A DNA stretch of 64,000 nt from contig OZ244148.1 of assembly GCA_965216255.1 (NCBI GenBank), positions 4,692,359 to 4,756,358 of the forward strand, in the 5' to 3' direction. The notes under the pieces are model-generated. The model was not told the origin of the DNA. It made no database searches and saw nothing but the letters and a program-made list of their open reading frames with translations. The position numbers and the translations under genes were made by a program. Origin of the DNA: Rhodothermales bacterium. GTDB taxonomy: Bacteria > Bacteroidota > Rhodothermia > Rhodothermales > Bin80. Below are positions 1 through 64,000 of this stretch, piece by piece; within the stretch, counting starts at the first letter, position 1, and each line of letters begins with the position of its first letter.

Positions 1-1073
1 ACCTACAGGTAATTCATGAAGAGACACCTATACCCTCCGCAGTCAACAAGCTAGTTCAGGCGTTAAATGTCTTGAACTCTGCCTTGGTAGAGTTGGCCGA
101 CACTATGGGGGCAGGGATTCCGGGGCCGTTTTGGTGTGGCTCAAGCGAAATTCTGGATGGTAGACAACTCAAGCGGGTTTACCCAACAACAGCCGGAGAC
201 GAGGAGTTTTTGAATAGGGCGACCCTGATGTCAGCGCTGGTTCTAGAAGGGTTAGACTCCAAATCGCTACGAGGGCTACTCCGAGCTTGGGGTGAAAATC
301 TTCATTACAAGAGCTTCCGAAAGAACAAAGGCCAGTCTCTGGGTTCCCGTCAGCTCTTGGAACGAGTAGCGCTCATCGCCATCCTTGTCGAACACTTGCA
401 GCCGCCGAAATCGGAGTTGCCCGTGCTACTGAAACAAGCAGAAGGCCGGATTGACAGTGGAGATGCCGCTGATCTGCTGACTGAACCCGTGCTGTTACGT
501 CAACAAATACGAAAAGAAACGGCGCCGCTGGCCAAGCTATATGATCTTCGAACTCACGGCGGGATAGCTCATGTACCCGATACAGAGAAGATTGATCATG
601 CCATGGCTGAGCTCGGCTTGCCCGAGAGGAATTGGCATCGGACTCATTATCTGACCCTTACTGAACTTGTTGCCAAGAGCTTAAGACTAGTACACGCTCA
701 CCTAATTCAAGCCAGTCATATCCTGCTGATCACCGCTTACGGCACGCGAGCCTTCTCGGTCACAGCTGAGACGAACCCACACGAACGAATGCGGCGTATC
801 GCGGCCTTCAAAGCAGATGGCGAAGAATCCCTTGTATTTTGCAACTTCGGCGTGCTAACCACTGGTTTTGACGCCCCGCAAATTACATGTGCGCTCATCG
901 CGCGACCAACGGCTTCCCTGGTCCTCTACAGCCAGATGGTGGGCCGCGCCATTCGGGGACCGCGTGCCGGAGGGACTTCAGAGGCCCTCATCGTCACGGT
1001 CATCGATCAGAACCTACCCGGCTTCCGTAGCGCGGCAGAGGCCTTCACTAACTGGGAAGACGTATGGAACTAG
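1..1073 (+). CDS. SF2 (DEAD/DEAH-like) helicase, 3' part only; gene starts upstream of the window
   Basis: The frame of the listed 72..1073 ORF stays open back to nt 3 with no stop, so the TTG at 72 is not the true start. RecA2 motifs are present: motif V VLTTGFDAP and motif VI YSQMVGRAIRGP. The stop (1071-1073) overlaps the ATG (1064) of the next gene. Confidence 0.75.
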   Translation, partial: LQVIHEETPIPSAVNKLVQALNVLNSALVELADTMGAGIPGPFWCGSSEILDGRQLKRVYPTTAGDEEFLNRATLMSALVLEGLDSKSLRGLLRAWGENLHYKSFRKNKGQSLGSRQLLERVALIAILVEHLQPPKSELPVLLKQAEGRIDSGDAADLLTEPVLLRQQIRKETAPLAKLYDLRTHGGIAHVPDTEKIDHAMAELGLPERNWHRTHYLTLTELVAKSLRLVHAHLIQASHILLITAYGTRAFSVTAETNPHERMRRIAAFKADGEESLVFCNFGVLTTGFDAPQITCALIARPTASLVLYSQMVGRAIRGPRAGGTSEALIVTVIDQNLPGFRSAAEAFTNWEDVWN

Positions 1074-2461
1074 CCACTACAAACAACCTGGCGCACGAGC
1101 ACGACATCGTTCCGCCGCACCTCGCCGTACAAGCTATGCGAGACAATGGTTACAAGAACGCGGCGTATGCCCTCGCAGAACTCATAGATAACGCCATTCA
1201 GGCGAAGGCAACGGTCATTGAACTTCTGTGCGCTGAGCGGCGGGAGGTGGTAATGGCCAGGGAACGGGCGCGCGTCGATCAGGTGGCTGTTCTCGATAAC
1301 GGAGAGGGAATGGATGCCGACGTTCTCCGGATGGCACTGCAATTCGGCAACGGCACGCACCTCACCCCGGAGGAACAGAAGGGAATCGGCAAGTTTGGAA
1401 TGGGACTACCAAGCTCGTCCATCTCGCAGTGCAAGCGAGTCGACGTGTGGTCCTGGCAGGATGGCGTTAGTAGCGCTCTGCACTCCTATATCGACATTGA
1501 TGAAATCAAGAAGCGGACGCTGCGAAGTGTGCCCGAGCCAGAGCCACAGAACATTCCCGCGCTCTGGCGTGAGGCAGGGGGAACGTTTGGCGAGAGCGGG
1601 ACGCTGATCGTGTGGTCACGGCTCGACCGCATTCTTTGGAAGACGGCTCGGGCTTTCATTCGAAATTCGGAGAATCTCGTCGGCCGGTTATATCGAAAAT
1701 TCCTCACGGGTAGTAGTGTTCATGGGCCGGTCCGCATCCGCATGGCCGCCTTCAACATGGAAGACCCTTCGATTACAACCATCGAAGAGATAGCCCGTCC
1801 GAATGATCCAAGCTATCTCATCGCTGATACCTCCTGTCCGGAGCCGTTTGATAAGACGCCAATGTTTGAGAACTACGGTATCCCCATCGAACGCGAGATT
1901 CAGCGAGGTGACAAGACGCATCGTGTGTGCGTAACGTTCTCAATGTCGACCGAGGACGCACGAAGCCTGCCAAACGCAGGCGGCCTCCCACATGGGAAGC
2001 ACGCGGCGAACAACGTGGGCGTCTCTGTTGTCCGGGCCGGGCGCGAGCTTGAACTCAATAGCTCTTGGACGATCCAATACGACCCACGCGAGCGGTGGTG
2101 GGGCGTGGAAGTAGCCTTCCCGCCTTCCCTTGATGACCTTTTTGGCGTATCCAATAACAAGCAGTCCGCGCGAAACTTCCATCAGATCGACTACGACGCC
2201 CTGCGAGAGCCCGGGGAAACCGATACGCAGATGCTCGACAGACTAATGGAAGAAGAGCATCCGTTGGAACCCGTACTTCGTCTCTCCCACGACATCGAAA
2301 GCCGGCTGCGCGTTATCCGGGGGCTCATAAAGGTGCAGCGTGCGGGTGAAAGGGAAAAGCGGCGGCGGCACCAAGGGAACCACGACGCAGAGCGTATAGC
2401 AACAGAGAAGACGAGGGAGCGCCAGCCCAAGTTTACCATTGTGCTTCATAACATGTTGTAA
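1064..2461 (+). pseudogene. GHKL (MORC/HATPase_c_3-like) ATPase, 5' part, interrupted by an IS element
   Basis: Bergerat-fold motifs are present: N-box ELIDNAIQA, G1 LDNGEGMD, G2 GKFGMGLPSS. The ORF terminates at 2461 where IS1634-family sequence begins. The probable 3' continuation is at 4546..5070. Confidence 0.7.
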
Positions 2462-4550
2462 AGTATAGACTTGAAAATTGTTCTGGCACAACAAATAGCC
2501 ACCAAGTGAGGTTTTATGCCTTAGGTCATATGATCGTCTTGTGCATGGCCAAGGGCAGTGGATCGATGCACAAGGCATCGTAAATGGCCCTTAGTTCCAT
2601 ATCCGGCTGCGAGCTGGTGCGGACATGGAGTGTCCGTGCGTCCTTGCGCTCGAAGATGCTGGTCGTGCGAACCTGACGCCGAAGGATCCTCCTGAGTGTC
2701 GTCCAGCTGAAGCGTAGTCCTTTCTGGCGCAGACGCGTACGAATCACCTGCACCAACTGGTAAGCCAGGACCGTGATGAATAGATGGCCCTCCGCGCGCC
2801 GGCCTGTGGAATGATAGATCGGTCGCAGTCCGAGTTCCGACTTCAGGGACCGGAACACCGCTTCCAGATCGGTCAGCATCACATACGTGCGCCAGAGCTC
2901 TTCCGCGGTGAACTCCATCTCGTTGCTGCGCAGGCAATAGACGCCCGGATCGGTCATCAACGCGGGTGCTTTCGGCGTCTTTGTCCACGTGATGGACTGG
3001 GCCCGCTTGCCGTCCTCATCCGTCTCCACTTCTATCTCGTAATGCTGTCCGATGCCGCTGAAGCTCTGCTTCAATCGGCCGATACGTTCCCTTATGAGGT
3101 CGATGCGCTTTTGCGTCTTCGGCAGGGCAAGCCCCTCGGAAAGCTTGCCGAGGGCCTCCTCGAATCTTTCCGCTTTCTGCTTCACCTTGGCCTCTTCCAT
3201 CGCCATGCGGGACCGGGATCGGCAACAGAGCCGCACCTCGTCGTCTGCCTCCTCCCGGTACACCTCGACGTCACTGCCCGAGGCCGTCTGAAGAGCCTCG
3301 GCCTGCTGCTCATCAAAATGCTTCCTGCGCTCTCTTGATACCACGATGTAGCGGTAGCCCTCCTCTCGCAGCCAGTCTATGCGGTCCTGTGTGGCAATGC
3401 CCCGATCCATCACCACACGTGCGTTCTTGGGCGTCTCCAGGGACTCCAGCATCTCCTTGAGCGTGGACGCTTCGTTTACGTTGCCCTTGAAGACTTGGCT
3501 ACGACGCACGAACCCGCTGCCGCGCGTTACAAGAGCCAGCGTGAGCAGCACGCAGTCACTGCGACGCTCCTTCGAGCGTCCGTACTTGGCCTTGTCGATG
3601 CTCTTGCCACTGCCTTCCAGGAAGCTGCCCTTCAGATCATAGAGCGCGATCGTGGGCTCCAGATCAAACAGGTCCAGCGCCCGTGCAAAGAGGTGGTCCT
3701 CTATGGCCTTGCGGTGTTTGTGCAGCATGTCGCTGGCCCGGTACAGCTGCATGTCGGCCATCTTCTCGAAGTTGCAGCCCAGAAACTCGTCCAGGCCACT
3801 GGCAGAGGCCAGCCAACGCTTCGTGGCATGTTCGCTGGCCGGCTCGGCCAGACGGCCTATGATGGAGCCCGTGGCTGCATGCCGGAGGCCTCGTGTGATG
3901 CCAAGCTTCTCGAAGAGCTCATCCATGCCCAACTGCTCCATGGCCCAGAGCCCCACATGTTCTACGCCCACCGTGCGGGGCCGGACCGTTTTGAGCGAGT
4001 GGACATCCACATGGTGCCATTCGCGCGGCGGCGTCTCGCCCTTGCCCTCGGTCACGGCTACCGCCTTGCGCGCACTCAAAAGTTCTGCAATGCGGTGGGC
4101 CTCCTCTTCCACGCGACGGCAGCAACGCCCATGGGTACGAGTTCGAGCTGGCCCTTGAGCAGTGCCTCAATCCGGTTGCAGAGCGCACGCCAGTAGCGTT
4201 TGTCGATGCGGAAGTGGGCACCGAGATTGAGCAGGGTCTTCTGCCGGACCTTGCCCTCTATGCGTTCGCCGTGGCAGAGCCGAAAGGAATAGTAGCGTGT
4301 AGCGTTGTCGGTGGTATGGGTAAGCGATCGTCGGATATACATAGGGGGAAGATAGGGTTGGGAACCACTGCCCGCAATAGCCATCCATATTTTATGGCAC
4401 AACATTCGTATTTCAGTTTCTGTGAATCTCAAAAATGGTGCGTTGGTGGGAGCTTGTGGGGCTCTGGTGGGGCCAAGCACCATAAATTCCGACAAAACAG
4501 GCCTAAAGTGGGGACTCATCCCTAAAAAGCTCTCGAAATAATTAACTGCG
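2440..4550 (-). mobile_element. IS1634-family insertion sequence (boundaries approximate)
   Basis: It contains a DDE transposase with typical IS1634 blocks: YIRRS..RYYSFRL..GKVRQKTLLNLG, YDL..FLEG, GRSKERRSDC, VVMDRGIAT, FRSLKSELGLRPIYH. It sits between the two halves of the GHKL gene. I could not identify terminal inverted repeats or a target duplication by eye. Confidence 0.7.
2526..4342 (-). pseudogene. IS1634-family transposase carrying one frameshift near 4100-4125
   Basis: The N-terminal part (from MYIRRSLTHT at 4342, inside ORF 4076..4519) and the main body (ORF 2526..4112) are in different frames and overlap at about 4076-4112. Confidence 0.65.
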
Positions 4551-5070
4551 ATTATTGCCGACCTTCAAATTCAGCCGCCAAATGGTAAAGATGGGCCAGG
4601 AGGAAGGACACGCGGGAGAAAGCGACGAGCAGGAAGAGAAGGAATCAGGAGAGCGCGTTAAGGAGATCCGTGACGAACTTGTTCGAACCGGGATATCTGC
4701 AAAGGCAGCCGAGGATCTCGCCGTAAAGACGGTCTATGATGGGCTCAAATATATGTTCATCCCGGTCGACATGGAGGGCGAAGCGTTCTTTTCGGTCAGG
4801 CCCAAGGGAGGCTCTATGATCGTTCACCTGAACATCAACCATACTGCCTATTCGAAGCTAGTAGAACTGCTTGAAGGGGAGACAGATGATGCTTCGAGCG
4901 AGGAATTGAAGGATCGCCTCCGACGGGCGCGCGAGGGCCTCCGTCTCCTCTTATTCGCTTGGGCTCGCTACGAGGACGAGCAGCTAGGCAAGAAGAGCCG
5001 TGAGTGGGCACAGATGACTCGGACGGACTGGGGACGCATTGCCCGGCGTTTCCTCGACTATGATGAATAG
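4546..5070 (+). pseudogene. Probable 3' part of the interrupted GHKL ATPase gene
   Basis: The frame is open from 4546, immediately after the IS. The product is acidic and helical (..MIVHLNINHTAYSKLVELLEG..) with no independent start context. Its stop at 5068-5070 is 3 nt before the GTG of the PLD gene. Assigning it as the C-terminus of the GHKL protein is an inference. Confidence 0.45.
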
Positions 5071-5073
5071 GCC

Positions 5074-6066
5074 GTGCATCTCGTAACCCTTCACGCAGCA
5101 GACCTCGGCGACTGCCTGTGCAATGTGGCCGCGGGAGCCCGCGAGGTTATTCTCGTGGCACCTTTCGTCAAACGGGTTGCGCTCCGCCGTCTCCTTGACG
5201 CGGTCCCCACGACAGCACGCGTACGCTGCGTCACGCGCTGGCGACTGGAGGAGGTTCTCGCTGGCGTGAGCGATCTCGATGTCTGGACCCTGCTCACCGA
5301 GCGAAGTGGCTCGCTTGCCCTCCTCCCCCACCTGCACGCGAAGTATTACCGCTTTGACGACGTCGCCTTTGTAGGCTCAGCCAACATCACTGCCACAGCC
5401 CTCGATTGGCGTTCACAGGCAAATTTGGAGTTGCTTATCGAGATGCTTCCCACCGCGGAACTCCTAGCTTTTGAAGCTGCTGTGCAGAGGCAGGCGACTT
5501 CAGTTGACATGGCCATGTATCAGCACATGCAAGTGCTTGTTGATGCACTCCGCCCACAGGAGACAACGCTTGGTAGGGTGCCTGAAGTAGAAAAGGGCAA
5601 AAACATAAATACGAAGAGAGAGGCAACGGACTCAGCATTCGGGGAGAAGGACGCGGTTGGCCTCTGGTTGCCGAAATCGAGAACGCCTCAGGCGCTTTAT
5701 GAATTCTATCGCGGCGCTGATGACCTTCTCACGCGAGGGGCCAGGGAGGCTGCCGCTCTTGACCTTGCAGCCTTTCCACTTCCTCCTGGTCTGGAGGAAA
5801 AAGCATTCAACACGTACGTAGGGTGGTACCTCATACAAACGCCCGTCGTGCGTCGCATCGATGCTTTCGTGGCAGAACCACAGCGGTTCGGAGCCGTCCG
5901 GACGCTCCTTCAGCGAATGGAGGACTACCCGGATCGCCGGGATACTGCACGTGACTGGCAATCGCTTATGAGATGGCTTCTTTACTTTCTGCCAGGTCAT
6001 TACCAGGCATGGGAAGCGAAATACTCGGAGATCTTTGTCCGAGTTACGAATTGCATAATCCGATGA
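5074..6066 (+). CDS. Phospholipase D-family (single HKD motif) nuclease-like protein
   Basis: A canonical HxK(x)4D(x)6GSxN motif is present: HLHAKYYRFDDVAFVGSANIT. It is the only HKD copy, as in Nuc/BfiI-type dimeric nucleases. GTG start. Confidence 0.75.
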   Translation: MHLVTLHAADLGDCLCNVAAGAREVILVAPFVKRVALRRLLDAVPTTARVRCVTRWRLEEVLAGVSDLDVWTLLTERSGSLALLPHLHAKYYRFDDVAFVGSANITATALDWRSQANLELLIEMLPTAELLAFEAAVQRQATSVDMAMYQHMQVLVDALRPQETTLGRVPEVEKGKNINTKREATDSAFGEKDAVGLWLPKSRTPQALYEFYRGADDLLTRGAREAAALDLAAFPLPPGLEEKAFNTYVGWYLIQTPVVRRIDAFVAEPQRFGAVRTLLQRMEDYPDRRDTARDWQSLMRWLLYFLPGHYQAWEAKYSEIFVRVTNCIIR

Positions 6067-6194
6067 AATCGTCCACCCTGACCGTTGTGAGTCGACTGGG
6101 GTTGGTTAACCTGAAATCTCCTTGTTGTATAACTCATTTTATGAGATCATGATGGACTATAGCCAATATTTACCAGGAGTAGTGAAGGATATGC

Positions 6195-6660
6195 CTAATA
6201 ATATGATGCTGTAGATGACCCCATGTTAAAGAAGATCTTACCCGCGGAAGGCGCTTTACTGGGTACAGTCGCTACCGAATCTTCACTCTCAGCAATTCGA
6301 AGACGCGGGCCTGGAGGGCGATCATGTCTCCAAGCATCGTGAAGGAGACGCCCTTCTTGCCGATCAGGGGCTCTACCTGAGCCCTCATAGCGTGCACAGA
6401 TGCGCCATGAGGGCGGCAAAGCTAAATGCCTTGTGCCGCGTCCGTTTGGAACGGGCTTTCTGCTCTGCCGAGGGCGAACGCCCTGCCGCATGGATGATAC
6501 TACGACGAGCAGCCTTCTTGCCTTCCAGGTCATCTTCGGCAAAGAGTATCGGAGCCAAACGCTGTTTCATGGTAACCCGACTTCGTGTGCGCGGTGATAA
6601 GGCGCACGCGAAGTCAGGCCAAGTGGGGTCCATGATATCCGCGGGGAGCAGCACCGATTA
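6195..6660 (-). mobile_element. Remnant (3' end only) of a second IS1634-like element
   Basis: It encodes HMKQRLAPILFAEDDLEGKKAAR.. and, after frame changes, ..IALQARVFELLRVKIR. It is clearly alignable at DNA level with 57290-57520 plus 59313-59425. No transposase body is present. Confidence 0.6.
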
Positions 6661-6782
6661 TAGGGATCCGTTGGGTGTGTTTGCGACGGTGCCCGTTTGC
6701 CCTTGAGGTCGAGTCTCGGCAGAACCATTTCCGGGCATTCCTGTTGCGCATCGTTTGCCTTTCACAATTGAATTCGAATTAG

Positions 6783-9554
6783 ATGGGATCAAGTCAAGGC
6801 GCTGAGGGAATGTCGTTGCAGAACTGGATCGGAGCCCGGTGGTGGAAATGCGATCTTCACACGCATACACCTGCATCCTGCGACTTCGGTAAGGGCCTGA
6901 GTCAAGCAACACTTAGCCAGTGTACGCCGCGTGAGTGGCTGCTTGTCTACATGCGCGCGGGTATCGACTGCGTGGCCGTCACGGACCACGACGGCGGCGA
7001 TTGGATCGATCTTCTACAGGATGCCCTAGCCGTACTCGAGCGTGATAAACCTGCGGATTTTCGGCCGCTGTATCTGTTCCCCGGTGTCGAGATTTCAGTT
7101 CATGGAGACGTGCACCTACTTGCTATTTTTCCAACGGAAACGAACCAGTCAGACATAGACAGACTGCTCGGCGCAGTTGGTTTTACGGCAGGCAGCACAG
7201 TGACGACAAAGCCCTTCGAGAAGGTCGTTAAAGAAATTGTGAATGCGAAAGGCATTGCCATTCCAGCGCACGCTGACAAAGAAAAGGGCCTCTTGCAGAA
7301 GAGCCCGGGCCCAACGCTGGAGCAGGCGTTGGGCTGCGATAAAATATTTGCAATGGAAATCGTGGATTCCGATTTTGAAAAGCCACAACTCTACCGCGAC
7401 AAGAAACTGAAGTGGACCGAAATTCTAGGTTCCGACTCCCACCATCTTTCCGGCCAACCGGGGGGCCGCTTTCCTGGGAGCCGCTTCACTTGGGTGAAGA
7501 TGGGCTCACCCAATCTTGATGGACTGCAGCTTGCTCTGCTCGACGGCGCTCTCTCAGTGCGCCGTTCCGACAAGCATCCCGACACGCCGAACCGACACGC
7601 CGAGTGGGTTTTGGAGTCCATCGAGGTAATCAATACTAAATACATGGGCCGGGAGAGTCCATTCGTTGTACCACTCAACCCATGGTTGAATGCCATCGTC
7701 GGTGGACGCGGCACCGGAAAATCTTCCCTGATAGAGTTCCTAAGGATTGCGTTGCGCCGCCAGGGCGAGCTGCCGGACGAGTTGACGCCGGAGTTTGAGA
7801 AATATGCCGACGTCTGTCGGACTCGGGGCGGCAGTGGATTGCTAACCGTTGGGACGAAGGTTCGCGTGATCTATTCGAAAAGCGAATCGAAATTCCGCAT
7901 CCAGTGGGACCCGGATGGCAGCTCAAATGCGATCGAACAGAAGACGGAGGACGGAGGGTGGTCGCAGGCGGAGGGCGATGTTATTCACCGCTTTCCGGTT
8001 CGAATGTACAGCCAGAAACAGATCTTTCACCTGGCTAAGGCACCTAGTGCACTTCTTAGCATCGTGGACGATGCATCAGACGTGGATCACCAATCTTGGA
8101 GCAGCCGCTGGCGGAAGGAGGAGAATCGCTTTCTTTCTTTACGGTTGAGGACTCGGGAAGTCGAGGCTGAACTGAAGAAAAAGAATCGGCTAGGAGGTGA
8201 ACTTGAGGACGTGAAACGGAAGCTGGCGATCTTTGAGAAGAGTGGTCATGCCGATGTTCTGCGTTCGTACCAATATCACCGGCGTCAACAGCGAGTAATC
8301 GAGAATTGGCAGGTACAGTGGGCCCACGCGGGCGAACGAGTTCGGCAGGCGGGGACGAATTTCGTTCCGGATACTCTTGGAGTCGCCTATATCGATGCCG
8401 AGGCTAAGGCAGACTCGTCACTCTTGAAAAATGCCCAAACCGTTCGGGAACGCCTTGAAGCAATTCGGCAGCAACTGGAGCAGATCGCAATAGAAGCGGA
8501 CAACACGCTCGCCGAGTGGAGGGCGACGCTGGAGCAATCGGCTTGGAGACAGGCGGCCAATTCGGCTAATGATGCCTATGAGTCTCTGTCGGAGCAGTTG
8601 GCGGAGGAAGGGGTCAGTGATCCGAAGGACTACGGCTCACACATGCAACGCCGACAACTCATTGAGCAGGAGTTGGACGAGTTGGAGAGTCAAGAAAAGG
8701 AAATGGAGAGCTTAAGGGTCCAGGCAGATGACAGCCGCATGCAGTTACTTAAGATCCGCCAAGAGCTGACCAAGACCCGTCGCTCGTTCCTGGAAGGTGT
8801 GCTGATGGACAACCCCTACGTGCGTATTCAAGTCGTACCATACGGAGAACAAGAGACAGTCGAGACTGAGTTCCGCCGCCTGATCCAGAGGGATGATGAA
8901 AGCTTCGAGAAGGACATTCGATCACTCTTGGAGCCGCTCGAAAGGTTCCAGAAAAAGAAAAACAGCGCAACACAAATCGAAAAGGAGCTGGAAAAAATAA
9001 AGCAAGGGGTCCGTGCGATCGTTGAAGGCTCTGACCGCCCCGTAGATATGCGCTTCAAGTCTCATCTTAGCAAGTTGCAACCGGAGGTGTTCGATCGCCT
9101 CGACACATGGTTTCCCCAAGATTCCTTGGATGTCCAATACAGTCCGAAGGGCGACGGCGGAAACCTTCAACCTATCAGTGCGGGCTCGCCGGGTCAGAAG
9201 ACTGCGGCGCTCTTGGCATTCCTGCTCTCCTACGGTCGTGAACCACTAGTTCTGGATCAGCCGGAAGATGACCTCGACAACCGATTGATCCACGAATTGA
9301 TCGTTAAGCAGATCCGCGAGGAGAAGCAGAAGCGGCAAATAATTGTGGTAACGCACAATCCGAACATTGTGGTCAACGGCGATGCCGAGCTCGTTGTCGC
9401 GCTCGCCGCCAAGAATGGCAGGACACAAAAAGAGTGTGTAGGTAGTCTTCAGGAAAGGAAAGTGCGGGAAACCATCTGCACAATTATGGAGGGAGGTCTG
9501 GAAGCATTCAAGGAGCGGTATAACCGCATCACGATGAGAGTATCTGATGTCTGA
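6783..9554 (+). CDS. PHP-domain phosphoesterase fused to an ABC/SMC(Rad50/SbcC/RecF)-like ATPase
   Basis: PHP motifs: WWKCDLHTHTP, AVTDHD, HLLAIF, IPAHAD, GSDSHH. ATPase motifs: Walker A GGRGTGKSS, a long charged heptad-like middle segment, signature-like SAGSPGQKTA, Walker B LVLDQPEDDLD, H-loop VVTHNPN. Confidence 0.8.
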   Translation: MGSSQGAEGMSLQNWIGARWWKCDLHTHTPASCDFGKGLSQATLSQCTPREWLLVYMRAGIDCVAVTDHDGGDWIDLLQDALAVLERDKPADFRPLYLFPGVEISVHGDVHLLAIFPTETNQSDIDRLLGAVGFTAGSTVTTKPFEKVVKEIVNAKGIAIPAHADKEKGLLQKSPGPTLEQALGCDKIFAMEIVDSDFEKPQLYRDKKLKWTEILGSDSHHLSGQPGGRFPGSRFTWVKMGSPNLDGLQLALLDGALSVRRSDKHPDTPNRHAEWVLESIEVINTKYMGRESPFVVPLNPWLNAIVGGRGTGKSSLIEFLRIALRRQGELPDELTPEFEKYADVCRTRGGSGLLTVGTKVRVIYSKSESKFRIQWDPDGSSNAIEQKTEDGGWSQAEGDVIHRFPVRMYSQKQIFHLAKAPSALLSIVDDASDVDHQSWSSRWRKEENRFLSLRLRTREVEAELKKKNRLGGELEDVKRKLAIFEKSGHADVLRSYQYHRRQQRVIENWQVQWAHAGERVRQAGTNFVPDTLGVAYIDAEAKADSSLLKNAQTVRERLEAIRQQLEQIAIEADNTLAEWRATLEQSAWRQAANSANDAYESLSEQLAEEGVSDPKDYGSHMQRRQLIEQELDELESQEKEMESLRVQADDSRMQLLKIRQELTKTRRSFLEGVLMDNPYVRIQVVPYGEQETVETEFRRLIQRDDESFEKDIRSLLEPLERFQKKKNSATQIEKELEKIKQGVRAIVEGSDRPVDMRFKSHLSKLQPEVFDRLDTWFPQDSLDVQYSPKGDGGNLQPISAGSPGQKTAALLAFLLSYGREPLVLDQPEDDLDNRLIHELIVKQIREEKQKRQIIVVTHNPNIVVNGDAELVVALAAKNGRTQKECVGSLQERKVRETICTIMEGGLEAFKERYNRITMRVSDV

Positions 9555-10785
9555 CAGCCCGAAAGAGCTACTCCGCAGGATACAGCTGGGCGAAGATAGC
9601 TTGCTCGAACTCAAGGAAGTCACGTTCCAAGGAGACAATGTATCGGGACCCCGTCGACATGCGCTGGCTGACGAACTTGCTGCCTTCGCCAACACGCGCG
9701 GCGGTGTTCTTGTGCTAGGTGTCGAGAACACAACGCGGGACATCGTTGGAATCCCGATCGATCGACTCGACACGGTCGAACAGTTCGTATTCGAAATCTG
9801 CAACGAGAACATCGAACCGCCGCTGCCCTTCCTATCTTTCCGGACGGAGCTACCCAATGCGGTCGGGGAACTGCGACCTCTGCTCAAGGTGGAAATTCCG
9901 CGTGGCCTTTTCGTTTACAGGAGTCCTGGGGGTTACTTTCACCGGCAGGGAAGTTCGAAACGCCAGATGCCTACTGAGCTCCTTCTGCGCCTCGGGCAGC
10001 AGCGAGGCCAAGTGCGCCCGTACCGATACGAGGAACAGCCGGTGCCTCGGACGACTTTCGCCGACCTCGAGCTAGATCGGCGGCAGCGATTCGCGAGGGC
10101 TGGTGCCGACGACCTTGTTACTTTCAAGAAAATGAAGCTCGCGACGGAGGACGAGTCAGGGAAAACACGCGCTACCGTCGCTGGCATCCTGCTGTGCTCG
10201 TCGAGCCCGCAGCAGTGGCTCCCCAGTGCATTTATTCAAGCGGTATGCTACCAAGGCATTCGTCAGGATTCAAACTACCAACTCGATGCGCAAGCGGTCA
10301 CCGGACCTGTGGATGAGCAGGTTGCGGCGGCGATGATATTCGTCCGGCGGAATATGAAAGTGGCCGCCCGCAAGACTCCTGGTCGCGAGGACATCCCGCA
10401 ATTCAGTCTGCGCGCGGTCTTTGAGGCGATCGTGAACGCGGTGGCACACCGCGATTATGCCGTTTATGGGTCGAAGATCCGACTGTTCCTTTTCGCGGAT
10501 CGACTAGAACTCTACTCGCCTGGTCCGCTGCCGAACTCTGTCACCGTCGACTCACTAGCGCTCCGGCAATCGACCCGCAATGAATTGCTGACGACGCTGT
10601 TGATGAAGTGTCAGGTGGAGGATCCAACGGGTGAGATAGACCGGCAATTCTTGATGGAGAAGCGAGGAGACGGCGTGCCCATCATATTGCGCGAGAGTCT
10701 GGAGCTATCCGGCCAGCGGCCGGAGTACCGGATAATTGACGATGCGGAGGTACTGCTCACGATTTACGCAGCGGGGCAAACGTGA
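9547..10785 (+). CDS. AlbA_2 (Schlafen-core, divergent AAA) domain protein with HATPase_c_4-like C-terminal region
   Basis: N-terminal GEDSLLELKEV and FANTRGGVLVLGVEN are typical of AlbA_2. The C-terminal IVNAVAHRDY..IRLFLFADRLELYSPG is typical of the associated HATPase_c_4-like module. The ATG at 9547 overlaps the upstream stop (9552-9554). Confidence 0.7.
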   Translation: MSDSPKELLRRIQLGEDSLLELKEVTFQGDNVSGPRRHALADELAAFANTRGGVLVLGVENTTRDIVGIPIDRLDTVEQFVFEICNENIEPPLPFLSFRTELPNAVGELRPLLKVEIPRGLFVYRSPGGYFHRQGSSKRQMPTELLLRLGQQRGQVRPYRYEEQPVPRTTFADLELDRRQRFARAGADDLVTFKKMKLATEDESGKTRATVAGILLCSSSPQQWLPSAFIQAVCYQGIRQDSNYQLDAQAVTGPVDEQVAAAMIFVRRNMKVAARKTPGREDIPQFSLRAVFEAIVNAVAHRDYAVYGSKIRLFLFADRLELYSPGPLPNSVTVDSLALRQSTRNELLTTLLMKCQVEDPTGEIDRQFLMEKRGDGVPIILRESLELSGQRPEYRIIDDAEVLLTIYAAGQT

Positions 10786-10822
10786 TAGGCGAAGACCCTG
10801 TGCGTATTCAAAGCAGTGGGAC

Positions 10823-11402
10823 TTATGTATTTATCGTCACATGTGCCAACAGCCCCGGCTCCGGCATCCCCTTATCAATCAGACGGGGCGGCAGCTCTGC
10901 CATGATCACGCCTCTGGCCTCATTGGCGGGGTCCACGTACTTGGGACGCTCACGCCGGATCACCTTCAGCTTGGCTGCCTCGTAATCCAGCGTCTCTGTC
11001 ACCTCCTTGCCGATTGAGAAGCGCCGTGCCTTCTTCCGGCTTGATGACAATCACCTCGCGCCGCAGATGTGCAGGCAACACCTGGCGTACAGCAGCCCGC
11101 TTCGCAGCAGGCAGCCTTTGCTTTAGCGTGATGGTCTCGGTCTGCGGCAAAGGCGCCACACACTCCGCCTTTTCAAACAACGCCGCTTGCTGCGTGTCCA
11201 GCTCCGGCACAAACCGTTCGCTCCTGGCACCAAAGACCAGACGCCGGAGTTCGGCCAACTGGAACTCAAGCTCCGCCAACCGCAGACATTGACCGGCGGT
11301 CTCCTGACGTAACCGGCTGTTTTCCTCGCGCAGGCCTACCAGCTCCTCGCTGGGCAATTCAATCGTCGCGGAAGAGGTGGGGGGGGGGGCGGTGGCCTGC
11401 AT
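10823..11402 (-). pseudogene. IS66 transposase TnpC, N-terminal third, frameshifted and truncated
   Basis: ORF 10950..11402 carries the leucine-zipper-like N-terminus (..LAELRRLVFGARSERF..). ORF 10823..11050 (..LDYEAAKLKVIRRERPKYV..PGLLAHV) is in a different frame. The rest of the protein is missing. Confidence 0.7.
11379..11389. repeat. Homopolymeric G11 (C11 on the coding strand) tract at codons 5-8 of IS66 tnpC
   Basis: Counted directly: g at 11379-11389, encoding the PPP(T) run of MQATAPPPTS. Confidence 0.9.
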
Positions 11403-11465
11403 GATGATTCAACAGATCATGCAAGCATAAAGTCACGTTTTCTTAGATAGTCATTTGCCTACTCC

Positions 11466-11801
11466 TTAGCCCCTCACCACATAGCGGCGCCGGTATTTGA
11501 GAGACCTTAGCGAAATCCCCTCCAGTAGCAGCACCATCTGTGCCCACATCGGTTTGTCGCTCTTAAGCGGCTCGAACGTGCACGCTTCCAGCCGTATGTA
11601 GAAAAGGGCAAAGCCGCTCCTATCCCATATCAGCAGCTTTAGGTGCGTCCTTCTTCGGTTTACAAAGACGAAGACATCACCCGACATCGGGTCCTTCCCC
11701 GGGCCCGAGTGCACCAGAGCGCACAGGCCGTCAAAGCTCTTGCGCATGTCGGTGGGCTTGCGCTGCAGATAGTACCGGTGAGAAGGCCCCAGCCCGATCA
11801 T
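11466..11801 (-). CDS. tnpB: IS66 Orf2 (TnpB)
   Basis: Diagnostic sequence: YYLQRKPTDMRKSFDGLCALV...VFVFVNRRRTHLKLLIWDRSGF. Confidence 0.85.
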   Translation of the reverse strand: MIGLGPSHRYYLQRKPTDMRKSFDGLCALVHSGPGKDPMSGDVFVFVNRRRTHLKLLIWDRSGFALFYIRLEACTFEPLKSDKPMWAQMVLLLEGISLRSLKYRRRYVVRG

Positions 11802-11856
11802 GGCTTAGCCAGTGTTGCCAAGAACGAGGAGGATACCGGTACGAAGAAGCGCAGCC

Positions 11857-12096
11857 TCACCCCGCTCGGATACACCACCTCCGCCTGTGCCTGCCCTCGC
11901 AGAGCAGGGGCCCTAACTCCACGAAGGCTGCGCCTTCGGATGCAGCGGCCTTCTTACCATACTTGTGTCGCCAGTAAGACAGCTGCGAACGGCAGATTCC
12001 GTGCTCGGCACAAAAGGCCTCCGCTGTCTGGCTCCCTTTCAGGTACTGTTCTACCAGCGGATCCATTTCTTCCGCCGTGCCGTTAGGCTTGCGCAT
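11857..12096 (-). CDS. tnpA: IS66 Orf1 (TnpA, HTH protein)
   Basis: ..QYLKGSQTAEAFCAEHGICRSQLSYWRHKYGKK is typical of IS66/IS3-type HTH orfA proteins. It lies immediately upstream of tnpB. Confidence 0.7.
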   Translation of the reverse strand: MRKPNGTAEEMDPLVEQYLKGSQTAEAFCAEHGICRSQLSYWRHKYGKKAAASEGAAFVELGPLLCEGRHRRRWCIRAG

Positions 12097-12245
12097 GCGT
12101 CGTGGGCTTTGATCCTCGGGTCAGGCAACAATCTCCTGACCAGCCCTTCACCCACGCAAGGTGTGCTTCACGGGATGCTTGCAGCGTCTTGCCGCCGCGC
12201 CTCCAGGTCGAACTTGAAGAGCATAGCCCGCTGCACTGTTTGATA

Positions 12246-12746
12246 TTAGGCGGCCGGCACATTCGTTGACCTATCCATGGCATGGCGCGCGTGGGCTACT
12301 AGGATGGCTGGTTTGTGTGCTGCAATTTCAGCGCCTGGTGTGAGTCGAATGGTGTGCGCAAATTGGACGGGTTTGAGGGCCGGATCATCGTGGATGCGAA
12401 AATCGGCTTCAGCTTCATCGCCAACTGCCGGTTGGCCTTCGGTAGAGATAACCTCTTCGATTCGAACCACCTTGCGCACGCGGATGAGACGCTGGGCCAG
12501 GAGAATGCACGCGTGGGCGTGGCGCCCGTGGATTACAATGGCCGCGCCTGCGTGTTTCGCTTTATGGCGGGCCTCATCCAGTCTGCCCATCGCGGTCTGA
12601 GCTTGCCGCTTGCGGCGAGACTCTGAGCGGGCTTCCGGGTTTTCCGGAGGTCTGCTTGCTTTCTCGGACGCCTGCGCTATAGCCAGCGACAGAGGAATGA
12701 ACGTGCCCTGCACTATACTTTCCAGGCTTGCACCGCGTAATTTCAA
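12246..12746 (-). CDS. Hypothetical ORF, no motif recognised
   Basis: This is only an open frame of 166 codons between the IS66 remnant and the protease gene. Its 5' end overlaps the leader of the + strand gene, so it may be spurious. Confidence 0.15.
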   Translation of the reverse strand: MKLRGASLESIVQGTFIPLSLAIAQASEKASRPPENPEARSESRRKRQAQTAMGRLDEARHKAKHAGAAIVIHGRHAHACILLAQRLIRVRKVVRIEEVISTEGQPAVGDEAEADFRIHDDPALKPVQFAHTIRLTPGAEIAAHKPAILVAHARHAMDRSTNVPAA

Positions 12747-12777
12747 TCATCGGAATGCAACCAACCGGAGTCAAACC

Positions 12778-15700
12778 ATGCTAACGCGTAACGCTCTGGG
12801 CAGCCATGTGGCAGGCTTCATGGCAGTAATGTTGTTGGCGTCGGCAGCTTCGGCGCGCGCGCAGGATTGGGCCGCGTGGGACGTATCTCAAGCGAACGCG
12901 AGACCGGGTCGTGTTTGGGTTCAGTTTGTGGAGGGAACGCCCATAGTGGCCGGAGCGGCAAAGACCGGTCTTGACGTGTTTGATCGTGAGGGGGCCAAGG
13001 CTGGCGTGTACGAGATCAGCCAGGCATTCCCGTTTCTGGATGCTATAGCCAAGAAACGGGCGCTCTCTGCAGAGGCGCAGCAATTGCGGCGCATTTACTA
13101 CGTCCGGTATGATGAAATCCACGATCCTAGAACCGTTGCATCCGCCTTGTCCCGCGATCCGCGCGTGGTATACGTGGAGCCGGATTACATGCGGCGTCCG
13201 ATGTGGGATCTGGAGGACGTGCCAGCGTATCCCGCAAGCCCGCCGGAAGTCCCCAATGATCCGCTATTCTCCGATGCTCCGTACATGCAACGCTATCAGC
13301 TTCCTGATGCGTGGGGCATGGTGAAGGGCGAAGAAGGTGCCGTGGTGATAGCCATTGCGGACGTAGGGACGGACTGGAGACACCCGGACCTCGTAAACAA
13401 TGTGTGGACCAATTCCGGGGAGATCCCGGACAACGGCATCGACGACGATGGTAACGGCTTTGTAGACGACGTACACGGCTGGAATTTTTCGACCAATTCG
13501 CCGGTTGCCCCGGGCAGACCCACTGGCAGTTCCCGTCACGGTACGGCTGTTGCAGGAGCGGCCGCTGCCGAAGCGAACAACGGCACGGGGATGGCCGGCA
13601 CCAGCTGGAATGCACGGTTCATGCCGCTCAATGTGGGTTGTAGCCCGGCTTCGCCAGTGTGCAGCTATTGGGCGGGTACCCTGTATGCGGCGACAAACGG
13701 GGCCGATATCGTAACGGCCAGTTACGGGGGACCGGGGTATTCGGTAACGGAGCGGCAAACCTTAGAGGCTGCAGTGGCGGAAGGTGCGTTGATCGTAGCC
13801 TCGGCCGGAAACACTTCTACGGACAATGATCTTTTTCCATTTTACCCTGCATCGCATACCATCACACTCAGCGCTGGAGGTACTCGGTCTCAGGATGACG
13901 TGAATTTCTATAACTATGGCCGAAGCGTGAACGTGTTTGCTGCGGGAAGGGATGTGGTCGTGACGCGGCCGGACGCCGAATACGGGCATGTGTTTGGTAC
14001 GTCTTTTTCCGCGCCGCTTGTCGCCGGCATTGCCGCGCTCGTGAAGGCCGCATATCCGCACTATACGCCGCTCCAAGTTCGGGAGCGAGTTAGACTTACG
14101 GCCGACAATATTGACGACGCCAACGATGCTGCCCTGGCGGGTCTACTAGGTCGCGGGCGTGCAAATGCGTACCGAGCCGTGACGGAGAGCGGATTCCCGG
14201 CCATTCGAATGACGGATGTCAAAGTTGCAGGCTTTTATCGTGAACGAAGGAGTGGGGATATCGTTGAGCTCACGGCAACATTTACCAACTATCTTGCTGA
14301 CGCCGAAAACCTGTCAATTGGCTGGTTTTCGGACGCCCCCTTTGTGCAAATTAATTCCGGAAGTACGCAAATAGGTGCAATGCGGCAGTGGGAAAGCCGC
14401 GCGGCCAGCCTGTCATTTCGTCTTTCTGATGACGCCCCCTATCGGAGGCGCTTTACCGTTTCACCTCGTGCGATATCTGGGAGCTACGAAGATGCGTCGG
14501 ATGTGGTGCGATTTCTGGTCAACCAAGGTTCAGTTGCTACCCATCACACGGGCGGGCTGGCGTTTACCATCACCACAGAAGGCAATTTCGGCTACCTCGA
14601 CAGACGCCACAGTTTGTCCGCCCTGGGCTCGGGCGTCCAGGTCTTCGATGCCGGCGGCAACAGGCGCAGCATCCTATTCGAAGGCGGCTTGCTGGTTGCT
14701 ACCGGCCCGGATGCCGTGTCGGACTGCCTTTACGAAGATCGGCGAAGAGCCGAAAATATCGTGCAGGATACGGATTTTGTACCGTTGCCGGGCTCAGGAT
14801 TGCGAATTAGGACCCCTGGAACGACTACGGCCCAGGAAGGCCAGGTTGCGTTAACCGATGCAGGTGCCTCCAACCCCATCGGGATAGAAATCGTGCAGGA
14901 AAGCTTCATGGAAACGGGAGCTGCGTACGAGGACATGGTAATACTACGGTATACGTTCACCAATCCGACACAACGTGACCTGACCGATATGCATGTAGGT
15001 CTTTACCTCCACTGGACGATGAACTATTCTCCAGCAAGTGACCATGTGCGTTTCGAGGCGAGCAGGAATTTGGGTATCCAGCAGGATAGGCTCGAAAACC
15101 CGAGGCTGGTGGCCGGAGCCATGCCGCTTACCACTGGTCTTCCGGTGCATTACGCGGCCCTGGATCTGGAAAACCAGCCTTTTACAAGCCAGTCCAAATG
15201 GTCGTGGCTAACGGGCGGGCTCCGAAATCCTGGGACGGAAGCGAAAAACTGGGCACAAGTTATCGGACTCGGCCCGTTTTCCATGAGTCCAGGAGAAGTC
15301 ACCGAGATTGCCTTTGCGGTTGCCACAGGAAGCAGCAGTGCAGACTTCATTCAAAATGTAGACAGTGCACAAGTCTTGTGGGAAGCACTCAAGAAGCCTG
15401 CGATGGCGCAATATATACAGAATGTGAATGGTCGGGACGTGGATATTTACATAGATGACGAACTCCATTTCGACGACTGGGCTTTCCAGTCCGCTTCGGC
15501 ATTCGAGAGACTGGAGGACGGTGAGCACACTATTGACATTGTTGCCAGCGCAAGTCCGGATAATGCAGAGCCAATTGCCACGCGCACGTTCGGCGCCGAT
15601 AGTGGCACGGCCCAACACGTCTTCGTTCACGGCAACGAGACTAACCTGAGTATCGCGGTAGTCGACGCCGTGCGCACACGTGAATTGGGAAGTGACAGGA

Positions 15701-16335
15701 TGAGCTTTTACGTCGTTCACGGGGCGGCAGATCTGGGATCTCTAAGTATTGACTTGCAGCACCCGGATAACAATGAAACAGTGCTCCTGGAAAATGCTGT
15801 GTACGGAGATGCGAGTACGTATTTAACCGTGCAACCTGGTACATATGGACTGGAGGTCCGTACATCGCCGGATGATCGACTGGTCAATCTCTTCGAATTC
15901 GATCTTTCGGCACTGGCCAGGCACGCTTTCGTGCTGTGCCTTTCCGGCGCAGGTGTTTCCGCTCTAGATGGACTAACAGTCTTGGGTGTACAGTCAGACG
16001 GATCCACCTTCTTTCCGACTAATGTAACGACGTCGGAAGCTGTAGCCGAAGTGCCGACTAGCTTCGCGCTCAAGGGCAACTACCCAAATCCATTTAGTTC
16101 GTCTACCACTGTTTCGTTCGATTTGCCGTTCGCGGCCGCCGTATCGGTCAAGGTCTTCGACTTGATGGGCCGCGCAGTGCTAAGCGTTCCTCCCGTGACA
16201 ATGCAACTGGGTGCAAATAAGTCTTTTTCATTGAACGGCACAGCCCTCGCAAGCGGCACGTATCACTATCGCGTTACCGCAGCCAATGACGAGGAGTCAG
16301 TTGTTCAAACAGGTCATATGACGATATTGCGGTAA
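12778..16335 (+). CDS. Secreted S8 (subtilisin-family) serine peptidase with T9SS C-terminal sorting domain
   Basis: Start moved to the ATG at 12778, giving signal peptide MLTRNALGSHVAGFMAVMLLASAASARA. There is an I9-like propeptide. Catalytic triad contexts: IAIADVGTD (Asp), SRHGTAVAG (His), GTSFSAPLVAG (Ser), plus AGN. The C-terminus FALKGNYPNPFSSSTTVSFDL...YHYRV is T9SS type-A CTD-like. Confidence 0.85.
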   Translation: MLTRNALGSHVAGFMAVMLLASAASARAQDWAAWDVSQANARPGRVWVQFVEGTPIVAGAAKTGLDVFDREGAKAGVYEISQAFPFLDAIAKKRALSAEAQQLRRIYYVRYDEIHDPRTVASALSRDPRVVYVEPDYMRRPMWDLEDVPAYPASPPEVPNDPLFSDAPYMQRYQLPDAWGMVKGEEGAVVIAIADVGTDWRHPDLVNNVWTNSGEIPDNGIDDDGNGFVDDVHGWNFSTNSPVAPGRPTGSSRHGTAVAGAAAAEANNGTGMAGTSWNARFMPLNVGCSPASPVCSYWAGTLYAATNGADIVTASYGGPGYSVTERQTLEAAVAEGALIVASAGNTSTDNDLFPFYPASHTITLSAGGTRSQDDVNFYNYGRSVNVFAAGRDVVVTRPDAEYGHVFGTSFSAPLVAGIAALVKAAYPHYTPLQVRERVRLTADNIDDANDAALAGLLGRGRANAYRAVTESGFPAIRMTDVKVAGFYRERRSGDIVELTATFTNYLADAENLSIGWFSDAPFVQINSGSTQIGAMRQWESRAASLSFRLSDDAPYRRRFTVSPRAISGSYEDASDVVRFLVNQGSVATHHTGGLAFTITTEGNFGYLDRRHSLSALGSGVQVFDAGGNRRSILFEGGLLVATGPDAVSDCLYEDRRRAENIVQDTDFVPLPGSGLRIRTPGTTTAQEGQVALTDAGASNPIGIEIVQESFMETGAAYEDMVILRYTFTNPTQRDLTDMHVGLYLHWTMNYSPASDHVRFEASRNLGIQQDRLENPRLVAGAMPLTTGLPVHYAALDLENQPFTSQSKWSWLTGGLRNPGTEAKNWAQVIGLGPFSMSPGEVTEIAFAVATGSSSADFIQNVDSAQVLWEALKKPAMAQYIQNVNGRDVDIYIDDELHFDDWAFQSASAFERLEDGEHTIDIVASASPDNAEPIATRTFGADSGTAQHVFVHGNETNLSIAVVDAVRTRELGSDRMSFYVVHGAADLGSLSIDLQHPDNNETVLLENAVYGDASTYLTVQPGTYGLEVRTSPDDRLVNLFEFDLSALARHAFVLCLSGAGVSALDGLTVLGVQSDGSTFFPTNVTTSEAVAEVPTSFALKGNYPNPFSSSTTVSFDLPFAAAVSVKVFDLMGRAVLSVPPVTMQLGANKSFSLNGTALASGTYHYRVTAANDEESVVQTGHMTILR

Positions 16336-16399
16336 TAGCCGGTCCGCCAGCGACGCTCAAACAGGTGGACACGGCATCCGGGGGCGCGCAGACGTAGGC

Positions 16400-17770
16400 G
16401 AGATACTGTCAAATGTTGGGTCTAAAGAGCACCGGGGCATGGGGTTGAGGAATGAGAAGTAGGTGGCTTGTCTTTTTATTTCTACGCTATACTCGTGCGG
16501 GGTTGTCTCCAATACACGGGTGAGCAGCTGCGATCCGGTCAGCCTCCGCCAGCGTTTCTCCGCTTCCCGGCACAGCTCGTAGACCATCATCAGCGTCGCC
16601 TCCCGGCTGCCGCATCCACTGGATTGCCGCGTACGTTTCCCTGCGCTTGCAAACGTGGACTCAACTGGATTCGAGCTCCGAAGGTGCGCGCAGTGCTCAG
16701 CGGGAACTGGTAAAAGCTCAAGAGCTCCTCTTGATCAATGCACAAACAGGTGACGGCCTTCTCGTTGGCGCATCCGAAGAGATCCTCGGAGGTAACGAGC
16801 GCTTTCTGGGCATGCTTTCCGGACGGTGCCGCATAGATGTCACGGAGCCTCTCTTTCGCAGACCGATGCAGCTTCTTGGGCAGCTTGCCCGGCACGTTGG
16901 CTGCACACAGCATCGCTGTTGTGGCGTACAAGGGTATACTTTTTCCAACGTAGCCCAGAAGCCCAGGCCTCCGTGGCCACCTTAGGCACTACGTCCAAGC
17001 CTCGCTGCCCAGCAATAGCTCTTTCCAGGACAGCCTGCTATCCCGCTCTCCGTCCAAGAGCCCCACGAGCTCTTTCTTGCCCTCGGCCCCCACAATAACA
17101 AGCATGCAGGGACGCCCTATTCCCATGCGGACCTTGAAGTACAACCCGTCAGCCCAGAGGTAGACATACCGCTTGTCCGCGGGGTCCCGCTTGTTCCACT
17201 GCCGGTATTGCCAGGCCTTTTTGAGTCGGCTGATCGACGATGGCGACAGGTTGCCGGCCTGCGGCTCCCGTATGGCCTGCAGAGCCAGAGGGAAGTCGTT
17301 GGTCGAGACTCTCCGCAGATACAAGGTCGGAATGAGTGCATCAGCCGATCTTCGATGGGCCAACTACGGACTGCGTAGCGCGGCAGTATGGCGCAGGTGA
17401 AGGCATGCCCTGCTCGAGCGTCACGGATATGGGGCCGCTGAATTGATAGCGGGCCCGCACCGGTGAGGATTTCTATCTCCGGCTGGTGGCGATTGCGTTT
17501 GATGATTCGGTGGCCGCGCTCATCCCACAGGTGTGCATGGGCCTTCACGTCGTTGTTGGCTTCCCGCTCGAGCGCTACCTGCAGCATGGGAGCTGCGCAC
17601 CAGATCATCCAGGGCGCTGAGGGCCTCCTCACGGGCAACCAGTGAGTGTACGTTGGATACTCTTGGGTCTGTTATGCCATGTAGTCGGGATATGCCCGCC
17701 GAGTGCGATTGATGGGTGCTCCACATGGGTACGCCGGGCGCTCTTCAGACCCAAACATGGACAGTATCTC
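16400..17770 (-). mobile_element. IS256-family element, copy C, heavily decayed
   Basis: Terminal inverted repeats GAGATACTGTC...GACAGTATCTC. Transposase fragments (ORFs 16590..16931, 16989..17363, 17117..17638) are homologous to the 25641..26816 transposase but lie in three frames. The flanking 8-mers differ (acgtaggc / taagtgtc). Confidence 0.75.
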
Positions 17771-18012
17771 TAAGTGTCTCGTAACCTGGTTGTGGGGAGA
17801 TACAATGCTGGGTGGGGCAGGCGAATCAGCCGGACCACTCCCGCCGCTTGAAACCTGAACTCGTAAAACTATTAACGTATTGAAATGCCTCACTCTATGT
17901 TGGCACAGAGGGATACGAAGGAGTAGAGCTTTCCTTCGAGGCGTTTTGGAGTCGGCCAATGAAAAGCTTGATGCAACCGCCGGTACCAGGGGCCGCTATT
18001 ACTCAGGGCCGA

Positions 18013-18276
18013 CTATTGATTCACGAATGAATTCTGAACCTTCCTGATAAACTGCCTCACTCGAGCCTCTAATTGTCTTTGTTCGCCGGGAAGGGCTTCC
18101 GAGTGCTTAAATACGATTGTTCCGAAAGCAGTCTCGAACCACCCGTCCAGCGGGTCTTCTTTTGATTTGAACCATTCCATGTTCAGCTTATCAACAAAGC
18201 CGATCATGTCTATGGACGATATTCCGGAAACAGTGAATTCGTAGGATGGCATCGTATTGGATGCTTTAAGGCTCAT
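18013..18276 (-). CDS. Hypothetical small protein (87 aa) in an AT-richer islet
   Basis: This is ORF 18013..18318 shortened to the ATG at 18276 (MSLKASNTMPSYEF..). That ATG overlaps (ATGA) the stop of an upstream 45-codon ORF. No motif recognised. Confidence 0.3.
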   Translation of the reverse strand: MSLKASNTMPSYEFTVSGISSIDMIGFVDKLNMEWFKSKEDPLDGWFETAFGTIVFKHSEALPGEQRQLEARVRQFIRKVQNSFVNQ

Positions 18277-18410
18277 GGCAAGCATGGTACCATCCTTCGA
18301 TGAATAGCCAGACTGCACGGAGGCCTGATGTGACGAAAGAAGTCATGACTTTTTGGAATGACCAACGCCATGACGATGAGGGATGCTACTGGCATGATCA
18401 AGACAGCCAT
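18273..18410 (-). CDS. Possible 45-aa membrane peptide (below the size cutoff of the ORF track)
   Basis: My own translation is MAVLIMPVASLIVMALVIPKSHDFFRHIRPP.., a hydrophobic N-terminal helix followed by a basic tail. Its stop is coupled to the next ORF. Confidence 0.2.
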   Translation of the reverse strand: MAVLIMPVASLIVMALVIPKSHDFFRHIRPPCSLAIHRRMVPCLP

Positions 18411-18669
18411 GATAATCTATAGTACAGCTAACATGCTGTCAAGCATCGTACATCAATTCTCGTTATCCAAGAGGGCTTGTATGTAGGCAGGCTTTGTTGG
18501 CGAAGCGTAAGCCTCTGGAGGCCCACATTGCCATGTAGGTGGAGAGCAATTCAGCGCCGCGAGTAGGATGACGAGTACAGTTCGGTCTATAGAGTCACGG
18601 TGGCCGGTGCCCCGCAGAGGTGCAAATCCTTGCTTTAAGTGGGCCTTCTTCCGGAGGAAGAACGCATTA

Positions 18670-18933
18670 TCAGTGTGCCTGCCAGCGGTGGGGTGACAGT
18701 TGCTGGACCCACTTCATGGGATGTGTCGGTATGCGGCGCAGCACATCGCTGGGCCATTCCTGGGGATTGAGCCCATGCTGCTTGCACGTACCCCATAGCG
18801 AATAGATCACTGCTGCCCGCTGGGCCGCTGCATGTGATCCCGCAAACAGGTATTTAGTGCTTGCCCGAAAAAGATGTGAGTAGTTTTTAGGCTTCAAGTC
18901 TGGATAAACTGTGCCAGTGGAAGGCCTGTTCAA
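18670..18933 (-). pseudogene. IS66 TnpC C-terminal remnant
   Basis: ..AAVIYSLWGTCKQHGLNPQEWPSDVLRRIPTHP is the conserved C-terminus of IS66 transposases. No upstream body is present. Confidence 0.7.
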
Positions 18934-18988
18934 GTAACGTAATTACAAGAACTTCTGTGTCTTGATGAATGAGATACTGCAACTTATA

Positions 18989-20760
18989 AGTACTTGATTC
19001 CTAAATCTGATGTTCCTGCGAATGTCTTGCCATTTTCCGATATCATGGCCGTAATCACCCTGGTTTGAGCGCTTTCACCCCAACATTCGACGCTTCTTTG
19101 CCATGCGCGGAGTTCGCAAATCACAGTTTGAACTCGGGCAAGTACCCATCGACCAGATCAAGTTCAAATCCAAGTCAAGGGATGATGTCCCCGCCGTGCT
19201 GCGTGGTCTGCAGCATCTGTATTGCGATCCCCTCACCCGGAAGAAGATATTCGAGATCATGAGAAAGCGACTGCGGTCAGATGTCAGCTTGGAACGCGGC
19301 CGCCCCGGTATGGATCTGTGGCAGGTCTTTGTCCTTGCCGTGATCCCAAATGCCCTGAACTGCGACTTTGATCGCCTCTTGGACTATGCTGACCATCACG
19401 AGAAGCTGCGCCAGATGCTGGGGCACGCAGACTTTTACGACAAAAAGGAGCAAGTCCAATAGAGCGTCATCGACAACGTAAGTCTGCTGACGGAAGATAT
19501 TTTGGAAGAGATAAACCGCGTAGTGCTCACCTGCGGCCACCGCCTGATTAAGAAAAACCGGCCGGAGGATCCGCTTCGCTGCCGGACGGATTCGGCAGTA
19601 GCAAAGACGCACGTGCACTGGCCCACGGACGTGAATCCTCTGTGGAATGCGATGCGCTGCCTAATCCGGGATCTTAAGCGTACGTGCCGGGCGCACAAGA
19701 TCTCAGGGTGGCGCAAAGGCATGTCTTGGAATAGGCAAGTGCGACGGACATTCAATCGGGTGCGCACGCGCCGGCAGTGGCGAGACCCATCGAGGGTGAA
19801 GAGCTATCTAAGTATGTGCCGCCAAGTTGTGCAGAAGGCGGAGTGCATACTGAAGGTTTTAGAGCGGCGCGGGATTGCGTACGAGGAGATACCGCGCTAT
19901 TTGCGGCATGCCAAGCGGCAAATAGACCAGGTAGAGCGCCGATTGATCAAGGGGGAAGTGATTGCGCACGGTGAGAAGGTCTTCTCGGTCCATGAGGAGC
20001 GCACGCGCTGGATTAGCAAGGGCAAGGCAGGCGTGGTGGCGGAACTGGGGGTGCCGGTATGCGTGCTGGAAGATCAATACCAGTTCATTCTGCGCCACCA
20101 CATCCTGTGGGAAGCAGGAGTCCAGGACATGATCGTGCCCTTCCTTACGGAGGCGAAGAAGCACTATCCGACACTCCGCTCGTGCAGTCTGGACAGGGGG
20201 TTTTACACGCCGAAGAATCGGGAGCAGCTGGACCGGCTACTCGATTTGAACGTCATGCCCAAGAAGGGCCGGCGCACTCAGGAGGATCTGAAGAGGGAGA
20301 CGGCAGAAGCCTTTGTGGACGCCAGCATCCGGCGATAGAGTCGGCCACGGGCAATTTGAATCACCGCGGGCTGGGGCTGGTGCGCACGCACGGTGCCAGA
20401 GGGTTTGCCTGGACGGTGGCCCTGGTGATGGTAGCGGCCAACGTACACCGAATCGGTCCATTGCTGAAGAAGCAGGAAGAAAGGCGACGGCACCGGCATA
20501 GAGCCCACAGCCGAGCGGCGTAGGCCCGCTCGCGCGGCCGCATGGGAGTAAGGCTTTCCCTCCTTCACAAGAGGAGAGCGCCTACCTGTCTCGTTGTCCC
20601 ATAGATTCGGGGCATACCACCGCCGATCAGTGGTTGGTAAGCTCGAAATTCGGAGCTGGCTCGCTATGCCCTTTCCCCCTCCATGCAGGCCCCGCTACCC
20701 ACCGAATAGCAGCCCCCCAAACCGCATTTCACCAAAAAGCCTGCTTTTTCTGGCAAGCAC
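18989..20760 (+). mobile_element. Decayed copy of an IS5/ISNCY-like element (same type as 57521..59307)
   Basis: ORFs 19103..19462, 19502..20338 and the tail of 20059..20523 together align with the intact 477-aa transposase at 57655..59088 (..DQIKFKSKSRDDVPAVLRGLQ.., ..KTHVHWPTDV.., ..VAANVHRIG..). They are broken by a stop and frameshifts. The ends (agtacttg.. / ..ggcaagcac) are approximate. Confidence 0.65.
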
Positions 20761-20893
20761 TACCTATCTTGCGTGGGAATCGAGGCTAGGTGTACTGGCG
20801 ATCAAGACGTCGATCCGCGGAAAGCTCAGGATGAGCAAACCATTCGCGTACAGGCTCTAGTCACATTGGTTACGTGAAGCCCCGCACGCAAAT

Positions 20894-23800
20894 ATGATAG
20901 AATTCCGACTGAGCCGCGCCTTCCAATTGAGTCTATTGGCCGTACCATGCGCTGTCGCGCCAGCACAGCCTTCGCGTTCGGTCGCTCATTATAGTCCGGG
21001 CCTCGTGTGGGTGCAGTTCGAAGAGGGAACTTCGATATCTCCGGGTGCCGGAAAGACGGGTCTTGCTGCTTTTGATCAGGAAGCGGAGCGTTTTGGCGTA
21101 TCTCTGGTCGAGAGGACCTTTTTTTTCGTAGACCGCGTTGCGGAAACGAGAGAAATTGCAGAAAGCACGAGGAAGCTGCAGCGCATCTATACGGTGCATC
21201 ATGATGAAGCGTTTGACTCGGGGCGCGTAGCCGCGGCGCTGACCCGGGACCCCAGTGTGGTCTATGCGGAGCCTCACTTTGTTCGTGAGCCTATGTGGGA
21301 TACTCCTGCGGCAAAAGAGAAGGATCGGGCACGTCGCGAAGCACCCAATGACCCGTTATATGCTCAAGCTCCGTATATGGACCGCATGCGGATGGCCGAT
21401 GCATGGGACGTAGTCAAGGGTGAGCAGGGTGATGTTGTGATTGCCGTCGTGGAAATGGGGGCAGATACTGATCACGAGGACCTTCGGGGTGCGCTGTGGA
21501 CGAATGCGGGTGAAATTCCAGGCAATGGCGTAGACGATGACGGTAACGGATTCGTGGACGACATGCACGGATGGAATTTCGAGACGAATTCGCCGATTGC
21601 TTCAGGCGACAATCACGACACTAATCCTTACTTCATAGCCCATGCTGCGGCCGTAGGCGGCTCGGCCGCGGCCGTGGTGGACAACGGAATCGGGCTGGCA
21701 GGCACAAGCTGGAATGCCAGGCTCATGCCTGTTGCCGGATACGGAGTGGGAATAGCGTATGCAGCGCTGAACGGAGCAAGTATCATCAACGCAAGCTACG
21801 GCGGCTACGGGTACACCCACACGGAGAAACAAATTATTCAGTCCGCACTGGACGAAGGGGCACTGGTAGTAGCTGCGGCCGGCAACGCAAGCATAAACTC
21901 AGACAAGACTCCCTCTTATCCCGGCAGTTTCGGCATCGAGCTCGGCGTTGGCGGTACGCTGGCGGAATCGGATGTGAACTACTACAATTTCGGGCGGAGC
22001 GTCAATGTATTTGCGGCTGGGAGAAATGTAGTCGTACCTGTCCCCGGAAACGATTACGGAAGGGAATTTGGTACATCCTTTGCTGCGCCGCTTGTTGCCG
22101 GGATTGCGGCTTTGGTGAAGACGGCGAATCCGGACTTCACACCCTACCAGGTGCGCGAGCAGGTGCGCCTTACGGCTGACAATATTGAAGCGGACAATGA
22201 TGCCGCACTGACGGGTCTTCTGGGCAGCGGGCGCGTCAACGCGTACCGAGCCGTTACGGAGAGTGGTTTTCCGGCCATACGCATGACCGAGTACCAGCTT
22301 GTTGGGGGCGACCGCGCGCTGCAAAGCGGTGAGTCAGCGGAAATCGCCGCTAAGTTTGTAAATTATCTGTCCGATACAGAGAACCTGACGATTGAGTGGT
22401 TCTCGGACGAGGAATTCGTGGAGTTTGAGAATGGGCCCGTCAGCATTGGCGTCCTCAGAGCGGAGGAGGGCGCCGACATCAGAACCAGGTTCAAGTTGGC
22501 AGAGGATACTCCGTACCGGGCGCGGTTTTTTGTGTCTGCCCGTTCACGAGATGGATCGTACGATGATGCGCCCGATATCGTGCGGCTAATAGCCAACGAA
22601 GGCAAGACGTATGAACATATGTCGGGCGCAATGGGGTTTCCTGTTACGACCGAAGGAAATCTTGGCTTTCTCGATACGCGCATACATGAATTTCGTAGTG
22701 ATGGCATCTGGGTACGCGATGCCAACGGCCAGAGGCGGCCAGTCATGTGGGAGGGTGGTCTCCTCGTTGCCAGCGGGCCGGATGCTGTGTCCGACTGCCT
22801 GTCGTCTGACGAATTGCGATATAACCCCAATCCTCAGCATATGGACTTGGTCCCGAAGAGAGGAGTTACGCTGGAGGTGCGTGAGCCCGGGCATCTGGTA
22901 GCGCAGGAGGCCAGGATGGAATTAGTGGATGCCGGTGCAGCCAATCCAATCGGCGTAGAAGTTCTTCAGGAGAGTTTTGTCGACACTGCCACAGAGAACG
23001 AGGACTTTGCAATTCTTCGGTACACGCTGAGGAATCCCACGGATCGTGAGATGACCAATATCCATGTGGGTCTCATGTTCAATTGGAGGGTAAGCTCAAG
23101 CCGAGACGGGGATCATGTCGGCTTCGATGCAACCAGAAACCTCGGCATTCAGCAGAACGCTGCCTCAAATCCTACCCTTGCGGTAGGCACAATGCCTCTT
23201 TCGGACAATGCGTCCGTGCACTACAAAGCCCTGCGATTCAGTGAATCGCGTACGGACAGGACGAAGTGGTCGTACTTGACGGGGGGGATCCAGAATCCGA
23301 GTTCCGGAGCTGATGACTGGATGCAGGTGATAGGGGCGGGCCCCTTCACTATAGACTCGGGGCAAGAAGTCCAGGTGGGCTTTGCCGTTGTCACCGGAAA
23401 GAGCCGCGAGGATCTTTTTCAGAATGCAGACAATGCCAAGGTGCTCTGGGAAAGCACCATCCGCCAGGCGCCTACGGCCCAGTTTATTCAGAATGTCGAC
23501 GGTCCGGCCGTCGATGTATATCTGGACGATACGCAGATCCAGGACGACTGGACGTTCCAGTCTGCGACACACTTCGAAGCGCTCTCGCCGGGAGAGCACA
23601 CAATCGATGTTGTTGCCGGAGGTGCGCCGGAGAATGCTCAGCCGCTGAGTTCCCTAACGATACACACGAGCTCGTCCACCCATTACCACGTACTGGCGCA
23701 AGGCAAGGGCGAGGATGTGGACATCGTGGCTGTGGAGAACGTGCGGAAGAGGCATGAGCCGGCCGAGATGGCAACATTCTATGTAACGCACGGCGCCAGG

Positions 23801-24406
23801 GACCTGCTGCCGGTAGACGTGCAGCTCCTGCAGCCGGGCGCTGAGAGTGTGCCGCTCCTCAACGATGCAGCATATGGCGCCTTTGGCGAATACGTGGCGG
23901 TAACCCCAGATTTGCACGATATCGAAGTTACGACCTCCGCCGATGGCCTACGGGTCAATGTGTTCCAATTTGATTTGAGTGGCCTCGCACAACAAGCCTT
24001 CGTACTCAGTCTCTCCGGCTCCGGCACGTCGGCGCGCGAAGGCCTGACCATGATGGGCGTACAAACAGACGGAACGGTCTTCTACCCTTCGTCCGTGACG
24101 AGGAGCGGAAAACAAACCACGTTACCGGAAGAGTTCGCGTTGCACGGGAACTTCCCAAACCCATTCAACCCACACACGACGGTCCTGGTGGATTTGCCCG
24201 TCGCGGCACAGGTCAGCATCGCGGTGTTCGACGTGCTGGGCCGTCTCGTCCTGCGAACCTTGCCCGAGCAATTTGAAGCCGGTCACGGGCGGATGGTCAG
24301 AATCGACGCCGGGCAATTGGCATCCGGCGCCTATGCCTACCGCGTGCATACCACAACTAGCGCGGGGACCGAGGTGCGCGCGGGCCAAATGGTTATCGTA
24401 AAGTAA
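20894..24406 (+). CDS. Paralogous S8-family peptidase-like protein with T9SS C-terminal domain; catalytic Asp position is Glu
   Basis: It aligns end to end with 12778..16335. Its triad contexts are IAVVEMGAD (Glu187, codon 21452-21454, where the paralogue has Asp), FIAHAAAVGG (His kept, but GT becomes AA) and GTSFAAPLVAG (Ser kept). The C-terminus is FALHGNFPNPFNPHTTVLVDL...YAYRV. Confidence 0.8.
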   Translation: MIEFRLSRAFQLSLLAVPCAVAPAQPSRSVAHYSPGLVWVQFEEGTSISPGAGKTGLAAFDQEAERFGVSLVERTFFFVDRVAETREIAESTRKLQRIYTVHHDEAFDSGRVAAALTRDPSVVYAEPHFVREPMWDTPAAKEKDRARREAPNDPLYAQAPYMDRMRMADAWDVVKGEQGDVVIAVVEMGADTDHEDLRGALWTNAGEIPGNGVDDDGNGFVDDMHGWNFETNSPIASGDNHDTNPYFIAHAAAVGGSAAAVVDNGIGLAGTSWNARLMPVAGYGVGIAYAALNGASIINASYGGYGYTHTEKQIIQSALDEGALVVAAAGNASINSDKTPSYPGSFGIELGVGGTLAESDVNYYNFGRSVNVFAAGRNVVVPVPGNDYGREFGTSFAAPLVAGIAALVKTANPDFTPYQVREQVRLTADNIEADNDAALTGLLGSGRVNAYRAVTESGFPAIRMTEYQLVGGDRALQSGESAEIAAKFVNYLSDTENLTIEWFSDEEFVEFENGPVSIGVLRAEEGADIRTRFKLAEDTPYRARFFVSARSRDGSYDDAPDIVRLIANEGKTYEHMSGAMGFPVTTEGNLGFLDTRIHEFRSDGIWVRDANGQRRPVMWEGGLLVASGPDAVSDCLSSDELRYNPNPQHMDLVPKRGVTLEVREPGHLVAQEARMELVDAGAANPIGVEVLQESFVDTATENEDFAILRYTLRNPTDREMTNIHVGLMFNWRVSSSRDGDHVGFDATRNLGIQQNAASNPTLAVGTMPLSDNASVHYKALRFSESRTDRTKWSYLTGGIQNPSSGADDWMQVIGAGPFTIDSGQEVQVGFAVVTGKSREDLFQNADNAKVLWESTIRQAPTAQFIQNVDGPAVDVYLDDTQIQDDWTFQSATHFEALSPGEHTIDVVAGGAPENAQPLSSLTIHTSSSTHYHVLAQGKGEDVDIVAVENVRKRHEPAEMATFYVTHGARDLLPVDVQLLQPGAESVPLLNDAAYGAFGEYVAVTPDLHDIEVTTSADGLRVNVFQFDLSGLAQQAFVLSLSGSGTSAREGLTMMGVQTDGTVFYPSSVTRSGKQTTLPEEFALHGNFPNPFNPHTTVLVDLPVAAQVSIAVFDVLGRLVLRTLPEQFEAGHGRMVRIDAGQLASGAYAYRVHTTTSAGTEVRAGQMVIVK

Positions 24407-24992
24407 ATGGGCGAGCGCCAGAGAATCCTGCTGAGCTGTCATGTGCCACGTTCCCACGCCAGATCTGACATCGCATTAACGCCCGAGTTTCCATTCGGAG
24501 AGTCCGAGTTACCGCTCTATCTGCTTATTGTCTCCAGACATTCCTGGTCGGCTGCATTTGGTTCGTGAGTGGCAACACAGGTCATTGGCGTCATTAGCCT
24601 GGCAACGTCCATAGATCGCCCTTTTCCGGCACGCCTGTTTGAGCTGATTACGGTTAAGAACAGGCACTGATGGCCAGGTCAGTAGCCTTTTTGACCAGGT
24701 TTTAACCTGAACAGGTCGTTCTGTACCCAGGTATTGTACTGTTTATACTGCGTCTAGTATATCGGCAGTGTAATCCCTGATGGCAGCGGCGTTCTACGCC
24801 CTGGTCGCAGCCATATTGCACACCCAAGGCTTGTTGCCGGAGGGAATGGACCCGGTGCAGGCACTGTTGCGGCGTATGCGTCCGGTGAAGTACAGGTCAG
24901 CGGCAGCTGCGGGTGTGCCGTTGGGTCCGAGGCGTAGATGGAGGCAGTAAGCGGTTGGGCTTGCCGAGTCCGGAGCACCCGGTGCTTGGCTG

Positions 24993-25196
24993 CTATGCAG
25001 CCGTGCCTTTGGCAGCTTTCCGTGCCTTCTGCCAATGATGAGGCAAGAGGTCAGCTACGCGCCTGGCCGGATGCGTCGGGATGCGCTCGAACACGTCGGC
25101 AAGCCAGGCCTGGGGATTTACTCCGTGCAGCTTGCACGTGCCGAGAAGAGAATAGACCACCGCCTGCCCGCTGGGCTGCCGCATGCGAACCCGCAA
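24993..25196 (-). pseudogene. Second IS66 TnpC C-terminal remnant
   Basis: ..AVVYSLLGTCKLHGVNPQAWLADVFERIPTHPARRVADLLPHHW. Confidence 0.7.
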
Positions 25197-25326
25197 ACAG
25201 ATCTTATAGTAGGACTGCTCCGGCTGGGCGAGCTACTTTAGCTCGTCTATCCATCACCCAAACCGGAACAGCCTCACACAAAAATACACCCAACCTTTCA
25301 CTTTAGCCTCCTCGCTGTTTGTCGGC

Positions 25327-25521
25327 ATGGACAAGCACAAGAAGAGCATTGCGCTCTGCGTATACGACAGCAGCGCGGGTGAGGTAGTCGACGAGCGGCA
25401 GTTGCCGAATGATATGCCGAAGATCCGCAAGTATATAGTGTCTGGCCGAAAATGCCTTCTGGCTTGTGGAGGGCTCCAGCAGGGCATTTCAGGGGCAATT
25501 TTCGGGATTGTCGGAGTCTGA
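25327..25521 (+). pseudogene. IS110-family transposase, N-terminal fragment
   Basis: MDKHKKSIALCVYDSSAGEVVDERQLPND is the typical IS110 N-terminus. Similarity fades after about 45 codons. The fragment ends against the IS256 end at 25582. Confidence 0.55.
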
Positions 25522-25581
25522 CGGACCTAGGTGAAGGCACTCAGAACCCGGTTTCCATGCCGCAGAGTGCATGCACATGCG

Positions 25582-26984
25582 GAGAAACTGTCATATCTTG
25601 GGTCTGTAGAATGCCGCGGCATAGGATTGGGGAATTAGAATTAGGCGGCCTGTTTGTCTACTTCTACGCGGTACTCGTGTGGGGTTGTTTCCAACACAAG
25701 GATGAGCAGCTGCGATCCAGTCAGCCTCCGCCAGCGTTTCTGCGCTTCCCGGGTCAGCTTGTAAACCATCATCAGTGTCGCGTCCCGGCTGCCGCATCCC
25801 TTGGTTTGCCGTGTACGTTTTCCTGCGGTCGCAAACGTGGACTCAATGGGATTCGAAGTCCGAAGATGAACCCAGTGTTCGGGCGGGAACTGGTAGAAGG
25901 TTAAGAGCTCCTCTTGATCCTTGCGCAGACAGGTGAGCGCCTTCTCGTAGGCGCCTCCGAAGAGATCCTCGAAGGTATCGAGTGCCTTCAGGGCATCCTT
26001 CCTGGACGGTGCCGTATAGATGCCACGGAGCCTCTCTTTCGCAGACCCCTGCAGCTTCTTGGGTAGCTTACCCGGCACGTTGGCTGTCTTGTGCACCCAG
26101 CATCGCTGTTGTAGCGTGGAAGCGTATACTTCATCCAACGCAGCCCAGAAGCCCAGGCCTACGTCTGCTGTGGCCACCTTAGGCGCTACGTCCAAGCCTC
26201 GTTGTTTGATATTCAGCAATAGCTCCTTCCAGGACAGCCTGCTTTCCCGCTCTGCGTCCAGAAGTCCTACGAGTTCTTTGCTTCCATCAGGCGGAACTCC
26301 AATAATAACAAGCATACACGGGCGCTCGTTTCCCATGCGGACATGGAAGTACAGCCCGTCAGCCCAGAGGTAAACATACCGCTTGCCCGCGGGGTCCCGA
26401 TTGTTCCATTGCCGGTATTCCTCTAGCCAGGCCCCCTTGAGTCGGCTGATCGACGATGGCGATAGGTTGCCAGCTTGCGGCCCAAGTATGGCCTCCAGGG
26501 CCAGAGGAAAGTCGTTGGTCGAAACTCCCCGCAGGTACAAGGCCGGAATGAGTGCATCTATCGACAGACTGCGGCGCATATAGCGCGGCAGTATGGCGCT
26601 GGTGAAGGTATGCCCTGTTCGAGGGTCACGGACATGGGGCCGCTGGATCGCTAGCGGGCCCGCACCCGTGAGGATTTCTCTCTGCGGCTGGTGGCCATTG
26701 CGTTTGACGACTCGGTGGCCGTGCTCATTCCGCAGGTGTGCATAGGCCTTCACGTAGTCGTCGGCTTCCCGCTCGAGCGCTGCCTGAAGCATGCGCCGGG
26801 CAGAGCTGCGCACCAAGTCATCCAGGGTGCTGAGTGCCTCCTCGCGGGTAAGGAGTGAGTGTACGTTGGATTCTGTTGGGTCTGTTATACGATGTAGTCC
26901 GGATATGCCCGTCTAGGGCGATTGATGGGTACTCCACAAAGATACGCCGCGACATTCTACAGACCCAAGATATGACAGTTTCTC
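25582..26984 (-). mobile_element. IS256-family element, copy A (best preserved)
   Basis: About 35-nt terminal inverted repeats: GAGAAACTGTCATATCTTGGGTCTGTAGAATGCCGCGGC at 25582, and its near-perfect complement ending at 26984. The flanking 8-mers differ (cacatgcg / cgctatcc), so no target duplication is evident. Confidence 0.85.
25641..26816 (-). CDS. IS256-family (mutator-type) transposase
   Basis: A 391-aa uninterrupted ORF (..RNGHQPQREILTGAGPLAIQRP.., ..YLWADGLYFHVRM.., ..QRCWVHKTANV..). Copy B starts at an ATG (MTDPTESNVHSLL..), but copy A has ATA at that position. The ORF here can therefore only start at an internal GTG/TTG about 26 codons downstream. Confidence 0.8.
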   Translation of the reverse strand: MVRSSARRMLQAALEREADDYVKAYAHLRNEHGHRVVKRNGHQPQREILTGAGPLAIQRPHVRDPRTGHTFTSAILPRYMRRSLSIDALIPALYLRGVSTNDFPLALEAILGPQAGNLSPSSISRLKGAWLEEYRQWNNRDPAGKRYVYLWADGLYFHVRMGNERPCMLVIIGVPPDGSKELVGLLDAERESRLSWKELLLNIKQRGLDVAPKVATADVGLGFWAALDEVYASTLQQRCWVHKTANVPGKLPKKLQGSAKERLRGIYTAPSRKDALKALDTFEDLFGGAYEKALTCLRKDQEELLTFYQFPPEHWVHLRTSNPIESTFATAGKRTRQTKGCGSRDATLMMVYKLTREAQKRWRRLTGSQLLILVLETTPHEYRVEVDKQAA

Positions 26985-27485
26985 CGCTATCCAACACACA
27001 AGACGCGAGTGTCTGCGAGGAGACCTATAAGGACGCACTCACGATCAGCCAGCCCGAGATCTTCCACTCGGACCAAGGGTCACAGTATACCAGTGAAGAG
27101 ATGACATCGCTGTCGAAACGTGCCGGCATCCGGATTTCGATGTGTGGTCGTGGCCGGTGCTACGACCACATTCTGATTGAGCGACTGTGGCGCAGCGTCA
27201 AGTACGAGGAGGTCTACCTCAACGAATACGCGAACCTGCGGCAGGCACGGCAGCGCCTGGGAGGCTACATTAGCTTCTACAACCACAGTCGTCCGCACCA
27301 GAGCCTTCGGTACCGAACCCCATCCGAAGTCTATCACGGCCATTCAGGACCCCACCCAGCGATGGCTATAACCCACACGACAACCACATGCCCACTGGGA
27401 CCAACATGTCCCGCCATCACCCACAACCCTAGCAGTTATCTATCTTAAATCAAGCGAAATCCTGTCCAACGATTGGGGTACACAT
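26985..27485 (+). pseudogene. IS3-family transposase (integrase core) C-terminal fragment
   Basis: LSNTQDASVCEE..PEIFHSDQGSQYTS..GIRISMCGRGRCYDHILIERLWRSVKYEEVYL..YNHSRPHQSLRYRTPSEVY. It begins abruptly at the IS256 end. The right limit is approximate. Confidence 0.75.
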
Positions 27486-28077
27486 CACAGTAATCTAGTC
27501 CGCCATAGTATATTCTGCCATTATAGGAAAGGGTTTGCGCCTCAAAAACGGAACGAACGGTCGGCAGGGCACCTTACATGCTGCCTGAGATCACCACGCA
27601 CTAACAAGGGTGGAACCCCGCCTCAGAATCGCAGCGGATCGTGCCTGATCGCATTCAAGTACGATCCAGGGCGATTTTTGCGTTGGCCAGATAACACTAA
27701 TTATCTAGGGACGCAGAAGCCGGGATATCCGTCGCTCACGCTCGTCAGCATCCGGCGCATCGTTCGCGGCTGTGCTGCCGGCGCCGGGCTTCAGGGCCGC
27801 TACAGCGCGCACAGCCGCCGGTGGGTAGCCGCCCAGTCACCCATAGAGCACGCGGCCACGCTGCAGGAGGCGCAACTGTCCGGCCGCTGCCTCAGGTACG
27901 CTAACAACCAACCCCATAGCCCGCTCTAGCTGCTTTTGCATACAGAACTCAGCCCACCGAGCGGGCCGGGACTCTCTACGAGAGGGCAACCTACCTCGAC
28001 GAGGTGTACGGCGGCACGACACATGTTGTATTTTGGCTGTGATTCGGCTCCGGGAGTTCGTCCAGGACGATGGGAGA

Positions 28078-29633
<1,556 letters not shown>

Positions 29634-29637
<4 letters not shown>

Positions 29638-30047
29638 GCAATTCCGACGAACGGCGCTGGCAGCAGCGGCTCGACAACTTCGGGACGGCTCTCGCACAAC
29701 TGGCGAACGCCTGCGAACGCGAGCGGTACGACGACCTGGAGCGGGCCGGCCTGATCAAGACGTTCGAGTTCTGTTTCGAGTTGTCTTGGAACGTTCTCAA
29801 GGACCTGCTCTTCTATGAGGGGCATGAAGTGAAGGTGCCACGCGCGGTGATCCGCAAGAGCTTTGAGGTCGATTACATTGACGAGAGTGATTGTGAGACC
29901 CTGCTCGACGCCCTGGATAAGCGCAACCTGTTGAGCCACACGTACTGGAGCGACGTGGCTCGGGAAGCCGAAGCCCTGATCAAGGGACGCTACTGCCCTG
30001 CCCTGCTGCGACTCAGCCGGACTCTGGACGCCATGCGGACGCTATGA
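29634..30047 (+). CDS. HEPN-type nucleotidyltransferase substrate-binding protein (HI0074 family; HepT-like toxin)
   Basis: Conserved ..WQQRLDNF..A.. start and the Rx4H motif RNLLSHTY. The GTG start overlaps the hsdM stop (GTGA). Confidence 0.75.
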
Positions 30048-30391
30048 CGAGCGGTCTCAAGGACGTGCACCGTGAGGCAATCATCGCCGTGATCGCGGCC
30101 AATGATCGCGTGGAGCGGGCCGTATTGTTCGGATCCAGGGCGACCGGAACGAACACCGTGTCGTCCGACGTGGACATCGCGCTGTTCGGCAACCAGCTGA
30201 CACTGACGGATCAGGCCCGTCTCGTGGCCGCGTTGGACGAGATTCCGATGGCGCAGTCGGTCGATCTGATTCTGTACGACTCGATACGTAACCGAACGCT
30301 ACAGGAACACATTCGGAACCACGGCATCGAGTGGTTCGCACGACCGGCTCGCGACGGAGGATGCGAGACCTCGCCAGAATCTGCTTGTTAG
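30044..30391 (+). CDS. Minimal nucleotidyltransferase (MNT-type antitoxin)
   Basis: Polymerase-beta fold motif LFGSRATGTNTVSSDVDIALF (GS...DxD). The ATG overlaps the upstream stop (ATGA). Confidence 0.75.
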   Translation: MTSGLKDVHREAIIAVIAANDRVERAVLFGSRATGTNTVSSDVDIALFGNQLTLTDQARLVAALDEIPMAQSVDLILYDSIRNRTLQEHIRNHGIEWFARPARDGGCETSPESAC

Positions 30392-30406
30392 TGGCTCCGT
30401 TGCACT

Positions 30407-34806
<4,400 letters not shown>

Positions 34807-35008
34807 CACCGGGTCGGTCGGGGTAGCACGGATCGGACGCCGACCCGACGCTCGACCGTAACCTTACCATACTCAGGCTGCCACCAACACATCTTCAGAG
34901 CTCGCTCTGACGACCGTTTTCAGAGGAGCCCCTGAATGAGTCCGCGTCTTACACACGTTTGTCATAATTTGCTTTCTTTATAATAACATTCTTTGTTTAT
35001 TAGCTCAC

Positions 35009-35635
35009 ATGCTCACTATATCTCTCATCGTTCAGAAAGGAGGGGTAGGCAAGACATCCACTGCTCGCTGTATGGCTGTAGCATTCGAGCGATCAGGCAC
35101 CACATCCGCGATCTTAGATATGGACCCGCAAGGCTCCGCCACCGCATGGGGAAACCGTAGAGAAGCGACGCACCCGGAGGTTATTAGTACCGTTGTTTCC
35201 CACCTCCATGACACGCTCAGCGTAGCACAGGGCGCCGTGGAAGTCGTCATCATAGATACCCCGCCCAAGAATTCAGAAGTAGCGATCGCCGCAGTCCGTG
35301 TGTCGGATCTGGTCATCATTCCCTGCCGCCCTCAGATTGACGACATTGAGATGCTGCCTGCCACGAGACAGGTACTCGACATGGTTGGCGGCATACAGGC
35401 CATTGTAGTGCTGAACGGCGTGCCTCCCAGTTCTGTCAGATGCCAGGAAGCTGTCGCCGTCATTTCAGGTCACCCTACCGCAGCATTTCCCGTCTGCCCC
35501 TACTTCTTGGGGTACCGTGTAGCTTTCGGTGACTCTTCTGTACTGGGCCTGACGCCCCAAGAGTACGCTCCGAGGAGCAAGGCGGCAAGAGAAATAGAGA
35601 AAGTTCACAAGTATATTTACGGTTTAGCATCTTAA
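35009..35635 (+). CDS. ParA/Soj-family partition ATPase (small plasmid type)
   Basis: Deviant Walker A at the N-terminus (VQKGGVGKTST), DMDPQGSA, IIDTPP. It is preceded by an AT-rich intergenic region (about 34900-35008). Confidence 0.8.
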   Translation: MLTISLIVQKGGVGKTSTARCMAVAFERSGTTSAILDMDPQGSATAWGNRREATHPEVISTVVSHLHDTLSVAQGAVEVVIIDTPPKNSEVAIAAVRVSDLVIIPCRPQIDDIEMLPATRQVLDMVGGIQAIVVLNGVPPSSVRCQEAVAVISGHPTAAFPVCPYFLGYRVAFGDSSVLGLTPQEYAPRSKAAREIEKVHKYIYGLAS

Positions 35636-35675
35636 CTCACTATCGTCCTAACCGTCTTTATAGGAGGTGCCCGAT

Positions 35676-35960
35676 ATGGCCAAGAGACCCAGCATCGGCG
35701 CTGCCATGCGACAGGATGCGCACACTCCACCCCACCCACCCGTTACAGCACCCAGTGCGGTACAGGCGAGCCGGGCAGGAAAGGTGAACATAAGCGGTTA
35801 CTTCCCGCCCGAAGTGAAGTCGTCTTTGCGACTCGTGCAGGCTAAAAATGGCGGCAAAATCCAAGACCTGGTGGCCGAGGCCCTGAATCTTCTATTCGCC
35901 AAATATGGCGTACCGGAATCCGCCCCCACGCCCGACCTCAGCCATCGCAGAGGTCCCTGA
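35676..35960 (+). CDS. Small partition/RHH-type DNA-binding protein (ParG/ParB-like partner of ParA)
   Basis: AGGAGG at 35662-35667 lies 8 nt before the ATG at 35676. ..KVNISGYFPPEVKSSLRLVQAKNGGKIQDLVAEALNLLFAKYG resembles ribbon-helix-helix centromere-binding proteins. The call relies on position downstream of parA. Confidence 0.5.
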   Translation: MAKRPSIGAAMRQDAHTPPHPPVTAPSAVQASRAGKVNISGYFPPEVKSSLRLVQAKNGGKIQDLVAEALNLLFAKYGVPESAPTPDLSHRRGP

Positions 35961-35994
35961 CCATGCTATGCTGCATCGGCGGCCCAGGACCACG

Positions 35995-36090
35995 ATGGCC
36001 GCTTACCATGCCCTGAATCAGAATGTGAAACGCTCCGGACGTGAATGGCACGGGCGCTGCCAGGTCTGCGGCGGAGAGGACCGGTTCTGA
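35995..36090 (+). pseudogene. Remnant of a primase/helicase N-terminal zinc-ribbon (P4-alpha type)
   Basis: ..GREWHGRCQVCGGEDRF matches the CPxCGGxDRF motif of primase-helicase zinc-binding domains. The frame stops right after it and no toprim/helicase body follows. Confidence 0.35.
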
Positions 36091-36397
36091 TTTCTGAAAC
36101 CAAGCTGGGGTGCCAAGGCCGCTGTTCCGGTCTAGAGAGTCAGAGTCAGCCAGTCACGCTTTTAGCCTCTTGCTCTCGCACCATATCCGCGAGCCAAGAC
36201 GTCCGATGTTGCTGTATAATGAGCGGCCGCAAATAGGTGCTAACCGCAAGAATGGGGGTTCCCGTTTCTTCGTCCACCTGGCCTTCCAGGTGAGCTGCCA
36301 CCTTGGCGTCGAACTGCCTCTGTCGTTCTTCGGGCCAGCTCTCAAACAAGGCCTTTCCCAAGTTATTTAGTGTTGCATATCCCGATTGCCGGCATAT

Positions 36398-36976
36398 CTA
36401 CTCCGGCGGCGCAATCATGATATGGGCCGATGGAGTCCCAGGACGCATGATCCAGGGTGCACCGGGGGCCGAAGGTCTCTCGGGGATGCCTGTGGTCGCC
36501 TGCGTAGCATAGGGAATGTAGACGGCGTACAAGCCGATCCTCGCCTGTGCTGGATCGAAGGTGGCTGCATCCCCCACCACGTTGTAGACCGCAGCGGGCG
36601 CAGCAGGCATTGCTAACGCGCCGGCATCGGCCTCCTCGTGGCGGACGCGAAAGGACTCCTGCCCCTGGATGCCCTCGGCACGAAGCGCGCGGCCGCGCGC
36701 CATGTACGGCTCCAGCGCATTGTGGTAGCAGGCGACGTGAAACTGCTCGTCACCGGGCTTGTCGGCCAGGCACGTAAGGTCGTTGCTTCCCTGCCTGAGG
36801 GTGACCAGCATGCCATCGTTGTCGTAGCCGTACACGCGGGCTCCGTCACGCAACGCTTCGGGAGCCGCAAGGACGGCGTCTGTCACCTGCTGGTCCGCAT
36901 TGGAGATCTGGGCGCCGCAGTCAAGCGGCGCGAACAAGAAAGCCACAAGAATCAGACAGGCAGGGATTTGGTACAT
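36398..36976 (-). CDS. Secreted hypothetical protein
   Basis: N-terminal signal peptide MYQIPACLILVAFLFAPLDCGAQ. Coding-like composition. No catalytic motif recognised. Confidence 0.5.
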   Translation of the reverse strand: MYQIPACLILVAFLFAPLDCGAQISNADQQVTDAVLAAPEALRDGARVYGYDNDGMLVTLRQGSNDLTCLADKPGDEQFHVACYHNALEPYMARGRALRAEGIQGQESFRVRHEEADAGALAMPAAPAAVYNVVGDAATFDPAQARIGLYAVYIPYATQATTGIPERPSAPGAPWIMRPGTPSAHIMIAPPE

Positions 36977-37536
36977 CGCAAATGGGGCCCGGTTATGATT
37001 GGCAGTAGATCAAGAATACGGCTGCGCCAATCGCCAATGTACAGCAGGAGACGCGCAATAATGTCGGCAACGTTCGGCTGCGGCATCAATTCCTTCCACA
37101 CGCATGCACCGATTTCGGCAGTCTGAATGGTGCAGAGCCCGACCCTGTGCCTGTTACGGGAGTCGGTGCGTCGAATGCGGCCCGGATAGCGCTTTCCTAA
37201 CGCATGCAGAGGCTGGCCATCGCGCACGGCTCCGGTGCCCGGGAATATGGAAAAGCCGTAACATACGCGGAGCTCCGGTTCAAAGCGTGACCTATGCGGC
37301 TCCGGGGCCGGTCGGTCGCGGCCTGCCCAAAATATCAAAGGCGATGGTGATGGCGGATGAGTCTGAACATGCACTAGGCAGAATTACGAGATTGCTGAGA
37401 GGCGGCCCAATCCGGCGTATAAGGCGGCGCAGTGTGGAGAGGGCCCTCTTACCACGCCGATTAAGATCTCCGTTTGGTTGTAACTTGGTGCACATATCTA
37501 TTTCTTTGCATCCTCACGGTGTTTTTCGGCAGCTCC

Positions 37537-38961
37537 ATGGAATTCTTCTGGTACGATTACGAGACAATGGGGCGCAACCCGCGCGTAGCCCGCGCGGCGC
37601 AGTTTTACGGTGTGCGGACAAATGCCGAGCTTGAGGAGATTGCAAAGCCTGTTGAGCTCTACTGCCGCCCGTCCCTCGACTGGCTCCCGGAACCCACGGC
37701 GTGCGCCGTCCACGAACTGACGCCGCAGAAACTAAGCGCAAGAGGGCTTGAGGAGGCCGTATTCGCCGGGCACATTCATGATGAATTGGCGAAGCCCCAT
37801 ACCTGCGCCGTAGGGTACAACGCCACGCGTTTTGATCATGAGGTTTCGCGGTTCCTGTTCTGGCGAAGCTTGCGCGATCCCTATGCTTGGCACTGGCGCG
37901 ACGGCAACACCAAATGGGATCTGATAGACCTCATGCGGGCGGCCTACGTGCTGCGCCCGGGCGGATTGGCATGGCCGACGAACGATAAGGGAAATACGAG
38001 CTTCAGGCTGCAAGACCTTGGAGAAATAAATAACGTATTGCACGTGCCGAGCCACACAGCCGACGCCGACGTCAAGACGCTGCTGGCCCTGGCCCGCCTG
38101 GTGCGGTCAGCGCAGCCGCGGCTTTTCGATTACTACCTCAAGCTGCGGGATTGGAAAGAGGTCAGACGCCAGTTGGAAGACGTGTTTCTTTGGGTCTCCG
38201 GCCAGATTTCTTCGTCGCGGGGCTGTGCTGCGCTGATGGTAGCGCTCGGCAACGATCCCGCCTACGAAAAGAGACTACTTGCGTTTGACCTGGAGATAGA
38301 CCCCCACACCCTCGTCGACCTATCGGACAAAGAATTGGCTGACCGCCTCTCTCAGCGGGACGGCGGCATGCGGCCTGTCCATGCCATTGCAATGAACAGC
38401 AGCCCCTTCGTTGTGGGAAAGAGCCACCTCGCTGGCATGATGGCGTCCACGGCGCTAAAGGAGCGGGCGGGGCTGGACGTCGACCGGATGAGAGGCCATT
38501 ACCAGGCCCTCAGGTCGCACCCGCTACTCCGGGCACGGCTGCTTGATGCCTGGCAATCATACTGGAATTCCCGGGAGCAGGAGGATCTGGATGTCGACGA
38601 GGCGCTGTATGCAGGCTTCATGCCCGATCGTGACCGTTACCAGCTCGAAAATCTGCATAGCAATGATCCCGCCTTTACGCAGGCCGAGGGCATTGCCTTT
38701 GAGGACGGCAGACTGCCCGAGCTCATCTTTCGCTATCGCGCAAGAAATTTCCCGAATACGCTGGCACCCGCAGAAAAGGAGCGGTGGCGCATGCACTGCC
38801 AGAGGAGGCACCTTTCGCCGGATGCGGAAGGGCGTACGGCCATGGATCGGTATTTCGACAAGATTCGGGAATTGCGTGAGGCGGAGCCGCAAAGGAACAT
38901 TCTTTGGGAAGCCCTGGAAAGCTACGGCGATGTCTTGCAAAAGCAGCTTGTCGCCGAATAG
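37537..38961 (+). CDS. sbcB: Exodeoxyribonuclease I
   Basis: The start was set at MEFFWYDYETMG (ExoI motif DxE, as in E. coli SbcB FLFHDYETFG). Exo II GYNATRFDHEV and Exo III HTADADV are present, followed by an SbcB-like C-terminal region. Confidence 0.85.
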   Translation: MEFFWYDYETMGRNPRVARAAQFYGVRTNAELEEIAKPVELYCRPSLDWLPEPTACAVHELTPQKLSARGLEEAVFAGHIHDELAKPHTCAVGYNATRFDHEVSRFLFWRSLRDPYAWHWRDGNTKWDLIDLMRAAYVLRPGGLAWPTNDKGNTSFRLQDLGEINNVLHVPSHTADADVKTLLALARLVRSAQPRLFDYYLKLRDWKEVRRQLEDVFLWVSGQISSSRGCAALMVALGNDPAYEKRLLAFDLEIDPHTLVDLSDKELADRLSQRDGGMRPVHAIAMNSSPFVVGKSHLAGMMASTALKERAGLDVDRMRGHYQALRSHPLLRARLLDAWQSYWNSREQEDLDVDEALYAGFMPDRDRYQLENLHSNDPAFTQAEGIAFEDGRLPELIFRYRARNFPNTLAPAEKERWRMHCQRRHLSPDAEGRTAMDRYFDKIRELREAEPQRNILWEALESYGDVLQKQLVAE

Positions 38962-38967
38962 GCAGGT

Positions 38968-41967
38968 ATGGCTAGAAAACCGCTCCGCGTTGGCCTTGGA
39001 CACCTCTTCACCACGGGGCAGGATACGGCAAGGGACTCCATTGTCCACATTGCCGGAGCAGGCTTTGGTGCCAAGGGCGATCCAAAGGAGTGTGACTGGG
39101 TCCTTAATCCGGGCCGGAAGATTTCCCAGCGACTGTACAACCTGACCGGCATCAGCGGGCGCGAAAGCGCCGCCCAGCCGTCTTGGAGCAAAGCCCGGAA
39201 GGACATCTCGGGCTTCTTTGCCGGCCTGGATGTGCTCTTCGTCTGCAGCATTCGCCGCCAGCCGGACTGGTTCCGGGACGTCGTACTGCGCGGCGTGAAT
39301 GCGCCTCCGGTGCTGGTTGATTTACTGGAGATGACGCAGTTCTTCCGGCCCGAGGTCGGCATCCCGTACACGGAGGGGGCGCTCATTCAGATGGTGCCCG
39401 CAAAGCGCGAGCGGAAAGGCGGCCGCCCGCTGCTGCGCGCCCTCGACGGGCTGCGCCTGCTGCTTTCGCGTGTGCTGTCGGCGCTTCTGGAGGGCAATGC
39501 TGCGGATTCGGATGATGCGCAGTTCGCGTTATATGGGCTTCTTGGCGAAGCGCTTTCGGCAGAGCGTGCGCCGCCGGAATTCGAGGCGCTTTTCGGCGTT
39601 GCAAGGTGCGCCCATGCGATCCGCTGGGAGAAGGGCCGCTCCGGCCTCCTCTACGACAGGCCGAGAGCGATGCCAGGGGAGGATCTGCGGGCCTATGTCC
39701 GAAGCTGGCAGCCGGGCGCGCGCACCGATGGCCAGCGGCGCAGGGAGGCGCCAGGCAGTGCCAAGGCCATCAAGTGGCCGCGCGTGGAGCGGGTGCTCGA
39801 AGGCCTTTCCACCGTCATTCCGGGCTTCGAAAAACGCCCGGAGCAGGTCCGGTACGCCCGTTTCTGCACGGAGGCCATTAACAGCAAGGGTACCTACGTG
39901 GCGGAGGCCGGAACCGGTACCGGCAAGACGTTGGGCTATTTCATTCCGGCCTGCGAGCATGCCCGCCTGAATCCGGGTCTGCAGGTGGTGATCGCCACCA
40001 GCACCAAGAACCTGATGGGGCAGATCATCGACAAGGAATGGAAGACGCTCCAATCTATGCCCGAGGCCATATACCGGGACATCAGGGCAGCGCTCCTGAA
40101 AGGCAAGCAGAACTATCTCTGCATTTCTGCGCTGCGCGGCCTGTATGGCGATGCGGAGTACCGGAATGGCGATGCGGTGGCGCGCCTATCCTGGCTCTAC
40201 CTGTTTTTCGTGCTTTTGCGCGGCGAAGGCCGGTGGGAGGGGGCCCCGGCCGGCTTCGAGGACAGATTCAAGCGTCTGCGCGAATTCGCCCAGACCGTCA
40301 ATGCGCAGGAGGCCTGCGTGAAGGGCCTGTGCTCCATGGGCCTGGACTGCGTGTATCCGCGGGCGCTGAAGAGCGCCCGCGAGGCCAATATCGTGATCAC
40401 GAATCACCACAAGCTGGCGACGCTGGACGATGATTTCAGCGAGCGCCACTCCCTCTGCATCATTGACGAGGCGGACCTTTTTCCGGATAACCTGCGCAGC
40501 TCCAGGACAATTGACGTTTCACGCGTCCGCCTGTACCGGTTTCTGAGGCACATGCTCGGTACCAGGCGGCGACGGAGTTTTCCGCAGATTCTGGCAGAGC
40601 GGGTTGGGCAAGCGAAGTCGGACGACAAGGATGCCGGTCTCATTAAGGCCAATCTGGAACGCATCACGCGTTACTGTCATGCGCTAAACCCGATACTTGA
40701 ATCCATCGGGGACATAGGCCCGGCACGTGGCCATGGCATCCGGTGGGACGACATGCACTGCGAAAACCGGAGGGAACTGCATTCCGCTCTCGACCAGCTA
40801 CGACAGGGCCTGGAGACCATTGAATTCCTCTGGAGCGGCATTGCAAATAGCAAGCGGTACGAGTCGCGCAGTGAAGAGAAAAAGTGGCGCCAGCGCGAGC
40901 GGAGGTCCGTGCTGCAGAGTCAAAACCTGGCGCAGGAGCTTTTTGCCGACATGGCGCAGCTGGTGTCGGACTACCCGTCCCAGGCCTACATCTTCGTGTA
41001 TGAACGCCTGGACTGGTTCTGGTCGATCCGCAAGGTCCCATTCGAGTTCTCGGAATCCGAGGGCCCCGGATCCGACTTCGTATCGCAGCTGCAAGAGGGT
41101 GGGAAAGGGACTGTCATATTCACGTCAGCCACGCTGTACGTGGATGGCAAGCTGAATCTTTTCTGCCGGGAGCTCTACCACGAAGACGCAGCCATGCGCC
41201 GCTTCCGCGGGACGACGCAGCTGGCCTCGCCGTTTAGATGGCAGGAGCAGGTGGGCGGTGCGGTGGCGGCGTTTCTGCCGCGGTATTCTTTCTCGGGTGG
41301 CAAGGCACGCGGCGAAGATGGCCAGCCGACGTGGAAGGAGGAGGTAGCCAGAACCATTGCTGTACTGTCGGTAGCCCTGTACGGACGGACGCTGGTGCTG
41401 TTTACGAACACGCAGGAAATGCGCGACATTTACGAGCGCCTCCAACCCATTCTGGAGTCCTACGACATTGAGCCGCTGCTCCAGAGCGGCACCAGTCGCA
41501 GCGTGATCGAAACGTTCGGTGCTGTTGAGCAGAGCGTGCTTTTCGGCGTCAACCGCTTCTGGACAGGCGTGGACTTTCCCGGTCCGACGCTAAGTCAGGT
41601 CATCATCGTGCGGCTGCCCAACCCGAACCTGAATGATCCCCTGGTCAAGCATCGGCGGCAGTACTGGGACCGGAGCGTATTCTGGAAAAGCTGGTATGGT
41701 CCGACTACGCGCCTCATGCTCCGGCAGGGGTTCGGGCGCCTCATCCGCCGGCAGTCCGACAGCGGGGTTGTTGTCATCCTTGATCAGCGTATCGTAACGC
41801 AGGCTCTCATGCGCCGGCACGCGGAGGCATTTCCGGTTGAGCTCCAATGCTTCCAGCATTCGGCCTTGGAGCTCGCGGACTGGTCGGTCAAGCGACTGCA
41901 GCTGGGCAGGGAATTGCGTGCGCGTGGCGCGGATCTCGAGGCGCTGCACCGAAAGCTGCGGCCGTGA
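38968..41967 (+). CDS. DinG/XPD-family Fe-S helicase with a degenerate N-terminal DnaQ-like exonuclease domain
   Basis: Walker A AEAGTGTGKTLGY. Four Cys (NYLCISAL, EACVKGLCSMGLDC) lie between Walker A and the DEAD/H box IIDEADLF. Also ITNHHKL and the C-terminal GFGRLIRRQSDSGVVVILDQR. At the N-terminus, the position of the exonuclease FDxETTG motif reads LGHLFTTGQ, so the acidic residues are lost. Confidence 0.8.
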   Translation: MARKPLRVGLGHLFTTGQDTARDSIVHIAGAGFGAKGDPKECDWVLNPGRKISQRLYNLTGISGRESAAQPSWSKARKDISGFFAGLDVLFVCSIRRQPDWFRDVVLRGVNAPPVLVDLLEMTQFFRPEVGIPYTEGALIQMVPAKRERKGGRPLLRALDGLRLLLSRVLSALLEGNAADSDDAQFALYGLLGEALSAERAPPEFEALFGVARCAHAIRWEKGRSGLLYDRPRAMPGEDLRAYVRSWQPGARTDGQRRREAPGSAKAIKWPRVERVLEGLSTVIPGFEKRPEQVRYARFCTEAINSKGTYVAEAGTGTGKTLGYFIPACEHARLNPGLQVVIATSTKNLMGQIIDKEWKTLQSMPEAIYRDIRAALLKGKQNYLCISALRGLYGDAEYRNGDAVARLSWLYLFFVLLRGEGRWEGAPAGFEDRFKRLREFAQTVNAQEACVKGLCSMGLDCVYPRALKSAREANIVITNHHKLATLDDDFSERHSLCIIDEADLFPDNLRSSRTIDVSRVRLYRFLRHMLGTRRRRSFPQILAERVGQAKSDDKDAGLIKANLERITRYCHALNPILESIGDIGPARGHGIRWDDMHCENRRELHSALDQLRQGLETIEFLWSGIANSKRYESRSEEKKWRQRERRSVLQSQNLAQELFADMAQLVSDYPSQAYIFVYERLDWFWSIRKVPFEFSESEGPGSDFVSQLQEGGKGTVIFTSATLYVDGKLNLFCRELYHEDAAMRRFRGTTQLASPFRWQEQVGGAVAAFLPRYSFSGGKARGEDGQPTWKEEVARTIAVLSVALYGRTLVLFTNTQEMRDIYERLQPILESYDIEPLLQSGTSRSVIETFGAVEQSVLFGVNRFWTGVDFPGPTLSQVIIVRLPNPNLNDPLVKHRRQYWDRSVFWKSWYGPTTRLMLRQGFGRLIRRQSDSGVVVILDQRIVTQALMRRHAEAFPVELQCFQHSALELADWSVKRLQLGRELRARGADLEALHRKLRP

Positions 41968-42355
41968 AGGCAAGCCGGATCTACTCTTCGGCTATGCGCT
42001 TCGACACGGCAGCGTGACCAGGGACGCCGCGGCCAGGGTGCTACGCCTCGAAACGCCGGCCGCGGGCTTGCCCCCGCCCGGCACCGCCCGGCTTGGCTCT
42101 AGCCCGCATCGCTCACCAAGATCTTGTTTCGCCGGGATTGGAGGTGTTTGTAGGCAATGGGTCACAGTCTGGGAACGCGAATGCTGATCCCCGCTTTCTG
42201 AAGCGTTTAGTCGGCGGTAGTAAGCGCTGTTTTGGGCACGCTTCGAGCGGCAATCAGAGCGTTTGTGCGCGTACCCGTGCTTCTTGGATACACGTATCCT
42301 GCGACCACAAAGTGGAGTCTATCAACCTCTGGAATAGGTCGGGCCAGAAAGTGTC

Positions 42356-43678
42356 GAGAAACTGTCAAATCTTGGGTCTGCAGAATGCCGCGGCGTATCT
42401 TTGTGGAGTACCCATCAATCGCCCTAGACGGGCATATCCGGACTACATCGCATGACAGACCCAACAGAATCCAACGTACACTCACTCCTTACCCGTGAGG
42501 AGGCACTCAGCACCCTGGATGACCTGGTGCGCAGCTCCGCCCGGCGCATGCTTCAGGCAGCGCTCGAGCGGCAAGCCGACGACTACGTGAAGGCCCATAC
42601 ACACCTGCGGAATGAGCACGGCCACCGAGTCGTCAAACGCAATGGCCACCATCCGCAGAGAGAAATCCTCACGGGTGCGGGCCCGCTAGCGATCCAGCGG
42701 CCCCATATCCGTGACCCTCGAGAAGGGCATACCTTCACCAGCGCCATACTGCCGCGCTATATGCGCCGCAGTCCGTCGTTGGCCGATCGAAGATCGGCTG
42801 ATGCACTCATTCCGGCCTTGTACCTGCGGGCAGTTTCGACCGACTTTCCTCTGGCCGTGGAGGCCATACTCGGGCCGCAAGCTGGCAACCTGTCGTCATC
42901 GTCGATCAGCCGACTCAAGGGGGCCTGGCTGGAGGAATACCGGCAATGGAACAATCGGGACCCCGCGGGCAAGCGGTATGTTTACCTCTGGGCTGACGGG
43001 CTGTACTTCCATGTTCGCATGGGAAACGAGCGTCCATGTATGCTTGTTATTATGGGAGTTACACCCGATGGCAAGAAAGAACTCGTAGGGCTATTGGACG
43101 CAGAGCGGGAAAGCAGGCTGTCCTGGAAGGAGTTATTGCTGGACAACGAGGCTTGGACGTAGCGCCTAAGGCGGCCACAGCAGACGGAGGTCTGGGCTTC
43201 TGGGCTGCGTTGGATGAAGTATACCCCTCCACGCTACAACAGCGATGCTGGGTGCACAAGACAGCCAACGTGCCGGGTAAGCTACTATAAGAAGCTGCAG
43301 GGATCTGCGAAAGAGAGGCTCCGTGGCATCTATACGGCACCGTCCAGGAAGGATGCCCTGAAGGCGCTCGATACCTTCGAGGATCTCTTCGGAGGCGCCT
43401 ACGAGAAGGCGCTCACCTGTCTGCGCAAGGATCAAGAGGAGCTCTTGAGCTTCTACCAGTTCCCGCCCGAACACTGGGTTCACCTTCGGACTTCGAATCC
43501 CATTGAGTCCACGTTTGCGAGCGCAGGGAAACGTACACGGCAAACCAAGGGATGCGGCAGCCGGGAGGCGACACTGATGATGGTTTACAAGCTGTGCCGG
43601 GCAGCGGAGAAACGCTGGCGGAGGCTGACTGGATCGCAACTGCTCATCCGTGTGTTGGAAACAACCCCACACGAGTAA
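42356..43678 (+). mobile_element. IS256-family element, copy B: intact left end, frameshifted transposase, right end missing
   Basis: The left end GAGAAACTGTCAAATCTTGGGTCTGCAGAATGCCGCGGC is at 42356. The transposase lies in three frames (42452..43162, 43036..43290, 43214..43678). Relative to copy A, the last 12 codons and the terminal repeat are absent. Confidence 0.8.
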
Positions 43679-43811
43679 CCAGTGAGTGTACGTTGGATTC
43701 TATTGGGTCTGTCATACGATGTAGTCCGGATATGCCCGTCTAGGGCGATCGATGGGTACTCCACAAAGATACGCCTCGGCATTCTGAAGACCCAAGATTT
43801 TACAGTTTCTC
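43679..43811 (-). mobile_element. Isolated about 130-nt IS256 left-end fragment in inverted orientation, fused to the truncated copy B
   Basis: 43679-43811 aligns with 26852-26984 (same orientation). It includes the reverse complement of the first about 12 transposase codons (MTDPIESNVHSL) and the terminal repeat ..CAGTTTCTC. Confidence 0.8.
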
Positions 43812-44414
43812 CGCCGTCTGCACGCCTATGGCGATGACCTGATCGCAGCCAAAAACCGCCGGCACGCCGCACGGTCTTCGATGACCACCAGCGAAGTGGT
43901 GCTGCGTGACATCGTGGCGCACATTGAGCACCTCCACGAGCGCATGGACGAACTGGAGAAGCAGGCCCAGCACCTGATCTATAGTATGCCCGCGTTGGCG
44001 CAAGCCTACGCACTGCTAACCAGCGTCAAGGGTATTGCCCGGCGCAGCGCCATCCAGCTGATGGCGGAGCTGCTCTGCTTGCCGGATGCCCTGACGGTGC
44101 GTGAGTGGGTCGCATATGCCGGACTTGACGTGCGCGAATACAAGTCCGGAACATGTGTGCGACGGCCGCGCTGCATCTCCAAGGTGGGTAATGCCCACCT
44201 GCGCAGAGCCCTCTACATGCCTGCCCAGGTGGCGATTCAGCACGATCCCCACGTAGGAGGTTTCTACGAGAAGCTCCTGGGCAAGGATAAGAAATCAATG
44301 GTGGCTGTGGTGGCTGTCATGCGGAAGCTGCTACATGCCATCTACAGCATGCTGAAACACGGCACACCCTTCGACGGCGCGAAATTCTACCAGATACCCG
44401 TGCCTACCTCTTGA
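43812..44414 (+). pseudogene. IS110-family transposase, C-terminal about 200 codons
   Basis: The frame is open from the IS256 junction: LRRLHAYGDDLIAAKNRRHAA.., then ..LLTSVKGIARRSAIQLMAEL..EWVAYAGLDVREYKSG..ISKVGNAHLRRALYMPA..KKSMVAVVAVMRKLLHAIY (the Transposase_20 region). Confidence 0.75.
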
Positions 44415-44484
44415 CTTTCAAGAGGGTGTTTATAGAAAAGTTGAAACCAGCCTACATTGAAGCGGGCCGCGTTAACGGATGTCT

Positions 44485-44730
44485 CTACTTGCGCTGCTGT
44501 TGTTCGTTGATCTTTTGTTCGGCCTCGGGATTCGTGGGTCGTAACAATGCGCGTGCAATATCCTCGGGCGTCTTGCCTCGATAACGCGGATTCGCCGCTG
44601 GCCGCTTCGGCCAGTCTGTGGAAACGATCGTGTTCGATATGCGGTCGAACTCATTCGGTGGCTGCTTATCGGTTTCCATTTTGTTCTGCCTCACAACATT
44701 AAATTGCGCTTGGTCTGTTTGCCTTGACAA
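44485..44730 (-). CDS. Small hypothetical protein (81 aa)
   Basis: An open frame on the same strand as the protease gene and 220 nt downstream of it. Its segment TDWPKRPAANPRYRGKTPEDIARA recurs at 59866-59937. No function recognised. Confidence 0.3.
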   Translation of the reverse strand: MSRQTDQAQFNVVRQNKMETDKQPPNEFDRISNTIVSTDWPKRPAANPRYRGKTPEDIARALLRPTNPEAEQKINEQQQRK

Positions 44731-44949
44731 CGTACGTGCCGGTGGCTATATCCGCCAGCGCATTTTCGGTTCATCTAGCTCGATATCTACCGACGCTTGC
44801 TTAGCTCGCGTTCGGCATCCTAGACCGGTCGCTGGAAGTTCGGTGAACGCAGAATGTGAATTCCGACGCATGATCGCCGATTCATGGAATCATTGCATCG
44901 GTTATACGTATACTCAAATGCGTGCCTACAACCAATGAACCAATGGTTG

Positions 44950-45651
44950 TTATTTGCTCGTTTCGGAGTCGGTCGCTGAATCATTAGCCATCCCCCGCGT
45001 TTCGTCAACCGATTGAATGGCATTGACTGCCATGCGCAAATCCGAAACATCTTGAGCTATCGAAAGCCCCGGAAGCGTTTCGCCAGCAGTTCGGTTCGGC
45101 CGATAGGCCGTTATGGATCCTATAATCTCGATTCTGCTACCTCTGTCTTTAACGAAAACGGGGCCTCCACTTACGCCGCTTATGGCTACTCCATCAATCA
45201 GATACTCATGACTACTTTGGCTAAAATCACCCCTGCCGCTGCTGATTCTGCCAGAAAAGAAACACAGACTGAAGTCGAAAGGGTATCCAATCCATCCGAC
45301 TTCAGTTCCCAGCGGAAGCATGACCCCAGGTGGGAGCAATTCTATAGGGCTGCTTGGAAGGTCAAGCTCTCTCTGCCCAATCAGGAGAACAGCTAAGTCT
45401 TTGCCGGTAGGGTCCATTAAGATTACCCGATCATCTTCCTTGTAAAGCTCTGGCGAATCGGATCCATGCCGATACAACCTTATCGGTGTCTGCCATTTGG
45501 CCGCATGTGTAACAACGTGGCGGGCCGTAGCTATACCGTAATACCTTGTCTCGCCGGCAATCACGCATAAGAATCCTGTTCCGTGTCCATGTGGGGTCTC
45601 GATCTTGACTACATGTGGTTGAATCTGCTTTACTACGTCGGCCCAATCCAT
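44950..45651 (-). CDS. Stand-alone trypsin-like (S1/chymotrypsin fold) serine protease, no signal peptide
   Basis: Triad contexts in the correct order: TARHVV (His), KDLAVLLI (Asp), ISGVSGGPVF (GxSGG Ser). N-terminus is MDWADVVKQIQPHVVKIETPHGHGTGF. By eye the region is AT-richer than its surroundings. Confidence 0.7.
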   Translation of the reverse strand: MDWADVVKQIQPHVVKIETPHGHGTGFLCVIAGETRYYGIATARHVVTHAAKWQTPIRLYRHGSDSPELYKEDDRVILMDPTGKDLAVLLIGQRELDLPSSPIELLPPGVMLPLGTEVGWIGYPFDFSLCFFSGRISSGRGDFSQSSHEYLIDGVAISGVSGGPVFVKDRGSRIEIIGSITAYRPNRTAGETLPGLSIAQDVSDLRMAVNAIQSVDETRGMANDSATDSETSK

Positions 45652-45849
45652 TGTTAGTATTCTGTTTGATTGAACATGAATGTGTTTCGGTGCGCATTAT
45701 AGGAATCTGCACCGTCCGAAACAATTTACAGTGCAGTAATCCAGCAATCTCGCACTTCCACAAGCTGTTCGATAACGACTGCCGGAATGTGCACGGCAAA
45801 ATGAGACCAGGGACTGTGAAGTGTTAGTAAAGTGAGCACCCGCGAGGGG

Positions 45850-47390
45850 GATGGGTTCAGGGTGGGTCTGGCGTCTGCTTGTGGCTTGGCCTTCCGGCCC
45901 TGATGGAGTAGTGCATAGGCTATTGGGTTTGTTTATCCAGGCCTCGCGCGGAAGCATGGCGATTTTCGGTATGCCCCGAAGGAAGCGCTCGGGGTTTCGG
46001 GTATAGGCTTTTTCCATGACACGCTGCCGCTGGTTGCGTACTTCACGGCCCCTGCCGCAGTGAACCGTGCACGGACGCATCAGTGCGAGCTCGCTGTGGT
46101 AGTGCACATCGTTGTACCAGTCCATGAACTGCCGCGCCCAGTTCCTGGCATCCTGCAGGGACCCGAATGGCTGCGGATAGCCTGCGTGGTACTTCATCGT
46201 CTTGAATTGCGCTTCGGAAAACGCGTTGTCATTCGAGCAGTAGGGCCGTGAGAACGAGCGGCGCACGCCGAGATCGGCCAGTAGCTGGGTACACCTCACA
46301 CCATGGGCGAGCCGCGCTCGCAGTGGATGACCAGCTGGTGGGGGCTGACGCCCTGACGCATACAGGTCGTGTTGATGAACTCTCGGGCCAGATCGGTCGA
46401 TTCGCCCGGCGCCACCATCCAGCCCACCACGTACCGACTGAAGATGTCGAGCATCACGTACAGCGCGAAGCTGGTCCACTACTGCGGACCACGAAGCTTG
46501 GTCGCGAGTCAACTCCACACCGGGTTGGGGGCTGTGGCCAAAAGCTCAGGTTTCTTGTACGGCGGGTGGACGAGTTGATTTCTTCTCTCGCGTATCTGAT
46601 TGTATTTCGTGAGGATAGAATACATCGTACGCCAGTGGCACAGTTACTTGCCCTCGTCCTGCAGCGTAGCCCATATCTGGCGCGGAGGCATGTCCCGGAA
46701 CCGTTCCGAGTTCATGATCCCGTGGATCTGGGCTCGCTCCTCTGCCGGGAGCCGGCCCTTGTTGGGCCGCCGCCGCTTCTTCTGCGGCACGACCAGAGGC
46801 CGCTGGCTCCGGCAGTAGGTGGTCCTCGAGAGCCCCACATGCTGGCAAGCGGCGCGTATTCCCATGACTGGCACAAGCTGCTTCACGATCTCTGTCTTCA
46901 GCAATCTTCGTTGCTTTGGCTGCTGATCCCAAAAGCGTCCGAGATTTTTTATTGCAGCTCTATGATCGTCTCCGCCCTCGAGAGACGCTCCTTGACGCGC
47001 CGGTTCTCCTTGTGTGCCGCTTCCAGCTGGGCCGTCAGAGCGGCAATCTCCGTGGCGGCCTGTTGGCCGCCTACCAGCACACCCTCGCTGCGCTGCTTGC
47101 GCCACTGTGACAGATGGGAAGCGAGAGCCCTTCCCTGCGGAGTAGCGAACCGATGTCCTTGCTCTGCTTGCAGGCATCGGCTTCCTGGAGAATCCGGAGC
47201 TTGTACGCTGCCGAGAATCGACGCCGCCGGGCCCGCGGAACCACTTCCGTGGGCGGTCTGTCGATTGCCCCGTTAGTCTGTGATGTGAGGCCGTTTTCCA
47301 TGGCATGGAATAGTTGAGTGAGTCGGGTAAAAGACAGTTGAATATGGCCATCTCTCCCCTCGACGCGGGGCACGTCATTTCACTAACTCA
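45850..47390 (-). mobile_element. Decayed IS3-family element
   Basis: orfA-like ..RRRFSAAYKLRILQEADAC..IGSLLRREGL (47071..47373). Integrase-core pieces ..RSFSRPYCSNDNAFSEAQFKTMKYH..WYNDVHYHSELALM.. (45697..46518), plus pieces in 46644..47378, sit in several frames. The ends are approximate. Confidence 0.65.
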
Positions 47391-47663
47391 GGTCCCAATG
47401 TGTCTCACTTAATCTATGCACGGAGGGTGCTACGATGTCAATTCCCGCCACAGCAGCCGCTTGCCGACCATAGCGGTTACGACGTGGGCCACAACGTCAA
47501 GGCCATGCTGCGCCCTGTGGGTAAGCGGAATCGTACAGAAGGGCCATCTGGCGGAAGCGCATGCGGCACCCTGAGCGTTGGAGCCTCCATTCCTAGTCAC
47601 CCGGGAGGTTGCGGAACACCGGGCGACACGCGCTGTAGCGCAGACGGAATTGGCCATCGGAGG

Positions 47664-50291
47664 ATGAAGCTCGCAGCGCTGTCATACGTGCGGACGTGGC
47701 TGCAGCCAGGGCGTGTGGCGTGTGCTCATGTGTGCCTGGTGTTTGCTGCGCTAGCGCCAGGTGTCGCGGGCGGGCAGCCTATTCGCCTGGAGCTGGAGGC
47801 GGCGCCGCTTCGCGCCGCCCTCCTCGAGTTTGCGCGCGCGCAGCGCTTGGATATCGTGTTTTCGGAGCGACAGGTGGCAGACAGGCGCGCCACGTGCTCC
47901 TATCTGGGGAACTCCGCCGGGGAGGCCCTCGCATGCCTGCTTACCGGCCATCCGCTGACGGCTGAGCGCATACGGCGGCGGCAATACGTCCTTTTGTACC
48001 GGGCCGAGCCGCGAAGCGCTGCGCTGCGCGGCTTCGTCCAGGACGGTGCCACGGGCGAAGTGCTGCCGAGGGCTCACATCTATGTGCCAGCGCTCCGCAT
48101 CGGCACGGTAGCCAATGAGGCCGGCTATTTTGCCCTGCCGTCGTTGCCGCGCGAGGCTTACCGGGTGCGCATATCCTACGTGGGCTACGCACCGCGCGAT
48201 ACCACGCTGCAGGCCGGAGCGTCCCTGGCGCACATTACGCTGGTGCAGATTGACCTTCTGCGGGCCGAATTGTTGGTGGAGGCGCCGCGGAGTGGCGCCG
48301 AAGTGCGCCATGCAGAAGTCCCTGTCCGCGTGCTGCAGCAGCTGCCCGCCTTTCCGGGCGAGCCGGACCTGCTGCAGGCTCTGCAGTGGCTGCCCGGAGT
48401 GCGCAAGGCAGGCTCCGCGTTTTCGGGTATCATTGTGCGGGGAGGTCAGCCCGACCAGAACCTCTATCTTCTGGACGGGGCGCCTGTGTATCACCCCTGG
48501 CATGCCTTCAGCCTTGTTTCGCTGTTTCAGCCGGAGACGTTCAAGCAGATCAGGTTGTACCAGGGTTCTTTCCCGGCCGAATATGGCGGCCGCCTGTCCG
48601 CGGTGCTGGATGCCGAGCTCCGGGATGGCCGCGGCGAATCGCGGGCGCTTGTAGCCGTTGGCGCACTCAGCGGGCGATTCATTGTGGAGCAGCCGCTGGG
48701 CGGCGGCCTCTCGGTCATGCTCTCTGGCCGGCGCTCCTATCTTGACCGCATCCTCGGCACGCGGCATGCCGTGGAGGAATCCGGCGTGAGGGATACGCTG
48801 CGTACCGGCTATTTCTTTTATGACATGAGCGGCAAGGTCACGTGGCGTCCCTCCGAGCGTCACCGACTTTCGGTGAGCGCCTATTCGGGCAGCGACGTCT
48901 TTGACGTGCGGCTTCCGTTCGAGCTCTCGCCCAATATCCAGTCCTGGCTCCGGCCTGCCAGTCTCTTCTTCGAAATCGACACGCGCTGGGGCACGAGCCT
49001 GTTCAGTACGCGGTACCAGTATCTTTACTCCACCAGGCTATTCCTCACGGCCACGGGCTATATGTCCCGCTACCGGGCAGATGAGGGCATCCTGATCCGG
49101 CCCGCGGAGTCATCTTCCGTTTTGTCGGACTACATTGTGGACCTGCGCGATGTGGGTCTGAAGCTGGACCTGGACTATTACCTTGGCTTGGTCCACCAGA
49201 TTCGCATGGGGTTGCGCGGTGTGGTGCGCTCATTCTACAGTAGCCTCGATGCGCGCGTGCAGCGCTCGCCAGGCAGCGTTGACGTGACCGGCGAGGAGAG
49301 TGAGTTGGCGTCGGTGGAGCTTGTGGCGTACGTGCAGGATACCTGGCAGCCTTTCCCGGGCTGGGAAATCCAGTCCGGGCTGCGTGCCAGCGCCTTGCGC
49401 GGCAGGTCTCTTATCGGGCTTGCTCCCCGGTTGGCCGTGCAGTTTGCTACCGGAGAGCTAACCGTGCGGGCCTCGGCCGGTCGTCACATCCAGTACCTGC
49501 ACCGCATACGCGACCGTCATTCGCTGCTATACGATATGGTGTCGACGCGTTGGGTCCCCGTCAGCAGCGTGGTTGATGCCTCGGCGAGCGTTCATGTCTC
49601 AGCCGGCGTCGAGCGCACGGGGCCCTCCGGCATCGCTGCGAGTGCCGACGCATATCTGCACCGGGCCCGGGGTGTGCTGCTTCCCCGGGATGCGTTTCAG
49701 TACAAGGACGGCCTGGAAGGGCCGGGCATCCAGGTAGGCACGCTGCTGGGACAGTATGCGAGGGGATCCGCTCGCGCCTACGGTGTGGAAATGACGCTGA
49801 GACGGGAGCGGGGGCCGTGGCAGACCTGGCTGGGCTATGCCCTCGGGCGCTCGGAAACCCGGGTGCCAGACGAACGCTACAGGCCGGTGCGCTTTGACGT
49901 GCCCCAGGAGATGCGCACGGCCGTGCGGCGCGCCCTGGGCCCGTGGACCTTTTCTCTTTCTGCCGTCTGGCGCACGGGCCTGCCCCTCACCGTCCCGGTG
50001 GCGCGCTACGCCATAGGAGGCCCGCTGGACCGCGCGCCCACAAGGTACCTGTACCGCCCGGCGGTAAACAATGGACGCCTGCCTCCGTACCTGCGCTTTG
50101 ACGTGCTGGCGGGCTATGCCTTCGAGTGGGGGCCGGCACATTTGCGGGTGCAGGTCCAAGCCTACAATCTCACGAACCGCCGCAATGTGATCAACCGTTT
50201 GTACAATCCCGATACGGCCGGCTCCGTGGTGGCAAGCGACCGGCGCGGCCTGCCCATTCTGCCCCTGTTCGAAATCCAGGCCACGTTCTAG
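47664..50291 (+). CDS. TonB-dependent outer-membrane receptor with STN-like and carboxypeptidase-regulatory-like N-terminal domains
   Basis: Start moved to the ATG at 47664 (MKLAALSYVRTW..ALAPGVAGG signal). LRGFVQDGATGEVLPRAHIYV..GYFAL is CarbopepD_reg-like. Plug and barrel follow. The terminal ..LFEIQATF ends in Phe, as in OM beta-barrels. Confidence 0.8.
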   Translation: MKLAALSYVRTWLQPGRVACAHVCLVFAALAPGVAGGQPIRLELEAAPLRAALLEFARAQRLDIVFSERQVADRRATCSYLGNSAGEALACLLTGHPLTAERIRRRQYVLLYRAEPRSAALRGFVQDGATGEVLPRAHIYVPALRIGTVANEAGYFALPSLPREAYRVRISYVGYAPRDTTLQAGASLAHITLVQIDLLRAELLVEAPRSGAEVRHAEVPVRVLQQLPAFPGEPDLLQALQWLPGVRKAGSAFSGIIVRGGQPDQNLYLLDGAPVYHPWHAFSLVSLFQPETFKQIRLYQGSFPAEYGGRLSAVLDAELRDGRGESRALVAVGALSGRFIVEQPLGGGLSVMLSGRRSYLDRILGTRHAVEESGVRDTLRTGYFFYDMSGKVTWRPSERHRLSVSAYSGSDVFDVRLPFELSPNIQSWLRPASLFFEIDTRWGTSLFSTRYQYLYSTRLFLTATGYMSRYRADEGILIRPAESSSVLSDYIVDLRDVGLKLDLDYYLGLVHQIRMGLRGVVRSFYSSLDARVQRSPGSVDVTGEESELASVELVAYVQDTWQPFPGWEIQSGLRASALRGRSLIGLAPRLAVQFATGELTVRASAGRHIQYLHRIRDRHSLLYDMVSTRWVPVSSVVDASASVHVSAGVERTGPSGIAASADAYLHRARGVLLPRDAFQYKDGLEGPGIQVGTLLGQYARGSARAYGVEMTLRRERGPWQTWLGYALGRSETRVPDERYRPVRFDVPQEMRTAVRRALGPWTFSLSAVWRTGLPLTVPVARYAIGGPLDRAPTRYLYRPAVNNGRLPPYLRFDVLAGYAFEWGPAHLRVQVQAYNLTNRRNVINRLYNPDTAGSVVASDRRGLPILPLFEIQATF

Positions 50292-50292
50292 C

Positions 50293-51201
50293 ATGCTGTG
50301 GCGTCCCGTCCTGCTGATTTCCGTGTTGCTGCTCGTGCGGTGCGACTCGGCGCTGCCGACCGGGCAGAGCGTGCTCGTCGTCGAGGCGTTCCTGGAATCG
50401 GATGCGCCGCTTCCCAAGCTGGTGCTCCGCGAGACCCGTCCCCTGAACAGGCCCTATCCGCTCGATGGCACCACGGTAGTCCAGGACGCGGATGTCACTC
50501 TTTGGCTGGACGCCGAGTCGGTCACGTACCGGCCCGACGGATCGGGTCGGTATGCGCCCTCCCGCATGCTCCGTGCCAGCCCTCGGCTGCCGGCCAGGCT
50601 TGAGGCTCGCTGGCAGGATCAGCGCGTTACGGCAGAGAGCACCATACCACCGCACCTCGCGCTTGACAGCGTCACGGTACGCGTGCCAAGCGCCCCCGTG
50701 GATGGCATCATCCTCGACTCGCTCTTCATCGATCCGCAACTTGTGGATTCCCTGCGGCTGGACTCCCTTCGAACGGGGGCGGCGCAAGGACTGGTATACC
50801 TTATCGAGGTCACCGCCCACTGGCGCGTGGCCTACGCCGAAACAGGGGCTGACAGCGCATACTGGATTCACACGCAACTGCGCCATGACCTGCAGGGAAG
50901 CCGGCGTCTGGATGATTTCTTTCTGCGCCCGGAACAGCTCTTTAGGGAGCGCGCTATCAGACTGGGCCCCCGGGGCGAGCGGAGCTGGACGGGTGTCTAT
51001 GCCATCCCCGTGGAGGCGCAAGCGGCGCCGGTGCCGAAGCACCTCTTGCGTGTGGCCGTGGTGCGCACCACGCAGGCCTACGCCCGCTTTGTCTCCGGGA
51101 CGCGCGATCCCCAGCGAAGGGAGCCCCCGGGCAACATTGAAGGCGGCATCGGTATTTTTGTAGGTGTGTCGGTCGATTCGCAGCAGGTTATGGTGGAATG
51201 A
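50293..51201 (+). CDS. DUF4249-type lipoprotein (usual partner of Bacteroidota TonB receptors)
   Basis: Lipobox-like MLWRPVLLISVLLLVRC. It starts 1 nt after the receptor stop. The family assignment rests on position and overall pattern, not on a unique motif. Confidence 0.55.
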   Translation: MLWRPVLLISVLLLVRCDSALPTGQSVLVVEAFLESDAPLPKLVLRETRPLNRPYPLDGTTVVQDADVTLWLDAESVTYRPDGSGRYAPSRMLRASPRLPARLEARWQDQRVTAESTIPPHLALDSVTVRVPSAPVDGIILDSLFIDPQLVDSLRLDSLRTGAAQGLVYLIEVTAHWRVAYAETGADSAYWIHTQLRHDLQGSRRLDDFFLRPEQLFRERAIRLGPRGERSWTGVYAIPVEAQAAPVPKHLLRVAVVRTTQAYARFVSGTRDPQRREPPGNIEGGIGIFVGVSVDSQQVMVE

Positions 51202-51881
51202 CCCCGAAATCGCAGCCATGCGTAGTGCCCGAAGGCCGGGAAGGGACGGTAACGGCGCTGGAGCCGGTGCGCGGACAGGCGGGTCTTGTGCATCTCCATC
51301 TGGATGGAGCTTTTGCGCTGGCTGTTGATCGGCGCACGGTGGCCGGGCTTGGGATCCGCGTGGGCGCGCGTCTTGATGCGGCAGCGTGGCAGCGTCTGTG
51401 CGCGGCAGAGGCGCAGCGCAAGGCGCACGAGATGGCGCTGCAGTATGTGGGGCGCGCTCCGCGGACGCAAGAGGAGGTCCGCCGCAGGCTCCTGAGCACC
51501 GGCTTCGCGGAGGATGTGGCCGCAGCCGCCCTGCACAAGCTCCGGGAGGCGCACTATGTGGACGACGCCGTGTATGCGCGCCAGTATGTCGAAAACCGCT
51601 TCCAGGACAGGGGATTCGGACCCGCGCGGTTGCATGCGGAGCTTCGGCGCCGGGGCGTGGCGGAAGATATTGCGTGGCAGGCTGCTGTGAATCTTGCCGC
51701 GAGCGAGGATATGCTGGAGGCGGCGCGCCGCGCGGCCGAAAAGCGGTGGCCGCGTCTGACACGGGCGGGGGACCTGCACGGTGCGACCCGGAAACTCGCA
51801 GGCCATCTGGCGCGCCGCGGCTATGCCACCGAGACGGTGCGGAAAGTGGTGGAAGAATTTCGGGGGCGTCATGGATCATGA
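51198..51881 (+). CDS. recX: RecA regulator RecX
   Basis: Three-fold helical repeats typical of RecX (..ALQYVGRAPRTQEEVRRRL..GFAEDVAAAALHKL..YVDDAVYARQYV..GPARLHAELRRRGV..). The ATG overlaps the upstream stop. Confidence 0.8.
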   Translation: MTPKSQPCVVPEGREGTVTALEPVRGQAGLVHLHLDGAFALAVDRRTVAGLGIRVGARLDAAAWQRLCAAEAQRKAHEMALQYVGRAPRTQEEVRRRLLSTGFAEDVAAAALHKLREAHYVDDAVYARQYVENRFQDRGFGPARLHAELRRRGVAEDIAWQAAVNLAASEDMLEAARRAAEKRWPRLTRAGDLHGATRKLAGHLARRGYATETVRKVVEEFRGRHGS

Positions 51882-51974
51882 AACTGCCCGCGCCCTTCTG
51901 CCGGAGCCGGTCGCAAGGGGCATGCCAAGGGCGCTTGCCAGAAGCTGGCCCCGCAGTTTCCGGGAGCGGATTCC

Positions 51975-52748
51975 ATGAATGTGGAGGCTGCCTGTCATGT
52001 GGTGCGCCGCCGAGGCGGGACGCCCGTAGAGACGGTGATCGTTTTGGGATCCGGCCTGGGCGGCGTAGCGGAGTCCGTAGCGGCGGCATGCTCCGTTGAC
52101 GTGCGGGAAGTACCCGGCTACGCCGCGCCCGGTACTGCGGGACACCGCGGGCGGCTCGTCGTCGGCATGCTGGCAGAAAGGCCCGTTCTGCTGTTGCAGG
52201 GAAGAAGCCATCTGTATGAAGGTGTGACCGCTGACCAGGTGGCGTTTCCCATTTGTCTGGCACATGCCCTGGGTGCGCGGAGCCTGATCACGACATGCAG
52301 CGCAGGAGCCATCAACAGGACCTATGCGCCGGGCATGCTGATGGTGATGGCGGACCACATCAGGGCCGGGCTTCGCAGTTTCCCGGGGCGCAGAAAGTGC
52401 CCTGTGTATGATGCTCGGTGGCGGGCGCGCGTTATGGAAGAGGCCGGGCGCTCGGACCTGCCCGTGGTGGAGGGGACGTACCTCTGGACGCTCGGCCCCA
52501 GCTACGAGACGCCGGCGGAGATTCGCTATTTTGCGCGCCTCGGCGCGGATGCCGTAGGTATGAGCACGGTGCCCGAAGCGCTGCAGGCCCGCGCACTGGG
52601 CATGCGCGTTTTCGGACTTGCACTTATCACAAACCCGGCGGCCGGATTGGCGGCACGGCCGCTTGACCACGCGGACGTCCTGCAGGCGGGGCGAGGTGCC
52701 CGGCTCCTGGTGGAGCGTCTCGTAACAATCGCCACGCGCGCCGCATAA
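51975..52748 (+). CDS. Purine nucleoside phosphorylase (PNP/MTAP family)
   Basis: ..VLGSGLG.., GHRGRLVVG.., LLQGRSHLYEG.., GPSYETPAEIRYFARLGADAVGMSTVPE.., ITNPAAG. Confidence 0.85.
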   Translation: MNVEAACHVVRRRGGTPVETVIVLGSGLGGVAESVAAACSVDVREVPGYAAPGTAGHRGRLVVGMLAERPVLLLQGRSHLYEGVTADQVAFPICLAHALGARSLITTCSAGAINRTYAPGMLMVMADHIRAGLRSFPGRRKCPVYDARWRARVMEEAGRSDLPVVEGTYLWTLGPSYETPAEIRYFARLGADAVGMSTVPEALQARALGMRVFGLALITNPAAGLAARPLDHADVLQAGRGARLLVERLVTIATRAA

Positions 52749-52831
52749 AGATGGCGCTGCAGAGTTGCAATTGCGCGTGTGGCACCGGATCTTAGGCCCA
52801 TACCTGCCATCAAACCCCGGGCCTATTCTGC

Positions 52832-53218
52832 ATGAGCTACGAATCGGATTCGAGAGAACGTTACCCGCGCAATGTGCCGAGGCATCCCTTCGATCGTCAG
52901 CCCAGTGGGGACGGACCAAGGTATCGGGACGAGATCTATTCCCAGCGCGTTCCCGCCGGACGGCGCACGTACTTCTTCGATGTCAAGTCGACGAAATCCG
53001 GTGAAGATTACTTCATTGTCGTCACCGAGAGCAAGCGCGTGGACGAGCATCGCTACGAAAAGCACAAGATTTTTCTTTACAAGGAAGACTTTGCCAAATT
53101 TCTTCGCGGATTGCACGACGTGATGAAGCATATCGGCGAGGAATGCCTTCCCGATTACGATTTTGGGGAAATGCCGGCCATGGAATATCTGCCATCGGAC
53201 GGTGAAGGCGACTCCTAG
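52832..53218 (+). CDS. PUR-alpha-like nucleic-acid-binding protein (DUF3276)
   Basis: ..RRTYFFDVKSTKSGEDYFIVVTESKR.....KIFLYKEDFAKFLRGL.. matches the Bacteroidota DUF3276 pattern. Confidence 0.7.
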   Translation: MSYESDSRERYPRNVPRHPFDRQPSGDGPRYRDEIYSQRVPAGRRTYFFDVKSTKSGEDYFIVVTESKRVDEHRYEKHKIFLYKEDFAKFLRGLHDVMKHIGEECLPDYDFGEMPAMEYLPSDGEGDS

Positions 53219-54552
53219 TGGGGAGCCGGCTTCGGACGGCGCGGATGCTGCCCATTGTAGGGGGTGCTGAGTGGAAGGAGCGCCTGGATGCTGTACTGGC
53301 GCGGCGGGCCACGTTCGACCCGCAGGTGGAACAGGCTTCCTCCGCCATTGTGCGCGATGTGGCTGCGCGCGGAGATGCGGCGGTCCTGGACTATACGGAG
53401 CGCTTTGACGGGGTGCGGCCCTCGCCCATCGCTGTTCCTGAATCCGCGCTTCTATCCAGCCTGGAGGCCGCAGACCCGGTGTGGCTGCGCTACCTGGCGG
53501 CCGCGGCTGAGAATATCCGGCGCTTCCACGCGCGCCAGCTCCCCTCAAGCTGGTACACGGATGATGGTGACGGCGTCCGGCTCGGGCAGCGCGTGGTGCC
53601 GATTGAGCGCGCCGGACTGTACGTACCTGGGGGTACTGCGGCCTATCCATCCAGCGTACTCATGACCGCCATCCCCGCGCAGGTGGCCGGAGTGGACGGT
53701 ATTCACCTGGTGTCGCCGCCTGGGCCGGACGGCTTGCCGCATGCACAGGTCATGGCCGCAGCCTGTTTGCTCGGGCTAACAAACGTGTATGCCGTGGGCG
53801 GGGCACAGGCGATTGGAGCGCTCGCCCATGGCACGGAGTCCATTCCCCAGGTGGACAAGATCGTGGGGCCGGGAAGCGCCTATGTTACCGCGGCCAAGAA
53901 AGTGGTGTATGGCCTTGTCGACATCGACGCGCTGGCGGGCCCCAGCGAAGTCGTGGTACTGGCCGACGATTCGGTCAACACCGAATGGGTGGCCTGTGAC
54001 CTCTTGGCCCAGGCCGAGCATGATGCCCGCGCGTCCGCCATCCTGGTGACGACTCACGCGCAGGTAGCCAAAAGCGTACGGTGCCATGTTCTGCGCATGG
54101 TGCCTACGATGGAGCGACGCGCCATCCTGGAGCGGTCGCTTGCGGACTATGGAGCCTGCGTTGTCGCGCGAGACAGGGCAGAAGCCCTTGGCGTGGTAAA
54201 TGCCCTTGCGCCCGAGCACCTGGAGCTCATGGTAAGGCAGCCCTGGCAGGTACTGGAATCAATCCGCCATGCGGGGGCCATCTTTGTTGGTCCCTATTCG
54301 CCGGAAACGGTAGGAGACTACATTGCGGGCCCCAATCATGTGCTTCCCACCGGCGGAACGGCGCGCTATGCGTCGGCACTGGGCGTTGAGGACTTTGTCC
54401 GGCGTCAATCCGTGGTTGGCTATTCACGTGCCCGGATACAGAAGACTGCGCCGGCCATCAGTCTTCTGGCGCAGGGAGAGGGCCTACCGGCGCATGCGAG
54501 AGCCGCCGAAGTGCGGCTTGTCGACCCGGCGGGGGCCGACTCCTCCGGGTGA
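53218..54552 (+). CDS. hisD: Histidinol dehydrogenase
   Basis: ..[10 protein letters not shown].., ..[17 protein letters not shown].., ..[17 protein letters not shown].., ..[10 protein letters not shown].., ..QAEHD.., ..[14 protein letters not shown]... The start is either the GTG at 53218 or the ATG at 53245. Confidence 0.9.
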
Positions 54553-55099
54553 GGAAGGCAGCGCCCCTCCGCGCCAGGTGGGCGAAGTCGGGGCTAAGGG
54601 TTGCACGCCGTTGCCGTAGCCCTCACGCAAGAGGCCTGGGGCCGCCGGCATTGGTGCCTATTGCTTGCCCGGAAATGAGCGGGATTCGGTGTTGTAGACA
54701 AATAGGGTCTGCACGATCTGGTTGCCAACCTGTTGCCACGACCACAGAGTCTGTCGGAGGCCGTCCCATTCGTAGGCTAAAGGCAAGTGCGGTTTGCGCG
54801 CGGCATTAGGACTTTTTGCCTGTGCACTATGCTCCGGTTGGGGCTGCGGTAGTCCCATCGTCCAATGGCGTTCAATCCGCCTCACGGATTTCATGGTGGT
54901 AGCGGTGGATGGTAACACCCGTCATACCTATCGCGCGACTCAGCACATTCCTTACCTGTCTGGGACCGAGCATGCAGTGCAAGTGAGGCAGTCCGGACCA
55001 GGCCATGGCGTGCTCCGCAGGTGTAACGAGGCGGCCCCTTTGAAGTGGCCGCCTACTCCACAACCACTATCGGGGCCTGCTCATCGGCTCCACCTTCCG

Positions 55100-56001
55100 T
55101 CAGCCGCAGAGGCTCCGTCCTGTCCGGGTATTGCATATAAATGTCGTAAGAATGAACCGAATCGTTAACGGTAGAACGCCCCTCGTAGACATACCATGCC
55201 CCATTTGGCGACCATGCATGGTAGGTGGCATGCTCTTCAGGTACAGTGATGCGCTCCAGACCGGATCCGTCCGGCTTAATTTGGAATAGGCTACTGGTGC
55301 CTGCCTGTACGGAGGTCTACGTAATAGTGCCGCCGTCCGGCCGCCAGGAAGGCGGCCCGGCACGGTATGGCCACCCGGCCGCCGTCGTATCACGTTCCGG
55401 ATAATGCGTCAGCCGGCGAGGCGGCAAAGATGCGTCCATTCTTAGGATGTAGAGCTCTTCGCTGAAGCCCGGGTCTCGCTTGGATCGCTGCATGGCACCG
55501 CAGAATACGATGGAGCCTCCGTCCGGCGAAAAGGCGGGATCGTTGGCATAGGCCATTCCTTGGGTCGATCCTACGAAGGAGCCTGCCCGCGAGGTCGATC
55601 AGGTAGAAGGCGCTCTCTACCGAGGGGTGGGGATTGACTACAAGCTCGGTTCCCCGGAACCGGCTGCCGATTCAACTATCCCGTAGGCGTAGGTCGCTGA
55701 TCCGTTGGACGTTTTCGCCGGATGTGCTCATTTGGTAGAGAAATTAGCAACGCCTGCAAGTATCCCTGTCCGATACAAAGAACAGCCGGTCGCCGTAGGC
55801 ATGGAAAACCCAGTCGAGACCGGGGCTGTTGGTGATGTTGCGCTTCTGGCTGCCGCCGAGATCCATGACGAAGATCTCATAGTCGATAGTGGCGGCGCCT
55901 AGAAGAGGGTTGTACGCGATTTTGTACACAGGCGGCGGCGAAGAGCATGCAACGCACAACAGAAGAGCGACAAGACCTGCCGTCCACGCACCTGGCTGCA
56001 C
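55100..56001 (-). pseudogene. Decayed TolB-like PD40 beta-propeller lipoprotein gene
   Basis: N-terminal lipobox (LLLCVACSS) plus ..DYEIFVMDLGGSQKRNITNSPG.. in 55744..56001. PD40-type ..PAFSPDGGSIVF.. and ..PSWRPDGG.. occur in 55317..55556. The intervening pieces are in other frames. Confidence 0.5.
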
Positions 56002-56178
56002 CCGGAGACTCCGTCTAAGTTTTGGTAGGAGTGGAGTCTTGCGCCATGCCCCAGGCCGACCCCGACCTAGTTGAATGCCGAAGCGAGCGCCGCGCGTAGC
56101 GCGGGCCGTCGCCGCTGGAATCAGAAATTGGGGCGCAAACGGATGTCCTGGATTCGCTGCGACCAGACCGAAGTAGTC

Positions 56179-56589
56179 CTACCGTGCCGCTGACGCAAAC
56201 GTATTTCTAACGCGCACCGATTTCTTGAAATACCCTGTCCACAGGAGCGCCCACACTATCGAGAAACCGACGATTTGTGAAAGCACGACAACGGTATCTG
56301 CCAGTTCCTCCCGGCTCATCTGCCCACCACTCTCCACGAACACACTTATCGAACGCAGGGTCATCAAGGCCACCACGACCCACAGCATGGCGATATTCCA
56401 CGTCGGTGCTTTCGGAGACCTAAATGGAATAAGTAGCAGTGGAACGGCGAGCAGGAGAAAGATTGCGGCCACAAGCCAAATGGGATATTCGAAGAACCAT
56501 CCTGAAAGGCCCATTGAGTAGACCATCAGGGGAGGGATTGAACCGATCAAGTAAGTAAACCAGTAGCCACCCCTTGATGCCTTCCACAT
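56179..56589 (-). CDS. Membrane protein, DUF2569-like
   Basis: Four hydrophobic segments and the family-typical ending ..YFKKSVRVRNTF. Confidence 0.5.
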   Translation of the reverse strand: MWKASRGGYWFTYLIGSIPPLMVYSMGLSGWFFEYPIWLVAAIFLLLAVPLLLIPFRSPKAPTWNIAMLWVVVALMTLRSISVFVESGGQMSREELADTVVVLSQIVGFSIVWALLWTGYFKKSVRVRNTFASAAR

Positions 56590-56665
56590 TGTCAGCTCCC
56601 ATCGGAATGTCCAGGGTTTGGCGACGAACTCCAGGACGTGTCAACGTCCGCGATTCGTGAGGTAA

Positions 56666-57520
56666 ATGTGTGCTCTCTTAAAAAAGGCCAACGACAAATT
56701 GAGCGACATGTTCAGCCGGGGCTGGATATCCGCCCTCAAAAAGAGCGGCATTCGCGTAAGCGGAAGGCCTGCAGTTGTCTCTGTTCGACGAACAAGGCCT
56801 GGCAGAGATCACCACCGCCGTCTACCGGCGCGAGCGGATCGACCTGTGCCGCAACGGGCCAGGGAATCGGCGTCTTGGTGCCAAAGACGGCTGGCACAGA
56901 CCGAGAAGGCGCTGGAGAAGATCGCCCTGGCCACCCGGCGCAAAGGCCATCCCCTGCGCAGCATGAAGGCGATCAGTTTCCGTGTAGGGAAGGTGATCGG
57001 CAGCTGGAAGATGGAAAAGCGTTTTGATCTGAGCATTAAGGAAGGCTTCTTCCGCTACAAACGCGACGCGGCCTCCATAGCCCGCGAAGCGTCCCTGGAC
57101 GGCATATATGCCATCCGCACCAGCCTCAAGGAGCCGGCTGCGGAAGAGGTGGTGCGCAACTACAAGCGGCTCAGCGCTGTAGAGCAGGCCTTTCGGAGCC
57201 TCAAGACCGTGGATCTCAAAGTAGGGCCCATCCACCACAACAGGGCCCCGAGAGTCATCTGCCACGTCTGCATGTGCATGCTGGCTTACTTCGTGGAATG
57301 GCACATGAAGCAGCGCCTGGCTCCGATACTTTTAGCTGAAGATGACCCGGAAGGCAAGAGGGCTGCCCGTTGTAGCATGCGGCAGGGCGTTGGCCCTCGG
57401 CTGAGCAGAAAGCCCGCGCGGACACAAGGCATTGAGCTTTGCCGCTCTCATGGCGCATCTGGGCACGCTATGAGGGCTCAGGTAGAGCCCCTGATCGGCA
57501 AGAAGCGCGTCTCCTTAACT
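56666..57520 (+). mobile_element. IS1634-like element remnant (3' half), itself interrupted at 57520
   Basis: ..LDGIYAIRTSL..YKRLSAVEQAFRSLKTVDLKVGPIHH..CMLAYFVEWHMKQRLAPILLAEDD... The remaining about 110 nt (..EARAFELLRVKV..) resume at 59313-59425. Confidence 0.65.
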
Positions 57521-59307
57521 AGTGCTTGTACGAAAATACTTTAAATCTTCAATAAACAATCAGTTATATCTTGCAATTGGCGGTGAATCTGAGGGACGTA
57601 TAGCCGATTTGGGCGTTTAAGAGCGCAAAACAGCTCACATTCGCCAGGGAAACCATGCGCAAGATTGTCCCAGAGTGCCGTGCACTCGACAGTACGCCGA
57701 TTGGGGAGATTGCTATAGACCCGAGAATGCGCGACGACATGAGTGCGGTGCTCAAGGGTCTGCAGTGCGTCTACTGCACGGCGGAATCCCGTGCGGCCTT
57801 GTTCGCGATTCTGGAGGCGCACTTTCAGCCGGGTAAACGTAAAGATGTCGGACGACCGGGCATGGATCTATGGCGCGTCATCGTGTTTGCGATAGTCAAG
57901 CAGTGCCTGGATCTGGACTACGATGCTTTGTTGTACCGGGCCAACAACGATCTCTTGCTGCGGGAGCTCTTGGGGCACGGAGATGCCGGGTTTGACGAGG
58001 TGAAGTACAGCAGACAGCGGCTGGTGGACAACGTGCAGCTTTTGACGCCGAAGCTGGTCCGGAAGGTGGCCCAATTGATAGTGCGGACGGGGCACAAGGT
58101 GGCTGGAAAAGAGTCTGGGACCGCGCTAGCCGGTCGCTGCGATTCCAGGGTGGTTAAGACGCATGTGCACTATCCCACCGATGTGGGTCTGTGCTGGGAT
58201 GCACTTCGTGGTTTAATACGTGTGAGTGCACGCTCGGCTGCGGCATTCGCTCTTCCGGGCTGGCGCAAGCATGCGGATCGCACGCGGAAGATATACCAGG
58301 CCTTCATCCGGGTGCGGACGGCCCCGCGCTACCGGCAGAATCCGAAAGGAGTGAAGGCGTACTTGCGCCAGTGCACACAGACTGCAGCACGTGCCCGTAC
58401 GCTGTTAAATGCCTTGGCCACAGTGGAGAAATCGGAGGCGGCGCGAGCGGATATCGCGTATTACTTGCGCTATGTGGACTTGTTGGTGGATCAAGTAAGG
58501 CGTCGCATCCTCTTGGGCGAGATGATTCCACATGCGCAGAAAGTGTTTTCCATCCACAAGCCACATACGCGTTGGATCAGCAAAGGCAAGGCGGGCGTGC
58601 TGGCCGAGTTGGGCCTTCCGGTCGCACTGGTAGAAGATGAGCACCGGTTCATTTTGGCTTATCACATCCTGTGGGACACATCAGATGTTGAGGTGGCGGT
58701 ACCGATCATTGATGCGGTGCAGGCGGCTTTTCCAGAGTTCAATGCGTGCAGTTTTGACCGGGGCTTTCACAGCTTGAAGAATCGAAAAGCATTGGATGCT
58801 CGGCTGGCGCTCAATGCGCTTCCGAAGAAGGGCAAGCTTTCTCTGGCGGAGCGTGCGCGGGAGCGCGCGCCTGCGTTCAAGGCAGCGCGGCGGCAGCACC
58901 CGGCCGTCGAGTCGTGTCTGGCTAATTTCGGACTTCGGGGCGGTGCGCTGGTGCGGGAGAAGAGTCCGGAGAACTTCGCGCTGATGGTGAGCCTGTCGGT
59001 GTTGGCAGTCAACGTGCACCGGCTGGGTTGCCTGGTGCGCGCCCAGGAACGGGCACGAATAAAGCGTCGGCGAAAACGCGCGGCGTAGGCCCGCTACCAC
59101 CTCGCAGAAAGGTCCCAATCGCAGGCCCCAAGGGACACGTATGCCCTCCCGATAGGAACACAACGCCCTTCGAGCCGCAAACTGTCCGTGCGCGCACGCA
59201 AGAGACGCCAGCATGGCCGAAACACTCGAAGCGCACCGTCAACGAACTCAAAAAACGACCGTGCCTGTGCATTCGAGGCCGAAAAAAGAGAGTATTCGGT
59301 CAATCAC
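57521..59307 (+). mobile_element. IS5/ISNCY-like insertion sequence, intact, nested in the IS1634-like remnant
   Basis: Flanked by a direct repeat TAACT (57516-57520 and 59308-59312). Removing 57521-59312 restores the sequence seen uninterrupted in the 6195-6660 remnant (gtctcctt.ac.atgcttgg). Imperfect terminal inverted repeats: AGTGCTTGTACGAAAATACT / AGTATTCGGTCAATCAC. Confidence 0.8.
57655..59088 (+). CDS. DDE transposase (IS5/ISNCY-like)
   Basis: A 477-aa uninterrupted ORF: ..GRPGMDLWRVIVFAIVKQ.., ..RCDSRVVKTHVHYPTDVGL.., ..SFDRGFHS.., ..LAVNVHRLG... Confidence 0.8.
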   Translation: MRKIVPECRALDSTPIGEIAIDPRMRDDMSAVLKGLQCVYCTAESRAALFAILEAHFQPGKRKDVGRPGMDLWRVIVFAIVKQCLDLDYDALLYRANNDLLLRELLGHGDAGFDEVKYSRQRLVDNVQLLTPKLVRKVAQLIVRTGHKVAGKESGTALAGRCDSRVVKTHVHYPTDVGLCWDALRGLIRVSARSAAAFALPGWRKHADRTRKIYQAFIRVRTAPRYRQNPKGVKAYLRQCTQTAARARTLLNALATVEKSEAARADIAYYLRYVDLLVDQVRRRILLGEMIPHAQKVFSIHKPHTRWISKGKAGVLAELGLPVALVEDEHRFILAYHILWDTSDVEVAVPIIDAVQAAFPEFNACSFDRGFHSLKNRKALDARLALNALPKKGKLSLAERARERAPAFKAARRQHPAVESCLANFGLRGGALVREKSPENFALMVSLSVLAVNVHRLGCLVRAQERARIKRRRKRAA

Positions 59308-59312
59308 TAACT

Positions 59313-59425
59313 ATGCTTGGATTGACCTTGAGGCCCGCGCCTTTGAGCTGCTGAGAGTGAAGGTCCTCAAGCGAGCGCACCCAGCAAAGCAACTCCCTCT
59401 GTGGGTAAGATTTTCTTTAACATGA
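59313..59425 (+). mobile_element. Terminal piece of the IS1634-like remnant displaced by the nested IS
   Basis: It aligns with the 6280-6330 region of the other remnant (..ARAFELLRVKV.. versus ..ARVFELLRVKI..). Confidence 0.6.
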
Positions 59426-60075
59426 GGCGATCGATGGCCCCATGTAGTTAGGCTAATCGCCAAGTATTCCTCATTAATATTAGTAGCACTCCATAAGTAC
59501 CTTAATTAGACGATACCAGCGAAAGGGGAATTTCAGGTTAGTAATTTGTTGCAGGAACTAATGAGAACAAAAGTAAGGGGTTATACCCTGCACTACATGC
59601 ACCTTGTTGGGCACCTGGGTAGAAGAAGCAGAACGCTTGAGCGCAGAATAGCGCCCCACGCAATACCTTGATAATCAGATACCTGCGAACGATCTGTGAA
59701 GCGGCTGGCAGTTCATCGGAGCGCAACTGAAGATTCTCGTGAACAGGGTGGGGTTGAATTCTAGGAACCGAGAATACATTATAAAGTACAGTGTTCTTAT
59801 TGTATCTTGTAAATCAACTGGACAGACGAAATACCCTGAATTCACCTATGAACAAGAAAGCAAGAAACAACCGACTGGGCGAAGCGGGTAGCGGCGAATC
59901 CGCGCTATGGCGGCAAGACACCGGATGACATGGCGCGGGCGCCTCCGGCCATTAAACCCGGAGGCCGAGTGGAAGACCAAGGACTGGCAGGGGTGCAAAT
60001 AGATGCAGCCGTCAATGTGCTTTTACTTCTATGCGGGAAGGTTTCAACTTTTCTATCTAAGTCCCAGAGGTTGGA

Positions 60076-63000
60076 ATGTGTCGTGAGTTATCAGTGCCGT
60101 GTTGGCAGGCATGGCGACTATGGCAAGGCGTAGTCATCACGGCCGTGCTTCTGAGTGGTTTGGGCGCGTGGCAGGACGATGCGCTGGTGCTGACAGTGAC
60201 GGGTGAGAGCGCGCAGGAGGCGAACGGCCCGCTGACGTTCACGCTCACTCTGGATGCTCCGAGCACGAGTGACATAGAGCTGACGTATGCTACGGCGGAC
60301 GTCACGGCGACGGCGGGGGTGGACTATGAGGGGGAGGCAGCGGGCAGTTTCACCATAAAGGCGGGCACGAGGGATACGACTATAGCCGTGCAGATGAAGC
60401 ACGATGGTCGTGACGAGCCGGACGAGACGTTCAAGCTGACTGTGGCGGCGGTAAATGCCGGTGATATAGGGTCGGGTTCGGTTTTGAGCGCAGTGGGCAA
60501 GATTCTGGACAATGACGCAGCGCCGGTGCTGAGGGTGACGGGTCAGAGCAAGGAGGAAGGGAATGGCCCGCTGACGTTCACGCTCACGCTGGATGCTGTG
60601 AGCGGGCGTGACATAGAGCTGACGTATGCTACGGCGGATGTCACGGCGACGGCGGGGGCGGACTATGTGGAAGTGCCAGCGGGCAGTTTCACGATAAAGG
60701 CGGGCACGAGGGATACGACTATAGCCGTGCAGATGAAGCACGACGGTCGTGACGAGGAGGACGAGACGTTTGAGCTGACTGTGACGGCGGTAATTGCCAG
60801 TGATATACGGTCGGGTTCGGTCTTGAGCGCAGTGGGCACGATTCGGGACAATGACGCAGCGCCGGTGCTGAGGGTGACGGGTCAGAGCAAGGCGGAGGCG
60901 AACGGCCCGCTAACGTTTAAGCTGACGCTGGATGCTGTGAGCGGGCGTGACATAGAGCTGACGTATGCTACGGCGGATGTCACGGCGACGGCGGGGGCGG
61001 ACTATGCGGGAGTGGCAGTGGGCAGGCTCACGATAGAGGCGGGCGCGAGCGATAGGACGGTAACAGTGCAGATGAAGCACGACGCACTAGATGAGGAGGA
61101 CGAGACGTTCGAGCTGAGGGTGGCGGCGGTAAATGCCGGTGAGATAGGGTCGGGTTCGGTCTTGAGCGCAGTGGGCACGATTCGGGACAATGACGCAGCG
61201 CCGGTGCTGAGGGTGACGGGTCAGAGCAAGGCGGAGGCGAACGGCCCGCTGACGTTTAAGCTGACGCTGGATGCTGTGAGCGGGCGTGATATAGAGCTGA
61301 CGTATGCCACGGTGGACGTCACGGCAACGGCGGGGGCGGACTATGCGGGAGCGGCAGCGGGCACTTTCACGATAGAGGAGGGCACGCGGGAAACGACGCT
61401 GGCGGTGCAGATGAAGCACGACGCAATAGATGAGGAGGACGAGACGTTCAAGCTGACTATGGCGGCGGTGGATGCCAGTGAGATAGGGTCGGGTTCGGTC
61501 TTGACGGCAGTGGGCACGATTCGGGACAATGACGCAGCGCCGCTGCTGAGGGTGACGGGTAAGAGCGAGGAGGAGACGAATGGCCCGCTGACGTTCACGC
61601 TGACGCTGGATGCTGTGAGCGGGCGTGACATAGAGCTGACATATGCTACGGCGGATATCACAGCGATGGCGGGACTGGACTATGTGGGAGTGGCAGCGGG
61701 CAGTTTCACGATAGAGGCGGGCACGAGGGAAACGACGCTGGCGGTGCAGATGAAGGCCGACGATCTTGTCGAGGAGGACGAGACGTTCGAGCTGACTATG
61801 ACGGCGGTGGATGCCGAGAAGATAGGGGCGCGTTCGGTCCTGACGGCAGTGGGCACGATTCGGGACAGGCCCACCGTTACCTTGAGTGTGACGCCGGGCG
61901 CTATGGCCGAAGGAGACCTAGTGGCAGATTTACTTGTAACGGCTACTCTTTCTGCCGCCCGGACTGTTCCTACGATCATTACGCTGTCGTTTGGTGGCAC
62001 TGCAACCTTTGGATCGGATTATGAAGTGGTGCCGGCATCCCCCGAGATAACGGTTGCGTTAGCCGCTACATCCAAGGAGGTCGCTATTGCCTTGACTGTG
62101 GTCGACGATACCTTTTATGAGAATATCGGGAGTGACGCCTTCGAAATCATTGTAGTGCAAGGCAGTAATGCAGACGGGCTGCAGGTTGAATCGGCAGAGC
62201 TCAAGCTGAATGACAACGACACTGTATTCCCTAGCATTGAACTGACTGTTGAGCCGAGTTATTTGGCTCTGGACGAGGGCGAGAGCGGCACGCTCTCCTT
62301 TAGTCTGGTGTTGCAGGGAGAGAACCCGAACAGGTTCGAGATAGATACCGAATTCACGGGCAGCGTTGTACAAATTGGAGAACTGGAACACGGGGAGGAC
62401 TACACGACAGACCCGGAGGACTGGCTTCCCATGATCCTTCCGGCCGGTGCCATTTCGTTTGCCAAGGACGTAACCTTCCACGTTATTGACGATGAAATCA
62501 GGGAAACGCAGTACGAATCGCTGACCTTGCTGCATATGGAGCTGGTTGCCAATGATGTGCGTATTCCCGTGAGCAGGGCGGGACACAATACGACCATTTT
62601 ATCCGTGAGTCCAAGCGACGAGAAACATATTCAAATAGAATTTGAACCCACAGAGGCAATCTACGAGAACGCAGGGCCGACCGACATAGAGCTGTTTGTT
62701 GTCCCAGATGTTGGAAAAGACCCTCCTGATGAAGATCTCAGGATACTTTTCTCGGTAGACGAACGCTCTAGCGGGGCACACAGCCCAGAAGATTATTCGA
62801 TTGTTCCTGAGGTTATTCCTCGAGTCGATTGGACTCAGGGAGAATCCGAGTCCGACCGTGTCACAATAACGGTAACGCCCGTAGCGGATGATGACCATGA
62901 CGAGGAGTATATTGAGCGTATACAAATTAAAGGCGTATTCACGAAAGGTTCGGGGTATGAGATTAGGAGCGCAGCCCTGAGAATTATCAATGTTGCGCCG

Positions 63001-64000
63001 CCGGATCTAAGAGGGGTCGGTATTGAAAGCCCCCCCAACCATGCGATAATCTATTTCCTTGGGGAAGAGTTAACGGCGAGAATTAACTTTTCGCAACCGG
63101 TTGGATTGCGCGGCCAGGGCATGACCTTTACTGTCGATCTTGATAGTGGCCCTGTTGTCGCCAATTGTTTGCCAAACGCTAATTCCAGCGTTAGAATAAC
63201 GTGCACTTATACCATACAGGCAGGAGACTCGGATATCGATGGTGTGGAAATAAAAGCAGGCGCCATCAAGCTAGGTGACGCCAGTATAGTCGATAAGGAA
63301 GGCAGTTCTGTTACGATTGATTTTACGATTCCTGACACGTTTTTGAAGCGGTATGATCAGCAGGTTCAGGGTACGAGCTTTGTGTATGAGCTAGTGCCGT
63401 CGGTGGAGAGCTTCCAGGAAGGCCAGAAGGCTAGAGAGGTTGTTGTCACAGCTACGGAGAAGTTGGGCAAGGTTAGTGAATTCAATGCCACAATAGAGCT
63501 TTTCTTCAGGAATGAGAAGACCAGCAAACAGGATTATGTGGTGACGGGGGAGCGGACCATCAACATTGTGGCCGGAGAAACCACCGGCAGCACGACGCTT
63601 GAGATCACGCCGACGTTCGACGGAATTAAGGAAGCCGACGAGGAGGTCTTCTACCTGGACGGGGACGCGGGTCACCAGGCTGTAGAGCCCTATGAGATGA
63701 AGATACTGGATGCGCCGGACATCTCTCTGGCGGTGAGTCCTGAGTCCATCCAGGAAGATGGTGGTGCCGAAACGGTGACGATAACGGCGAGCCTTCCACG
63801 GATTGCCCTCGCGTATGATGAGGCCATTGTGGTGGAGCTGCTGCAGGCGGGCACGGCAACGAAAGGAAGCGATTTCACCATCGGGTCTTTGCCAGATGTG
63901 ACCATTTCGGCGGGCGAGACTTCGGGATCCGGCAGTGTTGTGGTAACACCGATCAATGATGATCTGGTGGAGGGGGATGAGACGATTTCTTTCAATGGCG
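60076..64000 (+). CDS. Very large secreted Calx-beta-repeat protein, 5' 3.9 kb only (continues past the window); not in the supplied ORF track
   Basis: My own translation in frame 1 found a stop at 60058-60060 and the first ATG at 60076 (MCRELSVPCWQAWRLWQGVVITAVLLSGLGAWQ, signal-like). No stop follows up to 64000. There are five about 113-aa units of type ..VTGxSxxEANGPLTFxLTLDAxSxxDIELTYATADVTATAGxDY..GSFTIxAGTRDTTIAVQMKHDxxDExDETFxLTV.., which is the Calx-beta signature. More divergent modules of the same kind follow. Confidence 0.85.
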   Translation, partial: MCRELSVPCWQAWRLWQGVVITAVLLSGLGAWQDDALVLTVTGESAQEANGPLTFTLTLDAPSTSDIELTYATADVTATAGVDYEGEAAGSFTIKAGTRDTTIAVQMKHDGRDEPDETFKLTVAAVNAGDIGSGSVLSAVGKILDNDAAPVLRVTGQSKEEGNGPLTFTLTLDAVSGRDIELTYATADVTATAGADYVEVPAGSFTIKAGTRDTTIAVQMKHDGRDEEDETFELTVTAVIASDIRSGSVLSAVGTIRDNDAAPVLRVTGQSKAEANGPLTFKLTLDAVSGRDIELTYATADVTATAGADYAGVAVGRLTIEAGASDRTVTVQMKHDALDEEDETFELRVAAVNAGEIGSGSVLSAVGTIRDNDAAPVLRVTGQSKAEANGPLTFKLTLDAVSGRDIELTYATVDVTATAGADYAGAAAGTFTIEEGTRETTLAVQMKHDAIDEEDETFKLTMAAVDASEIGSGSVLTAVGTIRDNDAAPLLRVTGKSEEETNGPLTFTLTLDAVSGRDIELTYATADITAMAGLDYVGVAAGSFTIEAGTRETTLAVQMKADDLVEEDETFELTMTAVDAEKIGARSVLTAVGTIRDRPTVTLSVTPGAMAEGDLVADLLVTATLSAARTVPTIITLSFGGTATFGSDYEVVPASPEITVALAATSKEVAIALTVVDDTFYENIGSDAFEIIVVQGSNADGLQVESAELKLNDNDTVFPSIELTVEPSYLALDEGESGTLSFSLVLQGENPNRFEIDTEFTGSVVQIGELEHGEDYTTDPEDWLPMILPAGAISFAKDVTFHVIDDEIRETQYESLTLLHMELVANDVRIPVSRAGHNTTILSVSPSDEKHIQIEFEPTEAIYENAGPTDIELFVVPDVGKDPPDEDLRILFSVDERSSGAHSPEDYSIVPEVIPRVDWTQGESESDRVTITVTPVADDDHDEEYIERIQIKGVFTKGSGYEIRSAALRIINVAPPDLRGVGIESPPNHAIIYFLGEELTARINFSQPVGLRGQGMTFTVDLDSGPVVANCLPNANSSVRITCTYTIQAGDSDIDGVEIKAGAIKLGDASIVDKEGSSVTIDFTIPDTFLKRYDQQVQGTSFVYELVPSVESFQEGQKAREVVVTATEKLGKVSEFNATIELFFRNEKTSKQDYVVTGERTINIVAGETTGSTTLEITPTFDGIKEADEEVFYLDGDAGHQAVEPYEMKILDAPDISLAVSPESIQEDGGAETVTITASLPRIALAYDEAIVVELLQAGTATKGSDFTIGSLPDVTISAGETSGSGSVVVTPINDDLVEGDETISFNG
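60181..61875 (+). repeat. Five tandem 339-bp coding repeats (unit starts 60181, 60520, 60859, 61198, 61537)
   Basis: The period was measured from the recurring gcgccggtgctgagggtgacgggt at 60520, 60859 and 61198, and gcgccgctgctgagggtgacgggt at 61537. The first about 90 nt of units 3 and 4 differ at a single position. Confidence 0.9.

Follow-up and report, generated by a model that had tools for sequence, protein, structure and literature searches.

Three co-directional open reading frames (ORFs) fill the first 6,066 nt of the 64-kb stretch of DNA studied here (the window), which was taken from a 5.4-Mb contig. An initial annotation described them as a restriction-like module of an SF2 helicase, a GHKL ATPase and a single-HKD PLD nuclease, and we found the three ORFs as described. 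The question they raise is what kind of system they belong to, and with which partner. Our results suggest that nt 741-6066 are probably a decayed remnant of the effector half of an Ssp-type phosphorothioation (PT) restriction-modification system, with the coupling to PT read from the gene neighbourhood. The window is part of a defence island in an IS-rich region, with Ppl and a type I restriction-modification system, and contains no ssp genes within its 64 kb.

The damaged module in the window

The first ORF (nt 3-1073, forward strand) had been taken as the 3' part of a helicase gene whose start would lie beyond the window. Its N-terminal portion belongs to an unrelated family that has no Pfam domain, and helicase homology begins only at nt 741. 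Residues 1-243 of the ORF are 51% identical to protein P0121 and 54% identical to P0123 (BLASTP, 227-242 residues). This fragment (3-740, forward strand) comes from a gene of unassigned family, is truncated at its 3' end and covers about residues 164-403 of P0121, a protein of 421 aa. A conserved motif, LYDLRTHGGIAH, lies within it at nt 546-572. We found no match to it in Pfam, PADLOC or PDB, and no DNA similarity to L007, a metagenomic contig that carries an undamaged locus and is 95-98% identical to the window. The fragment is outside the module.

The rest of the ORF (741-1073, forward strand) is a helicase remnant of the last 110 codons and the stop, whose parent was an SF2 helicase of about 516-540 aa (ResIII/DEAD/Helicase_C). 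Window positions 741-2425 align to L007 11219-12903 at 97.9% identity (blastn), with an abrupt edge of homology at 740/741, and the stump is 88% identical to residues 395-516 of P0122 over a 126-residue alignment (BLASTP). Motifs V (TTGFDAP, 858-878) and VI (QMVGRAIRG, 933-959) are present as annotated; motifs I-IV are absent, since the homology to L007 begins only at nt 741. In intact relatives the helicase carries ResIII, DEAD and Helicase_C domains, and Pfam detected Helicase_C only (1.9e-7) in ORF 3-1073. The ORF therefore failed as a functional SF2 helicase, having motifs V and VI only and 246 upstream codons of another family. No further fragment of this helicase family was found within the 64 kb. 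ORF 3-1073 is chimeric: a foreign fragment is joined in frame to a helicase stump.

The GHKL gene starts with an ATG at nt 1064 and overlaps the first ORF, which stops at 1073, by the 10 nt originally reported. Its 5' part (codons 1-454; 1064-2425, forward strand) matches Pfam HATPase_c_3 (9e-24) and is 81% identical to residues 1-454 of the 611-aa P0002. The 3' part (codons 455-610 and stop; 4600-5070, forward strand) encodes a C-terminal helical/beta domain, 76-78% identical to residues 452-611 of the homologues in loci L001 and L002. Between them lies an IS1634-family insertion sequence of 2,169 bp (2426-4594, reverse strand), identified by the NCBIfam model transpos_IS1634, its inverted repeat and the L007 alignment. 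The transposase ORF (2526-4112, reverse strand) matches that model above cutoff (2.2e-73), and an upstream ORF (4076-4519, reverse strand) lies in a different frame. The terminal inverted repeats are imperfect and lie inside the arms 2425-2440 and 4581-4596, and the target-site duplication is the 5-bp GCCAG at 2421-2425 and 4595-4599. Both flanks align to L007, overlapping by 5 bp at L007 12899-12903, and the window holds no second IS1634-family copy. As the initial annotation held, the insertion splits the GHKL gene: its excision in silico gives an ORF of 610 aa with the frame unchanged, collinear with homologues of 600-611 aa.

The annotated Bergerat motifs ELIDNA (1178-1195), DNGEGM (1295-1312) and GKFGMG (1388-1405) are all present, and the fourth, GTLIVWS (1598-1618), completes the set of ExxxNA, DxGxG, GxxGxG and GT. 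The motif columns are invariant among 20-25 homologues, and all are kept in the window copy. A PDB profile search with the GHKL protein matched MORC2/3/4 and nothing else. We used an AF2 model of P0002 (pLDDT 76) as a stand-in for the window protein; Foldseek placed MORC2, MORC3 and SMCHD1 on top, followed by MutL-LN40 (430-480 columns, TMt up to 0.57), with no histidine kinase among its top 50. Both searches support the earlier assignment of the middle protein as a MORC-like GHKL ATPase rather than a histidine kinase. The model points to a GHKL-transducer (S5) fold that MORC fits slightly better than MutL; since the TM-scores are moderate, the domain-level match is firm and the fine classification is not.

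The 3' piece of the GHKL gene ends at 5070, leaving the reported 3-nt gap before the GTG start of the PLD gene at 5074. This gene (5074-6066, forward strand), assigned with PADLOC, Pfam, AF2 and Foldseek, is intact and encodes a 330-aa single-HKD PLD-superfamily nuclease, 96% identical to its L007 counterpart; over the first ~125 nt aligned past the GTG, window and L007 differ at one base. The protein consists of a PLD domain (~1-145), a disordered linker (167-194) and a conserved C-terminal helical domain (~195-325) ending in a beta-hairpin. Its HKD motif, HAKYYRFDDVAFVGSAN, occurs once per chain at residues 88-104 (nt 5335-5385); the motif itself stood, and its spacing is HxKx4Dx5GSxN, one residue less than the HxKx4Dx6GSxN first described. 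Five of its residues (H88, G101, S102, A103 and N104) do not vary among 33 homologues, and conservation of K90 is at least 90%. The Pfam match (PLDc_2, 1.7e-4) is under the gathering score, the PADLOC matches are DrmC (1.7e-10) and ZacB (4e-9), and the best PDB sequence match is SauUSI. For the AF2 model (pLDDT 88), Foldseek ranks 1-4 and 6 were SauUSI, NucT, NgoAVII-R and Zucchini; phosphatidylserine synthase appeared from rank 12 and Streptomyces PLD at rank 47, and the top 50 held no cardiolipin synthase. The protein thus groups with nucleases ahead of lipid synthases, in agreement with the initial annotation. The modelled fold resembles nucleases more closely than phospholipid synthases, and DNA cleavage is its predicted activity.

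The PLD gene is the only intact gene of the window copy, which is inactivated by the helicase stump and the split GHKL gene. The module had been regarded as merely interrupted by an insertion sequence. Beyond the IS split, only 110 codons of the helicase are left, joined to a foreign ORF, so the module is doubly inactivated.

Gene neighbourhood of the family

A GTDB scan gave at least 353 confirmed hits and a protein search more than 4,000 clusters. Our survey took in 80 species-level loci in GTDB, spread over about 15 phyla, plus one archaeal MAG. The helicase gene adjoins the GHKL gene in 69 of 75 loci and the PLD gene adjoins in 47 of 72; the complete trio was found in 42 of 69. The co-occurrence anticipated for other genomes was thus found as a tight, translationally coupled operon in many phyla, with the PLD gene present only in the 47 of 72. 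The helicase/GHKL overlap is kept at 8-10 nt. The PLD gene is absent in about one third of loci, so its product is perhaps not the only or essential effector.

In L007, sspB-sspC-sspD and two accessory genes precede the genes for the helicase (516 aa), the GHKL protein (610 aa) and the PLD protein, after which come the Ppl/AlbA_2 genes; the window has the same Ppl and AlbA_2 genes downstream of its PLD gene. The PADLOC scores in L007 are 3e-79 for SspB, 1.9e-303 for SspC and 2.9e-107 for SspD. The best PADLOC match of its intact helicase is PbeA (2.5e-22), over the helicase core only. The ssp-helicase-GHKL order is also seen in L001, L002, L003 (Salisaeta longa) and L005 (Calothrix PCC 7507), and the spacing to sspD in relatives is operon-like. 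An intact operon generally has sspB-sspC-sspD, frequently accompanied by genes for a cysteine desulfurase and small accessory proteins. The coupled effector genes follow and encode a helicase of ~520-540 aa, a GHKL protein of ~610 aa and, in about two thirds of loci, a PLD protein of ~320 aa.

We then counted loci in which two or more of sspBCD lie within 10 kb; 41 of the 47 well-flanked loci show this linkage. In the other six, the 10-kb span held no ssp genes and the helicase-GHKL pair lay among housekeeping genes; of the ssp-less loci that we examined, none showed a methylase beside the pair. Of the 80 loci, 49 have a cysteine desulfurase. On the same strand, the ssp genes were placed upstream in 47 loci and downstream in 4; in 8 they were downstream on the opposite strand. 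The linkage persists through these three arrangements. This family-level gene association is far beyond chance. A methylase had been considered as a possible upstream partner; the relatives have SspB-SspC-SspD in that position, often with a cysteine desulfurase. Since this is the upstream partner in relatives, the trio appears to supply the effectors of a PT-based restriction-modification system and not to be a free-standing one.

The family is distributed patchily, in a pattern that horizontal transfer has shaped, with loci in defence islands flanked by IS elements. It is common in cyanobacteria, and locus L088 is from Nitrococcus mobilis. Intact loci are found in the cultured hosts Calothrix PCC 7507, Salisaeta longa, Nitrococcus mobilis Nb-231 and Rhodococcus spongiicola. 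The family is absent from the PADLOC and NCBIfam models, and scans with both agree with the initial annotation that the trio maps to no named, validated system. Taken together, the family is apparently a widespread, uncharacterised module of helicase, MORC-like ATPase and PLD nuclease.

Predicted function and alternative readings

In an intact system, SspABCD would put PT on host DNA. The helicase would move along DNA at the expense of ATP, and the GHKL protein may dimerise upon ATP binding and act as a DNA clamp or switch, like MORC and MutL. A PLD dimer would then form one active site that nicks or cuts DNA without the proper PT pattern, making the module a functional analogue of SspFGH and DndFGH in attacking non-PT DNA. 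SspFGH alone is toxic in cells without PT and damages non-PT DNA (PMC8092258), and an HKD nuclease with an SF2 helicase is a recurrent restriction component beside PT genes, for example PbeA (PMC10853773). At the window locus, a rearrangement took away everything upstream of about helicase codon 407, ssp genes at this position included, and left the in-frame fusion, with the IS1634-family insertion into the GHKL gene coming after or before. Such decay would be expected once the modification genes were lost, because an unprotected restriction module is toxic.

We consider it rather improbable that the module is coupled to Ssp in the manner of SspE, such that it would be stimulated by PT marks or by the Ssp machinery (as in a PT-activated ATPase or nickase) and DNA would not be shielded from it by them. 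PT stimulates SspE, the other single-operon partner of SspBCD, which is harmless without PT (PMC8092258), and GHKL ATPases are ligand-gated switches. However, neither PADLOC nor Pfam detected homology to SspE (DUF262/DUF1524-type), and the make-up of helicase and nuclease recalls classical ATP-dependent restriction enzymes that hit unmarked DNA. The double inactivation is weak evidence in the same direction, since it fits a module that is harmful without protection.

Operon-like spacing to sspD, and ssp linkage that holds in 41 of 47 loci across about 15 phyla and three gene orders, make it unlikely that the ssp genes are mere defence-island neighbours of a free-standing helicase-MORC-PLD restriction-like system. 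Such a system would have a methylase as its partner, if any; the examined loci that lack ssp genes showed no methylase adjoining the pair. The six loci without ssp genes within 10 kb do fit it, as does the defence-island setting of the window, which includes Ppl and a type I system. Operons of MORC/paraMORC ATPases with SF2 helicases, nucleases and methylases are also described by Iyer et al. (2008, PMC2292703).

The N-terminal domain of MutL is a further match of the GHKL fold, and the best curated helicase match is the repair helicase RadD, far under cutoff. Both matches would suit an upkeep or repair unit for PT-DNA, similar to MutL-UvrD-MutH, that would deal with nicks or with oxidative damage at PT sites. 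We judge this very unlikely, given the patchy, horizontally shaped distribution in IS-flanked defence islands, and the restriction and defence nucleases as nearest structures of the PLD protein; no MutS-like partner was seen. An assembly artefact at 740/741, with the helicase intact in the organism, is highly improbable: a single sequence in an IS-rich region that favours mis-joins would allow it, but there is no repeat at the junction, both partner genes are cut within coding regions and yet read through in frame, and the source is a 5.4-Mb contig.

If the module is indeed the effector half of an Ssp-type system, its place beside the known effectors matters. A restriction partner is recognised for about 15% of sspBCD clusters (SspFGH in 196, SspE in 199 and both in 36, of 2,678; PMC8092258), and a conserved cassette beside sspBCD in about 15 phyla would help to close this gap. 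We see roughly even chances that the cassette is a third SspABCD effector class beside SspE and SspFGH, may cover a sizeable share of the "orphan" sspBCD clusters, and includes the first MORC-type ATPase to read or enforce the PT backbone mark. It would then offer an experimentally tractable bacterial model of a MORC-type ATPase that couples an epigenetic mark to DNA processing. The window copy is mainly of value as an example of module decay, by deletion-fusion and IS insertion, within a defence island, and does not lend itself to functional work.

Comparison with known systems

Two defence systems each supplied the best PADLOC match for one protein of the trio. MzaB is the best match of the GHKL N-domain in PADLOC (8e-18) and NCBIfam (73 bits). 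We rejected this assignment because 73 bits compare with a cutoff of 850 and the match covers the N-terminal ATPase region only; the trio also differs from Mza in having neither a Z1 helicase nor an AIPR partner. DISARM is likewise a helicase-containing defence system with a PLD-family protein, and DrmC is the top PADLOC match of the PLD protein (1.7e-10). It was rejected since DrmC reached 21 bits against a cutoff of 133 in NCBIfam; DrmA, DrmB and DrmD had no match among the neighbours scanned, and no adjacent methylase was seen.

SauUSI (7clg) and NgoAVII-R (4rct) are the best structural matches of the PLD domain. SauUSI, CglI and NgoAVII share with the trio a dimerising single-HKD nuclease and an SF2 motor, fused or separate (separate in CglI). 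The PLD protein also has an extra C-terminal domain, as the R-subunits do, helical here and B3-like there. Sequence identity is 15-19%, and those enzymes work without a GHKL subunit or a PT partner. The MORC/paraMORC operons (Iyer, Abhiman & Aravind 2008) resemble the trio in that a GHKL+S5 ATPase stands beside an SF2 helicase and a nuclease, HKD being among those listed in the survey. In its text, PAPS and Dnd have no occurrence and no link to phosphorothioation is made; paraMORC2 is reported there as common in cyanobacteria, and Nitrococcus mobilis appears in a figure (PMC2292703).

The PbeA/CxC-ABC-DndE system also uses an HKD nuclease with an SF2 helicase as the restriction part of a PT-associated system (PMC10853773). 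PbeA is a fused nuclease-helicase beside Dnd, whereas the trio has separate genes with the GHKL gene between them and Ssp as its partner, and is without the CxC ABC ATPase, DndE and the small disordered protein.

None of the three proteins matched the Ssp effector models of PADLOC. SspF has a Walker A motif only, SspH is FtsK-like and SspE is one protein (PMC8092258), in contrast to the helicase, GHKL and PLD proteins of the trio. In common with the SspFGH and SspE systems, relatives of the trio carry SspB, SspC and SspD (PADLOC 1e-79 to 1e-303). The likeness to SspFGH extends to a three-gene effector cassette directly beside sspBCD, and the predicted outcome is damage to foreign DNA.

Gene layout and decay of the cassette in the window

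We found three reading frames in the same direction at nt 1-6066, and ORF listing and translation placed their junctions exactly where the initial annotation had put them. The GHKL ATG (1064) lies inside the first ORF, which stops at 1073, giving a 10-nt overlap; the 3' piece of the GHKL gene ends at 5070, leaving 3 nt before the PLD GTG at 5074. The GHKL motifs ELIDNA, DNGEGM and GKFGMG and helicase motifs V and VI lie at the expected sites. The HKD motif reported for the PLD protein is also present, but the spacer from its D to GS is 5 residues long, not 6. Pfam detected Helicase_C (1.9e-7), HATPase_c_3 (9e-24) and a sub-threshold PLDc_2 (1.7e-4), and none of the three proteins scored above the cutoff of any NCBIfam family. 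As in the initial annotation, no named defence system could be assigned to the trio: PADLOC returned only partial matches, MzaB to the N-domain of the ATPase and DrmC and ZacB to the PLD protein. A megablast search of nt 1-6066 against PLSDB for a plasmid origin gave no match.

The closest undamaged relative is a 186-kb metagenomic contig (L007), 95-98 % identical to window nt 741-12302, IS aside. The first ORF had been taken for a helicase gene whose start lies upstream of the window, and this was not confirmed. A homology search with the 356-residue product gave two non-overlapping match sets. Two proteins (P0121 and P0123), neither with a Pfam domain, match residues 1-243 at 51-54 % identity, and true helicases match just the C-terminal ~125 residues (88 % for the homologue P0122). 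Window positions 741-2425 align with L007 11219-12903 at 97.9 % DNA identity, and the DNA left of nt 741 has no match to L007. The two match sets and the homology edge at 741 indicate that the helicase retains 110 of ~516 codons and, of its motifs, just V and VI. At its own 3' end the foreign gene is ~18 codons short, and it reads through in frame into the helicase stump. The first ORF is a fusion formed by deletion or illegitimate recombination, not a helicase gene extending upstream. Neither the helicase 5' part nor the ssp genes were found elsewhere in the 64-kb window.

The 3'-truncated ORF at 3-740 belongs to an uncharacterised family (P0121, 421 aa; P0123, 314 aa) that had no match in Pfam (E<=5), PADLOC or the PDB sequences. 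It carries a conserved LYDLRTHGGIAH segment with an Rx6H pattern recalling HEPN, and at another locus (L008) its homologue adjoins an NTP_transf_2/Polbeta (MNT-like) gene and a UvrD helicase.

The GHKL gene is also interrupted. Its homologues are 600-611 aa long; the 5' piece in the window corresponds to homologue residues 1-454 and the 3' piece to residues 452-611. Aligned to L007, the two flanks overlap by 5 bp, which places the insertion at nt 2426-4594 with the target duplication GCCAG on either side. Its imperfect terminal inverted repeats lie inside the detected inverted-repeat arms (I3). The transposase (2526-4112, minus strand, 528 aa) belongs to the IS1634 family (2.2e-73, over cutoff). 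It is preceded by a 147-aa ORF (4076-4519, minus strand) in another frame with a 37-nt overlap, which may extend the transposase N-terminus through a frameshift or may be a small ORF in its own right. One copy of this element is present in the window. Joining 1064-2425 to 4600-5070 gave an uninterrupted 610-aa protein with all invariant family columns kept. The dN/dS of the remnants between the window and L007 was 0.25-0.40, from 6-28 substitutions, too few to show relaxed selection. The window copy of the trio is a non-functional remnant.

This remnant lies in a defence island with a Ppl gene, an AlbA_2 gene, a type I restriction-modification system and several IS elements. The Ppl-type PHP-ATPase gene (6783-9554; PADLOC Ppl 1.2e-143, NCBIfam TrlF-family ATPase 1.7e-187) and a Schlafen AlbA_2/HATPase_c_4 gene (9547-10785, 412 aa) overlap by 8 nt. 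Because the pair is conserved in L007, this suggests a two-gene unit, not a single-gene Ppl. The presence of a complete-looking type I system (28033-34806; hsdM 28033-29637, hsdS 30407-31660, hsdR 31942-34806) makes the region a multi-system defence island. A mobile-element region (10950-11801, minus strand) holds an IS66-family TnpB (11466-11801) and neighbouring ORFs, and an IS256/Mutator-family transposase lies at 25641-26816 (minus strand). Two large S8 subtilases with DUF4397 were found at 12610-16335 and 20894-24406. Of these, the protein at 12610-16335 ends with a Por_Secre_tail domain for type IX secretion sorting, which hints at a host in Bacteroidota or a related FCB-group lineage.

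Linkage to phosphorothioate modification genes

In L007, the gene order starts with the DNA phosphorothioate (PT) modification genes SspB, SspC and SspD (PADLOC 3e-79, 1.9e-303 and 2.9e-107). These are followed by a 153-aa protein with a weak GIY-YIG-like match and a DndB-like gene split by an IS630-type element, then by the helicase (516 aa), GHKL (610 aa) and PLD genes, and then, matching the window, by Ppl, AlbA_2 and IS66. The window and L007 are near-identical at the 5' end of PLD, where the GTG start is shared and the first ~125 nt differ by one substitution; the shorter PLD gene call in L007 is an annotation choice only. A search with GHKL homologues turned up four more loci with ssp genes followed by helicase and GHKL, one each in Salisaeta longa and Calothrix PCC 7507 and two on metagenomic contigs.

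The accessory genes between sspD and the helicase vary among loci (6965-9893 in L007, 5457-8366 in Calothrix L005, 6147-7274 in L002). They include the small protein with the weak GIY-YIG-like match and the DndB-like protein (<=751 aa), and the L002 gene has a nucleoside 2-deoxyribosyltransferase-like C-terminus. The Salisaeta longa locus (L003) has an additional gene between GHKL and PLD (11829-13028), for a 399-aa protein with wHTH-like matches at its N-terminus, and an ART-PolyVal gene after PLD.

Scanning a single genome from each GTDB species gave at least 353 confirmed relatives, and the best 80 were used for neighbour counts by tblastn with family representatives, scoring only loci with sufficient flank. 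The best 80 span cyanobacteria, Actinomycetota, Bacteroidota, Chloroflexota, Armatimonadota, Acidobacteriota, Myxococcota, Planctomycetota, Gemmatimonadota and others, as well as alpha-, beta- and gamma-Proteobacteria and one archaeal MAG. Among those with enough flank, the helicase lies directly upstream of GHKL on the same strand in 69 of 75 and PLD directly downstream in 47 of 72. The complete trio was found in 42/69 loci. Co-occurrence of the three families is conserved across many phyla.

Two or more of SspB, SspC and SspD lie within 10 kb in 41 of the 47 best-80 loci with enough flank, and a cysteine desulfurase (SspA/IscS-like) occurs in 49 of the 80. The ssp block is upstream on the same strand in 47 of these best relatives; in 4 it is downstream with the strand unchanged, and in 8 it is downstream on the other strand. 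This linkage, kept across rearrangements, indicates functional coupling. In the few loci lacking ssp genes that were examined, housekeeping genes surround the pair and no methylase was found; another partner there was rejected, as the neighbours are just housekeeping genes or cysteine desulfurase. About six good matches among 2.9 million viral contigs indicate that the cassette is not phage-borne.

Predicted folds and possible mechanism

A GHKL profile (20 sequences) searched against the PDB matched MORC2, MORC3 and MORC4 and no others. An AF2 model (pLDDT 76) aligned over 430-480 columns with MORC2-DNA, MORC3 and SMCHD1, with MutL-N40 and Hsp90 next, and no histidine kinase was among its top 50 structural matches. 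These comparisons agree with the MORC-like assignment made initially, and the middle protein is a MORC-like GHKL-transducer ATPase that carries a further domain at its C-terminus. This domain (compare window 4729-5055) is homologous to the C-terminus of the Salisaeta wHTH protein.

In the PLD alignment (33 sequences), H88 and GSAN are invariant, and at least 90 % of the sequences have K90. The closest structures to the AF2 model (pLDDT 88) are SauUSI, NucT, NgoAVII-R and Zucchini. Lipid synthases come below these nucleases, which upholds the view of a nuclease rather than a lipid enzyme. The C-terminal half is conserved and helical with a beta-hairpin at the end, and from this secondary structure could be a winged-helix DNA-binding domain. 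The helicase of intact relatives has ResIII, DEAD and Helicase_C domains. The initial observation was confirmed in part, and its interpretation as a restriction-like module was likewise supported in part.

We propose that SspABCD would place the PT mark on self DNA, the helicase would provide ATP-driven translocation, and the GHKL dimer may act as an ATP-gated clamp or switch. By analogy with SspFGH, DndFGH and ATP-dependent PLD restriction enzymes, the PLD dimer would nick or cut DNA without the PT mark. The main alternative is that PT stimulates the module, as it would in an SspE-like mode. Without protection, a PT restriction module is toxic (PMC8092258), and we conjecture that the double inactivation in the window fits this toxicity. 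The family appears to be a novel form of PT-based restriction-modification and deserves experiments.

Comparison with known systems

Iyer et al. 2008 predicted MORC/paraMORC ATPases as partners of SF2 helicases and nucleases in restriction-modification-like systems. That paper lists HKD domains and has Nitrococcus mobilis in a figure, and its text does not include phosphorothioation genes. GHKL or MORC is absent from a 2024 reappraisal of PT systems (PMC10853773) and a 2026 BREX-4/ssp neighbourhood study. No description of the cassette as an Ssp partner was found in the literature searched, which covered few subscription journals, so one may exist elsewhere.

The known effectors SspFGH and SspE are unrelated to the trio in sequence and architecture. 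An assignment to SspFGH was rejected, since a Walker A motif is all that SspF carries and SspH resembles FtsK (PMC8092258). PbeABCD was likewise rejected: the top PADLOC match of the intact helicase is the PbeA helicase core, but PbeA matches this core only, the GHKL and PLD proteins have no Pbe match, and PbeC is an ABC ATPase. In PbeA, from Dnd-linked CxC systems, an HKD nuclease and an SF2 helicase are fused (PMC10853773). The cassette has the same two activities, but as separate genes and with a MORC-like ATPase added.

Follow-up and report, generated by a model that had tools for sequence, protein, structure and literature searches.

What is the pair of overlapping genes at positions 6783-10785 of the window (the whole 64,000-nucleotide stretch that was analysed), and does it belong to a defence system? 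A sequence-only reading had described a PHP phosphoesterase/SMC-like ABC ATPase fusion coupled to an AlbA_2/HATPase_c_4 protein and had proposed a two-gene defence module. Its anatomy was confirmed using Pfam, AF2 models, Foldseek and the gene overlap; its view that no named system pairs such proteins was overturned.

Gene pair and overlap

The ORF list and translations contained both reading frames, 6783-9554 (923 aa) and 9547-10785 (412 aa). The first was as previously given except for its start, which is probably ATG 6810 (M10), yielding 914 aa rather than 923 aa, because a GAGGGA precedes this ATG by 4 nt and the consensus N-terminus of the family falls at M10 in the alignment. The junction is ATGTCTGA, with the trlG ATG at 9547 and the trlF TGA at 9552-9554. 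This 8-nt overlap was read as probable translational coupling, the tightness of which suggests a fixed TrlF:TrlG stoichiometry. The features are as follows.

6783..9554, + strand: trlF-like gene, PHP phosphoesterase plus SMC/Rad50-like ABC ATPase (NCBIfam, PADLOC)
6831..7568, + strand: PHP domain, aa 17-262 (conserved ligands, Ppl comparison, Foldseek 2anu, CehA/McbA)
7605..8072, + strand: ABC ATPase head, N-terminal half, aa 275-430, with Walker A 307-314 and Q-loop Q411 (conserved residues, AF2, Foldseek)
8088..8804, + strand: antiparallel coiled-coil insert, aa 436-674 (AF2 secondary structure, Foldseek)
8820..9545, + strand: ABC ATPase head, C-terminal half, aa 680-921, with signature, Walker B and H-loop (AAA_21, conserved residues, PDB Smc and Rad50 heads)
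9547..9554, + strand: 8-nt overlap ATGTCTGA, trlG start inside the trlF stop (same-length overlap in 40/57 syntenic loci)
9547..10785, + strand: trlG-like gene, 'Schlatpase' (Pfam, PADLOC, AF2, Foldseek, likeness to pYR3 TrlG)
9592..9969, + strand: SLFN_AlbA_2 domain, aa 16-141 (Pfam, orthologue alignment)
10402..10740, + strand: GHKL ATP-binding region, aa about 286-398 (HATPase_c_4, invariant residues)

TrlF-like protein

The large protein scored 626 bits on the NCBIfam model "TrlF family AAA-like ATPase" (TrlF_fam_ATP), well above its cut-off of 350. The earlier lead towards Ppl was borne out: the PADLOC Ppl profile spanned residues 16-916, end to end, at 1.2e-143, and a plasmid protein annotated 'anti-phage protein Ppl' was 31% identical over 846 aligned residues, with all compared PHP and ABC residues in common except Q413 (Met in Ppl). 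The narrow NCBI Ppl equivalog scored 584 bits against a cut-off of 1000, below its threshold. Grouping with housekeeping SbcC/RecN proteins, named beforehand as evidence to the contrary, was not seen; recN reached 21 bits against a cut-off of 408, and the RecN/SbcC family models did not recognise the protein. Pfam returned AAA_21 (719-863) and, more weakly, SMC_N and AAA_15; a CehA/McbA metallohydrolase domain matched the PHP region at 3e-8.

The AF2 model, searched with Foldseek, placed a PHP domain at 17-262 (PDB 2anu) ahead of an SMC/Rad50/JetC/RecN-like head that is interrupted by the coiled coil at 436-674, in which long helices were predicted at 436-464, 466-486, 489-513, 542-584, 587-608 and 614-674. 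SMC, JetC and Rad50 were among the top matches, and LmuACB structures were also found. The PHP set comprises H26-x-H28, D68-H69, E103, H111, H163 and D218-x-H220; the ABC set comprises Walker A (G307-GRGTGK313-S314, reading GGRGTGKS 307-314), Q411, the signature S802-P-G804-Q805, Walker B (D825...E828, within LVLDQPEDD 822-830) and H858. PHP and ABC residues were conserved at 97% or more among 66 homologues, apart from H221, whose invariance refers to a 16-sequence alignment only, and D34, for which only five sequences were compared, the pYR3 and IncC proteins having E and the others D.

TrlG-like protein

Pfam assigned SLFN_AlbA_2 to residues 16-141 (4e-15) and HATPase_c_4 (PF13749) to 308-398 (2e-16), and the N-terminal part of the PADLOC Schlafen-pAgo model was matched. 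The AF2 model retrieved 3lmm, SLFN13/14/11/5/12 and PDK-type GHKL folds. On these profiles and the predicted fold the protein is a 'Schlatpase', in which a putative nuclease domain of the Schlafen/AlbA_2 type is followed by a middle domain, a GHKL ATPase and, at the C-terminus, a helix/strand element. It was 27% identical to pYR3 TrlG (E 2e-34). The GHKL motifs are the N-box E293-x3-N297, HRDY 301-304, SPG 324-326 and RGxG 373-376; the E-x3-N pair corresponds to RzAgo E314/N318, which coordinate the ATP gamma-phosphate and Mg (bioRxiv 10.64898/2026.05.29.728809).

Schlafen residues E16, E21 and K23 and GHKL residues E293/N297 were invariant among 54 TrlG orthologues. At position 61, the third Schlafen catalytic position, the window TrlG has Asn where 54/54 orthologues have Asp, and the RNase of this lineage may for that reason be weakened or repurposed. 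The D61N change is lineage-wide; H124Y and F161Y occur in the window copy only, at otherwise invariant sites, and S120G is also present (sites H124, F161 and S120 being conserved in 53-54/54 orthologues). N61 was common to three copies about 0.25-0.33 apart in dS, with trlG dN/dS of 0.20-0.25, which argues for an old variant under selection and not for fresh decay. Both genes of the window lineage were under purifying selection (dN/dS 0.20-0.43), the value for trlF against its nearest relative being 0.43.

Relation to the Photorhabdus trl operon

A trlR-trlF-trlG operon was named "temperature restriction locus" (TRL) in Photorhabdus laumondii by Hapeshi et al. 2020 (10.1101/2020.06.02.129163, PMC7554251), and the NCBI family name TrlF derives from it. 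Growth at 36 °C was restored by trlG mutations or by deletion of the whole operon, while the larger trlF had zero mutations among heat-tolerant isolates (10.1101/2020.06.02.129163). Transcription was heat-induced and a thermosensing growth switch was proposed; temperature restriction is the sole phenotype on record for the pair, in a paper which does not mention phage and which names pYR3 as a carrier of the operon (10.1101/2020.06.02.129163). The pairing had thus already been named as trlF-trlG, and the window pair is a further member from a distant clade. In both loci the two core genes come in the same order and overlap at their ends, the large protein passes the family model, and AlbA_2 sits close to the N-terminus of either TrlG, with HATPase_c_4 around residue 300. 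They differ in that TrlF is only 22-24% identical overall, that a trlR-like HTH gene upstream was absent at the window locus and in 80 related loci, and that the PHP metal set is complete in the window protein, where TrlF of pYR3/IncC has N for D68 and K-Q/C for H220-H221. The TRL phenotype, moreover, is temperature restriction, with no defence role claimed.

Conservation of the pairing

Homologous loci with enough downstream sequence numbered 73, and 57 of them carried the same partner directly 3' of the trlF homologue, which puts the pairing far beyond chance; the overlap was the identical 8 nt in 40 of the 57. The synteny that the sequence-only reading had asked for was found. Paired loci came from Acidobacteriota, Latescibacterota, Desulfobacterota, Myxococcota, Nitrospirota, Gammaproteobacteria and others, TrlF and TrlG identities co-varied (r = 0.83), and the pairing was kept at 22-27% identity on IncC plasmids, pYR3 and P. 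syringae plasmids. In the TrlF tree, loci of different phyla are intermingled, and the distribution is patchy. Many TrlF relatives occur as solo genes. A group-specific surface was sought by comparing TrlF with and without TrlG and was not found; the two discriminating positions were the only ones, so that a stable complex dedicated to TrlF and TrlG becomes less plausible.

Genomic context

The neighbourhood of the window cassette contains the following.

72-1073: helicase C-terminus
5074-6066: PLD-like protein
6331..6571, - strand: IS fragment upstream of the cassette (84% identity to the end of a transposase-like ORF)
10950..11801, - strand: IS66 remnants downstream (LZ_Tnp_IS66 fragment 10950-11402 and TnpB_IS66 11466-11801)

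The flanking IS debris and the helicase, GHKL and PLD neighbours described earlier were recovered. The upstream fragment is 84% identical, in reverse orientation, to 57304-57528 of the same window, the 3' end of a DDE_Tnp_1-like ORF, and the 700 nt upstream of the cassette are 95% identical throughout to relative L083. The neighbouring GHKL HATPase_c_3 gene is split by an IS, so this particular island may be decaying. The window cassette sits in an IS-rich island, and in its 93% relative dnd-like genes lie beside it. In two loci (L084 and L087) the pair stands alone amid housekeeping genes. In L088/L089 it lies within BREX-like operons in the order PglX, TrlF, TrlG, SNF2, PglZ, as it does within such operons in at least 8 further paired loci; on IncC plasmids it is inside a type I R-M operon. 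Solo TrlF relatives adjoin recombinases, prophage genes and a type II R-M system, and some lie on viral contigs; conjugative plasmids carry relatives as well. The defence-type contexts anticipated by the first reading are therefore present among the relatives.

Comparison with known systems

Ppl was reportedly found as a single-gene anti-phage system in the Gao et al. 2020 screen. According to PMC12904381 it is a 3'-5' ssDNA exonuclease that is switched on when NTPs run low and 3'-OH ends are present, a mechanism credited to Xu et al., Mol Cell 2026. Like Ppl, the window protein is a full-length PHP phosphoesterase plus ABC/SMC-like NTPase with a coiled-coil insert, shares its PHP ligands as well as its Walker A/B, signature and H-loop residues, and belongs to a family of mobile, plasmid and defence-type contexts. 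Unlike Ppl, it falls short of the strict equivalog (584 of 1000 bits), and a Schlafen-GHKL gene is translationally coupled downstream of it, whereas Ppl stands alone.

SLFN-GHKL modules act as abortive-infection effectors that cleave tRNA in an ATP-driven manner (Kuzmenko et al. 2026, bioRxiv 10.64898/2026.05.29.728809; Cash, the CRISPR-associated Schlafen, Nat Commun 2026, PMC13462974), and in at least 1017 taxa Schlafen plus mini-histidine-kinase plus wHTH genes are tied to BREX loci (PMC12839542). The window TrlG resembles Schlatpases, SLFN-pAgo and Cash in its AlbA_2 plus PF13749 GHKL supradomain, its E-x4-E nuclease motif and its E-x3-N ATP/Mg residues. It differs from SLFN-pAgo and Cash in the Asn at the third catalytic position and in having no fused Argonaute, NACHT or Csx15 sensor, the candidate sensor being a separate Ppl-like protein. 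Lamassu (LmuB SMC-like ATPase, LmuC and the effector LmuA) is similar in joining a proposed DNA-end-sensing ATPase to a toxic effector, possibly kept inactive, and PADLOC LmuB matched residues 276-863 at 5e-17; however, the locus has no LmuA or LmuC homologues, the ATPase itself bears the PHP nuclease domain, and the partner is a Schlafen-GHKL protein. Fold matches also recall SbcCD/Mre11-Rad50, a metal-dependent phosphoesterase with a coiled-coil ABC ATPase acting on DNA ends, but here a single chain carries both parts, the phosphoesterase is PHP and not the calcineurin-like Mre11 fold, and the coiled coil is a short one; the family is mobile and patchily distributed, and the RecN/SbcC models were unmatched.

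Proposed function

We favour, as the probable explanation, a TrlF-TrlG cassette that is a mobile anti-phage/anti-plasmid module with two layers. The analysis directly shows family membership, the conserved domains, residues, gene order and overlap, and the mobile and defence-type settings; the pair's role in defence, the two biochemical activities and the coupling are inferred. By analogy with Ppl, TrlF would dimerise through its ATPase heads and be held off by bound NTPs; upon infection, falling NTP pools and free 3'-OH DNA ends would allow its PHP site to degrade DNA 3'-5'. [quoted passage not shown] Since GHKL activation needs ATP and Ppl is activated by NTP loss, the two layers would answer opposite nucleotide states. 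This point, the failed Ppl equivalog, the solo relatives, the substitutions in the window TrlG and the IS-broken neighbour speak against this explanation, as do the lack of a surface that sets paired TrlF apart and a record on which temperature restriction is the sole phenotype.

It is rather unlikely that a Ppl-like TrlF and an autonomous Schlatpase with its own sensor are independent defence genes, co-travelling and co-transcribed but coupled neither physically nor in their regulation. Solo TrlF/Ppl genes are common, Ppl works alone (PMC12904381), paired and solo TrlF are separated by just those two positions, Schlatpases are mostly small stand-alone proteins (bioRxiv 10.64898/2026.05.29.728809), and Schlafen-HisK-wHTH genes have been termed add-on backup effectors in BREX loci (PMC12839542); set against this are the adjacency across phyla with its recurrent 8-nt overlap, the gene order and an overlap kept down to 22-27% identity, and the movement of the pair as a unit into otherwise housekeeping neighbourhoods. 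A degenerating or disarmed window copy, its effector nuclease inactivated and the pair a remnant in an IS-ridden island, is unlikely, and is compatible with the favoured explanation for the whole family. The four TrlG substitutions, the IS fragments on both sides and within the neighbouring GHKL gene, and the trlF dN/dS of 0.43 point that way, but both ORFs are full length, the PHP, ABC and GHKL catalytic residues are all intact, and N61 appears to be an old, selected variant.

That TrlG is a DNA-binding transcription regulator (COG2865-type) of trlF or other genes, with TrlF the sole effector, is very unlikely. Homologues are annotated 'predicted HTH transcriptional regulator' or 'putative DNA binding domain-containing protein', TrlG has the short C-terminal element and a terminal HTH is reported for more than 90% of Schlatpases, and trlG is under purifying selection despite the loss of Asp61. 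The invariant Schlafen E-x4-E-x-K and GHKL residues would nevertheless be unexpected in a mere repressor, regulators seldom lie downstream of their target in translational coupling with it, and related Schlafen domains are proven tRNases (bioRxiv 10.64898/2026.05.29.728809; PMC13462974). If TrlG loss acted by shutting off trlF, heat-tolerant trlF mutants should also arise, and none did (10.1101/2020.06.02.129163). Least probable is a physiological module, whether for SbcCD/RecN-like DNA-end processing or repair or as a thermosensing growth switch; the temperature-restriction phenotype with its heat-induced transcription (10.1101/2020.06.02.129163) and the Mre11-Rad50/SbcCD-like folds fit it, while the low RecN score, the patchy, phylum-mixing distribution, the relatives on conjugative plasmids and viral contigs, the insertion into BREX-like and type I R-M operons, and an anti-phage protein (Ppl) as closest characterised homologue oppose it.

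In the sequence-only reading, the AlbA_2 protein had been given the role of a nucleic-acid-binding or cleaving partner. That assignment is probably incomplete, as the Photorhabdus genetics and the Schlafen-GHKL work make it a candidate growth-arresting RNase effector and not only a nucleic-acid binder. In the coupling that we prefer, TrlG would be held in check by TrlF until TrlF is engaged or destabilised, comparable to Lamassu-like sequestration. Such restraint would account for heat-tolerant Photorhabdus mutants arising in trlG and never in trlF.

The large protein and its family

Two ORFs with an overlapping junction had been proposed in the sequence-only reading, and both were found as described by ORF calling. 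Their products are referred to here as TrlF and TrlG.

6783-9554, + strand: trlF-like ORF, 923 aa
9547-10785, + strand: trlG-like ORF, 412 aa

TrlF, a PHP phosphoesterase joined to an SMC/Rad50-like ABC ATPase, scored 626.1 bits against NCBIfam NF045780 ("TrlF family AAA-like ATPase"; cut-off 350), with residues 17-916 aligned to positions 2-943 of 944. It also matched the PADLOC model for Ppl in the broad sense (PDLC02208; 1.2e-143, residues 16-916 on 3-892 of 894). The score against the NCBIfam equivalog for Ppl, the known single-gene anti-phage protein, was 583.8 bits (NF042955; cut-off 1000), and this cut-off was missed too by 8/8 related TrlF proteins tested. Plasmid tblastn searches with TrlF turned up genes that carry the annotation "ppl: anti-phage protein Ppl"; these share ~30% identity with it across 98% of the length. 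Direct alignment of TrlF with annotated Ppl gave 31% identity, and all PHP and ABC catalytic residues compared were common to both proteins with the exception of Q413, which is Met in Ppl. Ppl is by definition a single-gene system, and a bona fide copy on an IncF plasmid stands solo, whereas the window TrlF has a conserved overlapping downstream partner. The TrlF family is a large one, with at least 3905 clusters at 90% identity matching at E <= 1e-10, and 1186 clusters at 50% identity at E <= 1e-30.

Membership of the large protein in the housekeeping SbcC/RecN type was tested and dismissed: recN gave 21 bits, with the cut-off at 407.85. Lamassu, which consists of LmuB with an LmuA effector and LmuC, was represented by just a partial LmuB-type match (5e-17), and no match to LmuA or LmuC was obtained among the neighbour genes scanned.

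All of the motifs attributed earlier to the large protein (PHP set, Walker A, spacer, signature-like motif, Walker B and H-loop) were located in the translation. The PHP metal-binding set comprises H26-T-H28, D68-H69, E103, H111, H163 and D218-S-H220-H221. Walker A is GGRGTGKS (residues 307-314); a charged helical spacer, the signature-like S802-PGQ, Walker B (LVLDQPEDD) and the H-loop (H858) complete the ATPase. Nearly all of these positions were at least 97% conserved in an alignment of 66 homologues, the invariance of H221 being seen only in a 16-sequence alignment, and the window copy has every one. The Pfam match was to AAA_21, with weaker matches to SMC_N and AAA_15. Four parts were distinguished in an AlphaFold2 model (pLDDT 77).

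TrlF residues 17-262: PHP barrel
after the PHP barrel: ABC head N-lobe
TrlF residues 436-674: coiled-coil hairpin, ~240 residues
after the coiled-coil hairpin: ABC head C-lobe

Foldseek matched the ATPase part to JetC, Smc, Rad50, RecN and LmuB, and the N-terminus to PHP phosphoesterase 2anu; no solved Ppl or TrlF structure was found by sequence or by fold search. The true start of TrlF is probably ATG 6810 and not the annotated ATG 6783, because the N-terminus of the family consensus lines up with M10 and GAGGGA lies 4 nt upstream.

The partner protein

TrlG contains SLFN_AlbA_2 (PF04326, residues 16-141, 4e-15) and HATPase_c_4 (PF13749, residues 308-398, 2.2e-16). It therefore joins AlbA_2 and GHKL in one chain, the AlbA_2 and PF13749 combination named "Schlatpase" in the 2026 preprint of Kuzmenko et al., in which the Schlafen domain of a Schlafen-Argonaute protein is a tRNA-cleaving abortive-infection effector (10.64898/2026.05.29.728809). 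In PADLOC, TrlG matched the N-terminal part of the Schlafen pAgo model. The CRISPR-associated Schlafen Cash cleaves tRNA, its catalytic residues being E17/D22 (PMC13462974). In a BREX survey, genes for Schlafen, minimal histidine kinase and wHTH proteins were BREX-linked in at least 1017 taxa and were treated as backup suicide effectors; the survey makes no mention of PHP (PMC12839542).

The AlphaFold2 model of TrlG (pLDDT 79) gave fold matches to the uncharacterised AlbA_2/HATPase_c_4 protein 3lmm, to mammalian SLFN13, 14, 11, 5 and 12, and to PDK-type GHKL domains. Invariant among 54 syntenic orthologues were the Schlafen residues E16, E21 and K23, and the GHKL residues E293, N297, H301-R-D-Y304, S324-P-G326 and R373-G-x-G376. 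The E-x3-N N-box expected for ATP/Mg binding is present, E293/N297 corresponding to RzAgo E314/N318.

The Schlafen catalytic set of two Glu and one Asp is incomplete in the window copy: E16 and E21 are present, and position 61 is Asn (codon AAC, 9727-9729), being Asp in 54/54 orthologues and in the protein of Yersinia ruckeri plasmid pYR3. In a profile alignment, position 61 falls on the second D of "GVDD" in SLFN13/SLFN14. From the SLFN13 literature, we take it to be the third catalytic carboxylate. N61 is common to the window and its two closest relatives (93% and 82% TrlF identity), and dN/dS among the three copies was 0.20-0.25 for trlG and 0.30-0.43 for trlF; for both reasons the variant is considered to be of long standing and under selection rather than a sign of recent decay. 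Two further changes are confined to the window copy: H124Y, at a site conserved in 54/54 orthologues, and F161Y, at one conserved in 53/54. The RNase may be weakened, or TrlG repurposed, in this lineage.

Conservation of the pair

The trlF-trlG junction reads ATGTCTGA, the start codon of trlG (ATG) falling within the final codons of trlF. Scanning species-representative genomes yielded at least 532 confirmed relatives, and the best 80 loci among them, at 40-66% identity and from many phyla, were retained. The expected synteny was borne out: 73 of these 80 loci had 1300 nt or more of downstream sequence, and in 57 of the 73 a TrlG homologue followed directly 3' on the same strand (41-79% identity). 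The two genes overlapped by the identical 8 nt in 40 of the 57 and by 11 nt in 8; the other junctions ranged from -17 to +5 nt. Loci whose TrlF is closer to the window copy also tend to have the closer TrlG (r = 0.83 between the two identities).

In a rough NJ tree the paired form was scattered across the entire sample, and the solo forms fell mainly into one clade (Enterobacterales, spirochaetes and others), with further losses scattered elsewhere. Pairing also extends to the distant prototype clade, carried by IncC, pYR3 and Pseudomonas syringae plasmids, and most of 48 plasmid matches to TrlG overlap a gene annotated TrlF. When TrlF was searched for residues confined to its TrlG-linked members, which might hint at an interface, paired and solo TrlF differed at just 2 discriminating positions, forming no patch, which counts against a stable complex.

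Relation to the temperature restriction locus

It had been stated that no named system pairs such a protein with an AlbA_2 partner. This was wrong, as the Photorhabdus "temperature restriction locus" (TRL) does so. The P. laumondii operon consists of trlR, encoding a 79-aa HTH protein, trlF, annotated as histidinol phosphatase, and trlG, with AlbA_2 at 14-128 and HATPase_c_4 at 298-365 (Hapeshi et al. 2020, 10.1101/2020.06.02.129163). According to the same study, which makes no mention of phage, the operon blocks growth at 36 °C; ~30 heat-tolerant clones had mutations in trlG, none had a mutation in the much larger trlF, and deletion of the whole operon had the same effect as the trlG mutations. 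The trlG-dependent growth arrest at raised temperature is a phenotype known from Photorhabdus alone. Plasmid pYR3 is named there as a TRL operon carrier.

The retrieved pYR3 locus encodes a 79-aa HTH_73 protein, an 875-aa TrlF and a 382-aa AlbA_2 and HATPase_c_4 protein overlapping the TrlF end. Window and pYR3 proteins share 27% identity in TrlG (E 2e-34) and ~22% overall in TrlF, with 39% in the C-terminal head. The window and pYR3 are alike in having trlF followed by trlG on the same strand in one operon. They differ in that the TRL operon has the small regulator gene trlR (79 aa) upstream, whereas no suitable ORF for such a regulator was found in window 6066-6783, nor any conserved upstream ORF family among the 80 related loci. 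The PHP site is degenerate in TrlF of the prototype TRL clade; the window TrlF and bona fide Ppl, in contrast, retain the full metal-binding set. In pYR3 (L092 3386-6013) and the IncC plasmid (L090 3365-6007), Asn replaces D68 and Lys-Gln/Cys replaces H220-H221. The founding TrlF may be without PHP activity. On sequence comparison, the window pair is a distant member of the TRL operon family that is without trlR and has a large protein closer to Ppl.

Genomic contexts

In the relatives at 82% and 62% identity nothing but the pair lies between housekeeping genes, and it therefore moves as a two-gene cassette. Two BREX-like operons (L088 6640-19634 and L089 5835-18330) have the order DUF6079, PglX-type methylase, TrlF, TrlG, SNF2 helicase, PglZ, the insertion site being between the methylase and the SNF2 helicase/PglZ. 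By a low-sensitivity marker search, BREX-type neighbours were detected at 8 paired and 5 solo loci of the 80, and type I R-M neighbours at 2. Solo relatives in E. coli adjoin prophage tail genes, those on Klebsiella IncF plasmids adjoin a type II R-M system and recombinases, and the seven relatives on viral contigs were all solo. The 93% relative has the same island as the window, with dndB/dndC-like genes farther upstream. This is where a defence gene, and not a repair gene, would be expected to lie.

At L007, L009, L017, L022, L035 and L039, TrlF was likewise noted inside BREX-like operons, either solo or paired with TrlG. On the widespread IncC resistance plasmids a type I R-M operon encloses a distant TrlF/Schlafen-GHKL pair; in E. 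coli plasmid pNDM102337 (L090 122-11169) the order is HTH, hsdR, TrlF, Schlafen-GHKL, hsdS, AAA ATPase, hsdM.

Interpretation

Family membership, catalytic sites intact bar D61N, conserved order and overlap, cassette mobility and defence-type contexts were obtained directly. The balance leans towards a Ppl-type defence cassette. Ppl is a 3'-5' ssDNA exonuclease that NTPs keep inhibited by occupying its PHP and NTPase domains; depletion of NTPs, together with 3'-OH ends, activates it (review PMC12904381). TrlF would act on invading DNA like Ppl, TrlG would form a second, growth-arresting, RNA-targeting layer, and TrlF would restrain TrlG until engaged or destabilised. The last step is suggested by the absence of trlF mutations among the heat-tolerant Photorhabdus clones: if TrlG depended on TrlF for its activation, the clones should mostly have carried loss-of-function mutations in trlF, which is the larger gene by 2.3-fold, and none was found. 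Specific TrlF-TrlG coupling is rated considerably lower than the defence cassette itself, because of the small number of discriminating positions and because the two layers would respond to opposite nucleotide states. Offered tentatively is a widespread immune cassette of two layers, in which a Schlafen tRNase would be restrained or licensed by a Ppl-type sensor/exonuclease that responds to NTP levels and DNA ends; Photorhabdus restriction would then be heat-triggered autoimmunity of this defence system. If true, a phage-defence module would set the thermal niche of a bacterium, the temperature restriction being what keeps P. laumondii out of warm-blooded hosts, and Asn61 lineages such as that of the window would be naturally disarmed variants.

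Two independent defence genes merely travelling together would fit the solo forms and the scarcity of positions that tell paired from solo TrlF; set beside the recurrent adjacency and overlap, this is unlikely. It is quite unlikely that the window holds a disarmed remnant, a reading compatible with a defence cassette in the family at large: Asn61 points that way, and the dN/dS values point to selection. That TrlG is a plain transcription regulator, in line with "HTH regulator" annotations of such genes, is very unlikely given its invariant Schlafen residues. A physiological or repair module would suit a growth phenotype described with no reference to phage; with the recN score and the defence-type contexts, it is very unlikely indeed.

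The window pair is a divergent TRL operon member with a Ppl-family large protein and is mostly explained by known families. It joins anti-phage Ppl, the Photorhabdus temperature-restriction operon and the recently characterised Schlafen-GHKL tRNase modules. This link appears to be absent from the searchable literature, in which no paper was found naming Ppl and Schlafen together, or Ppl, Schlafen and phage; the ABC-ATPase classification of Krishnan et al. 2020, cited for Schlafen-linked systems in the BREX survey (PMC12839542), may already describe a PHP-ABC and Schlafen linkage. As a functional unit, the pair would be a natural case of a translationally coupled cassette, often nested in BREX or type I R-M operons, whose first line is aimed at DNA and whose abortive second line is aimed at RNA, and would supply a concrete mechanism for a host-range-limiting trait of an insect pathogen. 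That a defence cassette underlies Photorhabdus temperature restriction is a testable idea. For annotation, a gene 3' of a TrlF gene labelled "ATP-binding protein / RecG-like / HTH regulator" becomes recognisable as the partner.

The surrounding island

IS debris had been claimed on both sides of the pair and is real, with IS66 remnants downstream and a transposase-like fragment upstream.

72-1073, upstream of trlF: helicase C-terminus
1064-2425 and 4597-5067, upstream of trlF: GHKL HATPase_c_3 gene, IS-split
2526-4112, - strand, between the GHKL gene halves: DDE_Tnp_1 transposase gene
5074-6066, upstream of trlF: PLD-like protein
6331-6571, upstream of trlF: IS fragment, 84% identity to transposase-like ORF 3' end
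10950-11801, downstream of trlG: IS66 remnants

The upstream stretch was assigned to an IS because it is one copy of a 240-nt inverted repeat (6331-6571 and 57304-57528, 84% identity) whose other copy coincides with the 3' end of a weak DDE_Tnp_1 ORF (56666-57544). The GHKL halves match residues 1-454 and 454-610 of an intact 610-aa protein in the nearest relative (L083).

The helicase, GHKL and PLD genes were considered as cassette parts and rejected, being absent from other TrlFG loci and present only in the nearest relative. In that relative (L083 1-9258) dndB- and dndC-like (PAPS_reduct) genes immediately precede the triad. The triad (window 72-6066) gave weak PADLOC matches to MzaB, DrmC and ZacB, and may represent a defence module of its own, linked to phosphorothioation or of another kind.

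No structured RNA was found by Rfam at E <= 0.1 in window 5500-12700, promoter and terminator matches were not above shuffled expectation, and a repeat scan gave short, chance-level matches only. The 1241-aa subtilase at 12610-16335 was likewise rejected as a cassette part; it is an S8 peptidase that is secreted and bears a T9SS sorting tail, and it is unlinked in other loci. Its domains include DUF4397 and the T9SS Por_Secre_tail sorting domain. A second large S8 subtilase, paralogous to it (~50% identity) and also unrelated to the cassette, lies at about 20978-24403.
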